Assembly (NCBI GenBank): GCA_018064365.1
Contig: JAGHVJ010000004.1
Span: 8,686-72,685, forward strand
Source: Candidatus Enterousia onthequi
Lineage (GTDB): Bacteria; Pseudomonadota; Alphaproteobacteria; Rs-D84
DNA length: 64,000 bases
Reading direction: 5' to 3'
In this document: one piece after another, positions 1 to 64,000 of the stretch
How positions within the stretch are numbered: the first letter of the stretch is position 1
Layout: the number at the start of each line of letters is the position of its first letter
Program-made: the position numbers and the translations under genes
Notes under the pieces: generated by a model
Database searches by the model: none
What the model was told of the DNA's origin: nothing
The model's input: the letters and a program-made list of their open reading frames with translations, nothing else

Positions 1-596
1 ACGCGTTTGCGTTTGGAATATGCATTATCAACCAAATACTTGAACATACCGTATAACAATGGCTCCGAACAGCGAACACATTTATCCTCACCATTAACCG
101 ATACATGGAATTCGTCATTTTCATGCATATCAACTGTAAAACACACTCTTAAATTATCAGTTGTATATTTATTTTCATTTTCGTGCTGAACTGCCTTCGC
201 ACATTTAAATTCTTGTTTTACTAACCCCCGAAATTCGATAAAATCTGATGGTTTGAGATTTTTTTGTTCTCTGAACTCCCGCAACCGAGCGATACGTTGT
301 TCTGTCTTTTTCTGTTGTTGTTGCACTCTGTCTTTATTTTTTCCGCATTGCTGACAAGCCGTTTCAAAAACAAACACATCACAATCATATGGATTAAAAT
401 TCCATGTCCGCCCGTCAAGAGTAAAAGTCATTTTTAATTCATTTGGGAAATTGACATCTTTTTCTAATTTCAAGTTATCTGTGATGATTGTTTGTTTTTT
501 GTCGTCGTCAAACTGTTCCAGCGTATGCGTTGTACGAAATTCGCGTTTTAATAATAAATTTAAGACTTTACGTGAACAATAATTTTTAAATTCCAT
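1..596 (-). CDS. hypothetical protein; its 3' end runs off the left edge of the window (not in the supplied ORF track)
   Basis: The minus-strand frame starting at ATG (complement of 594-596) is open for 198 codons down to position 3, checked codon by codon. It reads MEFKNYCSRKVLNLLLKREF...ACQQCGKNKDRVQQQQKK...CVRCSEPLLYGMFKYLVDNAYSKRKR. No family recognised. Confidence 0.5.
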   Translation of the reverse strand, partial: MEFKNYCSRKVLNLLLKREFRTTHTLEQFDDDKKQTIITDNLKLEKDVNFPNELKMTFTLDGRTWNFNPYDCDVFVFETACQQCGKNKDRVQQQQKKTEQRIARLREFREQKNLKPSDFIEFRGLVKQEFKCAKAVQHENENKYTTDNLRVCFTVDMHENDEFHVSVNGEDKCVRCSEPLLYGMFKYLVDNAYSKRKR

Positions 597-776
597 TGTA
601 TATCCTTTATATTGCAATCATTGCCTTGTAGCGTATCACAAAACAAATCTTTGTCAACAATAAATTCACATTCTTTTTATCACACAAACACGCAGAAAAC
701 CAATGGTTTTATTATTGACCAACGGAATTATTCGTGTTATTATACCAAAACTTTAATAAATAAAAAGGAGACGTTT

Positions 777-1466
777 ATGAATATCATTATTCCAGAGTCA
801 ATACAAGTTCCAAAACCATGTGTTCGCAAATTAGCAAAATTTGAAAAAACAGACACATCTTTTTATCACAATAAAAAAGTAAAAAAGGTTAAAACACAAA
901 AAATAAAACCTGTGGCACGCAGAAATACAACCCATAAAACGACAGTACCGTATTCTGTCGATAAAAAAGAACCAACAAAAAATATTACAAAAAAAACAGC
1001 ATATATCATTATTAAATTATTTCCCGAAGAGCATCGCACACCAAAATACATCTTGGTTGGTCGCAAGAAAAAGAATGTATTAAATATGTTGAACCAAATA
1101 AACATTCATGATTTTGAGCATGAAAAACAGAAAAATTTAGAAAAATTGGTTACAGAATATGAAGCAGAATGTTCTGAAAACGCAAAGCAAAAAGAACAAA
1201 CAAATGCTGCATTTCAAATTATTGCAGATAAAAAATTATGCGACTATTTATCCCAGAAAGATGTGATTGCGCACGAATTGTCCGAACAAGCCGCTAATTA
1301 CTTTAACACCATCGAATTACAAATAATTCAACATTATAAACATGTAGTAAAACAACACAACCAATCAGAAATCACACAAATTATCGGAGAGGATGATATG
1401 CCTCAGAATCCATCTAAACATGATTTACGCATGATGGTTCACGCATTTAATCAACACACACGATAA
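777..1466 (+). CDS. hypothetical Lys-rich protein (229 aa)
   Basis: The track ORF 612-1466 begins at a TTG. The internal ATG at 777 has an AAGGAG Shine-Dalgarno 7 nt upstream (MNIIIPESIQVPKP...). A hairpin plus T-run follows the stop. No family recognised. Confidence 0.5.
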   Translation: MNIIIPESIQVPKPCVRKLAKFEKTDTSFYHNKKVKKVKTQKIKPVARRNTTHKTTVPYSVDKKEPTKNITKKTAYIIIKLFPEEHRTPKYILVGRKKKNVLNMLNQINIHDFEHEKQKNLEKLVTEYEAECSENAKQKEQTNAAFQIIADKKLCDYLSQKDVIAHELSEQAANYFNTIELQIIQHYKHVVKQHNQSEITQIIGEDDMPQNPSKHDLRMMVHAFNQHTR

Positions 1467-1483
1467 GCATTTTTGACACAAAA

Positions 1484-1512
1484 CACTCACCAAATGGTGG
1501 GTGTTTTTTTTG
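1484..1512 (+). terminator. rho-independent terminator
   Basis: Stem cactcacc / ggtgggtg (one G-U pair), loop aaat, followed by a T9 run. Confidence 0.7.
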
Positions 1513-1565
1513 TTTTACAATTTATTTTTGTAAATTTGTTGACAGTTAACAATCATCGGTTTAGG

Positions 1566-1594
1566 TTGACAATACAAAAAATTGGTCTGATAAT
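1566..1594 (+). promoter_or_regulatory. sigma70-like promoter: TTGACA, 17-nt spacer, GATAAT
   Basis: -35 ttgaca at 1566-1571 and -10 gataat at 1589-1594. The ATG of the next ORF lies only 10 nt after the -10 element and has no Shine-Dalgarno, which would give a near-leaderless transcript. Confidence 0.4.
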
Positions 1595-1604
1595 ATAAAA
1601 TGTT

Positions 1605-2549
1605 ATGAAAAATAATAGACATAATAGTTTTTTTAAAATAAAACCAATTTATTTGTTTTTGGCATGTTCGGTTTTTGGTATTGTTACGAATTGCAATAAT
1701 CAGTCGCGTAAAAATTTAGATAAACAAATTACAGAATTGGATAAAAAAATCACAAACACCCGTGATTTTTCAACTGCGGATGTCCCACAAAAATTAAAAC
1801 CAGCACAAAAAAGATATGTTCGCACTCAAAAATCTTTGACAGATAATGCCGACACAATAGATATATGTATGCGACAAAACGATAGTTTGTTCGCAAACGC
1901 ATTTAACAATTATGCTGTGCGCGTTGGACACGATTACCAATTATCTGGGTATTTACCGCCACACGATATAACAACATTTCAAAAACATTTGACCCAATTG
2001 GATTCAATGGATTTTATCAAAGAATCTGCACGCAAACGAATTTTACAAAATCACGGTTCGTTGCATGATTTGTCTTATTTTTTAGAAATGATGGATTTTG
2101 ATTCTATAAATTCAGAATTAGAAAATAAATTGGCTTGGCATTTTTATATAGATACAAACAACGCCCCTGATTCTTTGGAACAAAGCGTGTTGAATTTTGA
2201 AAATACAGAATTAAATAACGCACTGATGGCCGAATCTAATTTACTGGCCCAAGCATGGCAACAAAATTTTGCACACATTTCTGTACAACAAGACACTTTA
2301 ATTCGTCCTGATTCAACAGCCAATACGGACACCGCGAACACAGAAAGTCATGTTGTAAAACCTAATTTTTTAATACCGGAATTCGACTCTATCAAAACAC
2401 GATATTTGCATAATGACAGTGTTATTGGACAGTATAAAAATACTATGGACACAATGCTTTATGACGAAGCCAGTTTTTACGAATACGTCCAATCTATGCG
2501 ACGCAAACGCGATTCTCTGGTTCAAAAAAGACGCGAAATCGGAATATAA
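1605..2549 (+). CDS. hypothetical membrane-anchored or secreted protein (314 aa)
   Basis: N-terminal hydrophobic segment IKPIYLFLACSVFGIV. The rest is polar and Asn/Asp-rich. No family recognised. Confidence 0.55.
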   Translation: MKNNRHNSFFKIKPIYLFLACSVFGIVTNCNNQSRKNLDKQITELDKKITNTRDFSTADVPQKLKPAQKRYVRTQKSLTDNADTIDICMRQNDSLFANAFNNYAVRVGHDYQLSGYLPPHDITTFQKHLTQLDSMDFIKESARKRILQNHGSLHDLSYFLEMMDFDSINSELENKLAWHFYIDTNNAPDSLEQSVLNFENTELNNALMAESNLLAQAWQQNFAHISVQQDTLIRPDSTANTDTANTESHVVKPNFLIPEFDSIKTRYLHNDSVIGQYKNTMDTMLYDEASFYEYVQSMRRKRDSLVQKRREIGI

Positions 2550-2576
2550 AAAAAAGACCAAATTGGTCTTTTTTTC
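2548..2576. terminator. bidirectional rho-independent terminator
   Basis: A-run, stem agacca / tggtct, T-run, lying between convergent genes. Confidence 0.7.
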
Positions 2577-2963
2577 TTATCCATTTGTTAAAATTTGTTT
2601 TGCTGTTTGTAAAAAATCTAATGCCGTATCTATTAAATCATTTTGAGATGTATCTGGTGATGGTTGTACAACGTTTTGCCCCCCATCAACCGTTGGAGCA
2701 AATTCAGATGCCGCATGTGGCAATTTGCCGTTATGTATCAATTTTTTAACGCCTGCAATCGTCAATCCGTTTTTATACAGCAAATCACGAATTATTGTTA
2801 AACGTTCTATGGTTTCAGGTCGATAATAACGACGACCACCCGCACCAGACACAGGGCGAATTGCGGTCGGAAATTGTTTTTCCCAATAACGCAAAGTGTG
2901 TGCCGGCACAGACAACCGTTTCGAAACATCGTTTATTGATACGAAATATTCTGTGTTATCCAT
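2577..2963 (-). CDS. MerR-family transcriptional regulator
   Basis: Helix-turn-helix region FVSINDVSKRLSVPAHTLRYWEKQF...GGRRYYRPETIERLTIIRDLLYKNGLTIAGVKK is typical of MerR N-terminal domains. The ATG at 2963 is preferred over the GTG at 2972. Confidence 0.8.
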   Translation of the reverse strand: MDNTEYFVSINDVSKRLSVPAHTLRYWEKQFPTAIRPVSGAGGRRYYRPETIERLTIIRDLLYKNGLTIAGVKKLIHNGKLPHAASEFAPTVDGGQNVVQPSPDTSQNDLIDTALDFLQTAKQILTNG

Positions 2964-2984
2964 ACCGCACACCTTTTTTGTTTA

Positions 2985-5732
2985 TTATTCTGCATCAGAA
3001 TTTGATTCTGGGGCAACTTCCGTATTTTCTGCGTTTTCTGTATCGTCATCGGCAACAATAGAAATCGCAGATACAACCTTTTCATTTTCTGCCGTTCTGA
3101 ATAATGTTACGCCCGCAGTTGAACGACCCGCAATACGAACATCGGCGACCGGTGTACGAATTATTTTTCCACCGTCTGTAACCATGATAATATCTTGGTC
3201 ATTTGATACAGGGAACGAACCCGCCACGGCAGTATTTTTGCCACCTAATTTAATATTAGTAAATCCGTTACCACCACGATGTGTTGTCCGATATTCATAC
3301 GAACTGGTTCGTTTTCCAAAACCATTTTCTGAAATCGTCAAAATAAATTCTTCGGACAATGCCATTTTATCCATTTGTTCTGAGGTTAAAACCAAATCTG
3401 TGGTTTCTGTATCGTCATCACCAGCATCTTCTTCGATACCAGTTGCAGCACGACGCGCAGCACGTGATTGTTTTATATACGCAGAACGCACAGTTGCATC
3501 AGATTCACCATGATTCAACATCGCCATACCGATAATTTTATCACCGTCTGCAACCGTTAAACCACGAACCCCCGTTGAATTACGTCCTGCGAACACACGG
3601 ATTTCAGATACTGGGAAACGGATGCAACGACCACGATATGTTGTTAAAAACACGTCTTGGTCTTCTGTACATGGCAACACAGAAATCAAACTGTCGCCAT
3701 CGTCTAATTTCATGGCAATTTTTCCGTTTGCACGGATTGAATCAAAATCTTGCATACGATTACGACGCACGGTGCCACTGGCAGTTGCAAACATCAAGAA
3801 ATGTTCAACACCAGATTCTTGGACTCGTTTCACATCGTCTTCGGAAACTGGCAAAATTGCAGTAATTGTTTCATCTTTTTCCAATGGCAACAAATTCACC
3901 AATGGGCGGCCCTTGCCGGCAGCGGTTGCCTCGGGCAATTTGTATGTTTTTAATTTATAACACAAACCTTTGGATGAAAAGAACAACAATGGCGTATGAG
4001 TATTCGCAACAAACACATTGACGACAAAATCATCGTCTTTGGTTGTCATTGCATTACGGCCTTTGCCACCGCGTTTTTGTGCGCGATATGTATCCAATGA
4101 TACACGTTTGATATATCCAGTATTCGATACCGTCACAACCATGTCTTCGCGAGCAATCAAATCTTCGATATCAATATCAACAGATGCTTCTGAAATTTCC
4201 GTTCTGCGTTTAGATGACCAATTATCACGCACAGATGTTGTTTCATCACGAATAATTTGAACTATGCGTTCATGACTGCCTAAAATATCCAACAAGTCTT
4301 TTATCAACGCACCCAATTCAACCAAATCTGCATGTAATTTATCGCGTTCCAAGCCAGTCAAACGATGTAATTGCAATTCCAAAATTGCACGCGCTTGGTC
4401 TGCGGACATATAAAACATACCGTCTTTGTATTCTGTATTTGGATCATCAATCAATTCAATATAATTTTGAATATCAGATGCCGGCCAACCACGCGCAATC
4501 AAAGCCGCGCGTGCATCATCTGGATTGGCACTGGATTTAATCAATTCAATAACAGCATCCAGATTTCCAACAGCAACCGACAGCCCCAGTAATGTATGCG
4601 CACGATTACGCGCCTTGTTCAAATCAAATATCGTGCGACGGCGGATGACTTCTTCGCGGAATTCAATAAACGCATCTAACACACCACGAATATTGAATAA
4701 CATTGGGCGGCCACGATTCAATGCCATCATATTCACAGGGAAATTCGTCTGCATTTCTGTGTATTGGAACAAATGATTCAACACAACATCAGGAATTGCA
4801 TCACGTTTTAATTCGATAACAATGCGCAAGCCTTCCTTGGACGATTCATCACGAATTTCAGAAATGCCTTCGATTTTTTTATCTTTGGCCAATTCTGCAA
4901 TTTTCACAATCATTTGCGCCTTGTTCACTTGGTATGGAATTTCATCCACAACAATAGATTCATGGTCGTGAATATTTTCAATATGTGTCTTGGCACGAAC
5001 AATGATAGAACCGCGACCCGTTGTGTGCGCACGATATGCGCCCGCGCGTCCCATAATTATCGCACCTGTTGGAAAATCAGGCCCCGGGATTATGTCAAAT
5101 AATTCATCGTCTGAAAGGTTGTTATTATCCAAAATTGCGAGAATACCGTTGCAAACCTCTCCCAGATTATATGTCGGAACATTTGTCGCCATACCAACAG
5201 CAATACCAGAACCACCATTTATCAAAAAGTTTGGAAATTTCGTTGGCAAAACCACAGGTTCTTGTAATGTGCCATCAAAGTTCGGTTGCCAATCGACGGT
5301 GTCTTTGTCCATATCTTCCATCAAAGACGCACCCAATTTGGATAACCGGGCCTCGGTATAACGCATAGCCGCCGGTTTATCACCGTCACGCGAACCAAAG
5401 TTACCCTGGCCTTGGACCAAAGTTTCGCCCATAGAAAAATCTTGAGCCATACGGGCCATAGCCTCGTAAATAGAACTGTCGCCATGAGGATGGTATTTAC
5501 CCATAACATCACCCACGATACGCGCAGATTTCACAGTTGATTTTGTTGCAGGTGCAACATCGTTCATAACATACAAAATACGACGATGCACAGGTTTGCA
5601 ACCATCACGAACATCAGGCAATGCACGGTCCACGATAACAGACATAGCATAATCCAAAAATGATGTCCGCATTTCATGTTCCAATGACGATTGTGGGACT
5701 TTGATTTCTTTTACTTCATTATTTTCTGACAT
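2985..5732 (-). CDS. gyrA: DNA gyrase subunit A
   Basis: 915 aa. Contains [37 protein letters not shown] (catalytic Tyr) and C-terminal beta-pinwheel repeats. Confidence 0.97.
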
Positions 5733-5814
5733 ACTTTATTTTCCCCTATTTTTAACAAGTTTAAGATAGCAAATTTTTGCCGTGTGGGTCAAGAAATAAA
5801 GCCAAAAAATTACA

Positions 5815-5842
5815 TTGACAAAGCCATTGTTAGTGCTATGAT
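5815..5842 (+). promoter_or_regulatory. sigma70-like promoter: TTGACA, 16-nt spacer, TATGAT
   Basis: ttgaca at 5815-5820 and tatgat at 5837-5842, in the gyrA/rpmH divergent region. Confidence 0.4.
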
Positions 5843-5872
5843 AACAACAAGAAGAATTAAAAGGCGCAACAT

Positions 5873-5980
5873 ATGGAAAACAAATTTTTCTTGCCGGTTT
5901 GGAATTTATTTTTGGCAATTTTTGTATGGTATATAATGTTAGAAATACTGAAAAAGGCCGGTTTAGTAAAATCTAAATAA
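5873..5980 (+). CDS. possible 35-aa hydrophobic peptide upstream of rpmH
   Basis: MENKFFLPVWNLFLAIFVWYIMLEILKKAGLVKSK has one predicted transmembrane helix. It lies downstream of the promoter above, but there is no strong Shine-Dalgarno. Confidence 0.2.
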   Translation: MENKFFLPVWNLFLAIFVWYIMLEILKKAGLVKSK

Positions 5981-6035
5981 AAAGGTTGCGTTTTTATAAA
6001 AATATGATTAAATAGTTAGGCAAAAGGATTTAATT

Positions 6036-6188
6036 ATGGCAACAAAAAGAACATATCAACCATCAAAAACCCGTCGTGTTAAAACACATGGTTTTCGTGA
6101 AAAGATGGCAACAAAAAGCGGACGCGATGTTTTGAATCGTCGTCGTGCCAAGGGTCGTGCCCGTTTGGCGGTTTCCGCAATCAATTAA
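6036..6188 (+). CDS. rpmH: 50S ribosomal protein L34 (too short for the ORF track)
   Basis: Hand translation gives [50 protein letters not shown], the canonical L34 sequence. An AAGGA Shine-Dalgarno lies upstream. Confidence 0.95.
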
Positions 6189-6190
6189 AA

Positions 6191-6216
6191 AATCCGGCGA
6201 TTGCCGGTTTTTTTTC
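6191..6216 (+). terminator. rho-independent terminator of rpmH
   Basis: Stem ccggc / gccgg, loop gatt, then a T8 run. Confidence 0.75.
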
Positions 6217-6220
6217 TATT

Positions 6221-6250
6221 AAAAAACGCAATCGATTTTGATTGCGTTTT
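6221..6250 (-). terminator. rho-independent terminator of the valS-thioesterase transcript
   Basis: Stem cgcaatc / gattgcg, with an A-run on the plus strand (a T-run on the minus strand). Confidence 0.65.
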
Positions 6251-6258
6251 ATTATTTT

Positions 6259-6996
6259 TTAATCGTTTGTTTTCCAGCGACACACAACAACCGCGTGTTC
6301 GGTATCCCCAGCCATAATCCGATGATACGATGTGTCCGGCTCTAATTTAACCTGGATTTTTATATCAGGTGTATTTGCGTTTATTTCGTGTTCAAAATAA
6401 ATTTCTATCCCGGTCAATCTGTGCGTATTACGAAATTCAAAACCAACACTTTCTGTCGCCCACACAGCATACACCGCATTATTGATATGTTGGTTGACAT
6501 CTATGTCATCAAAACGACATTTTACAGAATGTGTTTTTTCCGCATCAAAATCTGGTGCTTTGTTAAATGAAATATCCCAAGCACGTTCATCAATAATACC
6601 TCTGGTAGCCAAATCTTCATCCAAACGCAATGGACGACGAGTATTCATATCTATTAAAACCCATTGGCTGGTTGCACGAATCATTAAACGGCCATCTTGT
6701 TGATTTCTGATTTCAAAATCACGATATGTCCGAACACCATCATGTCTGGATGGCCAAGTTGTCAGCACAATACGGTCTTTGAATTTTGGTAATTCAATTA
6801 TATCAACCATATTATGTGTGACAACCCATGCGATATTATGTTGGTCACAATATGTACGCCCAACGCCTAATTCTTGGGCATGAGAACCCGCCGCACCTTG
6901 TAAAAAATTCATCAACATAATTGGGCGCAAAAAACCGTATCTGTCGCATTGGTACGATTTAACCAATATGTCTTCTGTATATTTTTTTATCTCCAT
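6259..6996 (-). CDS. acyl-ACP thioesterase family protein
   Basis: The pattern YQCDRYGFLRPIMLMNFLQGAAGSHAQELG ... IVLTTWPSRHDGVRTYRDFEIRN..G..MIRATSQWVLIDMNTRRPLRL matches the double hot-dog Fat-type acyl-ACP thioesterase family as I remember it. Confidence 0.7.
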   Translation of the reverse strand: MEIKKYTEDILVKSYQCDRYGFLRPIMLMNFLQGAAGSHAQELGVGRTYCDQHNIAWVVTHNMVDIIELPKFKDRIVLTTWPSRHDGVRTYRDFEIRNQQDGRLMIRATSQWVLIDMNTRRPLRLDEDLATRGIIDERAWDISFNKAPDFDAEKTHSVKCRFDDIDVNQHINNAVYAVWATESVGFEFRNTHRLTGIEIYFEHEINANTPDIKIQVKLEPDTSYHRIMAGDTEHAVVVCRWKTND

Positions 6997-9398
6997 TATT
7001 TTCCCTCTATACTTTCGGCAACAACAAAATCAATTGTGTCGCCCAGTATTATATTATTAGCACGCGCCGCAGATTTTATCAACCCATGTAATTCAGGATT
7101 CGTATCCGATGGAATTGTCAAACTTTCTAATTTTGCACCATTTCCAATCTTGCGTTCTGTGCGCAGACCACGAACAGTTTTTAATATATCCAATGCAATC
7201 TGCATTCCCGACACATCGGTATCGTATTCATTGCTCACTTCTGGGTATTGGGTCAGATGCAATGTTTCTGTGCCTTCGTATTCTTTATAAATTTTCTGCC
7301 ACAATTCTTCGGTCACAAATGGAATAAACGGCGCATACAAACCGATTATCGCACGCAACACTGTGTACAATGTCCATTGTGCAGACAATTTCGATTCAGC
7401 AGAATATTTTTCAGGCGACCAAAAACGGTCTTTGATAAATTCCAAATATTTATCACAGAATATTTCCCAGAAAAATGTATCGACTGCAACACGAGCATTA
7501 AAGTTATCGTATTTATCTAAATTACGACGAACATCTGCAATAGTTTTGTTCAATTCATATAATACCCAACGGTCTTCGATAAATCTTTCTGAAACAGGGA
7601 TTTTCTTTGATGTGTTTGGTTCAAAATCTGTCAAATTCATCAAAACATATTTCGACGCATTCCACAATTTAGTCAGCAATTTAGAACCACGTTTAACCTC
7701 GTCATCACTGTATCTTAAATCTGTACCGATTGGTGCAGTCGCAATCCAATAACGCAACGCATCAACACCAAATTTTTCAACCGCGTCCAATGGGTCTGTG
7801 CCGTTGCCTTTGGTTTTTGACATTTTTTGCCCCTTGGAATCACGCACCAATCCATGGAAATTTAATGTCTTGATTGGAATATCACCCATAACATACATAC
7901 CCATCATCAACATACGCGCAACCCAAAAGAATATAATGTCCGCCGCAGTATATAACAAATCTGTGGGATAATATTTTTTTAACTCTGGCGTATCATCTGG
8001 CCAACCAAGTGTTGAAAATGGCCATAATCCAGACGAAAACCATGTATCTAAAACATCTGGGTCGCGGGTCAATTTTTTACCACCAGATTGTTTTACTGCG
8101 TCCGCCTCGGATTCGGCAACATAAACATTACCCGATTCATCATACCACGCAGGTATGTGATGTCCCCACCACAATTGACGAGAAATTGTCCACGGACGAA
8201 TTTCACGCATCCAGGCCATAAATAAATTATACCGATGTTCAGGGATGAATTTTACTCTGCCAGCCTCGACCGCAGCAATAACTGGTTCTGCCAATTTTTT
8301 TGCATCAACAAACCATTGTGTCGTCAACATTGGTTCAACCGGAACACCACCACGTTCAGAATATGGTGTTGGAATAATTTTGTCTTCGATTTTAACCATC
8401 AAACCAGCCGATTCAATATCTTCTACAATCGCCTTGCGCGCGACATATCTGTCCATACCACGATATTTTTCAGGCACAACATCCGCATTATTCAACTTGG
8501 CGTCCGGGGTTAAAATACACAACGGTTCCAAGTTATGACGAAGTCCAACCTCGTAATCATCAAAATCGTGCGCAGGTGTAATTTTTACCGCGCCTGTTCC
8601 CTTTTCAGGGTCTGCATGCACATCGGCGACAATTGGGATTTCAATATCTGTCAACGGAATAATCGCGCGTTTTCCAATCAAATGTTTTAACTTTTCATTT
8701 TCTGGATGTATCGCAATTGCCTTGTCTCCGAATAAAGTTTCTGGACGCGTTGTTGCAATTTCAACATAACCACCATCAACCAATGGATAGTTGAAATAGT
8801 AAAATTTTCCGTGTTCTTCACGTGTATCTATTTCCAAATCAGACACAGATGTTTGTTGTTTAGGACACCAATTCACCAAACGTTTTTCACGATATATCAA
8901 ACCCTGGTTATACATTTTCACAAACAATTTTGTGACTGCACGAGATAATCCGTCGTCCATCGTAAAACGTTCGCGTTTCCACACAGGCGTCACACCCAAG
9001 ATATGCAATTGGTTTATAATTTGGCCACCTTTGTCCTTTTTCCATTGCCATGCAGCATCCAATTTTTCATCCAAAGACAAATCGCGAGGATTTATTCCGC
9101 GTTTAGACAAATCGCGTTCAACCAATAACTGGGTCGCGATAGACGCATGGTCTGTTCCAGGTTGCCACAAAACATCAAAACCATTCATACGTTTATAACG
9201 GCACATTATATCCATCAACACATTATCCAACGCATGCCCCATATGCAAATTACCCGTCACATTTGGTGGTGGCATCATTGTGCAAAATGATTTTTTATTG
9301 GAATTTACATCGTTATCCCAGAAATTATTTTTATCCCAAAATTCTTGGATTCTGGTTTCCATATCACGCGTTGTGTTTTTGCCAAGTTCTATATTCAT
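6996..9398 (-). CDS. valS: valine--tRNA ligase, bacterial type, short form (800 aa)
   Basis: PPPNVTGNLHMGHAL, GTDHASIATQ and KMSKTKGN motifs, with an editing domain present. Its stop overlaps the thioesterase start (TAATG). Confidence 0.95.
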   Translation of the reverse strand: MNIELGKNTTRDMETRIQEFWDKNNFWDNDVNSNKKSFCTMMPPPNVTGNLHMGHALDNVLMDIMCRYKRMNGFDVLWQPGTDHASIATQLLVERDLSKRGINPRDLSLDEKLDAAWQWKKDKGGQIINQLHILGVTPVWKRERFTMDDGLSRAVTKLFVKMYNQGLIYREKRLVNWCPKQQTSVSDLEIDTREEHGKFYYFNYPLVDGGYVEIATTRPETLFGDKAIAIHPENEKLKHLIGKRAIIPLTDIEIPIVADVHADPEKGTGAVKITPAHDFDDYEVGLRHNLEPLCILTPDAKLNNADVVPEKYRGMDRYVARKAIVEDIESAGLMVKIEDKIIPTPYSERGGVPVEPMLTTQWFVDAKKLAEPVIAAVEAGRVKFIPEHRYNLFMAWMREIRPWTISRQLWWGHHIPAWYDESGNVYVAESEADAVKQSGGKKLTRDPDVLDTWFSSGLWPFSTLGWPDDTPELKKYYPTDLLYTAADIIFFWVARMLMMGMYVMGDIPIKTLNFHGLVRDSKGQKMSKTKGNGTDPLDAVEKFGVDALRYWIATAPIGTDLRYSDDEVKRGSKLLTKLWNASKYVLMNLTDFEPNTSKKIPVSERFIEDRWVLYELNKTIADVRRNLDKYDNFNARVAVDTFFWEIFCDKYLEFIKDRFWSPEKYSAESKLSAQWTLYTVLRAIIGLYAPFIPFVTEELWQKIYKEYEGTETLHLTQYPEVSNEYDTDVSGMQIALDILKTVRGLRTERKIGNGAKLESLTIPSDTNPELHGLIKSAARANNIILGDTIDFVVAESIEGK

Positions 9399-9478
9399 TT
9401 CTGTGCCTTATGTTTTCTAGTATAATTGCGAGATAATTTTACAACAAATAAACGCAAAATCAAGTAGTTCAACAAATT

Positions 9479-10213
9479 TTACATACCGCGAACAACCCTG
9501 CAAAACGACACCCCAGAAACAGATGCCGCGCCCGCCCGCATCAGCACACGACGCAATTCGGAAAATGTCGCCCCAGATGTCATAACATCATCGACCAACA
9601 ATATATGTTTCCCGCGTATTTTATCAGGACGCACCACACGAAAAACACCATGAATATTTCTGGCACGTTGCGCAGCATTTTTATGTCCCATATCTGCCCT
9701 GTATTTTCGACGCACAGAATCATAATCTATGAGACAATTCATTACACGCGCAATTGGGCGCGCCAATAATGCCGCCTGGTTATAACCACGATGAAATAAT
9801 CTGCGCCATGCCAATGGCACCGGCATAACAACATCCAGGTTTGACACATCAATATCACGCAAAGCCCAAATCATTGCGTTTGACATGGCACGTGCATATT
9901 TTATTTTTCCTGCATGTTTAAACGGCAACATTATTTGCTTTGACGCATCGTCATAAACACACGCACTGCGTATCCAATCTAATTCGTTTTTGCCCGATGC
10001 ACAAACAGGACACAACATATTATCATCAAAATCATATCCTGGGGCAAAAGGATAACCACATTTTGCACAATGCGGACCGTCAATCCAATTTACCGCAGTC
10101 CAGCAATCTGCGCAAAATTCGCCATGTGTAGATACGCCCGTATTACACAATGGACATACGGGCGGATAAATAAAATCGGCAATTTTTTGAAAAATATCAC
10201 GACATTTTACCAT
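9479..10213 (-). CDS. comF: ComF-family protein (zinc-finger plus phosphoribosyltransferase domain)
   Basis: N-terminal CPLC...CADCW...CAKCG...CPVC cysteines and a C-terminal PRTase motif ILLVDDVMTSGAT. Confidence 0.85.
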   Translation of the reverse strand: MVKCRDIFQKIADFIYPPVCPLCNTGVSTHGEFCADCWTAVNWIDGPHCAKCGYPFAPGYDFDDNMLCPVCASGKNELDWIRSACVYDDASKQIMLPFKHAGKIKYARAMSNAMIWALRDIDVSNLDVVMPVPLAWRRLFHRGYNQAALLARPIARVMNCLIDYDSVRRKYRADMGHKNAAQRARNIHGVFRVVRPDKIRGKHILLVDDVMTSGATFSELRRVLMRAGAASVSGVSFCRVVRGM

Positions 10214-11421
10214 GTCATACTTTTATAAGTTTTATTTGTCTTTTTGCCAAATTGATTTCTTTGTTGTTTGGTCAAAATTTCATATTGCGTACTGTCGATA
10301 TTACGCAAAACCAAAGCACCATCATCTTCGCGATTTGACAACACTGGCATAATGCGTTGTTCTGGGATTCCAGTATCACGCAAAACCTGTTCTATGATTG
10401 CAAGACGACGCGCAGTCAATTTGCGGTCATCACTGTCGATTGTGGCATCGTTTGGAATTAAAATTTGAACAGCACGTTTTGGGTCATTTACAACAATACC
10501 CGCAAATGTCGTCAGCAAGGTGTAATTGTCGCGCGACAATGCAGAATCTGTATTACGAAAACCAACCTTGATTTCAAACGGGCGAATTCCAGAACCCATT
10601 TCAGACAAATTTTGTTCTGCCGTAAAGCCAGCCATTTCCGTAGTCACAGTTGTATCCATATCATCGACTGATGTATCACGCAACGCAGACAAATGTTTAT
10701 TTTCTGATAAAAATGTTTTACGAAAAGCCTTGCGCAATTCGGTTGGCGACAACCCAGCCAAACTGTCGCGTTGTTTTACAGCCGCCGTACGTGGTGCAGC
10801 GGTGTGTTTTTCAACACTGCGAATCAGAACATCAGGTTCATCCATTGGGACAACCGCACGCGACACACGGATTTCTTCATCCCGCGCAGTATTTTTTGCC
10901 AAATTCGCACGTTTCACACTGGCATTTGCGCGTTCTTGCAACTCTGCAATTTTATCCAATTTTGCATTGATTTCCGCCATGCGCTTTGTTGCTGCATCAA
11001 AATCGAAATCATCATTTGCCACAGGTTTATCCAATGTAAATTTTGGTTCTAAATTTTCATCTGGCAATTCAAAATCATTATTCAAAACCGCAACCTCGTC
11101 CGCGTAGGGCATACGCAAAGGCGTATCGTTTTGAACAGTATTTTCTGCCCATAAATTTGAACTGGGCAAATTGGGAGTCAAAACATCAACATCTGATTTT
11201 TTTGCGGTATATTTTACATTTGTTTTTTTCGCAGCACTACGAGAAACAACACGTTTTGCCGGCGCAACAGACACCGTTCCACGCATTGTAGATACACCTT
11301 CGCCAAATGCACTGGATGCAGAAACACCCGTCCCAGATACATTTACCGTTGGCAACTTTGCCCCAGCAAACGCCGGCAAAACCGCCACAAATGCAAATAC
11401 AGATATGAATTTGAATTGCAT
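10207..11421 (-). CDS. secreted hypothetical protein with a degenerate OmpA/MotB-like C-terminal region
   Basis: The ATG at 11421 has a GGAAAGGA Shine-Dalgarno. Signal peptide MQFKFISVFAFVAVLPAFAGA. The C-terminal segment ...DDRKLTARRLAIIEQVLRDTGIPEQRI... resembles OmpA_C helices only loosely. Confidence 0.55.
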   Translation of the reverse strand: MQFKFISVFAFVAVLPAFAGAKLPTVNVSGTGVSASSAFGEGVSTMRGTVSVAPAKRVVSRSAAKKTNVKYTAKKSDVDVLTPNLPSSNLWAENTVQNDTPLRMPYADEVAVLNNDFELPDENLEPKFTLDKPVANDDFDFDAATKRMAEINAKLDKIAELQERANASVKRANLAKNTARDEEIRVSRAVVPMDEPDVLIRSVEKHTAAPRTAAVKQRDSLAGLSPTELRKAFRKTFLSENKHLSALRDTSVDDMDTTVTTEMAGFTAEQNLSEMGSGIRPFEIKVGFRNTDSALSRDNYTLLTTFAGIVVNDPKRAVQILIPNDATIDSDDRKLTARRLAIIEQVLRDTGIPEQRIMPVLSNREDDGALVLRNIDSTQYEILTKQQRNQFGKKTNKTYKSMTW

Positions 11422-11487
11422 AATTCCTTTCCTTCCTAAGCACATCATAGAACAATTTACGAATTTCACGCAAGTATAAAATTACAT

Positions 11488-11522
11488 TAAAAAGCCCTGA
11501 ATTTAATCAGGGCTGTTTTTTA
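11488..11522. terminator. hairpin terminator after the efflux operon
   Basis: Stem agccctga / tcagggct, flanked by A- and T-runs. Confidence 0.6.
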
Positions 11523-14500
11523 TTTTTTCTTGGTTTTTATTTTTGGAAACCGAATACGCAAATTTAATTTTTTGCGCGTTGCATTTCGCATTTTTTCCAT
11601 TGCAAAGAACAATGCCGGTGTCAAAACAAATGTTAAAATCAAACTTGCTAACATTCCACCAATCATAACCGCCGCCATACCTGATTTCATTTTATCAGCG
11701 GACCATAATTGTGGCAACATACCTGCAATAACTGCGATTGATGTCATTAAAATCATATTGCGTTTTGACATCAGTTCAGACCATAACGCATTATATGGTT
11801 TTTCGCCATTACGCACACGATTGACAGTCGGTTCTAGCACCAAAATATTATTATTCACAACCAAACCGACTAACATAACAAATGCCAACATTGCACCAAT
11901 ATTCATAGACGCACCCGACAAGAACAACAACACAAACACACCAATAAAACTGGTAATAATAGATGTCGCAATTGTCAATGGATGTGTCAAAGAATTCAAA
12001 ATCGCTGCCAACAACATAAATGTCAAGACCGTTGCCAAAATAAACGCCATTCCAATTTCACCTGTTGTTTCACTTTGGACTTCGGACATACCGGCAAATT
12101 TCGCCTCGAACCCAGGCTGCCAATTCATTTCAGCAATTTCTGATTCTATTTTTGACTGAACAGGCCCCATTGTAGATTTACCGATATTTATGTCTATTTC
12201 AGTCACACGCGATTTATCCAAACGCGATATATTTGATGTTGATGGAACGTTTTGAATTTCGCCCAATTCTGATAACGCAACCATACCGCGTGGCGAATTT
12301 ACAAATACATTATTAAACATCAAATTCGTTTTAAATGGACGGGCAAATTCCAATACAATCGGGTATTCTTGGCCGTTTTCTTTATATTTATACGAATCGT
12401 TTCCATACAATGCCGTACGCAATACAGAGCCCGCATAAGAATTTTGCACCCCCCAAGCACTCATTTGTTCTTGGTTTGGAACAAAACGAATTTCATTATT
12501 CGGTGTTTGTTGCGCCAAAACCGCACTTTGGACTTCGGGGATATTATTGATACGCGCAACTAATTCATTTGCATATTGTTCACGCATTGCGTCATCGTCA
12601 CCATAAACATTTAATACCAAGTCAGACGAAACCCCACCGGACGTCGATTCGCCAGCACGAATTTGAATTTCTGCATCAGTTATATCTGCCATATCACGCA
12701 ACATTTTTTGTGCTAATTTTTTATCAGACAAACGACGTTGCGTTCTATCAGTTAAATTCGTTGTGATTGTTATATTTTGCAATCCACGTTCACCAATTTT
12801 AACAACCGTAGATTCGACTTCTGGATAAGTGTGCAAAATTTTATCTATATCATTTGCCACAGATACAGATTTTTCATATGTTGCACCCATTGGCGCACGC
12901 ACCGTCAATGTTATTTGATTCACATCGGTTGATGGTTGAAATTCATTACCAACAAAACTCATCAACTGTGATGCACCAATCAAAGCCAACACAGCAAACA
13001 AAACAACACGACCTGCATGCGCAAATTGATAATCGTACCATTGGCGCAACCATGTATGTTTTTCTTCTTTTTTTATTTCCGCAGCAACAGTCTTTTCACG
13101 ACGATTATTCAACCGCAAAAATTTTGCAATCATCATTGGTGTCAATGTGAACGAAAACAACAAAGACAACAATGTCAAATACACAACAGTCATTCCAAAT
13201 TGAACCATAAATTGACCTACGATTCCGCCCATAAACGCCAACGGCAAGAACACCACCACATTTGTCCCAACCCCAGCCAGCACGGATACTGCAACTTTTT
13301 TTGTTCCGTCAATTGCGGCATCTTCGGGATTTTTTCCGTCACGCATTTCTTGTAATGCAGCCTCTATCAAAATAATTGCATTTGACACCAGTGTTCCCAA
13401 AGCCGATGAATATGCCAACAATGTCATCGCATTTATTGTAAAACCACTGAGGCTGACAAAGAACAATCCTGCGACCAAAGATGCGGGAATCACAACACCT
13501 GCGATAACGGTAGAACGCCAATTTTGCGTAAATACCAACAATATGATAACAGTGAACACAATACCCAAAACAATTCCGTTAATTGTATCGTATGTATCAT
13601 CAGATATTGTTGTAGAAGAATCTGCAACGATTTCCATTTTTGCGTTTGGAAATTTTGTCTGCATTTGCTTTTCCAAATCTGGCAACACATCGCGCAAAGC
13701 ATTTGATATTTTTATCGCATTACCGTCAGACGCCTTTATCACAGATGCAATAATAACATCTTGGCCATTATACAATGCGCCGCGTTCTATATCACGTGCA
13801 GAATCACGCACAGACGCGACATCAGATAATTTGAAATTTTGACCTTCGGCTGTGACAATTTGCAAATTTTCGATTTCTTCGACACTTGCAAATTCACCAA
13901 TAAAACGAACATTTGCAGAACCTGTACCACTTTCAATTTTTCCGCCAGGCACATTTAAATTTTTATTTCCCAATGCCGATACTATGTCAACAACCGTCAC
14001 ACCACGCGCCGCCATTTCATCAGGTGACATTTCTATGCGAATCGCACGTTGCAAACCACCAAACACATTTACATTTGCAACACCACGTATAGCGGTTATT
14101 TTGTTCGACAATGTTTCATCTGTGTATTCGTATAAATCACGCGCATTATCACCGTAAATCGCGATATCAATCACAGATTGTTGTAATGGATTTAATTTTT
14201 CTACAACTGGTTGTTTCATATCTTCTGGGAATTCAGATAATAACGCGTCCAGTTTTGATTTAACCTCGGACGCTTTGTCATTTACATTTACGCCCAGATT
14301 AAATTCTGCCATCACATATCCGCCATTTTCATATGCGGACGATGTTATTTTCTTTAACCCCGACACTTCGGACATGGCGTCTTCGGCCTTTTTCAAAATT
14401 TGGGATTCTATTTCCGCAGGTTCTGCACCGGGATAAACAAAAGACGCCGTCACATACGGGAAATCCAATGAGGGAGTCCGTTCAATATTCATACCATTAA

Positions 14501-14579
14501 AAGAATAAAAACCCAATACGACCCAAAATAGAACGAACATAATTGTTGTAATTGGTCTTTTTACAAAAAATTTCAACAT
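11520..14579 (-). CDS. RND efflux transporter permease (AcrB/HAE1-like)
   Basis: 1019 aa. The N-terminus MLKFFVKRPITTIMFVLFWVVLG is typical, and the layout is 12 transmembrane helices with two large periplasmic loops. Confidence 0.92.
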   Translation of the reverse strand: MLKFFVKRPITTIMFVLFWVVLGFYSFNGMNIERTPSLDFPYVTASFVYPGAEPAEIESQILKKAEDAMSEVSGLKKITSSAYENGGYVMAEFNLGVNVNDKASEVKSKLDALLSEFPEDMKQPVVEKLNPLQQSVIDIAIYGDNARDLYEYTDETLSNKITAIRGVANVNVFGGLQRAIRIEMSPDEMAARGVTVVDIVSALGNKNLNVPGGKIESGTGSANVRFIGEFASVEEIENLQIVTAEGQNFKLSDVASVRDSARDIERGALYNGQDVIIASVIKASDGNAIKISNALRDVLPDLEKQMQTKFPNAKMEIVADSSTTISDDTYDTINGIVLGIVFTVIILLVFTQNWRSTVIAGVVIPASLVAGLFFVSLSGFTINAMTLLAYSSALGTLVSNAIILIEAALQEMRDGKNPEDAAIDGTKKVAVSVLAGVGTNVVVFLPLAFMGGIVGQFMVQFGMTVVYLTLLSLLFSFTLTPMMIAKFLRLNNRREKTVAAEIKKEEKHTWLRQWYDYQFAHAGRVVLFAVLALIGASQLMSFVGNEFQPSTDVNQITLTVRAPMGATYEKSVSVANDIDKILHTYPEVESTVVKIGERGLQNITITTNLTDRTQRRLSDKKLAQKMLRDMADITDAEIQIRAGESTSGGVSSDLVLNVYGDDDAMREQYANELVARINNIPEVQSAVLAQQTPNNEIRFVPNQEQMSAWGVQNSYAGSVLRTALYGNDSYKYKENGQEYPIVLEFARPFKTNLMFNNVFVNSPRGMVALSELGEIQNVPSTSNISRLDKSRVTEIDINIGKSTMGPVQSKIESEIAEMNWQPGFEAKFAGMSEVQSETTGEIGMAFILATVLTFMLLAAILNSLTHPLTIATSIITSFIGVFVLLFLSGASMNIGAMLAFVMLVGLVVNNNILVLEPTVNRVRNGEKPYNALWSELMSKRNMILMTSIAVIAGMLPQLWSADKMKSGMAAVMIGGMLASLILTFVLTPALFFAMEKMRNATRKKLNLRIRFPKIKTKKK

Positions 14580-14584
14580 TTTGA

Positions 14585-15232
14585 TTACTCCCCTTGGTCT
14601 ATTGTATTGTCTGTTTTATTTTCAATTCGAACGCGTTCCCCGTCTGAGACATGGGACAATATAACAATATCACCATCGTGCAGACCTTGGGTTATCAATG
14701 CAGTGTTTGCATCACTGTGCGCAACAATAACATGGCGCGATACAGCCTTTCCATTTTCATACACAAAAACGTTTTCGTTTACTATTGCATAAACAGGAAC
14801 AAAATATCCATTTCGTGTGTATTCTACATATTGCAAGCCGTTTTCAACCCCAGATGTTTTTATCACATACATACCTGTATCCAGATTTATATTTTGTGAT
14901 ACAGATGTGATTTTGCCATTTCCAACCAATTGTCCTGGGCGAAACAATCCAACACGATTGCCCGTCACATACGCACGGTTATTTTCAACTGTGACTGGTT
15001 CACGCAACGACCCAGATGAATTTTGCGCCGTCATTGTTAAAACAGGCGTTCCGTTTTCTTGCACATCACGAGCAATATTAAAAACAGTTTCATTATGTTG
15101 CAAAATCAAAGACACAATTCTGAAACACAACCAAAACACCAATGCACACACGCACAAGATATAAAGCCATTTTTTTACCTTGGCACGATTTGAAATTTTG
15201 AAAAACCTAAGCAATCTTTCCATTTTATTCAC
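14585..15232 (-). CDS. RND periplasmic adaptor (membrane fusion protein), unusually short (215 aa)
   Basis: An N-terminal transmembrane anchor is followed by beta-rich sequence ending ...ALITQGLHDGDIVILSHVSDGERVRI, typical of membrane fusion protein C-termini. It sits between the TolC-like and RND genes. Confidence 0.7.
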   Translation of the reverse strand: MNKMERLLRFFKISNRAKVKKWLYILCVCALVFWLCFRIVSLILQHNETVFNIARDVQENGTPVLTMTAQNSSGSLREPVTVENNRAYVTGNRVGLFRPGQLVGNGKITSVSQNINLDTGMYVIKTSGVENGLQYVEYTRNGYFVPVYAIVNENVFVYENGKAVSRHVIVAHSDANTALITQGLHDGDIVILSHVSDGERVRIENKTDNTIDQGE

Positions 15233-16547
15233 CTAACTTTTTAACAGATTCCACAGACATTAAAATTTTATATTTTGCGTTTAATAATGCGATATCCAGT
15301 TGATACAGACCGGATGCAACCTCGGATAATTCGACCGCAGATGTTTGACCGGCACCAAATCTTTGTTGCGAAAATTCGTATGCTTTGGCCGCCAAATCAC
15401 GCGCATTTTGCATATTTGCCAAATTGTCACGCAAATGATTGTATTGGCGAATTGCGTTTGTATATTGTTCGGTCGTCAATTTTTTTGCCTTGTCCAAGTC
15501 TTGACGTGCAGCCTCGGCATTCATTGCATCGACGGTCGCATTTGCACGATCTAAGCCACCTGTAAAAATAGGCACTTGCAACGACAACCCCCAATACGCA
15601 GATTGCGACCCAGATTTATCAAACAAATGTCCAACATCCCCAGCCATACTGGTATAATTATATGAACCAACCGCCGCCAATGTTGGATAACCGTTTGCGC
15701 GTTTAGATGATGCTTGGGACTCGTACATATTGACCTGTTCCTGTAAAGCGCGCCATTGAGGTGATGATGTCAATTGTTTTTCGTCCATTGGTTCAAATTC
15801 TGATGGAAAATTATCTGTTAAAACCAATTCTTCATTTACATCTATGCCGGCAAAAATTTTCAACATACGATGCGCCGTATCACGATTAAATTCTGCATCA
15901 GACAGATTGATTTCTTTGGATGCGATATCTGTTTCGATTTTAACCAAGTTGCTGCGATTTGCACGACCTGTGGCCGTCAATTTTGTTTTAGAAGTTTTTG
16001 CGTTTTTCAAATCTTGTTCTGCCAATTTTACAATTTCGTCAGTCATTTTCGCAGTCCAATACAAATCAGCCGCACTGTAAACGACATCACGCATAGCAAT
16101 TTCTTTGCCGGTTTCAGACATTTTTATTGCGCTGTGCACACTGTCCACAGCATTACCAATTTTTCCAAATGTGTAAATCGGTTGCGATATAGACACACCC
16201 GCCATAAATAAATTATCAGGAATTACAATTTGTGTTGGGTCTTGGCCAAAACTCTGTAAAATTCCGCCCAGTTCAGGTGGCAATTCTATACCGTCACGAC
16301 TGGTCGGGCGGGCAACATCAACCATATTCATATATGATGCATTTGCACTGATATTCACCCAACGATTCGCATTTACCGCATCCAGTTGCGCATGTGCCAT
16401 TTTAACATTAGCCTCGGCTTTTTTAATGTCGTTAGATTCGTCAATGATTTTTTCAACCGCGTCGTTCAAAGACAAATCCATAGAATACGCGACATTTGTC
16501 CCCATGCATGCACATGCCAAAAATACAGCCAATTTATATTTACGCAT
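15225..16547 (-). CDS. TolC-family outer-membrane efflux channel
   Basis: 440 aa with a signal peptide. Contains LSLNDAVEKIIDESNDIKKAEANVKMAHAQLD and a repeated coiled-coil/beta architecture. Confidence 0.88.
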   Translation of the reverse strand: MRKYKLAVFLACACMGTNVAYSMDLSLNDAVEKIIDESNDIKKAEANVKMAHAQLDAVNANRWVNISANASYMNMVDVARPTSRDGIELPPELGGILQSFGQDPTQIVIPDNLFMAGVSISQPIYTFGKIGNAVDSVHSAIKMSETGKEIAMRDVVYSAADLYWTAKMTDEIVKLAEQDLKNAKTSKTKLTATGRANRSNLVKIETDIASKEINLSDAEFNRDTAHRMLKIFAGIDVNEELVLTDNFPSEFEPMDEKQLTSSPQWRALQEQVNMYESQASSKRANGYPTLAAVGSYNYTSMAGDVGHLFDKSGSQSAYWGLSLQVPIFTGGLDRANATVDAMNAEAARQDLDKAKKLTTEQYTNAIRQYNHLRDNLANMQNARDLAAKAYEFSQQRFGAGQTSAVELSEVASGLYQLDIALLNAKYKILMSVESVKKLGE

Positions 16548-16989
16548 TTATTTCCTCCATCTGTTTTAAAATTTTATTTATATTGTATAAACATTCAGTC
16601 AATTTTTTTTCGTCAGCAGCACTCAAATATTTGCAAAACTCGGTTATCGTGTTAAAAACACCTTCTTTGAATTGATTGGTTATTTTTTTGCCATGTGGCG
16701 TTAACGCATACCAAGTATTACGACGGTCTTGGTCATCAACCGTTCGCACAACCAATCCATCAGATTCCAGTTTTCTAAACATAATGCACAGGTTCGGCGT
16801 TGGCATACCTTGGCGATGAGCAATTTCTTTTAATTTCGAACGTCCCACCGTCATTAAATCAACCAATACCATCAGTTGTTGGCGACTGTATCCAACAGAT
16901 TGCGACGGATATTGATGAATACGCGACAACATACGTTCGACAATCATTCCGTTTTCTTCGATTAAAGCAATGTATTCTTTTTTTTCCAT
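16540..16989 (-). CDS. MarR-family transcriptional regulator
   Basis: 149 aa winged helix-turn-helix (LMVLVDLMTVGRSKLKEIAHRQGMPTPNLCIMFRKLESDGLVVRTVDDQDRRNTWYALTPHGKK). Overlaps the tolC-like start by 8 nt. Confidence 0.88.
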   Translation of the reverse strand: MEKKEYIALIEENGMIVERMLSRIHQYPSQSVGYSRQQLMVLVDLMTVGRSKLKEIAHRQGMPTPNLCIMFRKLESDGLVVRTVDDQDRRNTWYALTPHGKKITNQFKEGVFNTITEFCKYLSAADEKKLTECLYNINKILKQMEEINA

Positions 16990-17151
16990 TAGAGTCCCCT
17001 GCGATTTTAATAAAAAATCATTAAAAACTTTAACGATTATATACCTAAACTTTTTATTTTCAAGTTATATTTATTAAAAATTTTAACATTTATTTCTTGC
17101 CAAATGAAAAATGTATGGTAAAACCATCAGTAGATTTCATAAAGTGTTAAT

Positions 17152-17919
17152 ATGCCATTTATGAGAAACGAGAAAAATATGAATTTTAGAACTTTTTTTG
17201 CAAATGCGGTTTGTGGCACTATCCCTGGAAAGCGACGCCGTGATATTGTACGCATAAAAATCAAATATCATAAATATCTGCATGATTGCAAAGAATTTGC
17301 ATTGGCACATATTGATGGAAAGCCGCATAAAATAAAAATTGATGTTGGTCCACGTGGACATAATTTAATATTGTTGGTTGATAAATTGTGTGCATTTAAA
17401 TTTCCACTGCATGATAATGGTTATGAAAAGTCTATGCGCGAGAAAAAAATCGTTGATGCGTTTTCAAAAATATCCCCTGTCAAAATTCCAAAAACAAAGG
17501 TATTTCAATGGGGTGATATTTGGGTTCGCAAATACGAATTTGCAGACGGTGTTTTATTGAAAAAAATAAAACCAGAAACAGTTATACAAAATCGCGATAA
17601 AATCGCAAAGCAATTAGCAAATTTTATTTTTCAAATCGGTATATCTGACCCGACTGAATTATATGATTTAAAACCAAAGAAAAATGACAAGCCAGAATTT
17701 ATGCACGGATGGTTTCATAATGACATTGCTGAAAATTTTACTGTTGACCCTAACACATTGGACATAAAATATTTCATAGATTGGGAAGATGCCCAATTTA
17801 TGGATTTCTGTTTTACATCTATGCAGCGCAATTGGGAAAAATTGGGTTTCGATGGATTATATGATGCGTTGATTAAAAAGTATAATGCTCTGTATGAAAA
17901 AAACACTAAACGCAATTGA
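17152..17919 (+). CDS. phosphotransferase (APH/choline-kinase-like) family protein
   Basis: WFHNDIAENFTVD and FIDWEDAQF resemble the catalytic-loop and metal-binding motifs of the aminoglycoside/choline kinase fold. The start is ambiguous between M1, M4 and M10. Confidence 0.5.
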   Translation: MPFMRNEKNMNFRTFFANAVCGTIPGKRRRDIVRIKIKYHKYLHDCKEFALAHIDGKPHKIKIDVGPRGHNLILLVDKLCAFKFPLHDNGYEKSMREKKIVDAFSKISPVKIPKTKVFQWGDIWVRKYEFADGVLLKKIKPETVIQNRDKIAKQLANFIFQIGISDPTELYDLKPKKNDKPEFMHGWFHNDIAENFTVDPNTLDIKYFIDWEDAQFMDFCFTSMQRNWEKLGFDGLYDALIKKYNALYEKNTKRN

Positions 17920-17944
17920 CATTTGAAAAAACATTGGGTATTCT
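17916..17944 (+). promoter_or_regulatory. sigma70-like promoter for the tRNA: TTGACA, 17-nt spacer, TATTCT
   Basis: ttgaca at 17916-17921 and tattct at 17939-17944, about 18 nt upstream of the tRNA 5' end. Confidence 0.5.
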
Positions 17945-17961
17945 GTGGTGGTCTTTGAACA

Positions 17962-18036
17962 GCTCCCATCGTCTAGCGGTCAGGACATCGGATTCTCATT
18001 CCGGCAACATGGGTTCGATTCCCATTGGGAGTGCCA
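17962..18036 (+). tRNA. tRNA-Glu (anticodon CUC), with encoded CCA
   Basis: Hand-folded cloverleaf. Acceptor stem GCTCCCA / TGGGAGT (G1-U72 wobble), D arm GTCT..GGAC, anticodon stem TCGGA / TCCGG with loop TTCTCAT. The variable loop is 4 nt (CAAC), as in bacterial tRNA-Glu, and the T arm is ATGGG-TTCGATT-CCCAT. Confidence 0.85.
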
Positions 18037-18044
18037 AAAATAAC

Positions 18045-18072
18045 AAAACCGCCATTATTGGCGGTTTTTTTC
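18045..18072. terminator. bidirectional terminator between the tRNA and murG
   Basis: aaaaccgcc-attatt-ggcggtttttttt. Confidence 0.75.
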
Positions 18073-18089
18073 TAATGATTTTTGTATCT

Positions 18090-19142
18090 TTATTTTGTTA
18101 CTGTGTCGGCGATGTTTTTGGCAGCGTTGTTTTCTACCAAAGATTTTTGTGCCATTTTTTCCAGTCTTGTCGGATTTTCAAATAATTCCGTCAATGTGTT
18201 TTCCAACCATTTTACCGTGAATTTAGATTGCTCTATCGCAAATCCGCCACCCAATTTTGCAAATGCCGCCGCATTGGCCGCTTGGTCTGGATTTATATTC
18301 AATGGAACCAAAATTGCCGGACGACCAATTGTCTCTAATTCTATGACGGTACTGGCGCCACTGCGACCGATGACCAAATCAGCGTCAACTATTGCACCCG
18401 CCATGTCACGAATAAAAGACAATACATTTGCGTGGATTTTATGTTCTGCATAAAAACGTTGCAATTTTTCAACATTTTCTGGACGTGTTTGGTGCGTGAC
18501 GAAAATCTTTTTATTTTTCATATTCGCAACCGCCAACGGCACAATTTCATCCAAAATTTGCGCTCCCAATGAACCACCCGTCACCAGCAAATGAGATTTG
18601 TTTGGTATTTTTGTTCCTGCGGCAGTCAAGAAATCTGCACGCACCGGCAATCCTGTGTACACAATATTGGTTTTCGTTTTTGGCATACCGTTGACCGTTG
18701 GAAAACTGGTCATCAATGTTTTAACCCAGCGCATAGCAAATTTATTTGCACGACCGATGGCTGCATTTTGTTCGTGTAAAAATGTCGGTATGCCCCATAC
18801 GTGCGCAGCAAACACCACCGGAACAGACGCATATCCACCAAACGCCACAACACGTGATGGACGTGAAAACACAAATCGCAATATCAAGCCAAATGCCGAT
18901 ATACCAATTTTAAACAACGCGTATATTTGTTTCATTTTACTTTTTGCGCCAACCCCAGACGCCCAAACATGAGCAATACGCGCACCGTGTGGCGCAGAAT
19001 CGCGAACCATTTTGTCCGTTCGTCCATCACAAGAAATTGTTATTTTATGTCCACGCGACGCCAATTCCGATGCCACAGCCATAGCAGGGAAAACATGTCC
19101 ACCGGTTCCACCTGTTGCAATCCATATTTTCATATTATTCAC
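18090..19142 (-). CDS. murG: UDP-N-acetylglucosamine--N-acetylmuramyl-(pentapeptide) pyrophosphoryl-undecaprenol GlcNAc transferase
   Basis: IWIATGGTGGHVFPAMAVASEL plus a GT28 C-terminal domain. Positioned after ftsW. Confidence 0.93.
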   Translation of the reverse strand: MNNMKIWIATGGTGGHVFPAMAVASELASRGHKITISCDGRTDKMVRDSAPHGARIAHVWASGVGAKSKMKQIYALFKIGISAFGLILRFVFSRPSRVVAFGGYASVPVVFAAHVWGIPTFLHEQNAAIGRANKFAMRWVKTLMTSFPTVNGMPKTKTNIVYTGLPVRADFLTAAGTKIPNKSHLLVTGGSLGAQILDEIVPLAVANMKNKKIFVTHQTRPENVEKLQRFYAEHKIHANVLSFIRDMAGAIVDADLVIGRSGASTVIELETIGRPAILVPLNINPDQAANAAAFAKLGGGFAIEQSKFTVKWLENTLTELFENPTRLEKMAQKSLVENNAAKNIADTVTK

Positions 19143-19157
19143 CTTTGTTTTATTTTT

Positions 19158-20321
19158 TTATTTCCATTTATCTTCACGTATCAATGCCAATGTCATTCCG
19201 AACAATAGACAAAATCCCAAAAACGAACTGCCCCCGAATGATATAAATGGCAAAGTCATTCCTTTTGGTGGCATTACGTGTAATGTCGTTGCCAAATTCA
19301 AACATATCTGAACGGAAAACAATGCTGTTGTTCCCGTAATTACATACAGCACAAATTTATCGCGCGCAGATGCAGCAGACTGCATTAGACGTTTTATCAC
19401 CATAATAAATAAAACCAACAACAAACACCCAGCCAATGCACCAAAATCTTCGACCAATGCCGCATACACAAAATCATTTTCTGCCATCGGCAGGTTTTCG
19501 GCGGCAAAAGCCTCGTCCCCCATGCCAAACAAACCACCTTGGCGAATTGCGTTCACAGCAAAACCAACCTGGGACAATGGGTCTAATGGCTGAAAGAAAT
19601 CCATTATACGTTCGTGAACATGGTGCCATAAGAAAAATGCCAATGTTCCACCACCAACCAAAATTCCACCCAATATTGCCACAATTCTTTTCGGCAATCC
19701 GGCCACAAACAACATTATCCCCAGCACCAAGAAATACAACATTGATGTCCCGACATCGGGCTGTTTAAACATTATTCCCAATGTCAAACAAAACACAAAT
19801 ATATACGGCCACCAAGACATCCAATTAAATTTCCACGCTTCTCGATTCAAGAATATATTGTCACCGTATTTTTCTTTCATACGCGCCAAAAACCATGCGG
19901 TAATTACAACAAATCCTGGTTTCATAATATCAGACGGCATCAACTTTAATCCACCCAGCACGACCCATCGTGCAGAACCATTTACAAGTTGCGGATGAAT
20001 AAATGTCATTATCAATAACGGCAAACACACAATTATATTTAACCATGCGATATTCAAAACCCATTTTTTGTTAAACATACTGGTTATAAACAATGTGCCC
20101 AAACCAACGATATAAAAAGGAAACATTTTTACAAAAAAGTAATACCATGGTAATGCGCCATGCACACGGATAGAATTTGCACTGCCAGTTGATATTGCAG
20201 CAATCATACCAACAAAAATCATTATCCCAACATATAACAACAGCCATCTGTCTGTTCCGAAATACCAATCGGTCAATTTGCTGTCGTCTGTTCTGCGTGC
20301 AACTTCATTTATAACCGCCAT
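19158..20321 (-). CDS. ftsW: FtsW/RodA (SEDS) family peptidoglycan polymerase, probably FtsW by context
   Basis: 387 aa polytopic protein. The C-terminal motif PPKGMTLPFISFGGSS is diagnostic of SEDS proteins. Confidence 0.88.
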   Translation of the reverse strand: MAVINEVARRTDDSKLTDWYFGTDRWLLLYVGIMIFVGMIAAISTGSANSIRVHGALPWYYFFVKMFPFYIVGLGTLFITSMFNKKWVLNIAWLNIIVCLPLLIMTFIHPQLVNGSARWVVLGGLKLMPSDIMKPGFVVITAWFLARMKEKYGDNIFLNREAWKFNWMSWWPYIFVFCLTLGIMFKQPDVGTSMLYFLVLGIMLFVAGLPKRIVAILGGILVGGGTLAFFLWHHVHERIMDFFQPLDPLSQVGFAVNAIRQGGLFGMGDEAFAAENLPMAENDFVYAALVEDFGALAGCLLLVLFIMVIKRLMQSAASARDKFVLYVITGTTALFSVQICLNLATTLHVMPPKGMTLPFISFGGSSFLGFCLLFGMTLALIREDKWK

Positions 20322-20347
20322 TTTTATCCGTCCCTGTGATTAAAAAT

Positions 20348-21481
20348 TTATGCAAATTTTAACAAAATCAATGCCAATCCTGAAAACAGGATAGACACTA
20401 TAAAAAACCTATCTACGATTTTTGTTTCTGGCCAACCCAATTCTTCAAAGTGATGGTGTAATGGCGCGCGCAAGAATATACGACGGCCTGTGCCAGATAT
20501 TTTACGAGTGATTTTGAAAAACATTGTTTGCAAAAATGAAGATAGCAATATCAAAACCATCATACCCGCGGCGATTCCCATAATGATTTCTGATTTCAAC
20601 AGCATTGCAACCGTTCCCATAAATCCACCCAATGCAAGTGAACCAACATCACCCATGAAAATACTCGCAGGTTTCGTATTATACCATAAAAATCCCAATA
20701 CTGCGCCCGCCATTGCGCCCAATGGAGCGTACAAAGCATTGGCATCTGGCAAGAACACAACACTGTCCATAAAACCGATTCTGGTTGCGCCATACAATGC
20801 GACAACCAATACTATCAAAACAGGCAAATATAATTTTGATAACATACCATCTAATCCGTCTGTGATATTGGTTGCGTTTGCAGAACCACAGATAACAAAA
20901 TAACCAAATATGTAATATAAAAATCCTAATGTTATTGGCATACCAAATGCATTTCCTAAAACCCAAGAATTTAATGGCAATAAAATCGAAGAACCAATGG
21001 TGATTGACAATTCTGGGACATATGGTGGCATCGTTTTATTTATCAAATACACCAATATTGCAACAAATACAGCCTCGGCCAACAATCTGAATGATGGCGA
21101 TAATCCATTAGACGCTTTTTTTGATTGAGATGACACCTTTTTATAATCATCTGCAAAACCCAACGCACCAAACATTACCAAAGACATCAAAGCAATCCAA
21201 CCTGCTGTATTTGCCATTGGCATAAACAATACAGATGACACAATTACCGAAAACAAAATTAAAATTCCGCCCATGGTTGGTGTTCCAGCCTTGGCACGGT
21301 GAGATTCTGGGACATTTTCACTGATGGGTTGGCCTTTTTTTTGCCAATTATGCATTAACTTTATAAATCCACGTCCGAATAAAAACATTATCAAAAAAGC
21401 GCATGCAAACGCCGCCGCAAATTGCGTCCAACCACTTGCAAAAGAATAAAAACCATTTGATAAAAAGTAATCTGCCAGCAT
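20348..21481 (-). CDS. mraY: phospho-N-acetylmuramoyl-pentapeptide transferase
   Basis: GTPTMGGILIL, NATNITDGLDG, FMGDVGSLALGG and APLHHHFE motifs. Confidence 0.95.
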   Translation of the reverse strand: MLADYFLSNGFYSFASGWTQFAAAFACAFLIMFLFGRGFIKLMHNWQKKGQPISENVPESHRAKAGTPTMGGILILFSVIVSSVLFMPMANTAGWIALMSLVMFGALGFADDYKKVSSQSKKASNGLSPSFRLLAEAVFVAILVYLINKTMPPYVPELSITIGSSILLPLNSWVLGNAFGMPITLGFLYYIFGYFVICGSANATNITDGLDGMLSKLYLPVLIVLVVALYGATRIGFMDSVVFLPDANALYAPLGAMAGAVLGFLWYNTKPASIFMGDVGSLALGGFMGTVAMLLKSEIIMGIAAGMMVLILLSSFLQTMFFKITRKISGTGRRIFLRAPLHHHFEELGWPETKIVDRFFIVSILFSGLALILLKFA

Positions 21482-21551
21482 AATTTTTCTCCATTGTTAT
21501 ACTGACATTTTACCACAAAATAACGGCAATACAAATTGAATTAGATAAAAA

Positions 21552-23627
21552 TTAGAACACTCCGCCAACTGTCGGTGCAGATTGTGTTATGGTTTCGCCA
21601 TCGACATGTATCACAACAGGTTCGGTCGCCACAGGGACATTTGGTCCTTGGTTTGCCTTGAAAGCCTCGGTTATAATTACGCCGTTGGGGTCGCGGGTTG
21701 CAGCAACACCGTTTGACCGATTCACACGCACAAAATGCAATCCGTCTGGCACTGAAAAAGGTTGATTTTTCTGGTTTGCCAATGCCGGTGTCATAAAATC
21801 AGAAAACACATGCGCAGCGGTATAAGACCCTGTCCCCTTGCCCAATGGACGTGGCGTATCATAACCCAAATACACGCCCGCAATTAAATTTTTAGAAAAC
21901 CCGATAAACCACGCATCTTTGACATCATTGGTTGTGCCGGTTTTCCCTGCGATTGTGTGGCCAGGAACCATCGCCTGGCGACCTGTACCGCGTTCAACCG
22001 CGCCCTGTAATATCGACACCAATTGATATAAACTTTGTGGGTCAGATAATGCCGGCCCCATATCATCGTCGGCGGGTGGCAACATATCGTCAGACCATTT
22101 TTCTATTTTGGTATCGCCACCGTAAATTGTGCGTCCATAACGGTCTTGGATATAATCGACATATTTTGGTCTGATTACATGACCGCCATTTACAAACGCC
22201 GAATAACCTGCAACCAGATTTTGCAATGTTGTTTCGCCCGACCCCAGCGCCATCGATAAATTCATATCATGCATATCGTCTGGATAAACACCAAACCGCT
22301 TTGCGACATCGATTGCATCACGCACGCCGATTTGTTCCACCAAACGGACTGTTGGGACATTACGCGATGTTTCCAACGCCAACCGCAATGGCACATCGCC
22401 CAAGAATTTTTTATCATTGTTTTCAGGTTTCCATTCTGTGTATGCGTCTTTCCAACCAACGATTGGCGCGTCCAGTAAAATCGCCTGGGGCGACATACCC
22501 TTTTCCAGCGCAGCCAAATACACGAACGGTTTAATCGTACTGCCAATTTGGCGCATGGCCTGGGTTGCGCGATTAAAAGAACTATCGCCGAAACTGCGTC
22601 CGCCAGACATCGCCAACACACGGCCCGTGTATGGATTCATAACGATAATTGCACCTTGGAGTTTTTCATCACCGCCCCGCCCCGTATTATACGCGTCCAA
22701 TGTTTTATTCAGTGCGTTGGATGCGGCACGTTGCAATTCTGGAACAATTGTTGTCTTGATATACAGCCCATTATTGTATAAATCTTCGCGGCCAATACTG
22801 TCCAGTAATTGACGGCGAACTTCTTCGGCGAAATATTGGAAAGCATCTTCCATTTGGGCAGTAAAGCCACTGTTGATATTTAATTCCTGGGCGGCAGCCT
22901 CATCTGCCTGGGCCTGGGTTATATAGCCCTCGTCCACCATACGGCGCAAAACATAATTACGGCGTTTAACCGCGGCATCACGATTATTCGGAGCCTTGGG
23001 CAAAGATGCCAAAAATGCACATTCTGCCAATGTTAAATCTTGAACCGGTTTATTGAAATACATCAAAGCCGCAGACCCAACACCATACGCGCGCGCGCCC
23101 AGGAAAATCTGGTTCAAATATAATGTCATAATGTGTTTTTTAGAAAACGACCGTTCCAAACGCAGTGCCAATATAGCCTCTTTGACCTTGCGCGAAATGG
23201 TGCGGTCAGATGTCAGGAAAAAGTTCTTGGCAACCTGTTGCGTAATTGTTGACGCACCAGAAAATTTCGCATTAAACCCAAGTGCACGCATAACATTATT
23301 CGTTGCCGCACGCAAAATGCCCTGGGTATCGATACCAGGATGTGTCCAGAAATTCTGGTCTTCGGCCGCAATAAAAGCATTTATCAGTTGCGGTGGCATA
23401 TCATCAAAATCGATAAAGACGCGACGTTCAGCTGCATATTCTATCAACAAAGAACCATCCGCAGCATACAGGCGTGTTGCAACCGGCGGTGCATATGTTG
23501 CCAATTTTTTATAATCAGGCAAATCATGTCCATAAATAAAAATCAACGCAGCCAAAGCCGCAATTCCGGCAGTAATGCACCAAAATATAACATTTAAAAA
23601 AATCTTTAAAATTTTTTTGAATCGCAT
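21552..23627 (-). CDS. mrcA: class A penicillin-binding protein (PBP1A-type transglycosylase/transpeptidase)
   Basis: AAEDQNFWTHPGID and GASTITQQVAKN (GT51 domain), plus SGGRSF..STIKP and KTGTTND (transpeptidase). The start is set at MRFKKILKIF (23627); the longer track ORF adds an implausible leader. Confidence 0.92.
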   Translation of the reverse strand: MRFKKILKIFLNVIFWCITAGIAALAALIFIYGHDLPDYKKLATYAPPVATRLYAADGSLLIEYAAERRVFIDFDDMPPQLINAFIAAEDQNFWTHPGIDTQGILRAATNNVMRALGFNAKFSGASTITQQVAKNFFLTSDRTISRKVKEAILALRLERSFSKKHIMTLYLNQIFLGARAYGVGSAALMYFNKPVQDLTLAECAFLASLPKAPNNRDAAVKRRNYVLRRMVDEGYITQAQADEAAAQELNINSGFTAQMEDAFQYFAEEVRRQLLDSIGREDLYNNGLYIKTTIVPELQRAASNALNKTLDAYNTGRGGDEKLQGAIIVMNPYTGRVLAMSGGRSFGDSSFNRATQAMRQIGSTIKPFVYLAALEKGMSPQAILLDAPIVGWKDAYTEWKPENNDKKFLGDVPLRLALETSRNVPTVRLVEQIGVRDAIDVAKRFGVYPDDMHDMNLSMALGSGETTLQNLVAGYSAFVNGGHVIRPKYVDYIQDRYGRTIYGGDTKIEKWSDDMLPPADDDMGPALSDPQSLYQLVSILQGAVERGTGRQAMVPGHTIAGKTGTTNDVKDAWFIGFSKNLIAGVYLGYDTPRPLGKGTGSYTAAHVFSDFMTPALANQKNQPFSVPDGLHFVRVNRSNGVAATRDPNGVIITEAFKANQGPNVPVATEPVVIHVDGETITQSAPTVGGVF

Positions 23628-23717
23628 GAGTTTATTATACGACAAGATTTTGTCTTTTGCAATTTTTTGTAATAAAAAATTCCAACACAGCCAAACAAAA
23701 ACGCACACGCGTTTTGT

Positions 23718-23900
23718 GTCATCCTAAGCGAGTGAGATTTCTTTGGGGCATAGTCCCATAAGTAATCGAACGCAGTCGAAAGGATCCAGTTTTATCAAAG
23801 TGTCGGCTGTGCCGACTACTTTAATATTGACTGGATTGCCACGTCTCACTCGTTCGGCCTTGCGCTTTGCGCAAGTTGAACTCTGTTCGCTCGCAATGAC
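23718..23900 (+). repeat. GC-rich hairpin-built MITE-like element, copy C (long variant)
   Basis: Begins gtcatcc...ggatccag and ends ctggattgc...cgcaatgac, so the termini are inverted. It has an internal hairpin gtcggc-tgt-gccgac shared with copies A and B, and is intergenic (suhB-like / PBP1A). Confidence 0.75.
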
Positions 23901-23942
23901 AAATTGATGTTTTTTAGTTCGGTTTGTTCCGCGTATTATACA

Positions 23943-23970
23943 TAAAAAATCCCCCAGATGGGGGATTTTA
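23943..23970 (-). terminator. rho-independent terminator of the suhB-like gene
   Basis: Stem atccccc-agat-gggggat, with an A6 run on the plus strand (a T-run on the minus strand). Confidence 0.7.
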
Positions 23971-23985
23971 CAATTTCGTAAATTC

Positions 23986-24690
23986 TTATAATTCTATGTG
24001 GCCGTTGGTGGCAACCAATTCTGCACCAGATGTGATTTTTCCCCCAGCCTCGCGCAGAATCAAATCGCCGGCGGCAATTTCTGCGTAATCCAATGGGCGC
24101 GATACAAAGCCATCCAGTTTACCAGATGCAACACCGCACAAATCCAATGCCGGACATCCGTACATCCGGACATCACCAATTTTTTTCGAATTGTCGTCTG
24201 TATTATATGCAATCATTAAATCAGCCGGGTCAGACAAACCAGACACGCGAATCTTGGTCGAATGAAATGCCGAAAACACGTATGCACCACCATCCAGTTC
24301 GGCATAATATAATTTATCCAATACCGGAGCATAAACCAATGCGATTTTCGTTTCACCATTTGAACGCAACGCCAAAGAAATTGCAAAATTTGGATTCGCA
24401 CGAACAAAATTCGCCGCGCCAGACATCGCCAACACAAATTCGTCACGACCATCGCCATCACGCGTCATATTCGGTGTCAGCAAGCCCGCCATGGGACGCA
24501 CCAACAACAAATCGTTCAAAATGCTTTCTTCGATTCTGGCAGATGCACGAGCCACAAAATCACGAGCCCCACGCAACGATTGTTGGAGGTTTTCCACCTC
24601 GCCAAAGTCGTGACGAAGACCGGTTGCGGTTTTATCCAACGCCGCAAACATTTTGTTTAATTCGGTCGAGCCCTTGATAAGTAAGTCCAT
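23986..24690 (-). CDS. inositol-monophosphatase (SuhB/IMPase) fold protein with a degenerate active site
   Basis: Collinear with SuhB (…NFVRANPNFAISLAL…VYAPV…LDYAEIAAGDLILREAGG). However, the DP(I/L)DGT metal-binding motif reads LAMSGA. Confidence 0.75.
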   Translation of the reverse strand: MDLLIKGSTELNKMFAALDKTATGLRHDFGEVENLQQSLRGARDFVARASARIEESILNDLLLVRPMAGLLTPNMTRDGDGRDEFVLAMSGAANFVRANPNFAISLALRSNGETKIALVYAPVLDKLYYAELDGGAYVFSAFHSTKIRVSGLSDPADLMIAYNTDDNSKKIGDVRMYGCPALDLCGVASGKLDGFVSRPLDYAEIAAGDLILREAGGKITSGAELVATNGHIEL

Positions 24691-24714
24691 TTTGCCCCCC
24701 AGTCAAAAAATCTA

Positions 24715-24927
24715 TTAAAATTTGAACCCAGCAAATTTGCTTTTGAATTCGGCCGCACGTTGACCCTTGGTATCGGTGTTGCTGCGTTGGCCAGTCCAAG
24801 CCGGATGATTCAAGTTATCAGTCGATAAAATCAAATCTTTTTTCACAGAAGAATACATTTCAACGGTTTGACCATTCGTCATTGTGACGTTGATTTTGTG
24901 ATATTCTGGATGAATTCCTTGTTTCAT
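24715..24927 (-). CDS. rpmE: 50S ribosomal protein L31
   Basis: MKQGIHPEYHKINVTMTNGQTVEMYSS is the canonical L31 N-terminus. The longer track ORF (to 25068) runs into the repeat element and is rejected. Confidence 0.92.
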   Translation of the reverse strand: MKQGIHPEYHKINVTMTNGQTVEMYSSVKKDLILSTDNLNHPAWTGQRSNTDTKGQRAAEFKSKFAGFKF

Positions 24928-25063
24928 ATTTTTTACCCTTTGTTTGATATAAGCCAGAAAATTATACATTGTATTTTGCGAATTGCAAGAAATAAAAACA
25001 AAGTGAAATGGATGAATTATTAGACACAACTGCCCCACCACCCTGCGGGCGGTCCCACCGATT

Positions 25064-25175
25064 GTCATCCCGCAGGAGTGCGGGATCCAGTTTTGCGTAT
25101 CGCAAAACTTGTGTTATTCGGCTTTATTACACAGGTCGGCTTCGCCGACTGGATCCCGCGCGTCCGCGGGATGAC
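25064..25175 (+). repeat. GC-rich hairpin-built MITE-like element, copy A
   Basis: The left end gtcatcccgcaggagtgcgggatccag and the right end ctggatcccgcgcgtccgcgggatgac are inverted repeats of each other, and each is itself a hairpin. Internal hairpins are ttttgcg-tatc-gcaaaa and gtcggc-ttc-gccgac. Confidence 0.85.
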
Positions 25176-25230
25176 GGCGCGAACGCGCCGTGGATGGATG
25201 AAAACAACAACGTAACCGGGGTTGAGGCGA

Positions 25231-25548
25231 TTATTCAGTGGCATAACCATTTGCAATCAAAAAATCTGGATATAAATCTTTCCAATCTGGATTATTTTCA
25301 AGAATCAGTTTTATTTTCCAGTTTCTGTTCCATTCTTTTAATTGTCGTTCACGTTTTACCATACAATCCAAACTTTCCTGATATTCGTAATACACTAATT
25401 TATTACAGTGATATTTTGCAGTAAATGATTTTGGATATATTTTATTTTTGTGTTCCCATACCCGGACTATCAGATTAGATGTAGAACCAATATATAAAGT
25501 TCCCATACGTTTTGACGCCATAATATAAACATAACCACCAGATTTCAT
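25231..25548 (-). CDS. GIY-YIG (URI-domain, YhbQ/COG2827-like) nuclease family protein
   Basis: 105 aa. GYVYIMASKRMGTLYIGSTSNLIVRVWEHKN...KLVYYEYQESLDCMVKRERQLKEWNRNWKIKLI carries the GIY...YIG...R...E motifs. Confidence 0.88.
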   Translation of the reverse strand: MKSGGYVYIMASKRMGTLYIGSTSNLIVRVWEHKNKIYPKSFTAKYHCNKLVYYEYQESLDCMVKRERQLKEWNRNWKIKLILENNPDWKDLYPDFLIANGYATE

Positions 25549-25606
25549 ACTGTATACTTTATTTTAATTTTGGGGTATTACAAGTTTTTTTAACATCATC
25601 CCGATT

Positions 25607-25728
25607 GTCATCCCGCAGGAGTGCGGGATCCAGTTTTGCGTATCGCAAAACTTGTGTTATTTGGCTTTATTACGCAAGTTGCCCCCACAATGGGGGGGCA
25701 ACTGGATACCGGCCTCCGCCGGTATGAC
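25607..25728 (+). repeat. GC-rich hairpin-built MITE-like element, copy B
   Basis: Same orientation as copy A. 25601-25679 matches 25058-25136 at 76 of 79 positions, with the first 61 identical (manual alignment). The right half has different sequence but the same hairpin layout: gttgccccc/gggggcaac and ataccggc/gccggtat, ending atgac. Confidence 0.85.
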
Positions 25729-25743
25729 GAATTATGGAGGGTT

Positions 25744-28700
25744 TTATTCTTCGCTGATGTCGACACTGATTATGTCGCCGAAACTGCCGACCATTTGGCC
25801 ACCGACATAACAATGGATTTTCGAACCAATGCTGTCCATCCATTCTTGTTGTGCCTCAGTAAAGTCAGAACGGTTTTTAGCCTTCATAATTTGTGCAGTT
25901 GTGATACCGCCAACCGTTCCCAGAACCGCACCCCCAGCAAGATCAACCGTTGCACGTCCTAAACCTTTATTCCAGACATTGCCACCACTACCTGCAGCAG
26001 CAAGTTCTTTATAATTATCAGAATTTTTCATGTTCTTACATGCTTCTTCAGCTTGCTTAGCTTCTGTTGCGATTGCGCCGGCGACTGTGGCATTTGTGTC
26101 TTTCTTGAGCGAATCAACTGTCATTGTTTTTACTTGCTTAAAGGCATCATTGTTCCAATTATAATCTGTTGTCGTTACAGTCGATGACAACATATTAAAT
26201 GTACGTTGTAATTTTTCTATAGAGTCCCTTAAAGCATCAATTTCTTTTGTCACCTTGTCTGTGTCTGTGTCGTCTCTAACTTGGCCGACTCTTAGTGCAC
26301 TAGAAAAGACACCCAACGCTTCTTTCTGACACTGGTCAATTTGGATATCATACGACTGTCGCGTGTTTTCGTTGTCTTTATCTTGTTTTGCTGTACTTGT
26401 TTTCAACAAACCACCCAGACTGGTTTTTGTTTGCAACAAATCCATTGTGGCAACACCCGCAGCGGCACTCAATATACTGATGCCCGCGACGCCCCATTCT
26501 TGTCCTTTCTTTAATTTGCCATTTGCATCTGTTCTGGTTTTATCAGCCGCAACAGCTTCAGAGATTGTGTCCAATAAATATTTAGCATTAGCTCCATCTC
26601 CTTCTTTTTTAGAGGCCAACCAAGAACCGCATGTAAATGGATCACCAACCGCAAAATATGCATTTTCTATATCTTTACCTTGCATTGCATTCTGGATATA
26701 TCTGTCATCAGATTGGATTGTGACCTTGACCCGGCAGAACGAATTGTATAAATCGTTACTGGCGACCGACCCATCAAGCCCCAAACCATTTGTTGCATAA
26801 TTAGAATCCGGTCTGGTTTTATTCTTTAACTTTGCCCAAACAAATGCAGGGTCTGGATTCGCACCGGTATTTTGCGCCAAGCAAACATTTTGTTCGTGTG
26901 TCAATTTGGCGTTATATTTCGCCTGGGCCTCTAATTCTATATCAGCCAAGACCGTTTGGAACAATGATGTTGCCGCCGAATTCGATAATTGAACATCTTT
27001 TTCAATCATATACGGTGTTTGACAATCAATGTTACCACCATCTTCGTATCCGCAAACATCATGATCTCCGCCAGAGCAAGTACAGTGTTTCTTACCATTA
27101 GCATCTGTGTACTGAACACCCTCTTTGGTAATATTATATCCATAATTTTGGCCAGAATTACGCCATGCGTTGCTGACAGTTGTGATGCCGGTGCCCCATG
27201 TGCCGGTTACATCTGCATCGCCGTCCAAAATTCCCATTTTGGCAATTGCCAAACTTTCCGAACATGCGTCCGCAGATTTCACAGTTGACATACATAAACC
27301 TTGGACAATTGTGTAATCCAATACACCGCCAACCTTGTTCATAGATTTATTAAATGATTCACTTTCTGTTGAATATGTTGCAACACGGATATCGTTACGA
27401 TTACGATAGCAATTCTGATAATCTTTGCCGCACATAGATTTTACACAGTTTGATACAACGTTGCTGCACTGTTTTTTCATTTGTTCAATTGCCACATCGT
27501 TGTATGCCGTGGATAATTCTGCATTTAATGCCGCAACAATGGTCGAATCACCGTTGCCGGATTTATATTGTGGGAACAATGTCGCAAATGTGTCACTGGT
27601 CCCGCCCATATTAAATGTGTATGTATCGTCGCCCTGCATAGCAGCCATAAAACGACAATTCGCATCGGTATTTACAATCGCCGCGCAACCGTTTTCAATG
27701 TCAGTGTACACTGTTTCATTATTTATAGATTTTTGACCAGAATTTTTGAACGCACGTGTATAACATGCCGCACCCGAACCGCCACCACATGAACGCACCG
27801 CGCAAGATTTAAATGTTTCAATACATTTATTGCGCGCAGTTGTATCAAATTGTTTTGCCAATTCGTTGACGCGTGTATTCAAAATTGTTTTGCGGGATGC
27901 ATACGCCTCGCCAAAAATGTCTTCGCGCAGGTCTTCGTCTTGCAAATCTGCCTTGCTTGGTTTTTTGCCATCATTAAATGTCATAAAGCAATATTGGTTA
28001 GAGCCAATTGTGTCGGTGCATGCCGCACGGAAGAATTTACGGACATCTGTTGCCATTTGTTTGCCAGTTTTCACATTGCCGTTGGCATCTGTATAATTTC
28101 CAGCCAATAAATTGTCATCGGCACTGCCCACAGATTTCGCAGCATTGACCACAGACCAATCAACATCTTCGACACAACTGTATGGGTTTTTCGCACATGC
28201 ATTTGAAAAACATGTGTCAACAACCTTGTAGCAGGTGTTCACAGCATTTGCAGCCGCCAAAGCCGCACCGTCGGCAACCCATTGTTCAATATCGCCACCG
28301 GCATAAGAACCCAAACGTTTGTTTGCAGGTTTTGTTGTCACCTTTTCACCAAACAATTGTTGGAAACCCTCTTTTTGGCAACGAGACAATGTAGAATCGC
28401 ACATTGCTGCCTGTTTTTTAAATTCTGTATCAGATGTGCATAATTCAAAGTCTTCGCCACAAATATTATCTTTGTTCAAGCATCTTTTATATTTTTTCAC
28501 ACAATCTTCGGTCGATAATTTGTTGCGTGTCCCAGCACCAATAATATCAATTCCCATGACCGAACCATCGGTTGGGTATGTATAGCGAGCAACCTCGGTA
28601 TCGTTGGTATCGGCAACGTAATTTTGAACCTGGGATAAAGCATCCAGATTACTGGTTCCGAACAAACTGTTGATTGCGGCAGGAGAGCATTGGTAAAGTG

Positions 28701-29046
28701 TGCTGTAACATTCGCCCATATGGCCATGGAACAAAACATTTGTTGTACATTCTTCAAATTCAGAACCGCATGCCGTATCTGATTTCATACATTCACGATA
28801 ATCTTCGACACATTCTGCATCGGAAATCAAACCAGTTCCTGTCGATGAAGTTGTCGTACTGGACACAGCGGATGACGCACCACCAGATTTCACAATATTA
28901 GACAACGACGGCAGACGACGCGACGCAGCAGCAGCCACAACCCCCGTCACACCAACGCGTCCAGATGACGCCACAACCGCCGCGGTTGCCGCACCACACA
29001 CGCACATTATCGCAATAAAACTGACCGAATTTTTGAAAAGATGCAT
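25744..29046 (-). CDS. very large secreted/membrane-anchored cysteine-rich protein of unknown family
   Basis: The track ORF runs to 29052 (MEMH...). The ATG at 29046 has better AGGAG spacing. There is a signal peptide, a Ser/Thr linker, a duplicated 6-Cys module, about 40 Cys in total, and two Gly-rich hydrophobic segments plus a coiled-coil-like stretch near the C-terminus. Confidence 0.85.
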   Translation of the reverse strand: MHLFKNSVSFIAIMCVCGAATAAVVASSGRVGVTGVVAAAASRRLPSLSNIVKSGGASSAVSSTTTSSTGTGLISDAECVEDYRECMKSDTACGSEFEECTTNVLFHGHMGECYSTLYQCSPAAINSLFGTSNLDALSQVQNYVADTNDTEVARYTYPTDGSVMGIDIIGAGTRNKLSTEDCVKKYKRCLNKDNICGEDFELCTSDTEFKKQAAMCDSTLSRCQKEGFQQLFGEKVTTKPANKRLGSYAGGDIEQWVADGAALAAANAVNTCYKVVDTCFSNACAKNPYSCVEDVDWSVVNAAKSVGSADDNLLAGNYTDANGNVKTGKQMATDVRKFFRAACTDTIGSNQYCFMTFNDGKKPSKADLQDEDLREDIFGEAYASRKTILNTRVNELAKQFDTTARNKCIETFKSCAVRSCGGGSGAACYTRAFKNSGQKSINNETVYTDIENGCAAIVNTDANCRFMAAMQGDDTYTFNMGGTSDTFATLFPQYKSGNGDSTIVAALNAELSTAYNDVAIEQMKKQCSNVVSNCVKSMCGKDYQNCYRNRNDIRVATYSTESESFNKSMNKVGGVLDYTIVQGLCMSTVKSADACSESLAIAKMGILDGDADVTGTWGTGITTVSNAWRNSGQNYGYNITKEGVQYTDANGKKHCTCSGGDHDVCGYEDGGNIDCQTPYMIEKDVQLSNSAATSLFQTVLADIELEAQAKYNAKLTHEQNVCLAQNTGANPDPAFVWAKLKNKTRPDSNYATNGLGLDGSVASNDLYNSFCRVKVTIQSDDRYIQNAMQGKDIENAYFAVGDPFTCGSWLASKKEGDGANAKYLLDTISEAVAADKTRTDANGKLKKGQEWGVAGISILSAAAGVATMDLLQTKTSLGGLLKTSTAKQDKDNENTRQSYDIQIDQCQKEALGVFSSALRVGQVRDDTDTDKVTKEIDALRDSIEKLQRTFNMLSSTVTTTDYNWNNDAFKQVKTMTVDSLKKDTNATVAGAIATEAKQAEEACKNMKNSDNYKELAAAGSGGNVWNKGLGRATVDLAGGAVLGTVGGITTAQIMKAKNRSDFTEAQQEWMDSIGSKIHCYVGGQMVGSFGDIISVDISEE

Positions 29047-29129
29047 CTCCATTCTCCTATACTTTCAATTTATTTTATCATAATTATCGGAAAAATAAAA
29101 GTGCTTTTTACAAAAATACAACGATAATC

Positions 29130-30086
29130 TTAGGCAGATTCTAAAATTTCTTTCAATTCCATCATATCGTCTGGCAAAGGCGATTTGAAAGTCATCTGTT
29201 CGCCAGTAATTGGGTGTTTTAACGATAAATACGACGCGTGCAACATTTGACCGTTATGAGTTTTCAAAAAATCCAATAATTCAGGGTCTTTGACACTGCC
29301 CAGACGGGTTGAACCACGGCCATATATCGGGTCGCACAAAACAGGAAAACCATGTGCAGATAAATGAACCCTGATTTGATGAGTTCGACCAGTCAATAAA
29401 GTACAACGAAAATGAGACACACCAACACCGTTCCACACATCAACAACATTGACATGGGTTTCTGCGGGTTTGCCACCGGATTTTACCATTGTCATTTTCT
29501 GTCTGTTTCGTGAAGAACGCGCAATATTTCCGATTATGGTTGCACCCTCCCAATTTGGGACACCCCAAACAAACGCGTCATATTTGCGTGTCAAATCATG
29601 TGTTGAAAATGTTTTAACCAATTCACGATAGGCAGCATCTGTTTTTGCAAAAATCATAACGCCAGACGTGTCTTTATCCAGACGATGCACCACCCCAGGC
29701 CGCACATCACCACCCAATCCAGATAATTTTGTGTAGCACAACAAGTTTTGAACCAATGTTCCTGTTTTATTCCCAGCCGACGGATACATCACAACACCGC
29801 GTGGTTTATTTATTACGATAATATCATCGTCTTGGTATAAAATATCCAAATCAAAATCAGTCGACATATTATTTGACGCAATCATGGTATTTGATTCTGG
29901 TTCTGGGACAATAACAAAATATTGTTCGCCCAAGCGCACACGGTCTGAAAATTTTACCGACACACCACCACGCGACACAGAAAATTTTTGTATTTCACTG
30001 CGTGAAAATTCAGGCATTTTTCCACATAAAAATTTATCTAACCTAATACCGACATCTGCATCGGCAACTGTAAATTCCATTTGCAT
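29130..30086 (-). CDS. rluD: RluA-family 23S rRNA pseudouridine synthase (RluD-like, with S4 domain)
   Basis: IRLDKFL (S4 domain) ... HRLDKDTSGVMIFAKTDAAY ... TGRTHQIRVHL. The start is set at MQMEFTV (30086), 2 nt after the upstream stop. Confidence 0.85.
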   Translation of the reverse strand: MQMEFTVADADVGIRLDKFLCGKMPEFSRSEIQKFSVSRGGVSVKFSDRVRLGEQYFVIVPEPESNTMIASNNMSTDFDLDILYQDDDIIVINKPRGVVMYPSAGNKTGTLVQNLLCYTKLSGLGGDVRPGVVHRLDKDTSGVMIFAKTDAAYRELVKTFSTHDLTRKYDAFVWGVPNWEGATIIGNIARSSRNRQKMTMVKSGGKPAETHVNVVDVWNGVGVSHFRCTLLTGRTHQIRVHLSAHGFPVLCDPIYGRGSTRLGSVKDPELLDFLKTHNGQMLHASYLSLKHPITGEQMTFKSPLPDDMMELKEILESA

Positions 30087-30088
30087 AT

Positions 30089-30556
30089 TTATTTCCCATA
30101 TTTTGACCAATTTGGACCAACAGTACATTTCGATAAATCAATATTAAAATCGTAATCGCCTGTGGCCGGACACGTCAATAAACCAGTGGTTTCTGACTGG
30201 GGCGCATCGGCGGTTGCATTATGATACGCAAATTGCACTGTTTTTGGATTGGCAACACATATCAAGCGCAAATTTCCAACAACCTCGCCAGACGGGGACA
30301 CCCAAATGCGAACACTGTCTGCGGCACCATAGCAAGGAAACGCATCCAAATAATACAAAACCAAACCATTTTTTACCAATGAACGCGAACTGCCTGTGAT
30401 TTTACCACTGTATTGCGATAAAGGCAACCCGGTAACACCAGACCAATCAACCGTTGTTGAAAAAAGACTTACCCGTGGGGCCGGCATCTGCGGTGTGTCA
30501 TCTGCAAATGCGTTGACACAGCAAAAAACAGACAAAATTGCGATTATTTTTTTCAT
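30089..30556 (-). CDS. secreted hypothetical protein (155 aa)
   Basis: Signal peptide MKKIIAILSVFCCVNAFA. The mature part has 4 Cys. Overlaps the upstream gene by 4 nt (ATGA). No family recognised. Confidence 0.65.
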   Translation of the reverse strand: MKKIIAILSVFCCVNAFADDTPQMPAPRVSLFSTTVDWSGVTGLPLSQYSGKITGSSRSLVKNGLVLYYLDAFPCYGAADSVRIWVSPSGEVVGNLRLICVANPKTVQFAYHNATADAPQSETTGLLTCPATGDYDFNIDLSKCTVGPNWSKYGK

Positions 30557-31065
30557 TTTTCGAAATCCTCTAATTTTACAACAATCTTTTTGACCCCCAT
30601 TGACGGTGCACGCAAAGTATAAACAAAACCTGCACGCGCCCCCGCATCCAGTAATGTGACCGGTGGATTAAATGTTTCCGGTGCATTTACAGAATTGCCT
30701 TTTTCATCATATGTCATAATTATCAGATTTGGCGCACCGTAAATTCCGTCTGATTTATTTTCAATTATACCAGACACGATAAAATGATTTATGCCGTTGC
30801 CATCGGGTGCCAATTCTGTTTTTACGATATTTGCCACCAATGGCGAATTGTTATCTGATTTAGCATGATAATGTACCACCACCACAATCGAAAATATTAT
30901 TGCAGATAACAATGCGCACAATGCCGCCACAAAAACAAAAAATTGATTCTTTTTATTGGATGTTTTTACCATCCATGTATGACCACATATTGCACAACAT
31001 ACCGGATTGGCCGGAATTTTATTCAAACTGTATTCTGTTTTACAAAAATCACATTTTATTTTCAT
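30553..31065 (-). CDS. zinc-ribbon (MJ0042-type) membrane protein with a DUF3426-like periplasmic domain
   Basis: MKIKCDFCKTEYSLNKIP...CCAICGHTWMV (CxxC...CxxC), followed by one transmembrane helix and a beta-rich C-terminal domain. Confidence 0.7.
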   Translation of the reverse strand: MKIKCDFCKTEYSLNKIPANPVCCAICGHTWMVKTSNKKNQFFVFVAALCALLSAIIFSIVVVVHYHAKSDNNSPLVANIVKTELAPDGNGINHFIVSGIIENKSDGIYGAPNLIIMTYDEKGNSVNAPETFNPPVTLLDAGARAGFVYTLRAPSMGVKKIVVKLEDFEK

Positions 31066-31088
31066 AACATTTCCATTTATATCATAAA

Positions 31089-32408
31089 TTATTGCAATTT
31101 CAACAAACTATATTTCGCACGCACTGTATTCGCAATTTCATTTAATGCGTTGGTATAATCTGTGACTGTGGCATTTGCATTTGATGCCACCGCACGAAAA
31201 CGACGCCCAGATACGGTTGATTGGTCAAATTCTAAATCACCCAAATAACTGACCATACGATTCAAATCCCCCAGATACAAATCTGAAAAATTCGCAGTTC
31301 CATTTGCAACATTCCAATAATAATTCGGATTTGACGGAGATGTGATTTTTGATGTGACTGTTAAACGCGGTGTCACAGACCCCGCATATCCAACCGTTAT
31401 CTGCAATGCATTTATACTGCCGTAACGCATTTTGACAGAACCATTGATAGTTAAAATCACAGGTCTGTTGTCTGAATTTGTAATCGATAATGTCGGCAAT
31501 GTTAAATCTGTCACATACAAATCATTTGTTGTGAACGATGAAAATTTCGCGGTGCCAGATAAAGACAATCGGCCTGATATTTCCATATTTCTGGAATCAG
31601 CGGTCAAAGAGCCAGATACAGTCGCACTTTTAGTATAAAAAGCACCGTCAATCGTTGTTCTATTATCAAAAATCAATTCACGCGTATCAACACGACCGAG
31701 TTTTAAAAACTCATCAAACGAACCATTTATAAAGTTTATATTTTTTGTGTTCAAAATATCTTGTCCACCAAGATTTAATGACGAACGCATTGTCGCATCG
31801 TCTGGGTCATCTGTGGGGACACGCCACAGATACAATGCATTATCTCGATTTACTGCGGTTGTGCCGACGATACCAGAATCTGATGCAGCAATTCCTAAAT
31901 CAGATACAGATGTGCGCCACGAACCGTTTGCGCCATATGCATGTTTCCCATCAACAAAGCCCACATTACCCCCAGCCATATTTAATATTTGACGCGTACG
32001 AAACGGTGTAATTTTATCAGAATCATATACAACAACCCCTTGTAATGTTGATTGCCCATCAAAATCACGAGATTTAATTATACGCAATTGGTATTTTACA
32101 TCTGGGTTATTTATAATACCGTCAGACAAACCGTATTTTTCTAAATCTGAAATATCAATTCGGGAAATATGACGACCATACGGTTTTAATAACATTTCAC
32201 GATTTTCTATGATATATCGTTCCAAAGCACCTTGGATATCTGTCATTTGTCGAGTAATTGCGATATTTTCACGTCGTTCTATGGCACTGCGTTGATATTT
32301 AAATACAAATGGAATTATCAACATAGCCAAAGCAACACTCAACAACAATTCAACCAGCATACTGCCACATTGTTGTTTTAATAAAGATTTCTTATCTATT
32401 GTTTTCAT
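31089..32408 (-). CDS. large prepilin-like protein, PilV/shufflon-N-like, paralogue 3 (439 aa)
   Basis: Class III signal ...KQQCG|SMLVELLLSVALAMLIIPFVF (Glu at +5). Also carries ALYLWRVPTDDPDDATMRSSLNLGGQDILNTKNI, and has a T/S/N-rich repetitive C-terminal half. Confidence 0.7.
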   Translation of the reverse strand: MKTIDKKSLLKQQCGSMLVELLLSVALAMLIIPFVFKYQRSAIERRENIAITRQMTDIQGALERYIIENREMLLKPYGRHISRIDISDLEKYGLSDGIINNPDVKYQLRIIKSRDFDGQSTLQGVVVYDSDKITPFRTRQILNMAGGNVGFVDGKHAYGANGSWRTSVSDLGIAASDSGIVGTTAVNRDNALYLWRVPTDDPDDATMRSSLNLGGQDILNTKNINFINGSFDEFLKLGRVDTRELIFDNRTTIDGAFYTKSATVSGSLTADSRNMEISGRLSLSGTAKFSSFTTNDLYVTDLTLPTLSITNSDNRPVILTINGSVKMRYGSINALQITVGYAGSVTPRLTVTSKITSPSNPNYYWNVANGTANFSDLYLGDLNRMVSYLGDLEFDQSTVSGRRFRAVASNANATVTDYTNALNEIANTVRAKYSLLKLQ

Positions 32409-33658
32409 TTATTTATACTTTTTTTGGTTTGCCAATCAGCAGACATAATCGCACTGAATTCTGATTTGTTTGGTGTTGTGGTTATTTTTGTTCGTCCCAA
32501 GTTTAATTGTGAAAATGTCGGCATTTGTGTTGATGGAAAAATCCACGAACCGATTTTTAACGGGGCTGTACGCGACAACAATAATTCGCCAGATACAGTC
32601 AAACCAAAATCACCATAAAAAACTAAATCTGTGGTTGTCACATACGGTGTATAAACAGTATTCGCAGATATTGCTGTAAATGCATTTACGGTACGCGTGC
32701 CAGATGATTTCAATTTAAATAAATTGCCAATTCTAACCGATTTATTTATTGTCGCACTGTCTGTAATTACAGTACCTGTATTACTGAAAGTCGAACCATT
32801 TAATGTATTTGCTGTAATATTACGAAATCCGCTGATATCACCCAGCGCACGAATTGTTTCAATATCTGCATCTGCGCCTTGGATATTTGCACCAGATGAA
32901 AAATACACGGAACCAGCCACCGCATCGTCTGATTCTAGAAATGTTGTATTAGCATTTTTACCAGAAACAGTTTTTGCATCCAATACACCAATATCCAGTA
33001 AATCTTTGCCGCCCATATTCAAATTACGCAACATCGCATTCAGATTATCAGATACAGATTCTTGCGAATCTTTATCTTTTGAATTTGTTTGTGTGTTATC
33101 TGACGATGCGCCACGATGTAAAAAATTATTTCTATCTTGTCCAGAAAAATTATGCGACACACGATAAACTAAATCGCCAGGTGTAAAATCTGGGGCTGCA
33201 GCCGCCCAAGTCGCACCATATGCAATTCCGTCGTCAGACACAATTGCAGCATCACCGCCAATTTGTCGTGCAATTTGATTTGTACGCACAGCCGAATCAG
33301 ACACACGAAAAACCAAATATACATCCGTAATATTTGTTCCGCGAAATTGACGTCTATCAATAAATGCCGCAGATACCAACGGAGAAATTTCTTTGACTTC
33401 TTCGGATGTTAATTGTATTTCTGTAGCATTATCCCAATCTTCTTGATGAACACGAATATAGTTTAACGCGCCATCTTGTATATCAACGATTTTTTGTGCA
33501 ACAGATACATTTTCAATATCGTTGTATGTTCGTTGAATTTGTTTATACATAAACGGCGCAGCCACAGCAATTATTGATATGGCTAAAATAACCTCTATCA
33601 GTGATGTTCCACGCGATTCATTATTAAAAATTTTTGTTTTATATACAGTCACTGCCAC
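32405..33658 (-). CDS. large prepilin-like protein, PilV/shufflon-N-like, paralogue 2 (417 aa)
   Basis: ...NESRG|TSLIEVILAISIIAVAAPFMY (Glu at +5), VAQKIVDIQDGALNYI, and NLNAMLRNLNMGGKDLLDIGVLDA. Confidence 0.7.
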   Translation of the reverse strand: MAVTVYKTKIFNNESRGTSLIEVILAISIIAVAAPFMYKQIQRTYNDIENVSVAQKIVDIQDGALNYIRVHQEDWDNATEIQLTSEEVKEISPLVSAAFIDRRQFRGTNITDVYLVFRVSDSAVRTNQIARQIGGDAAIVSDDGIAYGATWAAAAPDFTPGDLVYRVSHNFSGQDRNNFLHRGASSDNTQTNSKDKDSQESVSDNLNAMLRNLNMGGKDLLDIGVLDAKTVSGKNANTTFLESDDAVAGSVYFSSGANIQGADADIETIRALGDISGFRNITANTLNGSTFSNTGTVITDSATINKSVRIGNLFKLKSSGTRTVNAFTAISANTVYTPYVTTTDLVFYGDFGLTVSGELLLSRTAPLKIGSWIFPSTQMPTFSQLNLGRTKITTTPNKSEFSAIMSADWQTKKSINK

Positions 33659-34994
33659 CTGCCATTAAACATTGTTTTGCATTGATTCTTTGTTCCAGAC
33701 GCGACCAAAACAAATATTCACATAATACATGTTGCGCCACAGACGATGCATTATAATTTTCGCCCATACTGGTTATCACAGATTGACAAGTCAATGTTTC
33801 ATCACTGTCGCGTTTTGGATATTTCAAAATTGCAAAATCATTATTATTTACCCCAGCCACACGGACATCTGGTAAAACAGTTGTACTGGCAGGACGAATA
33901 TCAACAATAACCGCACCAGTATCACCTGCATCCAAAGCCTTGGATGTTTGATCGCGCAATGTGATATGCGATGCAACAACATTTACCGCAGAAATTCCAC
34001 TGGACGCACTGGTTGTTACGGTAGCGTCTTCAACATACGCATCTTGGCCACTGGAAACATTTAAATAAGACCCAACCTCTAATCGTTCTGTAGTCAGGGC
34101 AATATATTCTGTTTCCATATTGCCACGCACATCCCATGTCGTCGGCCCTGTAAACCCGGTACGACCCGCCGTCATATCAAAAGAATAAACCGACGCTGTA
34201 TCCGATTCGAAATTACCCGTCGAGCCATATTCTGAAATTGTTTTACTAAATACATTCTTTGCCTTTAAAGCACCACGTGTCAATGCCAATGCCGAACCAC
34301 CAGATTTAGATTGAAAAATACTTTTATCTGCGGTCAATACGGTTATTTTATTTTTTGAACCACGCTCTCCTTCGTTGCCAGAAATTCCCAAAGTATCAAA
34401 AGTCGCACGTTCAGATACAATATTATGCCCAATTACATGGTTTACATTTTCTACGGAAAAATTATTCATATCCAAATCCGCCAAGAACGCAGAATTTGTA
34501 AGATTCGATTCGTTACGACGCACAACCTCTTGATACAATGTATTCAATGGGATACCAACCATCAAACCCGTAGTAGTGCGTTCTGCATAAAAACCGATTC
34601 TGCGAACCATTTCTGCGACTTGAACAGTTGTCAATTTACCGCCATCAATCATTAAACGTCCACTAACACCTGTTTCATTTTTATCGACAATTAAATATAT
34701 ATCTTGGCCAAATGCAGTTTGTGGTATATATCCCAACGGCAAACCATACGGTTCCAACATATCACCAAAATCATTTCCACGAATCGTTGTCTGGCCATAA
34801 GAAAGAGTATCTACATTTTCACGAATAAAAATGCGTGCCGCGGTTTGTGCAGTATCTATTTGATGCACAGAAGAATACATTTTGGCATCCACGTCATTTA
34901 CAATCAAACGACGCGTTAAAACAGGCATAAAAACAAACAGCAAAGAAATTGCCAATAATGCCTGCAACAAAAAATTTCCACGTTGATTAAACAA
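33639..34994 (-). CDS. large prepilin-like protein, paralogue 1 (451 aa; Gln at +5; TTG start)
   Basis: MFNQRG|NFLLQALLAISLLFVFMPVL, followed later by SAFLADLDMNNFSVENVNHV. The C-terminus has 4 Cys. Confidence 0.6.
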   Translation of the reverse strand: MFNQRGNFLLQALLAISLLFVFMPVLTRRLIVNDVDAKMYSSVHQIDTAQTAARIFIRENVDTLSYGQTTIRGNDFGDMLEPYGLPLGYIPQTAFGQDIYLIVDKNETGVSGRLMIDGGKLTTVQVAEMVRRIGFYAERTTTGLMVGIPLNTLYQEVVRRNESNLTNSAFLADLDMNNFSVENVNHVIGHNIVSERATFDTLGISGNEGERGSKNKITVLTADKSIFQSKSGGSALALTRGALKAKNVFSKTISEYGSTGNFESDTASVYSFDMTAGRTGFTGPTTWDVRGNMETEYIALTTERLEVGSYLNVSSGQDAYVEDATVTTSASSGISAVNVVASHITLRDQTSKALDAGDTGAVIVDIRPASTTVLPDVRVAGVNNNDFAILKYPKRDSDETLTCQSVITSMGENYNASSVAQHVLCEYLFWSRLEQRINAKQCLMAGGSDCI

Positions 34995-35153
34995 AAAACA
35001 TTCTCTCTATTTGATATTTATATATAGAGATTAGCAACAGAAAAAAGATATTGCAATCAGTTTTAAGATGTTTTATATTTGTTTTAAGTTATTGGTTGAT
35101 TTTGAATAAATAACAACCAAGTTATTTCAATAAAAAATTATAAAAGATAAAAA

Positions 35154-35486
35154 ATGCAAAATAAAAAAAATCAGTCTTCTGTTGGGTTGATGATTCAACG
35201 TTGTCATAAATGGCGTATGCGCCGCAAACAATTAACAGACCAAGCACGCACAACATCTGACGAAGTCGAACGCGAACGCTTGCTCCAGGCGGCAGAACAT
35301 TGTGTCCGTATGACAAATGCAGAACAGGATAAAATAGATTCTATCCGCGACACCAAAGAAAAAGCCGCCGCCGTAGCCGAGGCCGAAGCAGAAATGCGTG
35401 CTGCAGAAAAAAATCCTGAATCAGATGCAAAATCCGATGAAGAAGACGAAATGGGTTTTCCTGATTTCATAACGAATTTGAATTAA
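35154..35486 (+). CDS. hypothetical charged, coiled-coil-like protein (110 aa)
   Basis: A 110-codon ORF is long for an AT-rich context. It has a basic N-terminus and an acidic C-terminus (AEAEAEMRAAEKNPESDAKSDEEDE). There is no clear Shine-Dalgarno and no family recognised. Confidence 0.4.
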   Translation: MQNKKNQSSVGLMIQRCHKWRMRRKQLTDQARTTSDEVERERLLQAAEHCVRMTNAEQDKIDSIRDTKEKAAAVAEAEAEMRAAEKNPESDAKSDEEDEMGFPDFITNLN

Positions 35487-35561
35487 AAACTAATTTATAT
35501 TATTTGTTGAAATTTTACTTTTCTTTGGTATGGTGAATACTAATCAAGGAAAGTGTTTATC

Positions 35562-37100
35562 ATGGATAATAATTATACTGTATTAGCGCGTAAATATCGC
35601 AGTCAAGATTTCAAATCTTTAATTGGGCAAGATGTGTTGGTAAAAACACTAACAACCGCAATCAATACGGGGCGCATTGCGCACGCATATATTTTCACTG
35701 GAATTCGTGGAACTGGAAAAACCAGTACTGCACGTATTTTGGCCAAGGCATTAAATTGTTTATCAAATAATGGCCCAACCCCAGAACCGTGTGGTGTGTG
35801 CGAAAACTGTCGTGCAATTGCGGCAGGTCAACACATTGATGTTATGGAAATTGACGCGGCTTCGCATACAGGTGTTGATAACATTCGTGATATTTTGGAT
35901 GCTGCACAATATCGTCCAACAAACGGTCGATACAAAGTTTACATTATCGACGAAGTTCATATGTTATCTACGGCGGCATTTAATGCTTTGCTAAAAACAT
36001 TAGAAGAACCACCTGCACATGTGATTTTTATTTTAGCAACAACTGAAATTCGCAAGGTACCTGTGACAATTTTATCACGATGCCAAAGATTTGATTTGGT
36101 ACGCGTGCCGATTGAGACATTGAAAAAGCACTTTGCGTGGATTGCAAATCAAGAACAGATTGAATTATCGGATGCGGCAAATGAATTGTTGGCGCGTGCG
36201 GCGGACGGTTCTGTGCGCGACGGATTATCTTTACTGGACCAGGCAATCGCACAAACTGGTGGTCATGTTGATGAACAGGCTGTTATGGATATGTTAAAAC
36301 GCGCAGACCGTAATGTGGTTGTTGATTTTATGGATATAATTTTATCTGGGGATACTGCACGCGCGTTGGAAATGGCAGACAATATTTATACCAATGGTGC
36401 TGATTTGCTAATGTTATTATCAGATATGATGGAATGGACACATTGGGCAACGCGTATGCACCCGGCATTAAATGCGGGCGATTGCGCATCTTCGCCATAT
36501 ACTGCCGACCAACGCGAAAAAACTCGCAAAATTGATGCACGCGTGTCGTTAAATATTCTTTCTCGTATTTGGCAGGTTATGGTTGCGGCTGTTTCTGAAA
36601 TGCAAATGTCTGGAAATCAAAAACAATGTTTTGATATGTTGATTGTGCGTATGATGCATATTGCAGACATGCCAAGTGTGGCCGAGATTTTAAAGAATAA
36701 TACAACTGCAAAACCGGCACAACCTGTGCCACAACCCACTGTGCAACCCACAACACCTGCGGCAAACAAAATCACAAATTCTGCAGAACTGTTGCACGCG
36801 ATGCAGTCTGACAAAGAAATTTTGTTATGCACATATTTTTCTGAAAATATTGAAGTATGTGAAATGTCGGACGGTAAAATAAATTATTTTGACCGCAAGG
36901 GCGATACAAATTTTCCAATAAAATTATCTGCATGGTTGGAAAAACACACGGGACATCCATGGACATTGGTGCATTCAAAAGAATCTTGTAATGTCCCAAC
37001 TGCGATTGAACATAGACAACAAGAATTGGCGGCAGACCCCATGATGGCAGAGGCCATGGGATTGTTTGAAGGTGCCGAAATTGTCGAGGTTTCTAAATAA
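35562..37100 (+). CDS. dnaX: DNA polymerase III subunit gamma/tau
   Basis: ARKYRSQDFKSLIGQD, FTGIRGTGKTSTARILAKALNC, CGVCENC, YIIDEVHML. The ATG at 35562 has an AAGGAAAG Shine-Dalgarno. Confidence 0.95.
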   Translation: MDNNYTVLARKYRSQDFKSLIGQDVLVKTLTTAINTGRIAHAYIFTGIRGTGKTSTARILAKALNCLSNNGPTPEPCGVCENCRAIAAGQHIDVMEIDAASHTGVDNIRDILDAAQYRPTNGRYKVYIIDEVHMLSTAAFNALLKTLEEPPAHVIFILATTEIRKVPVTILSRCQRFDLVRVPIETLKKHFAWIANQEQIELSDAANELLARAADGSVRDGLSLLDQAIAQTGGHVDEQAVMDMLKRADRNVVVDFMDIILSGDTARALEMADNIYTNGADLLMLLSDMMEWTHWATRMHPALNAGDCASSPYTADQREKTRKIDARVSLNILSRIWQVMVAAVSEMQMSGNQKQCFDMLIVRMMHIADMPSVAEILKNNTTAKPAQPVPQPTVQPTTPAANKITNSAELLHAMQSDKEILLCTYFSENIEVCEMSDGKINYFDRKGDTNFPIKLSAWLEKHTGHPWTLVHSKESCNVPTAIEHRQQELAADPMMAEAMGLFEGAEIVEVSK

Positions 37101-37129
37101 CAAAAACATAACACAGGAGAGGTTTTGTC

Positions 37130-37585
37130 ATGCAACAAGAATTAGGACGTTCTTTGATTGAAATATTGGGTGTGTTGGCGATTGGCGCAGTTATGACTGT
37201 TGGCGCGTATAAGACATACGGGGCTTTGCGTGCGAATCAAATACGCAATCTGGCAATCAGCGAAATGGAACAAGTTGCACGCGATACAAAAATTTTACTG
37301 GAAACACGCGGTGATTACACCGGTGTTTCGATTGAATATTTGGTCAAGGCCGGCGCAATTTCTAACATCAAACCACCATTGGGTGATGATTGGTATATTG
37401 AATCTGGGGTGACTGGTCAAGATTTTTCTATCAACTTGGTGAACATCAGTGATAATGATTGTGCATATTTGGCAACCAAGAAATTAGATTGGGCAAAATC
37501 TGTGTCTGTGAACAAAATTACAACGGCGGGCGCAGAAAGTTGCATCCCAGGAAACAGAAATTTAGTGTCTATTATCGTAGAATAA
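37130..37585 (+). CDS. type IV pilin-like protein (151 aa)
   Basis: MQQELG|RSLIEILGVLAIGAVMTVGAY has a short leader, Gly at -1 and Glu at +5. A C-terminal Cys pair (C111, C138) resembles a pilin D-region. A GGAGAGG Shine-Dalgarno lies upstream. Confidence 0.75.
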   Translation: MQQELGRSLIEILGVLAIGAVMTVGAYKTYGALRANQIRNLAISEMEQVARDTKILLETRGDYTGVSIEYLVKAGAISNIKPPLGDDWYIESGVTGQDFSINLVNISDNDCAYLATKKLDWAKSVSVNKITTAGAESCIPGNRNLVSIIVE

Positions 37586-37588
37586 CAA

Positions 37589-38260
37589 ATGAAATTAAAA
37601 GTTGTTTTTTTAAGTTTACTTTTGTCGGGGTGTATGCAATACACCAGCCCCAGTCATGACACATGGGATTTTTATCTGAACGGTGCCAGTTTTATGGATA
37701 TGAACGAAACATCTAAAATCGCAAAACGCCCTGTATATTTGGGACACGGTGGAAAATTATTAAATGCAAACATTGATAAATCGGCGACATTGGATTATGG
37801 GGACAAAACAACCAATGACAATATGGCCAGTCGTGAATATATGGCAAAATTAGAATACGATTTATATGATTCTTTACGAACTGCGGGGGTATCTGTTGAA
37901 CGCGCAGGAACAGATGTCGTTGTAATTTTGGTTCGCGACGCTATTATTTCTCCTGATGTTGGCGATATTTCGACTGGGGGGGCAAATGTTTTAGAAACAA
38001 TTGCACAGTTGTTGCGTAAATACAATTCTACATATTTAGAAATTGCAGGATATACCGATTCTATGCGCGATTCAACGGCGGCACGACGCATGTCGTTGGA
38101 CATGGCGGAACGCGTTGGGGTATATTTATCGCAAAAAAATATAAATCCGGCGCGTATGTTTATTGTTGGTCGCGGGTCTGCCCGTCCGATTGCTGCCCAA
38201 GATGGATTGGGACGGTTGACTAATCGACGGGTCGAAATCAGATTGGCACCTGCACGATAG
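37589..38260 (+). CDS. OmpA-family lipoprotein
   Basis: Lipobox LLLSGC. The C-terminal OmpA_C domain reads LEIAGYTDSMRDSTAARRMSLDMAERVGVYL...GRLTNRRVEIRL. The start lies 3 nt after the pilin stop. Confidence 0.85.
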   Translation: MKLKVVFLSLLLSGCMQYTSPSHDTWDFYLNGASFMDMNETSKIAKRPVYLGHGGKLLNANIDKSATLDYGDKTTNDNMASREYMAKLEYDLYDSLRTAGVSVERAGTDVVVILVRDAIISPDVGDISTGGANVLETIAQLLRKYNSTYLEIAGYTDSMRDSTAARRMSLDMAERVGVYLSQKNINPARMFIVGRGSARPIAAQDGLGRLTNRRVEIRLAPAR

Positions 38261-38355
38261 CATTTGACTTTATCCAAATATTCCCTTTTATTTTAATTTT
38301 TTTATTGCTATACTGCGTTTAGCCAAAAAGAACACAAACAAAAAGGAAGGATATT

Positions 38356-39012
38356 ATGGTAAAAAACAATACTAATATTACTGTTAAAAATTATAAAAAA
38401 ACCGGCATTATTGCTGCGATTGTCTTGGTTGTCGCAATATTGGGAATCTGGGCGATTGCAAGTATGAATCGCGAAGTTAGTGTCGATAAAGCAATTGCCG
38501 AAGTTTCGACCGAGGCTGTATCCGGTGCAGATATGCGCATTGCCGTCATTCGCATGGACGCGGTACAAACAGATGCCGAAGCCTTGAAAAATTTGCGCAG
38601 TCAACGCGAATCGTTCGAAAAAAAATTGCGCGACGAATTGACATCTGAACAAAAGGCATTAGAAAAAGAAAAGGCCGAAATTGAAAAATCACAAGATGTT
38701 TTATCACCTGACGCATTACAACGTCGTGTAGCAGATTATCAAAGACGCGTTGCAAGTTTACAACGTAATTTGTCTGAACGCGCACAAAGTATTGAAGAAT
38801 CTTATCAGAAATCTTTGGCAGATTTGCAAACAAAGCATTTAGACCCTATTATCGAAGGTATTATCGCCAAGAAAAATTTGTCTTTGGTAATTGATGGTCG
38901 TTTTGCTCGCACTGGCACAAGTGTTGAAAATCTGGACATCACAGCAGATGTTGTTAAATCTTTGAACAAAAAAGTGTCATCTGTTAAAATGGCAACACCA
39001 AAAGGTTTTTAA
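38356..39012 (+). CDS. skp: OmpH/Skp-family periplasmic chaperone
   Basis: An N-terminal anchor is followed by a long charged coiled arm (KNLRSQRESFEKKLRDELTSEQKALEKEKAEIEK...), ending ...IIAKKNLSLVID. Confidence 0.7.
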   Translation: MVKNNTNITVKNYKKTGIIAAIVLVVAILGIWAIASMNREVSVDKAIAEVSTEAVSGADMRIAVIRMDAVQTDAEALKNLRSQRESFEKKLRDELTSEQKALEKEKAEIEKSQDVLSPDALQRRVADYQRRVASLQRNLSERAQSIEESYQKSLADLQTKHLDPIIEGIIAKKNLSLVIDGRFARTGTSVENLDITADVVKSLNKKVSSVKMATPKGF

Positions 39013-39030
39013 TAAATCTTGCAAAAAACA

Positions 39031-39060
39031 AAAATACCGACAAAATGTCGGTATTTTTTA
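39031..39060 (+). terminator. rho-independent terminator of skp
   Basis: taccgac-aaaat-gtcggta followed by a T-run. Confidence 0.8.
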
Positions 39061-39063
39061 TTC

Positions 39064-39096
39064 TGAAAAAACAGCCCCCAGAAAAAACTGGGGGCG
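39064..39096 (-). terminator. rho-independent terminator of accBC
   Basis: cccccag-aaaaaa-ctggggg, with an A-run on the plus strand. Confidence 0.7.
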
Positions 39097-39100
39097 ATTT

Positions 39101-40498
39101 TTATTCTTCTTGTTTTTGTTCTGATATTGGTGTGATTTCATCATCAGGGTTTGGTTCTGATGACAAATAATGTTCCAACCAATGATTATCAAAATTCAAT
39201 TGTCTGAAATCACGATTGTTTAATAATTTTTTATGTAATGGAATTGTTGTTTTTACACCTTCGATAACAAATTCTTCCAACGCACGTGTCGCACGCATTA
39301 TACATGTTGCACGCGATGCATTGTGAACAATCAACTTTGCAATCATAGAATCGTATGTTGGTGGAATTGTGTATCCAGTATAAACAGCCGAATCAACACG
39401 AACACCCAACCCACCAGACGGCGCATACAATGATATTGTGCCAGGGTTTGGTATAAATGTATCTGGGTCTTCGGCATTTATACGAAATTCAATTGCATGG
39501 CCGTGCGGAACAATATTGGCCTGGGAATACCCCAAACGTTCACCCGCAGCAATACGAATTTGTTCGCGCACCAAATCAATACCGTAAACCATTTCGGTCA
39601 CAGGATGTTCAACCTGTAATCTGGTATTTGTTTCCAAAAAGTAAAACTTGCCATCTTCAAACATAAATTCAAATGTGCCGGTACTGAAATACCCCATTTT
39701 TTTAGCGGCAGTTTTACAAATTTCAATCATATCATCGCGTTGTTTTTGAGACAAAATTGCCGCAGGACATTCTTCGATAACCTTTTGGTTTTTGCGTTGC
39801 AGCGAACAATCGCGTTCACCCAAAACCACGACATTACCGTGTTTGTCGCCTAATATCTGGAATTCTATGTGGCGTGGATGCAACAGTAATTTTTCCATGT
39901 ATAATGTTTCATCACCAAAACTGGCCTTGGCCTCGGCCCGGGTTGTTGTAAAAGCATCTGCCAATTCATCGGGTTTCATCACAGCACGAATACCACGCCC
40001 CCCGCCGCCAGACGCAGCCTTTAACATAACAGGATAACCAATTTTTTCAGCGCACACCTTGGCATCGTCCAATGTTTTTACAGCACCGTCAGACCCCGGC
40101 ACTACCGGCAAACCACATGCGATTGCAGTTTTTTTTGCGTTAACCTTGTCCCCCATACGAACAATCATATCAGGCGATGGCCCAATCCAAATCATACCAT
40201 GGGATTCAACCTTGCGCGCAAAGCCCGCATTTTCAGATAAAAAACCATATCCTGGGTGAATTGCGTCGGCGTTCGTCAATAATGCCGCTGTTAAAATTGC
40301 AGATTCATTCAAATAAGAATCACGCGACGGCGCAGGTCCAATACAAACAGATTCATCCGCCAGTTGAGTATGCATTGCATTTTTATCAGCCGTTGAATAC
40401 ACAGCCACCGTACGAATTCCCATATCACGACATGCACGAATTATACGCAATGCAATTTCGCCACGATTGGCAATTAAAACTTTTTTTATTTGAGACAT
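39101..40498 (-). CDS. accC: acetyl-CoA carboxylase biotin carboxylase subunit
   Basis: KKVLIANRGEIALRIIRAC, GYPVMLKAASGGGGRGIR and the ATP-grasp architecture. Confidence 0.96.
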   Translation of the reverse strand: MSQIKKVLIANRGEIALRIIRACRDMGIRTVAVYSTADKNAMHTQLADESVCIGPAPSRDSYLNESAILTAALLTNADAIHPGYGFLSENAGFARKVESHGMIWIGPSPDMIVRMGDKVNAKKTAIACGLPVVPGSDGAVKTLDDAKVCAEKIGYPVMLKAASGGGGRGIRAVMKPDELADAFTTTRAEAKASFGDETLYMEKLLLHPRHIEFQILGDKHGNVVVLGERDCSLQRKNQKVIEECPAAILSQKQRDDMIEICKTAAKKMGYFSTGTFEFMFEDGKFYFLETNTRLQVEHPVTEMVYGIDLVREQIRIAAGERLGYSQANIVPHGHAIEFRINAEDPDTFIPNPGTISLYAPSGGLGVRVDSAVYTGYTIPPTYDSMIAKLIVHNASRATCIMRATRALEEFVIEGVKTTIPLHKKLLNNRDFRQLNFDNHWLEHYLSSEPNPDDEITPISEQKQEE

Positions 40499-40501
40499 AT
40501 C

Positions 40502-40948
40502 TTACTCGATAATAATCAATGGTTGGTCAAATTCCACAGCCTGGGCATCAGTCACCAAAATTTCTTTGACAACCCCATCAGATGTTGCCTTTATCGGGTT
40601 AAATGTTTTCATTGCCTCGACCAAGGCGACAGTATCACCAGCGTGGACAGTATCACCAACCTTGACAAAAGGTTTAGAACCAGGTTCTGTTGCCAAATAC
40701 ACAACACCAACCATCGGAGATTTTAATGCATTTGCATAATCATGCGACACACTGTTTGTTCCGGTGGTCGCATTTTTTACGCCCTTGTCCACAGGGAAAG
40801 ACGGCATTACCGCCGGGACACATCCCTTGGACAAATGAATATGTTTACGATATACGCCAAACAAAAATTGACGTTCTAAATCTAATTCTGTAATCCCCAT
40901 TTCATCCATGATTTGCGACATAGACTCAACGGTTGCACGAAAAGACAT
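40502..40948 (-). CDS. accB: acetyl-CoA carboxylase biotin carboxyl carrier protein
   Basis: C-terminal biotinyl domain with VEAMKTFNPIKA (biotinylation motif EAMK). Confidence 0.93.
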   Translation of the reverse strand: MSFRATVESMSQIMDEMGITELDLERQFLFGVYRKHIHLSKGCVPAVMPSFPVDKGVKNATTGTNSVSHDYANALKSPMVGVVYLATEPGSKPFVKVGDTVHAGDTVALVEAMKTFNPIKATSDGVVKEILVTDAQAVEFDQPLIIIE

Positions 40949-41018
40949 TTTTAATCCTTTATATAACTATTAAAACTTATGTGTTTCTGGGTGAATTTTA
41001 CCATAAACACAAATAAAG

Positions 41019-41258
41019 TCAAGGAACAGGGTCATACCCCCACCCACCCCCTGGACGACAACGAGAAATTCTGGATACGCCCATACATACACCACGAAAA
41101 AAACCATATTTTTCAATTGCAACCTTGGTGTATTCACTGCATGTAGGCACAAAACGACATGCGCAACGACCACCAATAAACGGAGATATACAAGATTGGT
41201 AAAATTTTATCATTTTAATTCCGCAATTGGATAAAAATGATTTATTTGTGTTTTTCAT
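41019..41258 (-). CDS. yidD: membrane protein insertion efficiency factor YidD
   Basis: IKFYQSCISPFIGGRCACRFVPTCSEYTKVAIEKYG...GGWGYDPVP. Overlaps the rnpA stop. Confidence 0.9.
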   Translation of the reverse strand: MKNTNKSFLSNCGIKMIKFYQSCISPFIGGRCACRFVPTCSEYTKVAIEKYGFFRGVCMGVSRISRCRPGGGWGYDPVP

Positions 41259-41604
41259 GTCGATTTTTTATTTCAATCAATGCCGCAACCATTTTTTCAC
41301 GGCCAATTTCACGCGTAATTCCATCGTTCAAGATTTCAGGATGTGCAAAAAACACATAATCCATATCATCACACATGTATTTCTCGGCAAATGCAATCCA
41401 ATCACGCAACAAACGTTTTGCCCGATTACGGTGTACTGCAAATCGAAAGTTTCGTTTGGATACAACCAACCCATAACGAGGATCATCGGAAAATTTAGCG
41501 TTTTTAGTGCGAATCGCAAACAAATCGGTCAATGCGTATGGGTATGAACGATCTGTTTTGAAATCATTATGATTTTTTATTGTGTTTCTCATAAGGTTCA
41601 TCAT
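41242..41604 (-). CDS. rnpA: ribonuclease P protein component
   Basis: 120 aa basic protein. GLVVSKRNFRFAVHRNRAKRLLRDW matches the RnpA RNR motif. Confidence 0.88.
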   Translation of the reverse strand: MMNLMRNTIKNHNDFKTDRSYPYALTDLFAIRTKNAKFSDDPRYGLVVSKRNFRFAVHRNRAKRLLRDWIAFAEKYMCDDMDYVFFAHPEILNDGITREIGREKMVAALIEIKNRHEKHK

Positions 41605-41706
41605 ACCAAATTATTCTGGAAATCAAATAAAAACATTTTTTTCGTTTGGCGCACTTGATTTTTTATGCCATACGAATTATAGTCTTTCCTGATGTTATTA
41701 GTTTAG

Positions 41707-42777
<1,071 letters not shown>

Positions 42778-42783
42778 GATACA

Positions 42784-42812
42784 AAACAGCCGGCAAATGC
42801 CGGTTGTTTTTT
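42784..42812 (+). terminator. rho-independent terminator of mreB
   Basis: acagccggc-aaat-gccggttgt followed by a T6 run. Confidence 0.75.
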
Positions 42813-42923
42813 ACTTTTGTGTTTGAACAAAAATAAAAAAATTTATAGATTAAAAATTATTAAATTTGTTGCGAATTTGGTTTTTATTGTGTATTTTAAA
42901 TCCTGCATACAAAGGATATTAAA

Positions 42924-43127
42924 ATGGCAGATGAAATGGATAAAAAATTGACTTTTGAAGAAGCATATAAACAACTGACAGAATTGGTTAAAAAAATGGA
43001 ATCTGGTGAATTGCCTTTGGCGGATTCTGTTACCGCGTACGAACAAGGAATTAAATTAAAGGCGTATTGCGAACAATTATTAAAAGAAGCCGAATTAAAA
43101 ATCGAAACATTGAAAATTTCTGCATAA
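42924..43127 (+). CDS. xseB: exodeoxyribonuclease VII small subunit
   Basis: 67 aa. LTFEEAYKQLTELVKKMESGELPLADSVTAYEQGIKLKAYCEQLL. Confidence 0.88.
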   Translation: MADEMDKKLTFEEAYKQLTELVKKMESGELPLADSVTAYEQGIKLKAYCEQLLKEAELKIETLKISA

Positions 43128-43141
43128 AGTTGGGGTATATC

Positions 43142-45673
43142 GTGGCGACAAAAAACAAACTTTCACCGGTAATGCAACAATATCTGGATATGAAATCAGA
43201 AAACCCAGATGCGTTGTTATTGTTTCGTTTGGGCGATTTTTACGAGGCTTTTTTTGATGATGCAAAAACAATTAGCGAAAGTTTAAGTTTGGTTTTAACC
43301 CGTCGTGGAACTGACGCGGATGGTGAAGATATACCAATGTGCGGAATCCCATGGCATGCGGCTGATAATTATTTTGGCCGACTGGTTAAATCTGGCTTTA
43401 AAGTTGCATTGGTTGAACAAATGGAAACACCAGCCCAGGCTGCGGCACGCGGGCATAAATTTATAGAAAGAAAAATTGTGCGGGTGTTGACCCCTGGGAC
43501 ATTGACTGATGAAAATTTATTAAATCCAAAAAATTCTAATTTCTTGGTTGCCATTGTCCCGATTCAAAATGGCAGATTTGATATTGCAGGTTGCGATATT
43601 TCAACAGGTGAATTCTTTGTTGGAACAACCGCTGATATTATCGATGATTTGGTGCGATTGAACCCAGCAGAAGTTATTTATCCTGCATCATATGCAGAAC
43701 ACGATACGATATTTCATTTACGCACAATTTTCAAAACGACGCCGGTGTATGAAAAGTTATATATTCGGTCTGATATAACACAAATTGTTGCGCGCGTGTT
43801 TGGTGGCACAATAAATTCTGTGCAATCTGAAAATATGGATAACGCAACATATTTGTTGGCAGGATATTTATTTAATACTGGACGTGGTGCAGCAATGACT
43901 TTTCGCGCGCCCAGACAATTCAAAACAGATTCGCAATTACTTATCGATTCTGCAACATGGAAAAGTTTAGAAATTGACGCGCCTATAAATTCTGGTGGCG
44001 CATGCTTGATTGATGTTTTGGATAAAACAAAAACTGCGGCGGGCGCACGAAAATTACGCGCATATTTGCGAACATTATCTGGCGATATTGACGAAATAAA
44101 ATTGCGCCAGAATCATATTGCGCATTTTATGTCTAATCGTCCAACTTTGTTAAATGTCGCGCACGATTTATCATCTATGCCGGATGTCGGACGCAGTTTG
44201 GCGCGCATTTTATCTGGACGTGGAACACCACGTGATATGGCACATATCCGCGATTTTATTTTAAATTTACCACATGTAAAAATGATGGCGCAAAGTTTAG
44301 ATTCTGATTTTGCGAAACGGATTGGTGCAATAAAAACTCATGATGAATTAGGCGCAAAATTAAAGGCTGGGTTGGCGGACGAATTGCCCACATTTTTTCG
44401 CGATTTTGGTGTTATTCGTAATGGATACGATGCGGCATTGGACCGTATGCGCGAATTGTCGCACGGCGCACGAAATACGATTGCAGGTTTACAGGCACAA
44501 TATATTGAACAAACTGGAATTCACACACTGAAAATAAAATTCAATAATATATTGGGCTATTTTATCGAGGTTGTATCAACCCGTGCTGATGATATGATGA
44601 AACCAGATTCTGGATTTATACATCGTCAAACATTAGCCGGGAATATGCGTTTTACAACGGCTCAGTTGATTGATTTAGACAACGATATTCGCAGCGCCCA
44701 GGAAAAATCTAATGCAATTGAAGAAGAAATTGTAAATGGTTTTATTGATTCTGTGCGCGTGGTTGCGGATGATTTATTGGCAACCGCAGATTTATTGGCA
44801 GATTTAGATGTTTGGACGGGACTGGCATTGGTTGCTGTGGATTATGATTGGGTATGCCCACAAATAACAAATGATTTTGAATTTAATGTTGTTGGTGCAA
44901 GACATCCTGTGATAGAACACGTGTTGAGGACGCACGGGGATAATTTCGTTAAAAACGATTGTAATTTATCTGGTAAAAAAATTGCTTTATTGACTGGTCC
45001 AAATATGGCCGGAAAATCGACATACTTGCGTCAAAATGCTTTGATTATTGTGTTGGCACATTTGGGCTCTTTTGTCCCGGCACAATCTGCAAACATTGGT
45101 ATTTGCGACCAATTATTCAGTCGTGTTGGTGCATCTGACAATCTGGCAGCGGGACAATCTACATTTATGGTAGAAATGAGTGAGACTGCCAATATTTTAC
45201 GACGCGCAACAAATCGTTCTTTTATCATATTTGACGAAATCGGGCGTGGAACTGCGACATACGACGGTATGGCAATCGCACAATCCGTATTAGAATATTT
45301 GAACAATTTGGCACCACGCACATTATTTGCAACACATTATCATGAATTGACCGCACTAACCGGGGATAACAATGGGGCATTACAAAATGTTTCTTGTTTG
45401 ACAATTGATGTTCGCGAATACAATAACGAAATTATATTTATGCATAAAATTATACCAGGGGTCGCAAATCGTTCTTATGGTATTCATGTGGCAAAAATGG
45501 CCGGTATGCCTGAATCTGTGGTTGCACGTGCCGAGGTTGTTTTGTCTGAATTGGAAAACGGCGGTAAAAAAACAAATATATCAACAAAACAAACTATCGC
45601 AAAAAACGAAAGCAAAACAAAATTGCAAATTCATGATGACGCGCCACAATTATCTTTGTTTGGAGAAAATTGA
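43142..45673 (+). CDS. mutS: DNA mismatch repair protein MutS
   Basis: SPVMQQYLDMKSENPDALLLFRLGDFYEAFFDDA, Walker A GPNMAGKSTYLRQ, and FIIFDEIGRGTATYDG. The GTG at 43142 is chosen because the longer track ORF overlaps xseB; the start remains uncertain. Confidence 0.93.
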   Translation: MATKNKLSPVMQQYLDMKSENPDALLLFRLGDFYEAFFDDAKTISESLSLVLTRRGTDADGEDIPMCGIPWHAADNYFGRLVKSGFKVALVEQMETPAQAAARGHKFIERKIVRVLTPGTLTDENLLNPKNSNFLVAIVPIQNGRFDIAGCDISTGEFFVGTTADIIDDLVRLNPAEVIYPASYAEHDTIFHLRTIFKTTPVYEKLYIRSDITQIVARVFGGTINSVQSENMDNATYLLAGYLFNTGRGAAMTFRAPRQFKTDSQLLIDSATWKSLEIDAPINSGGACLIDVLDKTKTAAGARKLRAYLRTLSGDIDEIKLRQNHIAHFMSNRPTLLNVAHDLSSMPDVGRSLARILSGRGTPRDMAHIRDFILNLPHVKMMAQSLDSDFAKRIGAIKTHDELGAKLKAGLADELPTFFRDFGVIRNGYDAALDRMRELSHGARNTIAGLQAQYIEQTGIHTLKIKFNNILGYFIEVVSTRADDMMKPDSGFIHRQTLAGNMRFTTAQLIDLDNDIRSAQEKSNAIEEEIVNGFIDSVRVVADDLLATADLLADLDVWTGLALVAVDYDWVCPQITNDFEFNVVGARHPVIEHVLRTHGDNFVKNDCNLSGKKIALLTGPNMAGKSTYLRQNALIIVLAHLGSFVPAQSANIGICDQLFSRVGASDNLAAGQSTFMVEMSETANILRRATNRSFIIFDEIGRGTATYDGMAIAQSVLEYLNNLAPRTLFATHYHELTALTGDNNGALQNVSCLTIDVREYNNEIIFMHKIIPGVANRSYGIHVAKMAGMPESVVARAEVVLSELENGGKKTNISTKQTIAKNESKTKLQIHDDAPQLSLFGEN

Positions 45674-46545
45674 TGTCGTCTGGATGGATTATTTTAGACA
45701 AACCAACGGGGGTATTTAGTCGCACTGCTGGTGCGCGTGTCGCGCGTATGTTTGGCGAAAAAAAATTCGGACATATTGGAACACTGGACCCAATGGCAAC
45801 TGGTATTTTGCCCATTGCGTTAGGTGATGCCACTAAAATGATTCCTTTTGTTCAAGAAATAAATGACGGTGAAAAAGAATATCTTTTTTCTGTGCAATTC
45901 GGGTTTGAAACAGATACTTTGGACACCACAGGTCGCGAAATTGCCAGAAATAATATTATTCCATCAGATAATCAAATTCGTGCAGTAATATCTGAACTGG
46001 TTGGGGACATAATTCAAATTCCACCGAAATACAGTGCAATACATGTCCAAGGTCAACGCGCATATCGTGCTGCACGCGACGGGATTGAAATAGAAATGCC
46101 TGGGCGACAGGTACACATATTTGACATCAAATACAATGGTTTTAATGGCACAGATTGGCTTTTTTCCGTCCGATGTAGTACAGGCACATATGTCCGCAGT
46201 ATTGCGCGTGATATCGCAAAAAAATGCAACACAATCGCATCTGTGAGCATGATACGACGCGTGTACACAAATGGATTTGGATTAAAAAACGCCACTACAC
46301 TTGATTTTTTAGAAAATCTGTATAATAATGGTGCGGACATCAAGAGATTTTTGATGCCGTTAGATTTAGGACTGGGGGACATTCCGGTTTTGAATCTGGA
46401 CGATAAAGACACACAATTGTATAAAAACGGTGGATTTATCACGGTCGCAGCACTCGATTCAATGGTTCGGGTTTATAATGGTTCGGACTTTGTTGGAATT
46501 GGTGTTGTAAAAGATAAACAACTGCGTCCACGACGCACAATATAA
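45670..46545 (+). CDS. truB: tRNA pseudouridine(55) synthase
   Basis: GWIILDKPTGVFS...GHIGTLDPMATGILPIALGDATK. Overlaps the mutS stop (ATGA-type overlap). Confidence 0.93.
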   Translation: MMSSGWIILDKPTGVFSRTAGARVARMFGEKKFGHIGTLDPMATGILPIALGDATKMIPFVQEINDGEKEYLFSVQFGFETDTLDTTGREIARNNIIPSDNQIRAVISELVGDIIQIPPKYSAIHVQGQRAYRAARDGIEIEMPGRQVHIFDIKYNGFNGTDWLFSVRCSTGTYVRSIARDIAKKCNTIASVSMIRRVYTNGFGLKNATTLDFLENLYNNGADIKRFLMPLDLGLGDIPVLNLDDKDTQLYKNGGFITVAALDSMVRVYNGSDFVGIGVVKDKQLRPRRTI

Positions 46546-46557
46546 AAAGGAAATACA

Positions 46558-46830
46558 ATGTCCATTACAAAAGCAAAAAAAACAGAATTGATTAAAGAAT
46601 TCAAAGTGTCTGATGCTGATAACGGCGGTAGTGCTGCATCCCAAGTTGCAGTTTTGACTGAACGTATTCGCAATTTGACAGAACACATGAAAAACAACCA
46701 CAAAGACGAACACAGTAAACGTGGATTGTTGTTGATGGTCAATCGTCGTAAAAAATTGTTGGCATATATCAAACGCCGCAACTCTGACGATTACGAGGCT
46801 TTGATTAAAAAATTAGGTCTGCGTAAATAA
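46558..46830 (+). CDS. rpsO: 30S ribosomal protein S15
   Basis: GSAASQVAVLTERIRNLTEHMKNNHKDEHSKRGLLLMVNRRKKLLAYIK. Confidence 0.95.
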   Translation: MSITKAKKTELIKEFKVSDADNGGSAASQVAVLTERIRNLTEHMKNNHKDEHSKRGLLLMVNRRKKLLAYIKRRNSDDYEALIKKLGLRK

Positions 46831-46835
46831 CAGAT

Positions 46836-46866
46836 AAAATACCGCCAGTTTTGGCGGTATTTTTTA
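46836..46866 (+). terminator. rho-independent terminator of rpsO
   Basis: ataccgcca-gttt-tggcggtat followed by a T-run. Confidence 0.8.
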
Positions 46867-46905
46867 TAAAAAAAAACACATCAACATTTGTTGATGTGTT
46901 TTTGT
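46867..46905 (-). terminator. rho-independent terminator of the TPR gene
   Basis: A-run, then the long palindrome cacatcaaca..tgttgatgtg. Confidence 0.7.
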
Positions 46906-46924
46906 TGTGTGTGGGGACCGGGAG

Positions 46925-48058
46925 TTAAACATTTTCGGTCGTTGCGGCTTCTGGGTTTTGAGAATCCGCCGGTTGGGGTTCTGCCTCTGGTTTTGTTTCC
47001 TCCGCAGGTGTGGGCGTTTCCACAGGTTCCGATTCCGCATTAACCTCTGGTGTTGCTACGGTAACCTCGTCTATGGTGAAAACTTGACCCTGGGGGGAGG
47101 ATTCTGCTGTTTTGTCATTATTGATAGTCCCCTGCAAATCAGCAATCAATTTATTCAAGTGTTCAACTGTATCCGTGTCATTCAACGCGGTCGCAATTTG
47201 TAATGCACCCTGTAAATTACTCAAAGCAGCATCTTTGTTGTTTATTTTCAAATACAATGCAGCACTTTTTTCTGTATACAACATTACATCGCGAGATAAT
47301 TTTTCACCCAGTTCCATATCTGTTACGCCGTTCAACTGTTCTTTGATAACCTGCATCGCAGATGCATAATCATTGATAGCCTCAACATAATTACCACGGG
47401 CGGTATAAGCCTCGGCACGTTCGGAATAAACAGCCGAATCTACCTTGCCATCTGGATGAGATAAAGAGTTTGTATAATCAGCAATCGCACCATCCCAATT
47501 TTTTAACCACAAATTCAACTGGCCACGTTTAGCATACAAATCACGCAATGGCACCGCAGAATTTTCGTTTGTCGCAGCGACGACCAATGCATTATTTATA
47601 TCCACCATTGCGGAGTCAAAATCTTCCATGCGCATTTCCAGTAATGCCTTGTCATAAAATCCCATTACATTTGTCGCATCATGTTCAATCGCAGCATTAA
47701 AATCAGACATTGCCTTTTTATAATCACCAATCAACATATATGCCTCGCCACGAGCCAGATATGCAGAATTCGACACAGCACCCGATTCTACAACAGCGGT
47801 CAAATCAGCGATTGCGCCTTCGATATCACCAGATTCTAACTTTGTTTTGCCGGAATTAAAATAATCATTTGCCTGCATTAAAACTTCTTCATTTAATGTT
47901 GCAGGATTATGAAGCATTCCATGACTGCGTCCCAAAATATAAAATGTCGCAGCGATGAAAAATAAAATTATAAACCAATAAACATAAATTGGTGTAGTCC
48001 AACCAGAATTCGTTGTTTTTGTTGCAACTGGCTTTGTTTTTGTGATGTTTTTTTGCAT
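46925..48058 (-). CDS. membrane-anchored TPR-repeat protein with an acidic Pro/Glu-rich tail
   Basis: N-terminal transmembrane helix (IYVYWFIILFFIAATFYILG), multiple 34-aa A..Y..G.A..A-type repeats, and a C-terminal ESEPVETPTPAEETKPEAEPQPAD. Confidence 0.75.
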   Translation of the reverse strand: MQKNITKTKPVATKTTNSGWTTPIYVYWFIILFFIAATFYILGRSHGMLHNPATLNEEVLMQANDYFNSGKTKLESGDIEGAIADLTAVVESGAVSNSAYLARGEAYMLIGDYKKAMSDFNAAIEHDATNVMGFYDKALLEMRMEDFDSAMVDINNALVVAATNENSAVPLRDLYAKRGQLNLWLKNWDGAIADYTNSLSHPDGKVDSAVYSERAEAYTARGNYVEAINDYASAMQVIKEQLNGVTDMELGEKLSRDVMLYTEKSAALYLKINNKDAALSNLQGALQIATALNDTDTVEHLNKLIADLQGTINNDKTAESSPQGQVFTIDEVTVATPEVNAESEPVETPTPAEETKPEAEPQPADSQNPEAATTENV

Positions 48059-48095
48059 CAGATTTCCCCCCTTGGTTTCTCTTATAATAATAATA

Positions 48096-48794
48096 TTAAA
48101 GAGTTTTCAAAAGCAGGTCAATATCTTTCTGATGAACTTTTTCAATTTTTCCAAATTCTAAATTTCCCAATGATAAATTTCCAAATGATTCACGATGTAA
48201 TTTTTGGACCGGCGCACCACAAGCACGCAGAACTATGCGGATTTCGTTCTTTTTACCTTCGGTCACAGTAATGCGTAATTTATTGTGTCCAATTTCAGAA
48301 ATTTCCATAGGGCGATATTTTATTCCGTCGATTGTTGCACCACGACGCGCAATATCTAAATCGTGTTTCGTTCCGCCAACACGTGCAACATATGTGCGTG
48401 GAATTTTATTAGACGGCAAAGATAACTTTTGAACCAAATCACCGTCATTAGTAAGTAGCAACAAACCCGTTGTTTTATAATCCAGACGACCAACATATCG
48501 CAAATGTTTATATTGTTCTGGCAATATATCATAAATTGTCTTGCGTCTACCAGGATCACGCGCAGTCGTCATAACATTTAGTGGTTTGTTAAAAATATAT
48601 AATTCTGTATTTGATTGTGGTTGTATTTTTTTGCCGTTGACTGTGATAACATCTGTTTCATCATCTATTATTGTTGCAACAGAATCCAGTTTGACATTAT
48701 TTACCGCCACCACGCCAGACAACACTAACTTTTCGGCATCTCGGCGTGATGCAATACCTGTACTTGCGATAAACTTTGCAATTCTTTGTTTCAT
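48096..48794 (-). CDS. RsuA/RluB-family rRNA pseudouridine synthase (S4 domain)
   Basis: RIAKFIASTGIASRRDAEKLV ... GRLDYKTTGLLLLTNDGDL ... PRTYVARV. Confidence 0.85.
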   Translation of the reverse strand: MKQRIAKFIASTGIASRRDAEKLVLSGVVAVNNVKLDSVATIIDDETDVITVNGKKIQPQSNTELYIFNKPLNVMTTARDPGRRKTIYDILPEQYKHLRYVGRLDYKTTGLLLLTNDGDLVQKLSLPSNKIPRTYVARVGGTKHDLDIARRGATIDGIKYRPMEISEIGHNKLRITVTEGKKNEIRIVLRACGAPVQKLHRESFGNLSLGNLEFGKIEKVHQKDIDLLLKTL

Positions 48795-49447
48795 TTTGTC
48801 ACCCGTGATATTGCGATTGGTGCCGCCAATTCTGCACGTAAAATTGTTTTTCCCAAAGACAGCCCACGCGCACCATTTTTATCCAGCGCATCAAATTCAT
48901 TATTTGAAAATCCGCCCTCGGGTCCGATTAGGATATTTTTCGCACCGATAAATTCATGCGGCAAATCCGCACCATATGCAGCACGTTCGTCGGCAAACAC
49001 CAATTCTGAAAATGGCAGCTCTGAAAACTTTATTGGCGATGTAATTTCAGGAACACTATTGCGATTAGATTGCTCTGACGCCTCTATCACTATTTTTTTC
49101 ATACGTTCCCAATTTATATGATTTGCAACTGTGCGTTCCGTAATGACAGGAACAAACCGCCCTATTCCCATTTGCGTTGCCATATTCAGCATATCATCCA
49201 ATTTTTTTATTGGCGCAAAATACAAAGTTATATCGTTTGACGGATCAGTATGCGATGTTTGATTGCCAATCGCTAAATATTTTTGGTCAGGCGTTAAATT
49301 TGCCACATATTCGTTTCCATCACCAAACACCAAACAATCATTTCTGCGCATGACATGAGACAAATAGTGTGCCACTGATTTATCTATTACGATATTTGTG
49401 TTTTGGATTATGTTTTTTCCAATAAAAATTCTTGGTATGTTTTTCAT
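48791..49447 (-). CDS. rsmE: 16S rRNA (uracil1498-N3)-methyltransferase
   Basis: RIFIGKNI...HYLSHVMRRNDCLVFGDGN ... ILIGPEGGFSNNEF. Confidence 0.85.
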   Translation of the reverse strand: MKNIPRIFIGKNIIQNTNIVIDKSVAHYLSHVMRRNDCLVFGDGNEYVANLTPDQKYLAIGNQTSHTDPSNDITLYFAPIKKLDDMLNMATQMGIGRFVPVITERTVANHINWERMKKIVIEASEQSNRNSVPEITSPIKFSELPFSELVFADERAAYGADLPHEFIGAKNILIGPEGGFSNNEFDALDKNGARGLSLGKTILRAELAAPIAISRVTK

Positions 49448-49486
49448 AATATTTTTTATTTCTTGATTTATTTAAGGGCTTTTTTC

Positions 49487-49495
49487 TGATATAAT
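49487..49495 (+). promoter_or_regulatory. extended -10 promoter element (TGaTATAAT)
   Basis: tgatataat at 49487-49495. The first ATG of the coupling-protein ORF (49505) lies 9 nt downstream without a Shine-Dalgarno, so either the transcript is near-leaderless or the true start is the internal Met at 49601. Confidence 0.4.
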
Positions 49496-49504
49496 CATAA
49501 CACC

Positions 49505-51775
49505 ATGGTTGAGAAATTCAATATTTTATCTGCGGGCGGGTCGTCCAAGGGCCTGAACATTTTCAAATCGACGGCGTATAAAGAACACGAAGCCGGTCCG
49601 ATGGCGCAAGTGTTCTGGATTTTCCGTTGGAACGCGTCTATGTGGTTGATTTGCGCTGTGGCATTTACATTGGCATTTGTTTTAGAACACATGTGGCGAT
49701 ACGGATGGTCACCTGCAACCGCACATTGGGCTGGGTTATTCTTGCGCGATGCATTACATTCGGGGGGCATGTCGGTTATTGCTGCAGTTCCTGGTTGGTT
49801 TGCACGCGCGTTGGTTAGACCTGATTTTCCAGCGATTGTACCATTACTTCCTATTATTGTGTTTTATTTTGTTTCTGACGATACATTGACCAAGGAATTT
49901 AATCCCCATGGGTCGGATATTTATGATTCTAAATCTTCACGCAAAGCGACTGCCGATGACATTAAAAAAATGGGGCAAAATTGGAAAAATAAAGAAGGGC
50001 TATTCAATGGTTTCATGATGGTATTGGGGTATTTCAAGGACGGTAAAAAAACCAAACCATTGATGTTGGATGAAACATTATCTGCGCTGTGCGTTGCGCC
50101 TCCGGGGGCCGGAAAAACTGCTGGGGTAGTTGTTCCAACGATTGTTGATTGCGATAATGTGTCAATGATTATCAACGACCCAAAACCCGAATTAAAGCAA
50201 AAAACATCTGCGTATCGTGCAACGGTTGGACCAGTGTTCATTATGAACTGGGCGGGACAAGATGACCCTGAACGCGGTATATTTTACCCGTCATGGAATC
50301 CACTATCGCCAGAACACGTCCCGTTTGAAACAGAGCAACGCGATTTGTATATTGATACAATTTGCAAGGTTTTGGTACCAGATGCTGGTGGAACATCTGC
50401 GGACCCACACTGGTCAATTTCTGGGCGGGCTGGACTGTCTGGATTTTTGCAATACATCGTATCCAAAATAGAGCGCGCCAAGGCAGACGATTATTTTTAT
50501 GGTCGCTTGCAATCGGGCGAATTTAACCAAGAAGACGCCGATGTTTTATTAGAATATTATTTATCTATGTCCAGCAATCCAAATGCGTATGCAGCAATGG
50601 GATTATTGCAACGCGGCGAATTAAACACAATGAACTATGTTCATGTCGGCACATGGAGAAACATTCCAGACGCATGGATTGGGCACGAGGCATCGTTATC
50701 TATGATTCTTGATTGGTTAAATGCCGCACAATTGGCAAATGCCGCAGAAATGGAAGAGAGACGCAAACAAGGCGACCAAACTGTCGCGTTTGCCGACCCA
50801 ATGAAAGATGTATTAGACGATGCTGTGAACGAGGCAGTAGAGTTTGCATACGCGCATCGTTCGGTATTAGAATTGACACAATTAGCAAACACTCCTGATA
50901 AAGAACGCGGTTCTATTTTATCAACAATTATGGCGGGATTGGGTGTTTTCCGTAATGCCGCGGTACGCAATAGAACATCACATTCTGATTTCCATTTTGA
51001 AGATTTGCGCGGATTGCGCGACCCACGGGATGGAAAAATTAAACCTGTATCTGTATATCTATCTATAAACATGGTTGATGCCCAAGCATTAAATCCAATT
51101 ACAGGTATATTTATTGAGTTGATGTCGAATTATTTATTGGTGAACACCCCAGACGCAATTAGCTCAAATGGAAAACAACTGGGGCCATATCCGGTATTAT
51201 TCGTGTTGGACGAAATGCCAAAAATGCAAAAGTTGGATGCCGTTATCCAAGGGCCAGATTTGGGACGCGGACAAAAAATATCTTATTTAATCATTGGGCA
51301 AGATTTACACCAAATCCAAGAAAAATACGGTGCGGATGCCGCCGCCACAATTATTTCTACAACGGCCGCAAAAATTGTTATGCGCCAAAATGACCCAGAA
51401 ACCGCAGACCGCTTTTCAAAAATGATTGGCGATGAAATTAAAAAAGAAAAGAAAAAAGACAAAGACGGCAAAGAAACCGAAGAAACAAAAGCACCAAAGC
51501 CATTATATTCACCAATGGATATTTTGACTTTGGGCGAAGGCAAACAAATTATCATATACCAAGGTTGGTACCATAGGCCAATTGAAGCAACCCAGGAACG
51601 GTACTTTTTGGGTAAAACCGATATTCAAAAGAAATTACAAGAAAAGGTTAAAATGGGTGAATCTGCACCAATGCCAGAATTTTTGGTACCGAGCCATTGT
51701 CGCGCTATGGGATACACGGGACAAATTCGATTCATGGACCCAGAAACCAAAACTATAAAAGTCTTATCTGAATAA
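49505..51775 (+). CDS. type IV secretion coupling protein (VirD4/TraG family ATPase)
   Basis: Two N-terminal transmembrane helices, Walker A ALCVAPPGAGKTAGVVVPT, INDPKPEL, Walker B VLFVLDEMPKM, and GRGQKISYLIIGQDLHQIQEKYG...NDPETA. Confidence 0.85.
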   Translation: MVEKFNILSAGGSSKGLNIFKSTAYKEHEAGPMAQVFWIFRWNASMWLICAVAFTLAFVLEHMWRYGWSPATAHWAGLFLRDALHSGGMSVIAAVPGWFARALVRPDFPAIVPLLPIIVFYFVSDDTLTKEFNPHGSDIYDSKSSRKATADDIKKMGQNWKNKEGLFNGFMMVLGYFKDGKKTKPLMLDETLSALCVAPPGAGKTAGVVVPTIVDCDNVSMIINDPKPELKQKTSAYRATVGPVFIMNWAGQDDPERGIFYPSWNPLSPEHVPFETEQRDLYIDTICKVLVPDAGGTSADPHWSISGRAGLSGFLQYIVSKIERAKADDYFYGRLQSGEFNQEDADVLLEYYLSMSSNPNAYAAMGLLQRGELNTMNYVHVGTWRNIPDAWIGHEASLSMILDWLNAAQLANAAEMEERRKQGDQTVAFADPMKDVLDDAVNEAVEFAYAHRSVLELTQLANTPDKERGSILSTIMAGLGVFRNAAVRNRTSHSDFHFEDLRGLRDPRDGKIKPVSVYLSINMVDAQALNPITGIFIELMSNYLLVNTPDAISSNGKQLGPYPVLFVLDEMPKMQKLDAVIQGPDLGRGQKISYLIIGQDLHQIQEKYGADAAATIISTTAAKIVMRQNDPETADRFSKMIGDEIKKEKKKDKDGKETEETKAPKPLYSPMDILTLGEGKQIIIYQGWYHRPIEATQERYFLGKTDIQKKLQEKVKMGESAPMPEFLVPSHCRAMGYTGQIRFMDPETKTIKVLSE

Positions 51776-51782
51776 AACCCCG

Positions 51783-53042
51783 ATGAAAAAGTTTGGCTTT
51801 GTTTTTGTAGTGTGTTTTATATTGTCTGGTTGTGCCAATGTTATGGTTGGACAACTGGATGATGCACGCGAATCTTTTGCAAACAATGATTTTATAGAAT
51901 CAGCAACACAATTTGCAGATAATAAAAATATATCTGAACAAAACAGTTTAGAATTGTTGATAACAGGGTTAAACCAATTCCAAGCGCAAGATTATCATGC
52001 CAGCGATACTACATTTGAAGAATTTAACAAACGAAATATCAACACCACATCAGGCAGTATTTTGCGCGAAGCCACAAATATCATTGCTGGGCGTATGGCA
52101 TCTGAATATCGGCCATATATGATGGATTCTTTATTTGTGTCGTATTATCAGATTTGGGATGCAATTGGCGATGGTCGGCACGATGATGTACGCGTTATTA
52201 TAAACCAATCTTATGCACGGCAACAAGAGATGTCGCGCGAATATGCTGATTTAGTCGAAAAAAATTCAGAAAAAAACACACCAGAAAATTCTGAACTGGT
52301 ATCAAAACTGGAAGAAAACAAGGCTAATTGGGCAGCATACACAGACATTATGAATCCGGCGTTGATGTATTTGGCGGGCATTTGGTTTTTAAATGACGGC
52401 GATTTTAATGACGCAGAAACATATCTGAAACGCGCAGTCGGTATGTCTGACGGTAATTCTTATGTCGCAACAGATTTAGATTTATCTGAACAAAAAACAA
52501 AACCGACAAACACAACGTGGATATTTATTGAGTCTGGATTTGCACCACGCTTGCGTCAAGAAACTGTATCTTTGCCAATTGTCACAAATAACGGTATTAT
52601 TTGGTCGGCGGTGGCGATTGCCGTACCAGAATTTGGGCACACTACTGTTTATATCCCAGGTGTAAAACCATTGGCAGATGTAAACGCTATGTTTATGACA
52701 GAGTTTAATGAATACAGTATAAATGATGCTTTGCGCGCATTCGCCTCCACATCTGCGCGAACGATTGCACAGTCTGCAGTATATAATTCAGACAGTCCGT
52801 ATGCGGGACTTTTTGGATTGGGGGCAACTTTATTTTCTGTGGCGACAACCGATGCTGAAATTCGTTCTTGGGTGACCTTGCCAGAAAACATTGGTGTTAT
52901 GCGAGTAAATACAACTGACTTGATTGGTGGAAAATTAAATGATAAACTGGGGATTAGTTTAGATTTGAAAACATCTGGAAATTATTTAATCTATGTGCGA
53001 TTGACAGGTAATACCCCAATTGTGCATACGTTCAAAATATAA
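51783..53042 (+). CDS. lipoprotein; possibly the COG3014 / Campylobacter Cj0089-like family (assigned from memory)
   Basis: Lipobox FILSGC. 419 aa with TPR-like helical N-terminal and beta-rich C-terminal halves. Starts 8 nt after the coupling-protein stop. Confidence 0.6.
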   Translation: MKKFGFVFVVCFILSGCANVMVGQLDDARESFANNDFIESATQFADNKNISEQNSLELLITGLNQFQAQDYHASDTTFEEFNKRNINTTSGSILREATNIIAGRMASEYRPYMMDSLFVSYYQIWDAIGDGRHDDVRVIINQSYARQQEMSREYADLVEKNSEKNTPENSELVSKLEENKANWAAYTDIMNPALMYLAGIWFLNDGDFNDAETYLKRAVGMSDGNSYVATDLDLSEQKTKPTNTTWIFIESGFAPRLRQETVSLPIVTNNGIIWSAVAIAVPEFGHTTVYIPGVKPLADVNAMFMTEFNEYSINDALRAFASTSARTIAQSAVYNSDSPYAGLFGLGATLFSVATTDAEIRSWVTLPENIGVMRVNTTDLIGGKLNDKLGISLDLKTSGNYLIYVRLTGNTPIVHTFKI

Positions 53043-53060
53043 AACAAAGGAGAAACAAAT

Positions 53061-53666
53061 ATGAAAAAATTATTACCGATTGCATTGTGTGCAGTTTTGG
53101 CAGGATGTGGGGGAACTCGCGTTGTTGATTTGGATAATCAACAAGAAGTCGCAACGATGCAAGATGTGATGGAATTAGAATATCGTGATTGGGAAAAAAC
53201 CGCGGCAAATATGACAGATTCTATGTTAAAAGGTAATGCTTTGACAGGCATCAACAAACCAATTATTGCAGTGGCAAATATTAAAAACGATACTATGCAA
53301 AGATTTGATACGGATATCTTGATTAAAAAAATCCGTGCGACAATTGTAAAATCTGGGCGCGCACAAATCGCAACAAACTTTACCGGCGAAGATACAACCA
53401 GTAATACCGTGCGTGCGACACGCGGAAACGATGAATACGACCAATCTACATTTGCGACCAAGGGGACTTTGGTTGCGCCAAACATGTCTTTATCTGGGAA
53501 AATGATTCAACGCAATTTGAAATTGGAATCTGGATGGTTTTCTGCTGTGGATACACGCGTAGAATATTATCTGCAACTGACATTGACTGATTTGAAAACA
53601 GGTTTATCCGTATGGGAAGACGAACAACCAATTGTCAAAGAAGGCACACATGCCCCAACATGGTAA
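53061..53666 (+). CDS. LpoB-like (COG3417) lipoprotein
   Basis: Lipobox VLAGCG. EYRDWEKTAANMTDSMLKG...IIAVANIKNDT...YYLQLTLTDLKTGLSVWEDE is collinear with E. coli LpoB (YDWNGAMQPMVSKML...LLVDSVNNRT...LQMQLMLVQTGEIIW). Confidence 0.7.
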   Translation: MKKLLPIALCAVLAGCGGTRVVDLDNQQEVATMQDVMELEYRDWEKTAANMTDSMLKGNALTGINKPIIAVANIKNDTMQRFDTDILIKKIRATIVKSGRAQIATNFTGEDTTSNTVRATRGNDEYDQSTFATKGTLVAPNMSLSGKMIQRNLKLESGWFSAVDTRVEYYLQLTLTDLKTGLSVWEDEQPIVKEGTHAPTW

Positions 53667-53696
53667 TTTGGGCCTAACTGGATATTACCAAAGCAA

Positions 53697-53728
53697 AACA
53701 CCGACAAAAATGCCGGTGTTTTTTTTCG
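53697..53728 (+). terminator. rho-independent terminator
   Basis: aaaacaccgac-aaaaat-gccggtg followed by a T8 run. Nearly identical to the terminator at 60507. Confidence 0.8.
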
Positions 53729-53766
53729 ACGGATAGATGATTAGATACAGATTTGCACCACCCGTA

Positions 53767-55104
53767 TCAATCAAATGGATTTTCTGACTTTTCGTATTCT
53801 AAAACAATTGGCAAGTGTTCCCAATGCAGCGCCGTTGCAATCCCACGACGCAAATAACGCGTATATGATTCTGGGATATCTGATGCACCACCAACATTTA
53901 TTTTGATACGCATTGGATAACGACCAATCTGGCGTGCAAATTTTATTTTCATTGCACGTTTCAACCGCGACATTGGTGGTTGACGTTGTTCCACTAATTT
54001 TTCAACAATTCTATTTAACAAACTGGTTGGGACAGACGCCGATGCAATATCGTATTGTTCATAAATTCTTTTGAACATATTTTGGACACCGGTGCTGGTT
54101 TCTGCGGATATTGCCAATATCAGGGGCTTTATAATTTGATGAAAAGAATTTGAAAACTGGTGTTTTAATTTTAACAATTTTTCATCACGTTCTGCGACAT
54201 CTACTAAATCCCATTTATTTAATGCAACACATAAAATTTTGCCAGCATCATAAACGCGCGCCGCAATCGACAAACTTTGATTTTCTATGTTTTTTGTTGC
54301 GTCAACAACCAATATCACCACATCTGATTTTTCAATAGAATCCAATGCCTTTAACGCAGACAATGTTTCAACATCGTCGGTCACCCCAGATTTACGACGT
54401 AATCCCGCGGTATCCATTATTACAATATCACGACCATAAAATCTGGTTGGGATTTTTACTGTATCCCTGGTAATCCCAGGCGCATCCATAACAATTTGTC
54501 TATGTTCGCCCAAAACACGATTTACAAATGTAGATTTACCGACATTTGGTTGACCCAAGACCGCAATTTTTATGCGGTTATCGGATTCTGGTTCTGGGGT
54601 TGTGATATCTATATTTTTATCCGATGCGATTTTATCTAAAAATTCATAAATTTCATCGATTCCACGTTTATGTTCCGCAGAAATCATATGTGGCTCGCCA
54701 CAACCCAATTTATAAAATTCGTTTATATCGGTCAATCTTTTTGCAGATTCTGATTTATTCACCAACAATAATATCGGAGATTTTGTTTTACGATGAATCA
54801 ATTTCGCCCATTGAATATCCATAGATGTCAAACCAACACGCCCATCAACCACAAACAACACCGCGTCTGCACTTGCAATCGCATCCAGTGCCATATTTGT
54901 AGAATCCAGTGCGATTCCGTCGCGCGCATTTTCCAGTCCCGCCGTATCAAACAATTCATATGGACGGTCACGCATTGTGCCACTGATTACATCACGCGTA
55001 ACACCGGGGCGGTCATGCACCAATGCATCCCGAGAGCCTGTAAGAGCGTTAAATAAAGTTGACTTACCCGTATTTGGGCGACCAGATATAATAACTTTCA
55101 TCAT
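53767..55104 (-). CDS. der: ribosome-biogenesis GTPase Der (EngA)
   Basis: Two GTPase domains (GRPNTGKSTLFNAL, DTAGL; GQPNVGKSTFVNRV, DTAGLRR) and a KH-like C-terminus. The start is set at MMKVIISG (55104). Confidence 0.93.
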   Translation of the reverse strand: MMKVIISGRPNTGKSTLFNALTGSRDALVHDRPGVTRDVISGTMRDRPYELFDTAGLENARDGIALDSTNMALDAIASADAVLFVVDGRVGLTSMDIQWAKLIHRKTKSPILLLVNKSESAKRLTDINEFYKLGCGEPHMISAEHKRGIDEIYEFLDKIASDKNIDITTPEPESDNRIKIAVLGQPNVGKSTFVNRVLGEHRQIVMDAPGITRDTVKIPTRFYGRDIVIMDTAGLRRKSGVTDDVETLSALKALDSIEKSDVVILVVDATKNIENQSLSIAARVYDAGKILCVALNKWDLVDVAERDEKLLKLKHQFSNSFHQIIKPLILAISAETSTGVQNMFKRIYEQYDIASASVPTSLLNRIVEKLVEQRQPPMSRLKRAMKIKFARQIGRYPMRIKINVGGASDIPESYTRYLRRGIATALHWEHLPIVLEYEKSENPFD

Positions 55105-55178
55105 TTGTTTTTTCCGTTGATTTTTTATAATTATAAAGCAAAAATATAAATAAGCAAATTTTATAGGGGAGGCAAACC

Positions 55179-55775
55179 ATGCTTTATAAAACAAAAAAGT
55201 TTTTAACAAATGTTCGCGATGCAATAGTAAACCCTAAAAGTTTTTTCAAAAAGATTGTTGCAGACGGCGATTTAGAAGAATCTATGTTGCGTGCGTTTAT
55301 TTATGGTCTGATTGGTGGCGTTTTGGTATTGGTGTTTCGTTTGATTGGTGGTGCGACCATTACTATTGGCTCTGTGTTTTCGGCACTGATTATTGTTCCT
55401 GTATTGGCGGTGGCTTTATTATTCATAATGGGCGGATTGCTGATGTTGATTTCTGAAATCACAGGTGGCGAACGCGATTGGGAAATTGCTATCAAAGGGT
55501 TGGCATCTATATTTTTTATGTATCCGGTAATATTGTTATTGAATTCTTTGGCTTTTAATTGTTGGTCTGTGTGGATTATTAGTGTTTGTGTTGACACTTG
55601 GGTTTTATATATGTTATATTGTATATCTGTGTATTGCATGCATGGGGACCGCAAAAACATCATGATTGTGATTGGTATTTTAGCCGTGTTCGTTTTAACA
55701 CTGTATATCAGCGATTATAGAACCAGTTGGTTTATGTTAAAAAATGCTGGTGCAACACTTTCTTGTTTATTATAA
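55179..55775 (+). CDS. Yip1-domain integral membrane protein
   Basis: 198 aa with 5 predicted transmembrane helices. The N-terminus ...VNPKSFFKKIVADGDLEESMLRAFIYGLIGG is typical of the Yip1/DUF1282 family. Confidence 0.6.
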   Translation: MLYKTKKFLTNVRDAIVNPKSFFKKIVADGDLEESMLRAFIYGLIGGVLVLVFRLIGGATITIGSVFSALIIVPVLAVALLFIMGGLLMLISEITGGERDWEIAIKGLASIFFMYPVILLLNSLAFNCWSVWIISVCVDTWVLYMLYCISVYCMHGDRKNIMIVIGILAVFVLTLYISDYRTSWFMLKNAGATLSCLL

Positions 55776-55800
55776 AAATCGGGCGATGCCCGATTTTTTA
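55775..55800 (+). terminator. rho-independent terminator
   Basis: atcgggc-gat-gcccgat followed by a T-run. Confidence 0.8.
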
Positions 55801-55843
55801 ATATATCGTTATTTTTCTGGACATATTGGGGTGGAATAAAAAT

Positions 55844-55872
55844 TTGCAAATGGAAATTTTTGCATTTATAAT
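55844..55872 (+). promoter_or_regulatory. sigma70-like promoter of pnp: TTGCAA, 17-nt spacer, TATAAT
   Basis: ttgcaa at 55844-55849 and tataat at 55867-55872. Confidence 0.6.
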
Positions 55873-55883
55873 GAGTCCAGTTC

Positions 55884-55968
55884 GCGGAGGGTAATTGTTC
55901 ATTTTTGCACTTTATTCGTAAAACAACCGATTAGTGTCCAGAGTGTAAAAACGAATGATTTTCTCCGC
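55884..55968 (+). promoter_or_regulatory. long imperfect stem-loop in the pnp 5' UTR
   Basis: gcggag (55884-55889) pairs with ctccgc (55963-55968), and attcgt pairs with acgaat further in. This is an approximately 85-nt hairpin within an approximately 130-nt leader. Confidence 0.4.
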
Positions 55969-56007
55969 AAAATCTAAACAAACTTTTAAAAAATGGAGAA
56001 AAAAATC

Positions 56008-58203
56008 ATGTTATTTGGTTTATTTAACAAAAATGACAAAGATGTAAATGCTGCACATCCTTTGAATCACCCTGTTGCAGTAGAAATTAAATACGGTGAT
56101 GAAACATTACGTTTGGAAACAGGACGTATGGCAAAACAAGCGAACGGTGCTGTTTTAGCAACAATGGGCGGAACAATGGTTTTGGCAACGGTCTGTGCAG
56201 AAAAAAGCGCTGTCGAGGGTCAAGATTTCTTTCCTTTGACTGTTGATTATCAAGAAAAATTCGCATCATCTGGGCGTATTCCAGGTTCACGCGATAGACG
56301 TGAAGGTAAAGCATCGGTCAGCGAAACACTGATTGCGCGTTTGATTGACCGCCCTATTCGTCCATTATTCCCAGACACATTTAAAAACAAAGTTCAAATC
56401 ATTGCCCAGGTGTTTTCTTATGATAAAAAGAATCAACCTGATATCGTTGCTATGATTGCATCATCTGCGGCTTTGGCTTTGTCTGGCGTTCCTTTCCAAG
56501 GGCCAATTGGTGCGGCACGTGTTGGTTATATTGATGGCGAATATGTTTTGAATCCGTCTCGTCGTGATGTTGATACACGTTCTGAAATGGATTTGGTTGT
56601 TGCCGCTACGAAAGATGGCGTGTTGATGGTCGAATCTGAAATTGGTGAATTAGACGAAGAAACAACATTGGGCGCTGTTAAATTCGGATTTGATGCGCAA
56701 CAGGCTGTTATTGATGCGATTAACGAATTGGTTGCAAATGTTGGTAAAGAACGTTGGGAAACCCCAGAACATTCCGAAGAATATATTGCAATGGAAAAAG
56801 ATTTTGCTGGGTTTGAAAAACAAATTACTGATGCTTTGTTGATTAAAGAAAAACTGAATCGTTTGGAAACATTGGCAGAAATTCACTCTGCGGCCAAATC
56901 TCGCATTGCTGAATTATTCCCAGAAACAACAACTGCTGTATCTACATTGGAATCATGGGCTGATGAAATTGTAGAATCTTTGACTGCAAAAATTATGCGC
57001 GGCAATATCTTGGCAGGAAAACCACGTATTGACGGTCGCGATACCAAAACTGTGCGTCCAATTGAAATTGAATTGGGTGTATTACCACGCGCACACGGGT
57101 CTGCGTTGTTCACACGTGGCGAAACCCAGGCTTTGGTGTCTTTGACATTAGGTGGCGGCAAAGATGCTTTGCCAATTGAAAGTTTGGACGGTTCCGAAGA
57201 ACGCGATTTCATTTTGAATTATAATTTCCCAGGATATTCCGTTGGTGAAGCCAAAGGTTTAAAATCGCCCGGACGTCGCGAATTGGGACACGGTAATTTG
57301 GCATGGCGTGCATTACATCCAATGATGCCAAGTCGCGAAAAATTCGATTATGTCGTACGTGTATGTTCCGATATTTTGGAATCTAATGGTTCTTCTTCTA
57401 TGGCAACAACATGCGGCGCAACATTGGCCATGATGGACGGCGGTGTGCCATTAACACGTCCAGTTGCCGGTATCGCAATGGGATTGATTAAAGAAGGCGA
57501 CGATTATGCAATCTTGACCGATATTTTGGGCGACGAAGACCATTTGGGCGATATGGACTTTAAAGTCACAGGAACCAAAGACGGTATCACAGCGTTACAA
57601 ATGGATATCAAAATTACATCTATTACTTTTGATATTATGAAACATGCTTTGGCCCAGGCAAAAGACGGTCGTATGCATATTTTGGGTAAAATCGAAAATG
57701 CAATTTCTGCACCACGTGAAACAGTGTCTGAATTTGCACCACAAATTTATGCAATCAAAATAAATCCGGACAAAGTACGTGAAGTTATCGGCAAAGGTGG
57801 TTCTGTTATCCAGGCTTTGGTTCGCGATACTAATACGACAATTGATTTGGACGATGACGGAAATGTTAAAATTTTGGCAACAACCAAAGAAGATGCAGAT
57901 GCGGCTATCCAACGCATCAAAGACATTGTCGCAGAACCCGAGGTTGGCAAAATTTACAAAGGTGTTGTGAGTGGCGTTAAGAACTTTGGTCTGTTTGTGA
58001 AATTCATGGGAAACAATGAATCCATGGTACACATTTCTGACATCACAGGAAAACACCTGAAAAGCATTGAAGATGCTAAATTGAAGGAAGGCGATGAAGT
58101 TTGGGTCAGATTTGATGGCACAGACGAACGCGGAAAAACTCACCTGAGCATGAAAGGTATTGACCAAAAAACAGGTGAAGAAATTAAAAAGTCTTCAAAA
58201 TAA
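56008..58203 (+). CDS. pnp: polyribonucleotide nucleotidyltransferase (PNPase)
   Basis: Two RNase PH domains plus KH and S1 domains (ETGRMAKQANGAV..., GKGGSVIQAL, VGKIYKGVVSGVKNFGLFVKF). The ATG at 56008 is preferred (GGAG 9 nt upstream); the track ORF starts at 55993. Confidence 0.95.
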   Translation: MLFGLFNKNDKDVNAAHPLNHPVAVEIKYGDETLRLETGRMAKQANGAVLATMGGTMVLATVCAEKSAVEGQDFFPLTVDYQEKFASSGRIPGSRDRREGKASVSETLIARLIDRPIRPLFPDTFKNKVQIIAQVFSYDKKNQPDIVAMIASSAALALSGVPFQGPIGAARVGYIDGEYVLNPSRRDVDTRSEMDLVVAATKDGVLMVESEIGELDEETTLGAVKFGFDAQQAVIDAINELVANVGKERWETPEHSEEYIAMEKDFAGFEKQITDALLIKEKLNRLETLAEIHSAAKSRIAELFPETTTAVSTLESWADEIVESLTAKIMRGNILAGKPRIDGRDTKTVRPIEIELGVLPRAHGSALFTRGETQALVSLTLGGGKDALPIESLDGSEERDFILNYNFPGYSVGEAKGLKSPGRRELGHGNLAWRALHPMMPSREKFDYVVRVCSDILESNGSSSMATTCGATLAMMDGGVPLTRPVAGIAMGLIKEGDDYAILTDILGDEDHLGDMDFKVTGTKDGITALQMDIKITSITFDIMKHALAQAKDGRMHILGKIENAISAPRETVSEFAPQIYAIKINPDKVREVIGKGGSVIQALVRDTNTTIDLDDDGNVKILATTKEDADAAIQRIKDIVAEPEVGKIYKGVVSGVKNFGLFVKFMGNNESMVHISDITGKHLKSIEDAKLKEGDEVWVRFDGTDERGKTHLSMKGIDQKTGEEIKKSSK

Positions 58204-58210
58204 AAAATAA

Positions 58211-58240
58211 AAACAAGCCCACCCAGATGGGCTTGTTTTA
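58211..58240 (+). terminator. rho-independent terminator of pnp
   Basis: aacaagccc-acccagat-gggcttgtt followed by T residues. Confidence 0.7.
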
Positions 58241-58259
58241 TAAACAAAGGATTTACAAT

Positions 58260-58559
58260 ATGGATTTAAACGAAATGATGGCCCAGGCGCATGAATTGCA
58301 AGCAAAAGTGACTGCGGCCCAAGATAGTTTAGGCAAAATAGATGTCAAAGGTATTGCTGGTAATGGCGCGGTTATTGTCGACATGACCGCAAAATACGAT
58401 GTTCAAAATGTTATCATATCTGATGAAGCGATGAAAAACACACCAGAAAACCTTGCAAAAATCGTCGCACAAGCGTTTATTGACGCCAAGGCAAAAGCAG
58501 ATGCCATTATCGACAAAACGATGTCTGACGCGACCCAAGGCGTCGAATTACCGTTTTAA
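58260..58559 (+). CDS. ybaB: nucleoid-associated protein YbaB/EbfC
   Basis: MDLNEMMAQAHELQAKVTAAQDSLGKIDVKGIAGNGAVIVDMTAKYDV. The start at 58260 has an AAGGA Shine-Dalgarno and clears the pnp terminator. Confidence 0.88.
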   Translation: MDLNEMMAQAHELQAKVTAAQDSLGKIDVKGIAGNGAVIVDMTAKYDVQNVIISDEAMKNTPENLAKIVAQAFIDAKAKADAIIDKTMSDATQGVELPF

Positions 58560-58569
58560 TAGTTATTCA

Positions 58570-58602
58570 AAAAAACACCCGACAAAAAGTCGGGTATTTT
58601 TA
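58570..58602. terminator. bidirectional terminator between ybaB and infC
   Basis: A-run, acccgac-aaaaa-gtcgggt, T-run. Confidence 0.8.
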
Positions 58603-58606
58603 TGTT

Positions 58607-59158
58607 TTATTTATTATTTGGTTTTGCGGGCGCAACGATGATTGATTTCGTTCTTTCATCCGGTTTAGATTTTGATTCTAATGTTCCTGCATCACCAATT
58701 ATTTCCATAATATGCGCAAATAATTCAGGGATTGCATCACGACCTTGGGCCAAAACACGTTTACGCCCCTTGGTCATAACGGAAATTTTAACCTTGTCAC
58801 CATCTGCCAAAAATTCAAAAACCTTTTTCAGTTTGATTTGCAAGTCATTTTCTTCAATAAATGGTTTGACCCACACATCACGCATTTCTATTGTTTTTTG
58901 GTTTTTTCTAGCCTCGGATGCGCGTTTTTTCTGTTCGTATTTATATTTGCCATAATCCATAATCTTGACGATTGGCGTGTCGCCATTAGCGTTTATTTCC
59001 ACCAAGTCTAACCCGGCGTTTTCTGCCATTTCCAAGGCATTTGCAGTCGGCATAACGCCCATATTTTGCCCGTCAGAAGTGATAACTTGGACAGATTTTG
59101 CAAAAATCCGATTATTTATGCGCGGACCGTTATCGCGCCGATTGTCACGGTTATTCAT
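58607..59158 (-). CDS. infC: translation initiation factor IF-3 (ATG start)
   Basis: RINNRIFAKSVQVITSDGQNMGVMPTANALEMAENAGLDLVEI ... KEARKNQK. Confidence 0.93.
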   Translation of the reverse strand: MNNRDNRRDNGPRINNRIFAKSVQVITSDGQNMGVMPTANALEMAENAGLDLVEINANGDTPIVKIMDYGKYKYEQKKRASEARKNQKTIEMRDVWVKPFIEENDLQIKLKKVFEFLADGDKVKISVMTKGRKRVLAQGRDAIPELFAHIMEIIGDAGTLESKSKPDERTKSIIVAPAKPNNK

Positions 59159-59213
59159 ATTAGGTTTAATTTTAGGCTCCTTTGTATTACTTGGTGATAA
59201 TTATTGAATAAAA

Positions 59214-59990
59214 TTATTGGTTTTTCAACATATTTTGCAATTCTTGTAATGAAGTCCAAACATCGCGTTTCGCAGACGGTTTTAACAGTAAATAATTCGG
59301 ATGATAAATTGGCATTACGGGGATTCCCGCCGCATTTTCACATAATTTACCATGCCCTGTTGCCAATTTAACATCTGCAATTGCCAAGGCCGGTGTTGCC
59401 CCAAGGGTTAAAATTACACGCGGCGATAAAAATTCTAACAAACGCGACACAAATGGTCGTGCCAATGATAATTCTTCGTCCGTTGGCGTTCTGCCACCGG
59501 GGGTGCGCCAAAATACAACTGGAACAATGGACACCATATCACGCGACATACCAATTGCCCCCAACATTTTGTCCAGTAAATCACCAGACGCCCCAGATAA
59601 AATTTTGCCAGACACATCATCTTCGGCCCCAGGAACATCTGTCACAATAACCAGTCCGTTTGGACTTTTTGCAATGTTTGGGAAAACAGTCTGGGTCGCA
59701 GCACTGCGCAACGGATGATTTAATTCTGCAATCATACGCAATAACCCGTCAATATCTGCCGGACGCAAAGCCATAGAATCTGCAGTTTCTTGGGTAATTG
59801 TACAAGATGGTGCAATTGGTGGAACAATCGCCACAGGTTGATTGGCAATTGTATTCGTTTTTGTGTCTGGATTTTTTTGTTCGTTCACAACAGAAGCCGC
59901 AGCCCACTTGGCACGCAACGCACATGGAACATCTGTAATTTCCCATTTCACACCAGCCAAAATCAAATCATCAATAGTGCAATCGTTCAT
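59214..59990 (-). CDS. uracil-DNA glycosylase family 4-like protein with an N-terminal extension and a diverged motif A
   Basis: GLVIVTDVPGAEDDVSGKILSGASGDLLDKML corresponds to the GE(A/G)PG..ED..G.PFVG.AG.LL motif, and IYHPNYLL to the HPS motif. The start is set at MNDCTIDD (59990); the longer track ORF would overlap pal. Confidence 0.7.
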   Translation of the reverse strand: MNDCTIDDLILAGVKWEITDVPCALRAKWAAASVVNEQKNPDTKTNTIANQPVAIVPPIAPSCTITQETADSMALRPADIDGLLRMIAELNHPLRSAATQTVFPNIAKSPNGLVIVTDVPGAEDDVSGKILSGASGDLLDKMLGAIGMSRDMVSIVPVVFWRTPGGRTPTDEELSLARPFVSRLLEFLSPRVILTLGATPALAIADVKLATGHGKLCENAAGIPVMPIYHPNYLLLKPSAKRDVWTSLQELQNMLKNQ

Positions 59991-60071
59991 TTTTTTATGT
60001 TTCCTCTTGCTTTTAGGGTTTTCATAGTATAAAATAAACCACGAGTAACAAAAACTCAAGGGAGTATTTTC

Positions 60072-60488
60072 ATGAAAGTAAAAAACTTTGCTTTGTTGGC
60101 GGGTGTTGCAGGCATGTTGGCCGCTTGTGGCGGTTCCAGTGTCGTTGAACCAGCTGACTTGAACGATCAACGCGTGTTCTTCGCATTTAATTCTTCTGAA
60201 GTTTCCGAAGAAGCCAACAATATGTTGTTGGGTCAATCTTTGTATATGAAAAATCACGAAGATGTTAAAATCCAAATTGCTGGAAATTGCGACGAACGTG
60301 GTTCCACAGAATACAACTTGGCATTGGGCGCACGTCGTGCAAACGCAGCAAAAACTGTGTTAGTCAATGACGGTATCGATGCGAAACGTATTTCTACAAT
60401 TTCTTATGGTAAAGAACGTCCTTTGGTTAAAGGAACGGGCGAATCCGCATGGAAATGGAATCGTAACGCAACAACAACTGTTAAATAA
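60072..60488 (+). CDS. pal: peptidoglycan-associated lipoprotein Pal
   Basis: Lipobox MLAACG and an OmpA_C domain (VFFAFNSSEVSEEA...IAGNCDERGSTEYNLALGARRANAAK...ISYGKERP). Confidence 0.92.
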   Translation: MKVKNFALLAGVAGMLAACGGSSVVEPADLNDQRVFFAFNSSEVSEEANNMLLGQSLYMKNHEDVKIQIAGNCDERGSTEYNLALGARRANAAKTVLVNDGIDAKRISTISYGKERPLVKGTGESAWKWNRNATTTVK

Positions 60489-60506
60489 TAGTTGATCAAA
60501 GATTCG

Positions 60507-60537
60507 AAAAACACCGACAATTGCCGGTGTTTTTTTA
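60507..60537 (+). terminator. rho-independent terminator of pal
   Basis: aaaacaccgac-aatt-gccggtg followed by a T7 run. It has the same imperfect stem as the terminator at 53697. Confidence 0.8.
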
Positions 60538-60561
60538 TTTACGAGCACAACAATAAAAAAA

Positions 60562-60593
60562 ACAAAAAAGCCGGTGTTTGCCGGTCTTTTTTA
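60562..60593 (-). terminator. hairpin terminator of parAB
   Basis: A-run, gccggt-gttt-gccggtc (the CCGG cores pair), T-run. Confidence 0.55.
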
Positions 60594-60599
60594 ACATTT

Positions 60600-61478
60600 T
60601 TATTTAATTAGTTTTGCAAGTAATTCTTGTAATTCTGGGCGACTGGAAAATTTTAGAATAATTTGCCCTGCCCCGCCACGACGTTCAACCAATTTTGCCG
60701 GTATTTTTAATGATTTTTGAATGTCGCTTTCTATTTTTTTCACTTCTGAATCAGGGATTGTTTTAGATGTATATTCCCGGCTTTTACCGGCCCTTTTTAC
60801 ACTTTTTACCCTTATAGCCACATCCGCAACCGACATTTTATTTTCTATAATGTCACGCGCCAATTCTTCTGGGTTTTCTGCAACCGCAATTGTTCGCGCG
60901 TGGGACGCCGATATTTTTCCGTCTGACACCATTTGGCGCACAGATTCTGGCAAATCAATCAAACGCATCGCATTACGAATATAACTTTCAGATTTGCCGA
61001 TTAAACGCGACACATCCGCCATGTCATAACTGCATTTATCTATTAAATTTTTGTACGCCGCCGCCTCTTCTATTGGATCCAGATTTTCGCGTTGCACATT
61101 TTCAATCAAAGCAATTTCCATTGCGTTATTGTCATCTAATTTTTTTACAACCGCCGGTATTTCTGTCAATCCGGCCAATTTAGAAGCACGAAAACGACGT
61201 TCGCCCGCAACAATTTCATAATTATATGAACGTCCCGATACAGCACGCAAAAGAATCGGCTGTAAAACGCCCTTTTCTTTGATAGACGCCGCCAAATCAT
61301 TTAATTCAGCATCTTTGAAAGTTTTGCGCGGCTGGTCTGGATTCGCACCAATTTGCGTCAACGGTATTTGTTTAATAACAACACGTTCACCACCTGTTAA
61401 AATAGAAATATCTGGAATTGTCCCCATACCAGCCTGGATATCTGCCAAACCACGTCCTAAACCAAATTTTGACGACAT
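60600..61478 (-). CDS. parB: chromosome partitioning protein ParB/Spo0J
   Basis: GLGRGL, IGANPDQPRK, GVLQPILLR, YEIVAGERRFRA, plus a helix-turn-helix. Confidence 0.95.
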   Translation of the reverse strand: MSSKFGLGRGLADIQAGMGTIPDISILTGGERVVIKQIPLTQIGANPDQPRKTFKDAELNDLAASIKEKGVLQPILLRAVSGRSYNYEIVAGERRFRASKLAGLTEIPAVVKKLDDNNAMEIALIENVQRENLDPIEEAAAYKNLIDKCSYDMADVSRLIGKSESYIRNAMRLIDLPESVRQMVSDGKISASHARTIAVAENPEELARDIIENKMSVADVAIRVKSVKRAGKSREYTSKTIPDSEVKKIESDIQKSLKIPAKLVERRGGAGQIILKFSSRPELQELLAKLIK

Positions 61479-61479
61479 T

Positions 61480-62256
61480 TTACTCTCCCTGTTGTTCTAA
61501 TTTATTCACAATCTCGGTTGCGACACGCAAATAACTCTGTGCGCCAGTTGAATTAAAATCATAAAACAATGCAGGCTTGCCATGGCTGGGAGCCTCGGAC
61601 ACACGAACATTACGTGGTATCACAGTTTTAAATACCGTATCACCGAAAGTTTTACGAACATCATCTTCCACATCACGCGTCACAGAATAACGTTTATCAT
61701 ACATAGTCAACAGCACACCTAAAATACGCAAATCCGGATTCCATTTTTGTTGAACTATATTGATAGTACTAACAAGTTGGCGAATACCCTCCAACGCAAA
61801 AAATTCGCATTGTAATGGGATTATAACACTATCCGCCGCATTTAACGCATTTAATGTCAAATGCCCCAACGCAGGCGGACAATCCAATAAAATAAAATCA
61901 TAATACCCCAGCACAGGTTGCAACGCATCACGCAATCTATACTCGCGATTTTCTACATCCAACAAGTCAACCTCGGCCCCGGCAAGTTCTATACCGGACG
62001 GCAACAAATGCAAATTCGGAACAGCCGTTGTCAGAATATTATCCGTAATACTTTCTGTCCCCATAATTACACCATAAACATTTTGTGGATATTGCGCACG
62101 CACAAAGCCCAAGCCAGTTCCGGCATTACCCTGTTGGTCCAAATCAATCAACAAAACCTTTTTCTTGATAGCAGCCAACGATGCGCCGATATTTATTGCA
62201 GTTGTGGTTTTTCCCACCCCGCCCTTTTGATTTGCAAATGCGATTATTCTTGTCAT
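61480..62256 (-). CDS. parA: chromosome partitioning ATPase ParA/Soj
   Basis: MTRIIAFANQKGGVGKTTTAINIGASLA (deviant Walker A). The start is set at 62256 with an AAGGAAG Shine-Dalgarno; the track ORF is 32 codons longer. Confidence 0.95.
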   Translation of the reverse strand: MTRIIAFANQKGGVGKTTTAINIGASLAAIKKKVLLIDLDQQGNAGTGLGFVRAQYPQNVYGVIMGTESITDNILTTAVPNLHLLPSGIELAGAEVDLLDVENREYRLRDALQPVLGYYDFILLDCPPALGHLTLNALNAADSVIIPLQCEFFALEGIRQLVSTINIVQQKWNPDLRILGVLLTMYDKRYSVTRDVEDDVRKTFGDTVFKTVIPRNVRVSEAPSHGKPALFYDFNSTGAQSYLRVATEIVNKLEQQGE

Positions 62257-62365
62257 AAAAAACACTTCCTTTCTTGTCGGCTTGATGATTGGCGATTTTT
62301 CCGATTCGGTCAAGCAATATAAAAACACCACACAAAAATTGCGCATTTTCAAAAAGTTATCAACA

Positions 62366-62379
62366 ATTTCATATGAAAT
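62366..62379. promoter_or_regulatory. perfect 14-bp palindrome ATTTCATATGAAAT (AT-shifted parS-like or operator-like site)
   Basis: Self-complementary when read by eye. It lies 110 bp upstream of the parA start and matches the parS consensus TGTTNCACGTGAAACA at 11 of 16 positions with its flanks. Confidence 0.3.
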
Positions 62380-62494
62380 AATTATTTTTTCACAAAAGCC
62401 GCCCTGCCCGGTATTTTTTGTCTTTTATGCAAAAACAACCGGCGTTTTTTTAACACACATATAAAAAACACCCTGTTTTCAATTTGTTATATAT

Positions 62495-62510
62495 TATTTC
62501 ACATGAAACC
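62495..62510. promoter_or_regulatory. candidate degenerate parS site TATTTCACATGAAACC
   Basis: Matches TGTTNCACGTGAAACA at 13 of 16 positions. It lies in the rsmG-parA intergenic region. Confidence 0.35.
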
Positions 62511-62533
62511 ACCGGCATTTTTTGTGTTTTTTA

Positions 62534-63097
62534 TCAAAAAGACCGGTATTTTTCAACATTTAGAATAAAACCATCACCGGTTTGTGACGGATATAATTTA
62601 AAATCAAAGTTATATTTTTGTTTAGCAACCGCAACTTCTTCCAAAACATGGACACCTTTTAACAAAAACAAAGAACCACGAACAGGGCGCACATAATCCA
62701 AAATACGAACCAGAGGCGCAAACGCACGCGCAGTAAACACATAATTTTTATTCTTGTTCAAACCAGCAATATAATCTTCGACCCGACCATGATATATCGT
62801 CAAATTATCTAGATGCAGTTGGTTTTTAACCTCGGTTAAAAAATTCACCTTTTTAGCAATAGATTCTATACAAACAACACGCCACCCCAGTATTGCCAAA
62901 ACAACCCCAGGGAACCCAGCCCCAGAGCCTAAATCTATTATATTTGCATTGTGCGGTAAAAAATTTGCAATCTGGGCCGAATCGGCAAAATGACGTTCAT
63001 CAATATTGTCCAAAGTGCTGGGCGCAACCAGATTCATGCGCGACGACCATTCGCGCAACAAATTTTTATACAGTTCAAATTTATCTTTGTTTTCCAT
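62534..63097 (-). CDS. rsmG: 16S rRNA (guanine527-N7)-methyltransferase RsmG (GidB)
   Basis: WSSRMNLVAPSTLDNIDERHFADS...IIDLGSGAGFPGVVLAI. Confidence 0.92.
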   Translation of the reverse strand: MENKDKFELYKNLLREWSSRMNLVAPSTLDNIDERHFADSAQIANFLPHNANIIDLGSGAGFPGVVLAILGWRVVCIESIAKKVNFLTEVKNQLHLDNLTIYHGRVEDYIAGLNKNKNYVFTARAFAPLVRILDYVRPVRGSLFLLKGVHVLEEVAVAKQKYNFDFKLYPSQTGDGFILNVEKYRSF

Positions 63098-63123
63098 AAA
63101 AAATATTTTATCATATAAGAATC

Positions 63124-64000
63124 ATGAAACCAATAAAAACATTTTTATTCGTGTCGGGGGGAGCACTTGCCGTATTGGTGGCTGCTTTTTTATCGAACAC
63201 ACAAAAATCAGCAGTACAAACCGCTGGGAAAATACCAACAACAAACTATGGCGCTTTTTTGGCTGCACAACATGCGTTGCACACCAATAATTTTGACCGA
63301 GCAAACGAGTTTTTGGGTCAAATTAGCGATGACGCGCATGAATACAAATCCGTTGCAGAAATGCGTATTTTAACAGATTTTTTAAATGGTGTTATTCCGA
63401 GCGACATTACCGAATTAAAAAAACAAAAAAACATTACATCGCGCATAATCGTTGATGCGAATTTGGTGCAAAATGGTAAATGGTCTGATATATACGCGAA
63501 ACACAAAAACGACAATATGCGGTTGATGGCCCCGTTTCGTATTTGGGGCGGTGTTGCAAATAATTATATCACAAAAAGTTTCAATTTTATAGATTCTTTG
63601 GGGACAAATCCGTCATGGCAAGCGTTTTTGCGCGGTCAAGTTTATGCTGAACAGGGCAGGGTAGAAAAAGCAACGGCGGCATTCGACAAGGTTAAACCAG
63701 AATTTTTGAATATAAATGATTATTTGTATTTAATGTCTTTTTACAAGCATAATAATTTAACATCCCAGGCAAATATTTTAAGAACTAAATTCACGACAAA
63801 ACCTGGCAGTATGTTTATGATTGGGTATAACGATATTCCAGATTGGTCTGTATTTGCCGGGTACAAAAACCAGTTAGCATTTAACTTGGTTCAAACCGTT
63901 TCTCATACCCAGGCGTTGACAGATTCCGACATGTCGTTGATTTTGTTACAGTTTGCTAGAAACGTGGCTGATAAAAACCAAATTCAGTTGGATGCTATCA
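63124..64000 (+). CDS. hypothetical exported/membrane-anchored helical-repeat protein; its 3' end runs off the right edge (not in the ORF track)
   Basis: Hand translation is open from the ATG at 63124 to the window end: MKPIKTFLFVSGGALAVLVAAFLSNTQKS...FLRGQVYAEQGRVEKATAAFDKV... (TPR-like). Confidence 0.6.
   Translation, partial: MKPIKTFLFVSGGALAVLVAAFLSNTQKSAVQTAGKIPTTNYGAFLAAQHALHTNNFDRANEFLGQISDDAHEYKSVAEMRILTDFLNGVIPSDITELKKQKNITSRIIVDANLVQNGKWSDIYAKHKNDNMRLMAPFRIWGGVANNYITKSFNFIDSLGTNPSWQAFLRGQVYAEQGRVEKATAAFDKVKPEFLNINDYLYLMSFYKHNNLTSQANILRTKFTTKPGSMFMIGYNDIPDWSVFAGYKNQLAFNLVQTVSHTQALTDSDMSLILLQFARNVADKNQIQLDAI

Follow-up and report, generated by a model that had tools for sequence, protein, structure and literature searches.

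A lineage-restricted, cysteine-rich exported protein of Candidatus Enterousia with a conserved scaffold and a strain-variable C-terminal third

The window, a stretch of 64,000 nucleotides from Candidatus Enterousia onthequi, contains one very large gene near a group of pilin-like genes, and the question is what kind of protein it encodes and what that protein might do. The first-pass annotation had proposed an orphan, secreted, disulfide-rich protein with a C-terminal glycine-zipper membrane region. The ORF list and the translation showed a single ORF of 1102 codons at 25744..29052; its position held, but the strand had to be corrected to minus. A second in-frame ATG (M3) is preceded by an AGGAG within the 77-nt AT-rich spacer between rluD and the large gene. 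Orthologues begin with MHFFKN in the alignment, and the database protein P0001 has 1100 aa. The AGGAG and the orthologue starts indicate that M3 is probably the true start and that the product has 1100 aa.

25744..29046, minus strand: CDS for 1100 aa, counted from M3 as the likely start, with the stop codon at 25744-25746
29052, minus strand: ATG at which the longest version of the ORF begins
29054..29058, minus strand: Shine-Dalgarno-like AGGAG, 7 nt 5' of the ATG at 29046, read directly

The protein proved not to be an orphan. At least 750 database homologues were found, forming 211 clusters at 50% identity, and relatives occurred in 252 GTDB species, with no sampled species of the group lacking one, all of them gut or rumen Alphaproteobacteria of the order Rs-D84 (labelled Ca. 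Enterousia, uncultured Rickettsiales, or Alphaproteobacteria gut and rumen MAGs). No significant match was obtained in Pfam, NCBIfam, PHROG, PDB-sequence or Foldseek searches, in line with the earlier statement that the architecture fits no described family. By sequence comparison, therefore, the family is undescribed and confined to a single lineage, Rs-D84. Pseudogene decay, which had been considered, did not apply: orthologues were intact and in a single frame in 80/80 GTDB-species loci examined, the apparent fragment in L085 being only a 100-N scaffold gap, and the overall dN/dS was 0.22-0.40. Judged by these alignments, the gene is genuine, intact and under selection.

The first two-thirds of the protein consist of the following parts.

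28969..29046, minus strand: Sec-type signal peptide (residues 3-28)
28825..28968, minus strand: predicted disordered start of the mature protein (residues 29-76), with two short motifs and then an S/T-rich linker
28648..28824, minus strand: 6-Cys module, copy 1 (residues 77-135; C81, 88, 95, 102, 115, 122)
28333..28518, minus strand: 6-Cys module, copy 2 (residues 179-240; C184, 191, 198, 205, 218, 225)
27133..28332, minus strand: conserved Cys-stapled helical scaffold (residues 241-640), mostly helical in the model

The signal peptide and the S/T-rich linker of the first-pass annotation were both recovered. The hydrophobic N-terminus FIAIMCVCGAATAAVVASS reached a Kyte-Doolittle 19-residue mean (KD19) of up to 2.34, with a median of 1.89 among 81 orthologues, and an AxA-type site (..AFA/AT) ends the signal peptide in the orthologue alignment; neither a lipobox nor a Tat motif was found at the N-terminus. 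The linker occupies residues 53-76 of a segment (residues 29-76) with a pLDDT below 35 in the AlphaFold model. The two short motifs, R-[VP]-[GS]-[VI] and [RS]-R-[LM]-P-[ST]-[LM], are conserved, with R32 and R46 invariant and P48 present in at least 90% of the aligned orthologues. Loose forms with wider residue sets were found in 76/81 and 73/81 orthologues, respectively, and the 28%-identical homologues P0187 and P0205 retain the motifs as ARPS..SRMP.

The two 6-Cys modules exhibited the same Cys spacing (7-7-7-13-7) and 37% identity over 57 ungapped residues, and their sub-alignments matched each other with an hhalign probability of 99.4% (E 5e-22), confirming the suspected duplication. In copy 1, which was modelled as helix-loop-helix with a pLDDT of 82-90, all six Cys are invariant in the 81 orthologues. 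A module of a related kind occurs in an 882-aa paralogue of L003. The scaffold that follows contains three units of the pattern C-x6-C-x4-C-x6/7-C ... C-x9-C (residues 274-355, 410-466 and 529-597), which showed no significant likeness to one another by hhalign; the Cys of residues 241-640 are again all invariant, and residues 77-640 together hold 30 invariant Cys.

The total of 42 Cys, 40 of them after the signal peptide, agrees with the earlier estimate of about 40, and 32 are 100% invariant among the 81 orthologues. The mature total ranges from 36 to 48 and is even in 71/81 orthologues, and the hypervariable region contains 0, 2, 4, 6, 8 or 10 Cys in 73/81. Region 701-850 has an odd number (3), and the C-terminal tail has one Cys in 80/81. 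The even totals argue for disulfides and an extracytoplasmic location, whereas the odd totals in 10/81 orthologues are a misfit with strict pairing. We infer that the Cys form about 19-20 intramolecular disulfides, which would place the whole chain, tail included, outside the cytoplasm; the Sec-type signal and the invariant Cys are likewise consistent with the disulfide-rich, extracytoplasmic protein that had been proposed. However, Rs-D84 live anaerobically by fermentation and lack a respiratory chain (PMC12306168), which counts against the oxidation of 40 Cys and makes the classical DsbB-quinone route doubtful. Binding of Zn, Fe or Fe-S by these absolutely invariant Cys would suit such a strict anaerobe. 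We regard metal binding as very improbable, as CxxC or CxxCH-type motifs are missing, the i/i+7 spacing on predicted helices is that of disulfide-stapled hairpins, the Cys totals remain even over their whole range, and the protein is exported unfolded by Sec and has no Tat motif.

Exported, disulfide-stabilised Cys-rich envelope proteins are known from other host-associated bacteria, such as chlamydial OmcB/OmcA and the Sel1-repeat Hcp proteins of Helicobacter, in which helix pairs are stapled by disulfides. The large protein, in contrast, matched neither Chlam_OMP6 nor Sel1 in Pfam, shows a twin C-x6-C spacing, and consists of one 1100-aa chain whose C-terminal module is hypervariable. That C-terminal third is composed as follows.

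26503..27132, minus strand: mixed alpha/beta domain (residues 641-850; model pLDDT about 90)
26398..26502, minus strand: glycine-zipper segment 1, Gz1 (residues 851-885; ends ..LQ..GLGGLL)
25972..26397, minus strand: hypervariable helical bundle (residues 886-1027; helices at pLDDT about 90)
25885..25971, minus strand: glycine-zipper segment 2, Gz2 (residues 1028-1056; basic patch KAKNR after it)
25747..25884, minus strand: conserved C-terminal tail (residues 1057-1102; a helix and three short strands, pLDDT 87-94)

The alpha/beta domain, for which a PDB match was not found, has an odd number of Cys, with three conserved ones (C724, C773 and C808) in addition to the C657-C667 loop. The dense Cys patch reported earlier, HCTCSGGDHDVCGYEDGGNIDC, is indeed present at residues 656-677, but it is a strain-variable loop in which only C657 and C667 are conserved. 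The tail carries the motif EWMDxIGSKIHCYVGGxxVGxFGD with its single Cys, C1081, in 99% of orthologues. Some of these parts also exist separately. Residues 678-880 align to a paralogue that stands free (L076 312-1232), and in L076 the alpha/beta domain with Gz1 and the Gz2-tail unit are split over separate adjacent paralogues; the Gz2-tail unit was also found in the small stand-alone secreted proteins P0251, P0252 and P0259 and as the last part of a 910-aa paralogue.

Both zipper segments are rich in Gly (24-29%) and Ala (16-20%). Gz1 (29% Gly) opens at a conserved Trp, W853 (W in 74/81 orthologues), with a basic patch, [KR]-x-[KR]-x, ahead of it, and Gz2 shows a GxxxGxxxG pattern in the alignment. 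Sub-threshold Pfam matches among 26 scanned family members were to Gly-zipper_Omp in two (best 2e-4), Rick_17kDa_Anti in one and Gly-zipper_YMGG in one. The glycine-zipper part of the proposed membrane region was therefore retained. Its membrane part is less secure: the KD19 medians of the 81 orthologues (1.23 for Gz1 and 1.49 for Gz2) fall below the usual cut-off of 1.6, and AlphaFold modelled both segments largely as non-helical loops with a pLDDT below 50, so that membrane insertion is at most putative. The conserved Trp and the basic residues at the segment ends were counted for the glycine-zipper reading. Between the segments, the stretch previously described as polar and coiled-coil-like was helical in the models; this bundle varies in length from 81 to 330 aa across orthologues, with a mean column conservation of 0.18.

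Similar Gly/Ala-rich GxxxG segments of about 20 residues characterise the exported envelope lipoproteins of the SlyB/YfgH/Rickettsia 17-kDa antigen type (PF05433, PF13488), in which two zipper segments can likewise pair as a hairpin. However, the large protein lacks a lipobox, no match reaches the Pfam thresholds, and its zippers are parted not by a tight turn but by the hypervariable bundle; an 850-residue Cys-rich protein is attached to them, and a conserved tail of 45 aa comes after them. The ClyA family (AhlB, SmhB, YaxA, XaxA), in which a long helical bundle and Gly-rich hydrophobic segments likewise occur together, provided the best non-significant profile and Foldseek matches for residues about 850-1075. 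The C-terminal unit, in the order basic site, Trp-led Gly-rich hydrophobic segment, helical bundle and second hydrophobic segment, could thus be imagined to enter a foreign membrane in the manner of an alpha-pore-forming toxin or class I fusion protein, breaching or fusing with a partner. The low model confidence of the hydrophobic segments would fit parts that refold on a membrane, the basic patch ahead of the conserved Trp would have a place in such a unit, and Rs-D84 lack ordinary nutrient transporters and have been proposed to draw metabolites from partners (PMC12306168). We nevertheless consider a membrane-attacking device improbable. The signals are weak (E 0.09-0.5 for the AhlB and SmhB pores, with AhlB on top for the C-terminal model, 0.13-0.3 for YaxA/XaxA and 1.3 for ClyA), none is significant, TM-scores are below 0.2, less than a quarter of the protein is covered by the match, and helical bundles are prone to promiscuous matches. 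In addition, the ClyA-family hydrophobic element lies mid-bundle, at the bundle tip, and does not flank the bundle at both ends as here, no protease site or trigger was demonstrated, and the composition equally fits an ordinary glycine-zipper anchor.

Comparison of close strains showed that the two parts of the protein evolve very differently. Residues 77-640 had a dN/dS of 0-0.05 against near strains, indicating very strong purifying selection. Against strain L091, dN was 0.75 in the bundle (residues 886-1027), as opposed to 0.002-0.005 in the flanking genes (dS 0.05-0.16), and in 71 pairs whose N-terminal scaffolds were at least 95% identical, the median identity of the variable region was 0.41. 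Independent mosaic hot spots lay at residues 626-690, 776-850 and 876-1050; the bundle between the two zippers showed the strongest exchange among near-identical strains, and the loops 626-690 and 776-850 were also exchanged. Silent cassettes or donor pseudogene cassettes were not found nearby, and the flanking pilin-like genes were not variable (dN/dS 0.05-0.10). On this reading of the alignments, the variation is due to allelic exchange and not to a shufflon. In Anaplasma Msp2/P44 and Campylobacter fetus SapA, a central or C-terminal segment between conserved flanks is recombined among close strains. The analogy with the large protein is functional only, as there is no homology, the fold class differs and donor cassettes are not nearby. 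The strain-level allelic replacement supports exposure of the C-terminal third to the outside, as had been suggested for a surface or envelope protein. We favour, at about an even chance, the reading that the exported product is a contact protein of the envelope or surface, in which a conserved scaffold is combined with a C-terminal module that varies and engages a membrane; its function is hypothetical.

The gene order confirmed that the large gene shares its strand with rluD and the pilin-like genes and lies downstream of them, and that a MITE-like element follows its stop codon.

29130..34994, minus strand: upstream co-directional block (context; at most a putative part of one system with the large gene)
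29130-30128, minus strand: rluD
30089-30556, minus strand: 155-aa secreted 4-Cys protein (sec155)
30553-31065, minus strand: 170-aa zinc-ribbon/TM protein (zr170)
31089-32408, 32405-33658 and 33639-34994, minus strand: three prepilin-type proteins of 417-451 aa
25607..25728, minus strand: MITE-like copy A, 122 nt, straight after the stop, with 28-nt inverted arms at 25701-25728 and 25607-25634
25064..25175, minus strand: MITE-like copy B, on the far side of a GIY-YIG ORF (25231-25548)

Copy B has a 28-nt inverted repeat (86% complementary, 56 nt apart) and shares an exact 29-mer with copy A.

The three prepilin-type proteins have canonical N-termini (G/SMLVEL, G/TSLIEV and G/NFLLQ), and pil439 matches Shufflon_N at 3.5e-5 and shares 24-28% identity with the PilV tip adhesins of plasmids. 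In about 80% of species the large gene has PilV-like type IVb pilin genes as neighbours: the order pil451-pil417-pil439-zr170-sec155-rluD-large gene was conserved on one strand in about 65/80 genome loci, down to 38% identity, and pil451 to rluD and the large gene in 46/52 metagenome loci found from the pilin side. The large protein might accordingly be a partner of type IVb-like pilins, acting as a tip adhesin that is not itself a pilin, like PilY1/PilC, or as a pilus-delivered protein, like TcpF/CofJ, a possibility that overlaps with the contact protein we favour and does not exclude it. TcpF and CofJ dock on a large minor pilin via a flexible N-terminal peptide, and the disordered N-terminal motifs, retained even at 28% identity, would act as the docking signal. 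A 151-aa PilS-like pilin close by and the ZitP-like zinc-ribbon protein inside the block are also consistent with a pilus role, and PilY1/PilC and the TcpF/CofJ class resemble the large protein in export, size (about 1100 aa like PilY1) and a specificity-like variable part. However, neither in sequence nor in fold does it resemble PilY1/PilC (beta-propeller), TcpF or CofJ. The R64-type thin pilus of IncI plasmids varies its tip adhesin, PilV, whereas here, beside a PilV-like minor pilin, the large protein varies by allelic exchange and the pilins are conserved. Since the conserved block also includes dnaX and rluD, which are housekeeping genes, the synteny may just reflect low rearrangement in tiny genomes, and the large gene has its own Shine-Dalgarno sequence and spacer. 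Nor is the linkage universal: about 15 species carry the gene away from the pilins, by PBP1A, L147, L156 and L165 have the pilin block without it, and the distant, 28%-identical homologues follow miaB-ybeY/lnt with no pilin genes nearby. The assembly ATPase, platform, peptidase and secretin are all absent from the window, and in a genomic survey of Rs-D84 the only lineage reported to have type IV pilus genes was a different one (PMC12306168). The suggested functional link to the pilin-like genes is thus weakly supported, by synteny but against these exceptions, and we consider a pilus partner possible but unlikely.

The wall genes on the other side might point to a periplasmic role. In the window, as in about 22/80 loci, the large gene is immediately upstream of PBP1A-mraY-ftsW-murG, and L003, L020, L048, L067 and L074 keep it by the wall cluster when it is apart from the pilins. 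A disulfide-stiffened scaffold that tethers or spaces membranes and wall, tied to PBP1A-MraY-FtsW-MurG, would be consistent with the extreme conservation of residues 77-640, with a Sec signal in the absence of a recognisable outer-membrane export signal, and with zippers resembling those of periplasm-facing outer-membrane lipoproteins. Most orthologues, and also the distant homologues, are nevertheless not beside wall genes, no peptidoglycan-binding domain was detected, and wholesale C-terminal replacement among near-identical strains is unexpected for a hidden structural protein. We judge this explanation rather unlikely, somewhat more so than the pilus partner.

In the surface contact protein, the Sec-type signal exports the chain and residues 77-640 form the N-terminal helical scaffold. 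We propose that this scaffold is shielded, by the periplasm or by burial within an assembly, and that the C-terminal third meets an outside selective agent, which may be a partner or host surface, a phage or an antibody. The two glycine zippers would converge at one bundle end and there engage a membrane, and the tail would fold back on the alpha/beta domain, locked by one 'spare' Cys per side. In the preferred sub-model, the zippers would form a SlyB/YfgH-like helical hairpin that sits in the outer membrane of the bacterium itself and presents the variable bundle; SlyB and YfgH are known outer-membrane 2TM glycine-zipper hairpins (bioRxiv 10.64898/2025.12.22.696046). This sub-model makes the alpha/beta domain periplasmic, and the strain-variable loops of that domain argue against it. 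Given the basic patch after Gz2 and the positive-inside rule, a simple anchor in the inner membrane, with the tail in the cytoplasm, fits equally. That no route across the outer membrane was identified was counted against the preferred reading. Rs-D84, comprising Candidatus Enterousia and relatives, have genomes below 1 Mb and a predicted dependence on partner cells (PMC12306168). As a hypothesis, the large protein would most likely serve surface contact or recognition in a bacterium that lives attached to other cells.

The cysteine-rich protein encoded in the window belongs to an exported family that is confined to one lineage and combines a frozen, Cys-rich helical scaffold with a strain-swappable C-terminal third. 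In the ORF list and translation, its ORF ran uninterrupted for 1102 codons on the minus strand (25744..29052); the first-pass annotation had not said which strand. The sequence read AGGAG at 29054-29058, 7 nt ahead of the second in-frame ATG (29046), and MH(F/L)FKN opens both the 1100-aa database copy (P0001) and every orthologue, for which reasons M3 is the likely start (residues are numbered here on the 1102-aa ORF). The signal peptide and Ser/Thr-rich linker described in the first-pass annotation were both present, the former as a hydrophobic N-terminus with a Kyte-Doolittle 19-residue mean of up to 2.34 and, in the orthologues, an AxA-type site at its end. A Tat substrate was rejected because the RR motif comes after the hydrophobic core and not before it. 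A lipoprotein was also rejected, as the N-terminus has no lipobox ([LVI][ASTVI][GAS]C) and C17 is conserved in just 36% of orthologues. Near the C-terminus, Gly-Gly, a hydrophobic stretch and KAKNR were found, but a conserved 45-residue domain comes after them, unlike in a tripartite sorting signal of the PEP-CTERM, GlyGly-CTERM or LPXTG type, and no NCBIfam sorting domain matched. Rfam, promoter and terminator scans around the gene gave nothing useful.

The protein had been regarded as an orphan, which did not hold. At least 750 homologues came back from the first database search, all of them unnamed or 'hypothetical' and with Alphaproteobacteria MAGs as the named sources, and 252 species proved to contain relatives when one genome per GTDB species was scanned. 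With only 211 clusters in an exhaustive phmmer scan of 1.84 billion representatives, the family is genuine but narrow. The relatives were labelled Candidatus Enterousia, 'uncultured Rickettsiales' or Alphaproteobacteria, came from the guts of human, chicken, horse, ruminant and other hosts, and included one in a closed chromosome of 958,618 bp. The host group is the order Rs-D84, whose genomes are below 1 Mb, with no respiratory chain, incomplete glycolysis and few transporters, and whose lifestyle has been described as probably partner-dependent (PMC12306168). In each of the 80 species loci the orthologue was an ORF in a single frame, 962-1297 aa long, and of about 1030-1300 aa except in L007 (962 aa) and L069, where it runs off the contig. 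This intactness, together with the dN/dS values against near strains, led us to reject a pseudogene or non-coding explanation. A 92-aa 'stand-alone' protein (P0271) in locus L085 was a gene-calling artefact: a 100-N scaffold gap (9870-9970) produced it together with a spurious antisense gene, the orthologue itself being intact, which is a caution for counts of small members. Profile searches of a large protein database with the C-terminal module and the 6-Cys module gave 15 and 3 matches, respectively, mostly contig-end fragments with neither new architectures nor names. No PHROG matched, nor did any of 50,697 phage records in tblastn.

The earlier impression that the architecture matches no described family was borne out. 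Searches of Pfam, NCBIfam, PHROGs and PDB sequences, with the single sequence and with alignment profiles, gave no credible match, and none of the profile searches reached significance with a characterised family. The whole protein had no Pfam match at E up to 1, and the sole matches of the whole-protein family searches, to CpcG linkers at E >0.003, were dismissed as noise. A PDB profile search with a 57-sequence alignment returned only coiled-coil-type matches at E 0.0026 or worse. The full-length AlphaFold2 model (pLDDT 69.5) was helical from 78 to ~610, followed by a mixed alpha/beta domain (645-850), a helical bundle (887-1021) and a short helix-plus-strands tail. A model of residues 641-1102 was better (pLDDT 77.7), with ~90 for the alpha/beta domain. 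Foldseek searches of the full model against PDB and BFVD, and of the C-terminal model against PDB, retrieved only generic helical bundles and long helical phage proteins, with no PDB match at E <0.09, TM-scores <0.2, and BFVD TM-scores no better than 0.08. Neither the family nor its twin C-x6-C module or alpha/beta domain has detectable relatives, and we regard the family as new. Exported envelope proteins with a conserved scaffold and a variable tip are in themselves a familiar kind of thing.

The count of about 40 cysteines in the first-pass annotation agrees with the 42 found in the ORF, and the dense patch HCTCSGGDHDVCGYEDGGNIDC was located at residues 656-677. The duplicated 6-Cys module also stood: the copies have identical Cys spacing (81/88/95/102/115/122 and 184/191/198/205/218/225) and share 37% identity over 57 residues without gaps. 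Comparison of the two sub-alignments by hhalign gave a probability of 99.4% (E 5e-22), and the duplication is real. The pattern C-x6-C-x4-C-x6/7-C ... C-x9-C occurs three times (274-355, 410-466 and 529-597). A reading of these units as three further homologous repeats (residues 256-375, 388-500 and 505-625) was rejected, as hhalign gave no significant similarity (probability below 10%); they share a Cys pattern and are not called repeats here. In the alignment of 81 orthologues, the 32 cysteines from C81 to C667, leaving aside the non-conserved C659 (17%), were 100% invariant. C724 was conserved in 100%, C773, C808 and C1081 in 99%, C1005 in 90%, and C908 in 84%. The counts by region were as follows.

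Cysteine counts by region in 81 orthologues
Residues 77-640 (scaffold): 30
Residues 641-700: 2 or 4
Residues 701-850: odd, 3 in nearly all
Between the two Gly-rich segments: 0, 2, 4, 6, 8 or 10 in 73 of 81
Tail (conserved residues 1057-1102): 1 in 80 of 81

The total for the mature protein ranged from 36 to 48 and was even in 71 of the 81. These even totals and the invariance suggest that the cysteines are paired and that the chain folds in an oxidising compartment, and the variable region would then not be cytoplasmic. An inner-membrane hairpin of two TM segments with a cytoplasmic loop was excluded, because the Cys numbers of the loop are variable yet even. The lone tail cysteine would most simply pair with the 'spare' one that precedes the second Gly-rich segment in the chain, which would place the tail and the alpha/beta domain in one compartment. 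Metal binding by the cysteines is highly improbable, since their i/i+7 spacing on the predicted helices suits disulfide-stapled helical hairpins rather than metal sites. Neither chlamydial OmcB (Chlam_OMP6) nor Helicobacter Hcp (Sel1 repeats) gave a Pfam match at E up to 1. Another secreted, paralogue-like protein of 882 aa with about 50 Cys is encoded at 4120-6768 of locus L003 (also in L067, L078, L083 and L041); it has 'VSRV' motifs repeated at the N-terminus and a module, C..C..MVCGEDYYKC, that is similar to the 6-Cys module, so the lineage has more than one Cys-rich exported family.

Conservation across the order was high from residue 77 to ~850, collapsed at 886-1025, where the column mean was 0.18 and the length varied over 81-330 aa, and recovered in the tail. 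The same contrast was seen between near strains, for which the window was compared with loci L090 and L091, found via an exact-protein match. Neighbouring genes showed dS of 0.02-0.16 and dN of 0-0.018, and residues 77-640 showed dN/dS of 0-0.05. The variable region differed from L091 with a dN of 0.75, amounting to complete allele replacement, and the alpha/beta domain differed from L090 with a dN of 0.094. A bin-wise map revealed independent mosaic hot spots at 626-690 (the loop of the dense Cys patch), 776-850 and 876-1050. Among 71 pairs of database homologues with scaffold identity of at least 95%, the median identity of the variable region was 0.41, and it fell below 0.6 in 77% of the pairs; the pattern of a frozen scaffold and a variable tip is general. 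The pilin-like neighbours were not variable (dN/dS 0.05-0.10). A search of the window, and of 10 kb to each side of the gene in ~90 loci, turned up no silent cassettes that could serve the variable region as donors. These data point to diversifying selection with recombination on the C-terminal third, as would be expected of parts exposed to partners, hosts, phages or antibodies, and to a scaffold that is shielded or tightly constrained.

The C-terminus contains the two Gly/Ala-rich segments that had been described, at ~853-875 (Gz1) and ~1036-1056 (Gz2), and the stretch between them was indeed helical in the AlphaFold2 model. Both are glycine-zipper-like, with 24-29% Gly, 16-20% Ala and GxxxG spacing. 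Gz1 begins with a conserved Trp (74 of 81) preceded by a basic patch, and another basic patch follows Gz2. The proposal that they form a membrane region held in part: the zipper composition fits, but the hydropathy is marginal (median KD19 of 1.23 for Gz1 and 1.49 for Gz2), the Gz1 value being no higher than the 1.27 that the soluble part reaches where it is most hydrophobic. Both segments had pLDDT <50 in the full model. Searches of Pfam with 26 C-terminal modules gave only sub-threshold matches, namely two to Gly-zipper_Omp (best 2e-4), one to Rick_17kDa_Anti (3.5e-3) and one to YMGG (6e-3). Glycine-zipper helical hairpins of SlyB/YfgH-type lipoproteins can sit in the outer membrane (bioRxiv 10.64898/2025.12.22.696046). 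The protein failed every test for membership of SlyB/Rick_17kDa_Anti (PF05433) or Gly-zipper_Omp (PF13488). Whereas glycine zipper 2TM lipoproteins have a lipobox and adjacent GxxxG helices joined by a short turn, the protein has no lipobox, its segments lie 81-330 residues apart, and it has no match to them at the Pfam gathering score.

Gz2 and the tail form a portable module, as they also end small secreted proteins with their own signal peptides (P0251, P0252 and P0259). The small proteins of 142-147 aa at L086 577-1020, L088 72-500 and L089 75-503 (termite-gut metagenome) are genuine and consist of a signal peptide, ~50 residues, Gz2 and the conserved tail with a single Cys; the contigs are short. 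In locus L076, a 306-aa paralogue comprising the alpha/beta domain and Gz1 (312-1232) adjoins a repeat-rich 910-aa paralogue ending in Gz2 and the tail (1229-3961). This split of the two halves over adjacent paralogues suggests that they can associate in trans.

With moderate confidence, the protein would be fully disulfide-bonded outside the cytoplasm; the same confidence attaches to exposure of its C-terminal third. In the mechanism that we propose, Gz1 and Gz2 would meet at the base of the variable bundle (886-1027) and engage a membrane. In its preferred version they would form a hairpin in the cell's own outer membrane displaying the bundle, the tail would fold back and lock to the alpha/beta domain, and the protein would serve contact or recognition in a partner-dependent bacterium. 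Two weak points of the outer-membrane hairpin are the marginal hydrophobicity of the Gly-rich segments and the placement of the alpha/beta domain, with its variable loops, in the periplasm. A membrane-attacking device, which overlaps with this reading, is very unlikely. Pore-forming components of the ClyA family recurred as a weak signal, in the profile search (YaxA at E 0.13, XaxA at 0.27-0.3) and in Foldseek, where the AhlB pore was the top match of the C-terminal model (E 0.094, TM 0.13-0.18) and ClyA had E 1.3. None of these is significant, and no significant sequence or structure similarity to a helical tail with a hydrophobic head was found, so the signal is treated as a lead only. A bolder idea, to which we give a slim chance, is that the C-terminal unit acts as a membrane-insertion or fusion device against a partner cell; with it, these transporter-poor bacteria of sub-1-Mb genome would attach to a host or partner and open a conduit into it, with the bundle setting partner specificity and the invariant 30-Cys scaffold as a rigid stalk. 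Its parts would be the basic site, the Trp-led Gly-rich segment, the strain-specific bundle, the second Gly-rich segment and the locking tail. A less radical variant, also new, is the hypothesised alpha-helical glycine-zipper hairpin across the cell's own outer membrane with a swappable domain on the surface.

As noted in the first-pass annotation, the gene lies 3' of pilin-like genes and rluD on a common strand. The block reads, in order:

31089-34994, minus strand: three prepilin-type proteins (417-451 aa; pil451-pil417-pil439)
30553-31065, minus strand: 170-aa zinc-ribbon/TM protein
minus strand: 155-aa secreted protein
minus strand: rluD
25744-29052, minus strand: the cysteine-rich protein

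The prepilin N-termini are canonical (G|SMLVEL, G|TSLIEV and G|NFLLQ). Over residues 15-240, pil439 shares 24-28% identity with PilV, which is the tip adhesin of the type IVb thin pili of IncI plasmids, and pil439 also matches Shufflon_N. Beyond dnaX lie an OmpA-type lipoprotein gene and that of a 151-aa PilS-like pilin (ELG|RSLIEILGVLAIGAV, 37130-37585) with a C-terminal Cys pair, so that a type IVb-like pilin set with one large PilV-like member (31089-34994 and 37130-37585) is present in a sub-1-Mb genome. Type IV pili were not reported for the order in a survey of Rs-D84 (PMC12306168). No assembly ATPase, platform, peptidase or secretin was found within the 64-kb window. The zinc-ribbon protein is made up of an N-terminal CxxC-x16-CxxC, a single TM helix and a periplasmic domain of ~95 aa, and its matches to MJ0042_CXXC (1.9e-3) and Zn_ribbon_4 (0.014) were sub-threshold. 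In miniature it has the architecture of ZitP, which acts in pilus biogenesis and polarity in Alphaproteobacteria (PMC5182063), with homology below threshold. The three pilin-like genes overlap mutually by 4-20 nt, and rluD overlaps the end of the gene for the 155-aa protein by 40 nt (30089-30128, longest-ORF coordinates), which points to a tightly packed operon that would include this housekeeping pseudouridine synthase. In close relatives rluD is called from a start 14 codons later, just past the preceding gene, and the overlap would then vanish.

Of the 80 species loci, ~65 kept the block from the pilins to the cysteine-rich gene, as did 46 of the 52 metagenome loci identified by way of the pilins, and the gene adjoins minor-pilin-like genes in ~80% of species. 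The suggested functional link is favoured by this synteny, but the genes are separable, with rluD between them. We consider the evidence for the link weak because the housekeeping genes dnaX and rluD belong to the conserved block, an SD and a spacer of its own precede the gene, and the window lacks the pilus machinery. In addition, the gene lies elsewhere in ~15 species, some loci have lpxD/ileS in its place after the pilin block, and 28%-identical homologues come after miaB-ybeY/lnt. A pilus-associated partner, which overlaps with our main reading, is accordingly a minority possibility. PilY1/PilC (PF05567) gave no Pfam or NCBIfam match and no propeller-like Foldseek match; they have a C-terminal beta-propeller, whereas the present model consists mostly of helices plus a single small alpha/beta domain. 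The protein also showed no sequence similarity to secreted proteins of the TcpF/CofJ type, which depend on the pilus machinery for secretion and bind the large minor pilin through a flexible N-terminal peptide. It does have disordered N-terminal motifs, R-[VP]-[GS]-[VI] ... R-[LM]-P, which accompany the protein everywhere, including the distant homologues. In most of the ~15 species, the relocated gene still lies upstream of PBP1A-mraY-ftsW-murG; a periplasmic scaffold with ties to cell-wall synthesis is unlikely, as a hidden structural protein would not be expected to show allelic replacement of its C-terminal third.

In the window this minimal cell-wall cluster (18090-23708) has no intervening mur ligase genes, and the block is conserved in relatives. 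The MITE-like element reported 3' of the gene was confirmed (122 nt, 25607-25728, with 28-nt inverted terminal arms), and a second copy lies at 25064-25175. The ~112-122-nt copies flank a 105-aa GIY-YIG nuclease gene (25231-25548). The two closest strains carry a DUF559 endonuclease-like gene in this slot (L090 13419-13787, L091 13500-13868), and L001 (13249-13877) has neither. The variable slot has the look of a hot spot at which small, selfish nuclease genes settle. At 49505-53666, genes for a 419-aa lipoprotein of unassigned family and an LpoB-like lipoprotein follow that of a 756-aa type IV secretion coupling protein (VirD4/TraG type). One minus-strand run at 11520-16989 encodes an AcrB-type RND pump, a 215-aa protein of unassigned family, a TolC-like outer-membrane factor and a MarR-type regulator, which confirms that the envelope is diderm and has an outer membrane.

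Rs-D84 (Ca. Enterousia) occurs widely in the guts of humans, livestock and birds, and its members are predicted to live off partner cells. The gene occupies ~0.35% of a sub-1-Mb genome, is intact in 80 of 80 examined loci and has relatives in 252 species. Its near-frozen scaffold and cassette-like variable module place the protein among the best candidates for the molecule by which the lineage makes contact or recognises other cells, and make it a natural marker for strain typing. It also poses a redox puzzle, namely how an anaerobe without a respiratory chain oxidises ~40 cysteines. With no match in the PDB, the alpha/beta domain and the invariant helical hairpins with twin C-x6-C would be new folds or modules. 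Should the zipper hairpin indeed cross the outer membrane and carry an inserted display domain, it would add to the SlyB-type helical outer-membrane proteins, a class recognised only recently. The protein is probably central to the biology of this widespread, uncharacterised gut lineage.

Follow-up and report, generated by a model that had tools for sequence, protein, structure and literature searches.

A conserved triplet of PilV-like prepilin genes in the core chromosome of Candidatus Enterousia: a possible three-subunit tip complex of a type IVb-like filament

Within a 64-kb window (the whole 64,000-nucleotide stretch of DNA that was analysed), three consecutive genes, here called A, B, and C, encode prepilin-like proteins for which sequence comparison supports a kinship with the shufflon N-terminal region of PilV. 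PilV is the shufflon-switched tip adhesin (a minor pilin) of the IncI1/IncI2 type IVb thin pilus. In Candidatus Enterousia, a gut bacterium of the order Rs-D84, and in related Alphaproteobacteria with reduced genomes, the triplet is a fixed part of the core chromosome. With a little better than even confidence, we read A, B, and C as ancient paralogues among the large type IVb minor pilins of the PilV (Shufflon_N) family. On the same reading, the three would be used together, not as alternatives, in an obligate complex of three subunits that would form the tip of a type IVb-like filament or prime it. The three genes are the following:

33639-34994, minus strand: A, putative PilV-like large minor pilin paralogue 1, 451 aa, TTG start
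32405-33658, minus strand: B, putative PilV-like large minor pilin paralogue 2, 417 aa, GTG start (415 aa if the next start is used)
31089-32408, minus strand: C, putative PilV-like large minor pilin paralogue 3, 439 aa

An ORF check bore out the coordinates and strands that a sequence-only reading of this DNA had assigned to the genes, which overlap by 20 nt (A/B) and 4 nt (B/C). That reading had also described a class III prepilin-type signal in each protein, and its leader lengths and +1 and +5 residues were as claimed: A reads RG/NFLLQ (slash, predicted cleavage site; 6-aa leader, N at +1, Q at +5), B reads RG/TSLIE (17 aa, T, E), and C reads CG/SMLVE (15 aa, S, E). The features of the signal are invariant across 70-81 species-level genomes, with Gly(-1) in 100% of the orthologues of A, B, and C (n = 75-76, 78, and 81), Gln+5 in 100% of those of A (n = 75-76), and Glu+5 in 100% of those of B and C. 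In alignment A2 of the A family, G6 and Q11 are invariant, as are four C-terminal cysteines (C403, C425, C442, and C450). When the window was scanned for the pattern G/xxxx(E/Q) plus a hydrophobic helix, four real ORFs were returned, namely A, B, C, and a 151-aa pilin described below, together with a single false positive, internal to pnp. A superfamily profile matched type IV pilins of solved structure at their N-termini (E 4e-6), and the N_methyl model matched the B family weakly (12 of 30 members, best E 0.002).

The link to PilV was borne out by several types of comparison. A mid-protein motif that the sequence-only reading had likened to PilV proved to be real: R196 is invariant and M207 at least 90% conserved in a 102-sequence superfamily alignment, and the PilV proteins of Pantoea and Bosea bear the same block. 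C is the clearest Shufflon_N relative of the three, as it matched PF04917 at E 3.5e-5 (below the curated cut-off), as did 11 of 24 of its orthologues (best 2.7e-8), and it aligned with an annotated PilV at 98.2% probability in hhalign. A tblastn search of plasmids with C matched 131 records; among the matches listed, all with a named annotation were pilV, the rest being unannotated or generically annotated. Judged by these alignments, C is a true remote PilV/Shufflon_N homologue, and B is homologous to C (BLASTP E 1e-8; hhalign 98.4%, E 4e-15, 238 columns). Profile comparison links A to PilV as well (hhalign 93%, E 3.5e-7, 188 columns against Pantoea PilV; 92.6% against C), and an exhaustive hmmsearch retrieved annotated PilVs at E 4e-21 and 2.6e-10, the latter being the Salmonella protein. 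The Shufflon_N search that the sequence-only reading had proposed was thus positive for C and negative for A, whose family gave no Pfam match in 30 members, and none of the window proteins themselves reached the curated cut-off of the Pfam pilin/Shufflon_N models. Structure prediction had likewise been proposed. The AF2 model of C (pLDDT 77.7, exceeding 90 over roughly residues 20-170) shows near its N-terminus a confidently predicted helix of 55 residues (14-68), after which strands follow; a Foldseek search with it found no solved pilin (best E 0.36).

About 80 species-level genomes each carry one copy of A, of B, and of C, always in the same order. Position-specific orthology of A, B, and C extends to most of the deeper lineages sampled, namely L089, L090, L092, and L095, and partly to L091 and L096, despite different flanking genes; lineage L093 apparently underwent a separate triplication, its relative L094 being single-copy. 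The C-terminal halves had been described as rich in short T/S/N/G repeats, of which the enrichment was confirmed (a fraction of 0.35-0.40 vs 0.27 overall) but DNA tandem repeats were not found. Nor do these halves vary faster than the N-terminal ones, as had been suggested as a test, since conservation among orthologues is equal in the two halves (0.60/0.61, 0.55/0.54, and 0.61/0.54). No shufflon or invertible repeats were found.

These observations bear on the proposal, made in the sequence-only reading, of a hard-wired set of alternative tip adhesins in which A, B, and C would each serve a different pilus or different conditions, in a shufflon-like choice of receptor. Three PilV homologues with common N-terminal regions and divergent C-terminal halves would fit such a scheme, and PilV C-termini set recipient specificity in IncI plasmids, according to one report (PMC9045228). 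We nevertheless consider it unlikely: copy number does not vary among the 1:1:1 orthologues, no repeats and, in the window, no recombinase were found, the systematic Gln+5 of A suggests that its structural role is its own and not interchangeable, and translational coupling of the genes makes it probable that the three proteins are produced together. Single copies, fixed order, the orthology by position in deeper lineages, the apparently separate triplication in L093, overlapping stop/start codons, and equal conservation of the two halves all count for joint use.

Downstream of C, the same strand continues with three genes:

30553-31065, minus strand: ZitP-like bitopic protein, 170 aa, with an N-terminal zinc ribbon (CxxC..CxxC), a single TM helix, and a DUF3426-like domain in the periplasm
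30089-30556, minus strand: secreted 155-aa protein with a Sec-type signal peptide and several Cys
29130-30128, minus strand: rluD, RluA-family 23S rRNA pseudouridine synthase (TIGR00005 E 3e-72, PF00849)

The spacings originally reported here, a 23-nt gap from C to the ZitP-like gene and a 4-nt overlap of that gene with the start of the 155-aa protein gene, are correct, while the 2-nt gap to rluD holds only with an internal Met start at 30086; the longest rluD ORF instead overlaps the 155-aa protein gene by 40 nt. The description of the first product as a zinc-ribbon/DUF3426-type membrane protein stands, with Zn_ribbon_4 matched in 19 of 19 orthologues (best 7.5e-10) and DUF3426 in 13 of 19 (best 3.1e-5). 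Its linkage to the triplet, directly or 3 kb off, recurs in L089, L091, and L096, although this adjacency may be incidental because ZitP homologues are widespread among Alphaproteobacteria. The 155-aa protein matched no Pfam or NCBIfam model and no known family; it is 42-75% identical in 75 genomes, always lies between the ZitP-like gene and rluD, and, by analogy, is a possible pilus-associated secreted partner. The third gene, rluD, is probably co-transcribed with the triplet but is a housekeeping neighbour outside the pilin system, and the link looks like compact-genome synteny, given that other lineages have recO, not rluD, after the triplet.

On the other side of the triplet, two further genes may belong to the system:

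37130-37585, plus strand: candidate PilS/TcpA-like type IVb major pilin, 151 aa (PF08805 E 7e-4)
37589-38260, plus strand: OmpA-domain lipoprotein (PF00691 E 3e-11)

The small pilin gene, which the sequence-only reading had overlooked, lies 2.1 kb upstream of the triplet. Its product has the N-terminus G/RSLIE and a D-region disulfide pair (C111/C138), and G(-1) and E+5 are present in 70/70 orthologues. PF08805 was matched by 22 of 26 orthologues (best 1e-5), and a profile search of PDB sequences returned TcpA (0.006) and CofA (0.03). The gene adjoins dnaX in about 70 genomes, and in about 70 genomes it keeps its adjacency to the OmpA-domain lipoprotein gene, which follows after a 3-nt gap and encodes a possible envelope partner.

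In an alternative reading, the filament would be short and periplasmic, akin to that of type II secretion or competence, and A, B, and C would be its pseudopilins. It would export proteins such as the 155-aa and 1102-aa secreted proteins encoded nearby, or import DNA as a source of nucleotides. In favour, secreted proteins are encoded directly downstream, type IVb systems do secrete proteins from their own operons (TcpF, CofJ), the window contains a ComF-like gene, the metabolically poor genome must scavenge, and some relatives are annotated as "type II secretion system protein" or "pseudopilin PulG". These database names, however, reflect the N-terminal motif only, and matches to the GspI, ComGE, and HpsC models were insignificant (E 0.07-0.2). 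The nearest characterised relatives (PilV, PilS, TcpA, and CofA) all belong to surface type IVb pili, and subunits of 417-451 aa with large C-terminal domains suit tip adhesins more than a piston, which leaves this account improbable.

As the sequence-only reading had stated, Pfam scans of 49 ORFs found no recombinase, prepilin peptidase, pilus ATPase, or secretin in the 64-kb window. Its broader remark that no pilus machinery lies nearby is right for assembly genes but not for pilus components, in view of the candidate major pilin. Nor did a platform protein turn up in the window, and the search of ~15 kb beyond its two ends and of the DNA within 10 kb of the triplet at ~90 loci likewise found neither this protein nor a prepilin peptidase, an assembly ATPase, or a secretin, the DNA inspected amounting to only ~10% of one genome, and the only published genome survey covering Rs-D84 names type IV pili for another lineage, not for this order. 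The least probable of the alternatives builds on these absences, on the scattering of the genes amid housekeeping genes, as in Rickettsiales, and on a VirD4-type coupling protein encoded in the window, and holds that the assembly machinery was lost and that A, B, and C have ceased to be filament subunits and work as envelope proteins of the inner membrane or periplasm, held by an N-terminal anchor and perhaps partnered with the ZitP-like and OmpA-like proteins or with a type IV secretion system, but the machinery search covered so small a part of the genome, the major-pilin-like gene with its D-region disulfide was also kept, and an invariant Gly(-1) and Glu+5 in three families and 70-81 genomes are hard to explain without cleavage and packing.

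In the tip-complex reading that we favour, A, B, and C would insert in the inner membrane via their N-terminal helices, a prepilin peptidase encoded elsewhere would cut after the invariant Gly, and the products of the translationally coupled genes would join as one tip or priming complex on which the 151-aa pilin would polymerise into a type IVb-like filament. By the textbook argument, Glu5 is needed only by pilin subunits with a neighbour above, and A, with Gln at +5, would therefore be the distal-most subunit, with B and C docking below. The divergent but conserved C-terminal domains could make up a composite adhesive head that holds a partner cell or host surface; for Enterousia, with genomes of 0.75-1.0 Mb, dependence on a partner has been suggested (PMC12306168). 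Positioning of the machine, or help in its assembly, may fall to the ZitP-like protein, ZitP of Caulobacter being required for Tad pilus biogenesis/display (PMC5182063), and the 155-aa protein may bind the tip as CofJ and TcpF bind CofB and TcpB trimers. The proposals of a heterotrimer, of A at its tip, and of a part for the 155-aa protein are drawn from analogy.

The PilV proteins of IncI1/IncI2 plasmids (R64, TP114; PF04917) are among the closest known systems. Homology spans the N-terminal ~200-300 residues, and the common features comprise a prepilin leader, a long helix, a globular pilin domain, and a Y-x-x-R...T-M...L-N-(L/M)-G motif; Pantoea PilV (G/GMLLQ) even has Gln+5 like A, if cut after the first of its two Gly. 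The proteins are alike in size (417-451 aa vs 456-508 aa), and because plasmid PilV is equally large, the earlier suggestion of a new class of giant minor pilins is an overstatement. Unlike PilV, which is encoded by one gene on a conjugative plasmid, A, B, and C are three fixed chromosomal paralogues in a core housekeeping context, with neither sfx repeats, an Rci recombinase, and switchable C-terminal segments nor an adjoining pilL-U assembly operon, and their C-terminal halves are conserved among orthologues, not variable.

The proposed complex would also resemble the core minor (pseudo)pilin tip complexes of type II secretion (GspI-GspJ-GspK) and type IVa pili (FimU-PilVWX), in which several different minor pilins from adjacent genes form one priming complex, and the GspK-type minor pseudopilin lacks Glu5, as A does. 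A, B, and C gave no significant match to these families, and they are three large paralogues of one family instead of four small proteins of different families. The 170-aa neighbour is like the Caulobacter crescentus polarity factor ZitP in architecture, with its zinc ribbon, single TM helix, and periplasmic DUF3426 domain (PMC5182063), but is much shorter (170 aa vs 311 aa); no CpaM was seen. Lastly, in the systems of CofB (ETEC CFA/III) and TcpB (Vibrio cholerae TCP), a large minor pilin of two modules goes with a small CofA/TcpA-like major pilin, although profile searches of the PDB detected no similarity of A, B, and C to CofB or TcpB. A trimer of CofB acts as initiator and binds CofJ, a secreted protein from the same operon (PMC6048534), and TcpB/TcpF are reported to be analogous (PMC9565799, PMC10120004). 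A co-operonic small secreted protein and the number three thus recur here, where, by analogy, three different genes would replace the homotrimer.

The ORF list of the window placed three long genes with prepilin-type N termini and PilV-like sequences, here called A, B, and C, on the minus strand, followed by genes for a zinc-ribbon membrane protein (ZnR) and a small secreted protein (sec155) and by rluD. The coordinates agree with those that an earlier, sequence-only reading had assigned. In the ORF list, A shares 20 nt with B, and B shares 4 nt with C; together the three genes take up ~4 kb of the genome.

Genes A, B, and C and the two genes that follow them in the window
33639-34994, minus strand, gene A, 451 aa
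32405-33658, minus strand, gene B, 417 aa
31089-32408, minus strand, gene C, 439 aa
30553-31065, ZnR gene, 170-aa membrane protein with CxxC..CxxC, 23-nt gap after C
30089-30556, sec155 gene, 155-aa signal-peptide protein, 4-nt overlap with the ZnR gene, then rluD

We scanned all window ORFs of at least 50 aa for a prepilin pattern, consisting of G, four residues, E or Q, and then an uncharged hydrophobic stretch. Four real ORFs matched (A, B, C, and a smaller gene at 37130-37585), along with one internal false positive in pnp. The leaders of the three large proteins (MFNQRG in A, ...NNESRG in B, and ...KQQCG in C, each ending at the predicted cleavage site) are basic or polar, carry Gly(-1), and run into a hydrophobic segment of ~20 residues. 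Across orthologs from 80 species-level genomes, Gly(-1) was present in 100% of the sequences (75-76 for A, counting sequences with a residue there; 78/78 for B; and 81/81 for C), while the +5 residue was Glu in B (78/78) and C (81/81) and Gln in A (75/75). B and C thus carry the Glu+5 of prepilins and A, with its Gln, departs from it; GspK-type tip subunits likewise lack Glu5. In a wider-family alignment of 102 sequences, with identities down to 17%, G15, E20, and P33 were at least 90% conserved, and the resulting profile matched the N termini of solved type IV pilins among the PDB sequences at E = 4e-6, with nearly all other PDB matches to E = 0.5 being pilins or pseudopilins. The same type of PDB sequence-profile search with the A family and with the B family returned no matches. 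The N-terminal methylation models did not yield formal membership, since the scores for B stayed under the cutoffs (PF07963, 14.6 bits against 21.2; TIGR02532, 13.8 against 16.3); neither model matched A or C, and PF07963-type matches among B orthologs were weak (12/30). Membership in the type II secretion (T2SS) pseudopilins was rejected, as the NCBIfam matches were insignificant. Overall, the invariant Gly(-1), the Glu+5 of B and C, and the profile match to solved pilins support the initial view of these N termini as prepilin-type.

The kinship with PilV, known as a shufflon-switched mating adhesin, had first been proposed from a mid-protein motif, Y-L-x-R ... T-M ... L-N-L/M-G-x-x-D/N-I-x-N. 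This motif proved to be real, with R196 invariant and M207 nearly so in the 102-sequence alignment. The Shufflon_N family (PF04917) gave a divided answer: it matched the window C protein with 23.9 bits (E = 3.5e-5), under the 27.5 cutoff, and 11 of 24 C orthologs (best E = 2.7e-8), many of which carry a precomputed PF04917 match, while A and B had no direct match to it and A had no Pfam match of any kind. A tblastn search with C against 72,556 plasmids returned 131 records (best E = 6e-6), and, among the matches listed, every named annotation was pilV, on conjugative-type plasmids. When aligned by profile-to-sequence hhalign to the annotated PilV of Pantoea pJZ29-03, C reached a probability of 98.2% (E = 4e-14, 284 columns), A 93% (E = 3.5e-7, 188 columns), and B 17%; B is related to C, however, both in BLASTP (E = 1e-8) and in hhalign (98.4%, 238 columns). 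An exhaustive hmmsearch with the C profile over 1.84 billion representatives found 301 proteins at E ≤ 1e-3 and retrieved annotated PilVs, one at E = 4e-21 and one from Salmonella at 2.6e-10, and HMMs of A, B, and C cross-matched members of similar triplets in distant lineages. From these Pfam, tblastn, hhalign, and hmmsearch results, together with the B-C homology and the cross-matching HMMs, we assign all three proteins, at the level of sequence, to the PilV superfamily, most strongly for C, transitively for B, and at profile level for A. The PilV family is then not confined to conjugative plasmids. Profile searching also revealed giant PilV-like relatives (~25 proteins of ~900-1240 aa) in other uncultured Alphaproteobacteria.

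An AF2 prediction of C from an alignment of 24 close orthologs was unusable (pLDDT 45.7), whereas adding 78 distant relatives and paralogs, for 102 sequences in total, raised the mean pLDDT to 77.7. The resulting model displays a 55-residue N-terminal helix (residues 14-68) followed by five to six strands, with pLDDT > 90 for residues ~20-170, and beyond these come a beta-rich region of lower confidence and, finally, confident C-terminal helices. A Foldseek comparison of this model with the PDB, a check that had been envisaged from the start, brought up no solved relative, as no match was significant (best E = 0.36).

The genes surrounding the triplet are those of an ordinary chromosome. In all genomes, the neighbors of A-B-C are dnaX, a DUF4167 gene, rluD, and further housekeeping genes, and the rest of the window holds gyrA, a class I tRNA synthetase gene, AcrB/TolC, murG-ftsW-mraY, PBP1, and accBC, as well as mreB, mutS, truB, der, pnp, infC, parAB, and gidB. 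With these housekeeping flanks in all genomes, A-B-C does not sit in a pilL-V type IVb pilus operon of the kind carried by conjugative elements, in contrast to the PilV genes of Bosea and Pantoea, which lie in plasmid loci. The homologs belong to metagenome-assembled genomes that bear the name Alphaproteobacteria bacterium or Candidatus Enterousia. A-B-C is a chromosomal, core-genome, three-paralog PilV module of reduced-genome Alphaproteobacteria, of which we found no description in the literature searched and whose proteins are now annotated as hypothetical.

Several further features were observed in the vicinity. Divergent from gene A lies a gene for a 110-aa acidic, Lys/Glu-rich protein (35154-35486, plus strand) that matches DUF4167 weakly (E = 5e-4) and whose position next to A is kept in nearly all relatives. 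After rluD, in most relatives, follows a gene for a Cys-rich secreted protein (25744-29052, minus strand; 1102 aa) whose C-terminal membrane segment is Gly-rich and which matches no family; it evolves fast (36-77% identity) and reaches 1239 aa in a deeper lineage (L089). Between this gene and an inositol-phosphatase gene sits a 79-nt direct repeat (25058-25136 and 25601-25679, plus strand; 96% identical, copies 543 nt apart), each copy holding two hairpins, CCCGCAGGAGTGCGGG and AGTTTTGCGTATCGCAAAACT, without an Rfam match. An Rfam scan of window positions 24.6-38.5 kb gave no matches, and a scan for promoters and terminators yielded counts equal to the shuffled expectation. Elsewhere in the window, a ComF-like gene (9479-10213, minus strand) with a double zinc ribbon and a phosphoribosyltransferase domain is retained here, in a very small genome; ComF is a DNA-uptake accessory protein.

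Three fixed paralogs here take the place of a plasmid's one switchable gene. Exchange by a shufflon, with sfx repeats and Rci, was rejected: between 29000 and 35600 there were no significant inverted repeats (the best arms, of 14-35 nt, were mostly 70-94% complementary, with one exact 14-nt pair), A-B-C contained no tandem repeats, the window encoded no recombinase, and the orthologs are collinear. The sequence-only reading had instead favored a hard-wired substitute for a shufflon, in which the paralogs serve as alternative adhesins. This idea was not supported, given the same lack of repeats and recombinase, the single copy of A, of B, and of C in each genome (~80 genomes), and halves that are equally conserved: the mean pairwise identity of orthologs in the N- and C-terminal halves was 0.60/0.61 for A, 0.55/0.54 for B, and 0.61/0.54 for C, so that the faster C-terminal variation considered alongside that idea was not seen. 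The entire block, with ompH, ompA, the small pilin gene, dnaX, and the DUF4167 gene on one side and A-B-C, ZnR, sec155, and rluD on the other, is kept in ~80 genomes.

By following distant matches of the profile search, we came upon more triplets in other Alphaproteobacteria, set in differing housekeeping contexts. A triplet of 531, 455, and 653 aa in one deep lineage (L089) has the same synteny as the window; in two loci (L090 and L095), the order is rsmA ... triplet-recO-parC; in another (L092), the triplet is followed by recO; and in L091 and L096, four opposite-strand genes separate it from a ZnR-X-rluD set. In most distant triplets, the best BLAST matches were position-specific (first to first, second to second, and third to third), which indicates that the triplication is old and that the gene order has been kept. 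A tandem triplet in L093 (3551-14143; 1236, 1083, and 1188 aa) consists of mutual best matches, and its relative L094 holds a single 1073-aa gene (10001-13222) adjoining fliL and fliM, a pattern suggestive of concerted evolution or of a triplication separate from the others. That A, B, and C are three subunits used together, not a menu of alternatives, is argued by their fixed stoichiometry, their coupled translation, a conservation that is equal over the whole length, and the Gln+5 of A.

The fourth match of the prepilin scan, a 151-aa protein directly after dnaX (37130-37585, plus strand; MQQELG, cleavage site, RSLIE...), had escaped the sequence-only reading. Its PilS (PF08805) score in the window was 20.1 bits against a cutoff of 22, whereas 22 of 26 orthologs matched (best 1e-5), and its profile found TcpA (E = 0.006) and CofA (E = 0.03) in the PDB. 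It also has two invariant Cys, a pair typical of the pilin D-region, and these features make the gene a candidate for the type IVb major pilin. An OmpA-domain lipoprotein gene starts 3 nt after it (37130-38260 for both), and the pair follows dnaX in ~70 genomes.

On the other side of the triplet, ZnR has the architecture of ZitP, namely an N-terminal CxxC-x(n)-CxxC zinc ribbon, one transmembrane helix, and a periplasmic DUF3426 domain, the likeness being one of architecture. Its orthologs matched Zn_ribbon_4 in 19/19 cases and DUF3426 in 13/19, with four invariant Cys. ZitP is required for Tad pilus display in Caulobacter (PMC5182063). In L096 (9228-11530), a trio of ZnR, a ~200-aa protein, and rluD lies ~3 kb from the triplet, with plsC, DUF218, and ftsEX between them on the other strand, and in L091 (14721-16459) a zinc-ribbon gene is followed directly by rluD; by this recurrence, a loose linkage of the triplet to a ZitP-like gene is older than Rs-D84. 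The association with rluD, for its part, is probably compact-genome synteny, as recO takes its place in other lineages.

The initial statement that no pilus machinery lies nearby thus needs qualification by the candidate major pilin, but it held for the assembly apparatus: neither the window, nor extensions of ~5 kb and ~10 kb past its ends, nor the DNA up to 10 kb from the triplet in ~90 loci contains a prepilin peptidase, an assembly ATPase, a platform protein, or a secretin. Scanning all ORFs of the window, the extensions, and the ~90 loci for GspE/VirB11-type Walker A and A24 peptidase motifs yielded no ATPase match and one chance peptidase-motif match, in a 156-aa antisense ORF. Although the scan covered these regions only, a complete loss of the machinery seems unlikely in view of the invariant Gly(-1), the Glu+5, and the retained major-pilin gene. 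At 49505-53666 (plus strand), the window holds a gene for a VirD4/TraG-type type IV secretion (T4SS) coupling protein, then genes for a 419-aa lipoprotein without a family and for an LpoB-like lipoprotein. This VirD4-type gene stands among housekeeping genes, with no other T4SS genes near it, which suggests a dispersed arrangement of secretion genes in the genome, like that of Rickettsiales.

The guts of animals and humans commonly harbor Candidatus Enterousia and its relatives, which have genomes below ~1 Mb and are thought to depend on a partner. Enterousia, of the order Rs-D84, has genomes of 0.75-1.0 Mb with no TCA cycle, no respiration, and an incomplete glycolysis, and has been proposed to live in dependence on a partner; the same paper speaks of type IV pili in another lineage and not in Rs-D84 (PMC12306168). 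Our literature search found no paper on PF04917 or pili in Enterousia or Rs-D84. With all three kept in unchanged order across deep lineages, A, B, and C are prime candidates for an attachment apparatus. In the arrangement that we propose, they would form a heterotrimeric equivalent of the type IVb trimeric initiator at the filament tip, with A (Gln+5) as the uppermost subunit, in analogy to other tip subunits without Glu5, the 151-aa pilin polymerizing below the complex, and sec155 as a possible tip partner. That such a heterotrimeric PilV-type tip serves as the partner-recognition organ of the ultra-reduced gut Alphaproteobacteria radiation (Rs-D84 and relatives), by way of a highly divergent, as yet unrecognized type IV filament machine or one merged with the T4SS, is a speculative proposal to which we give a low probability. 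If true, it would be an alphaproteobacterial counterpart of the pili that Saccharibacteria use for episymbiosis.

In type IVb pili, a single large minor pilin builds a trimeric initiator at the tip. In the case of CofB, the trimer binds CofJ, which is secreted and whose gene shares the operon (PMC6048534), and two further papers deal with the analogous TcpB/TcpF (PMC9565799 and PMC10120004). No CofB or TcpB chain appeared in our PDB profile searches or in Foldseek. Where these systems combine a trimeric tip with a co-operonic secreted partner, the A-B-C locus combines three paralogs with sec155, a likeness that is suggestive and concerns the genes alone. If A, B, and C form one tip complex, it would bridge two kinds of tip: the type IVb trimeric initiators that come from one gene, and the multigene complexes found in type II secretion and in type IVa pili.
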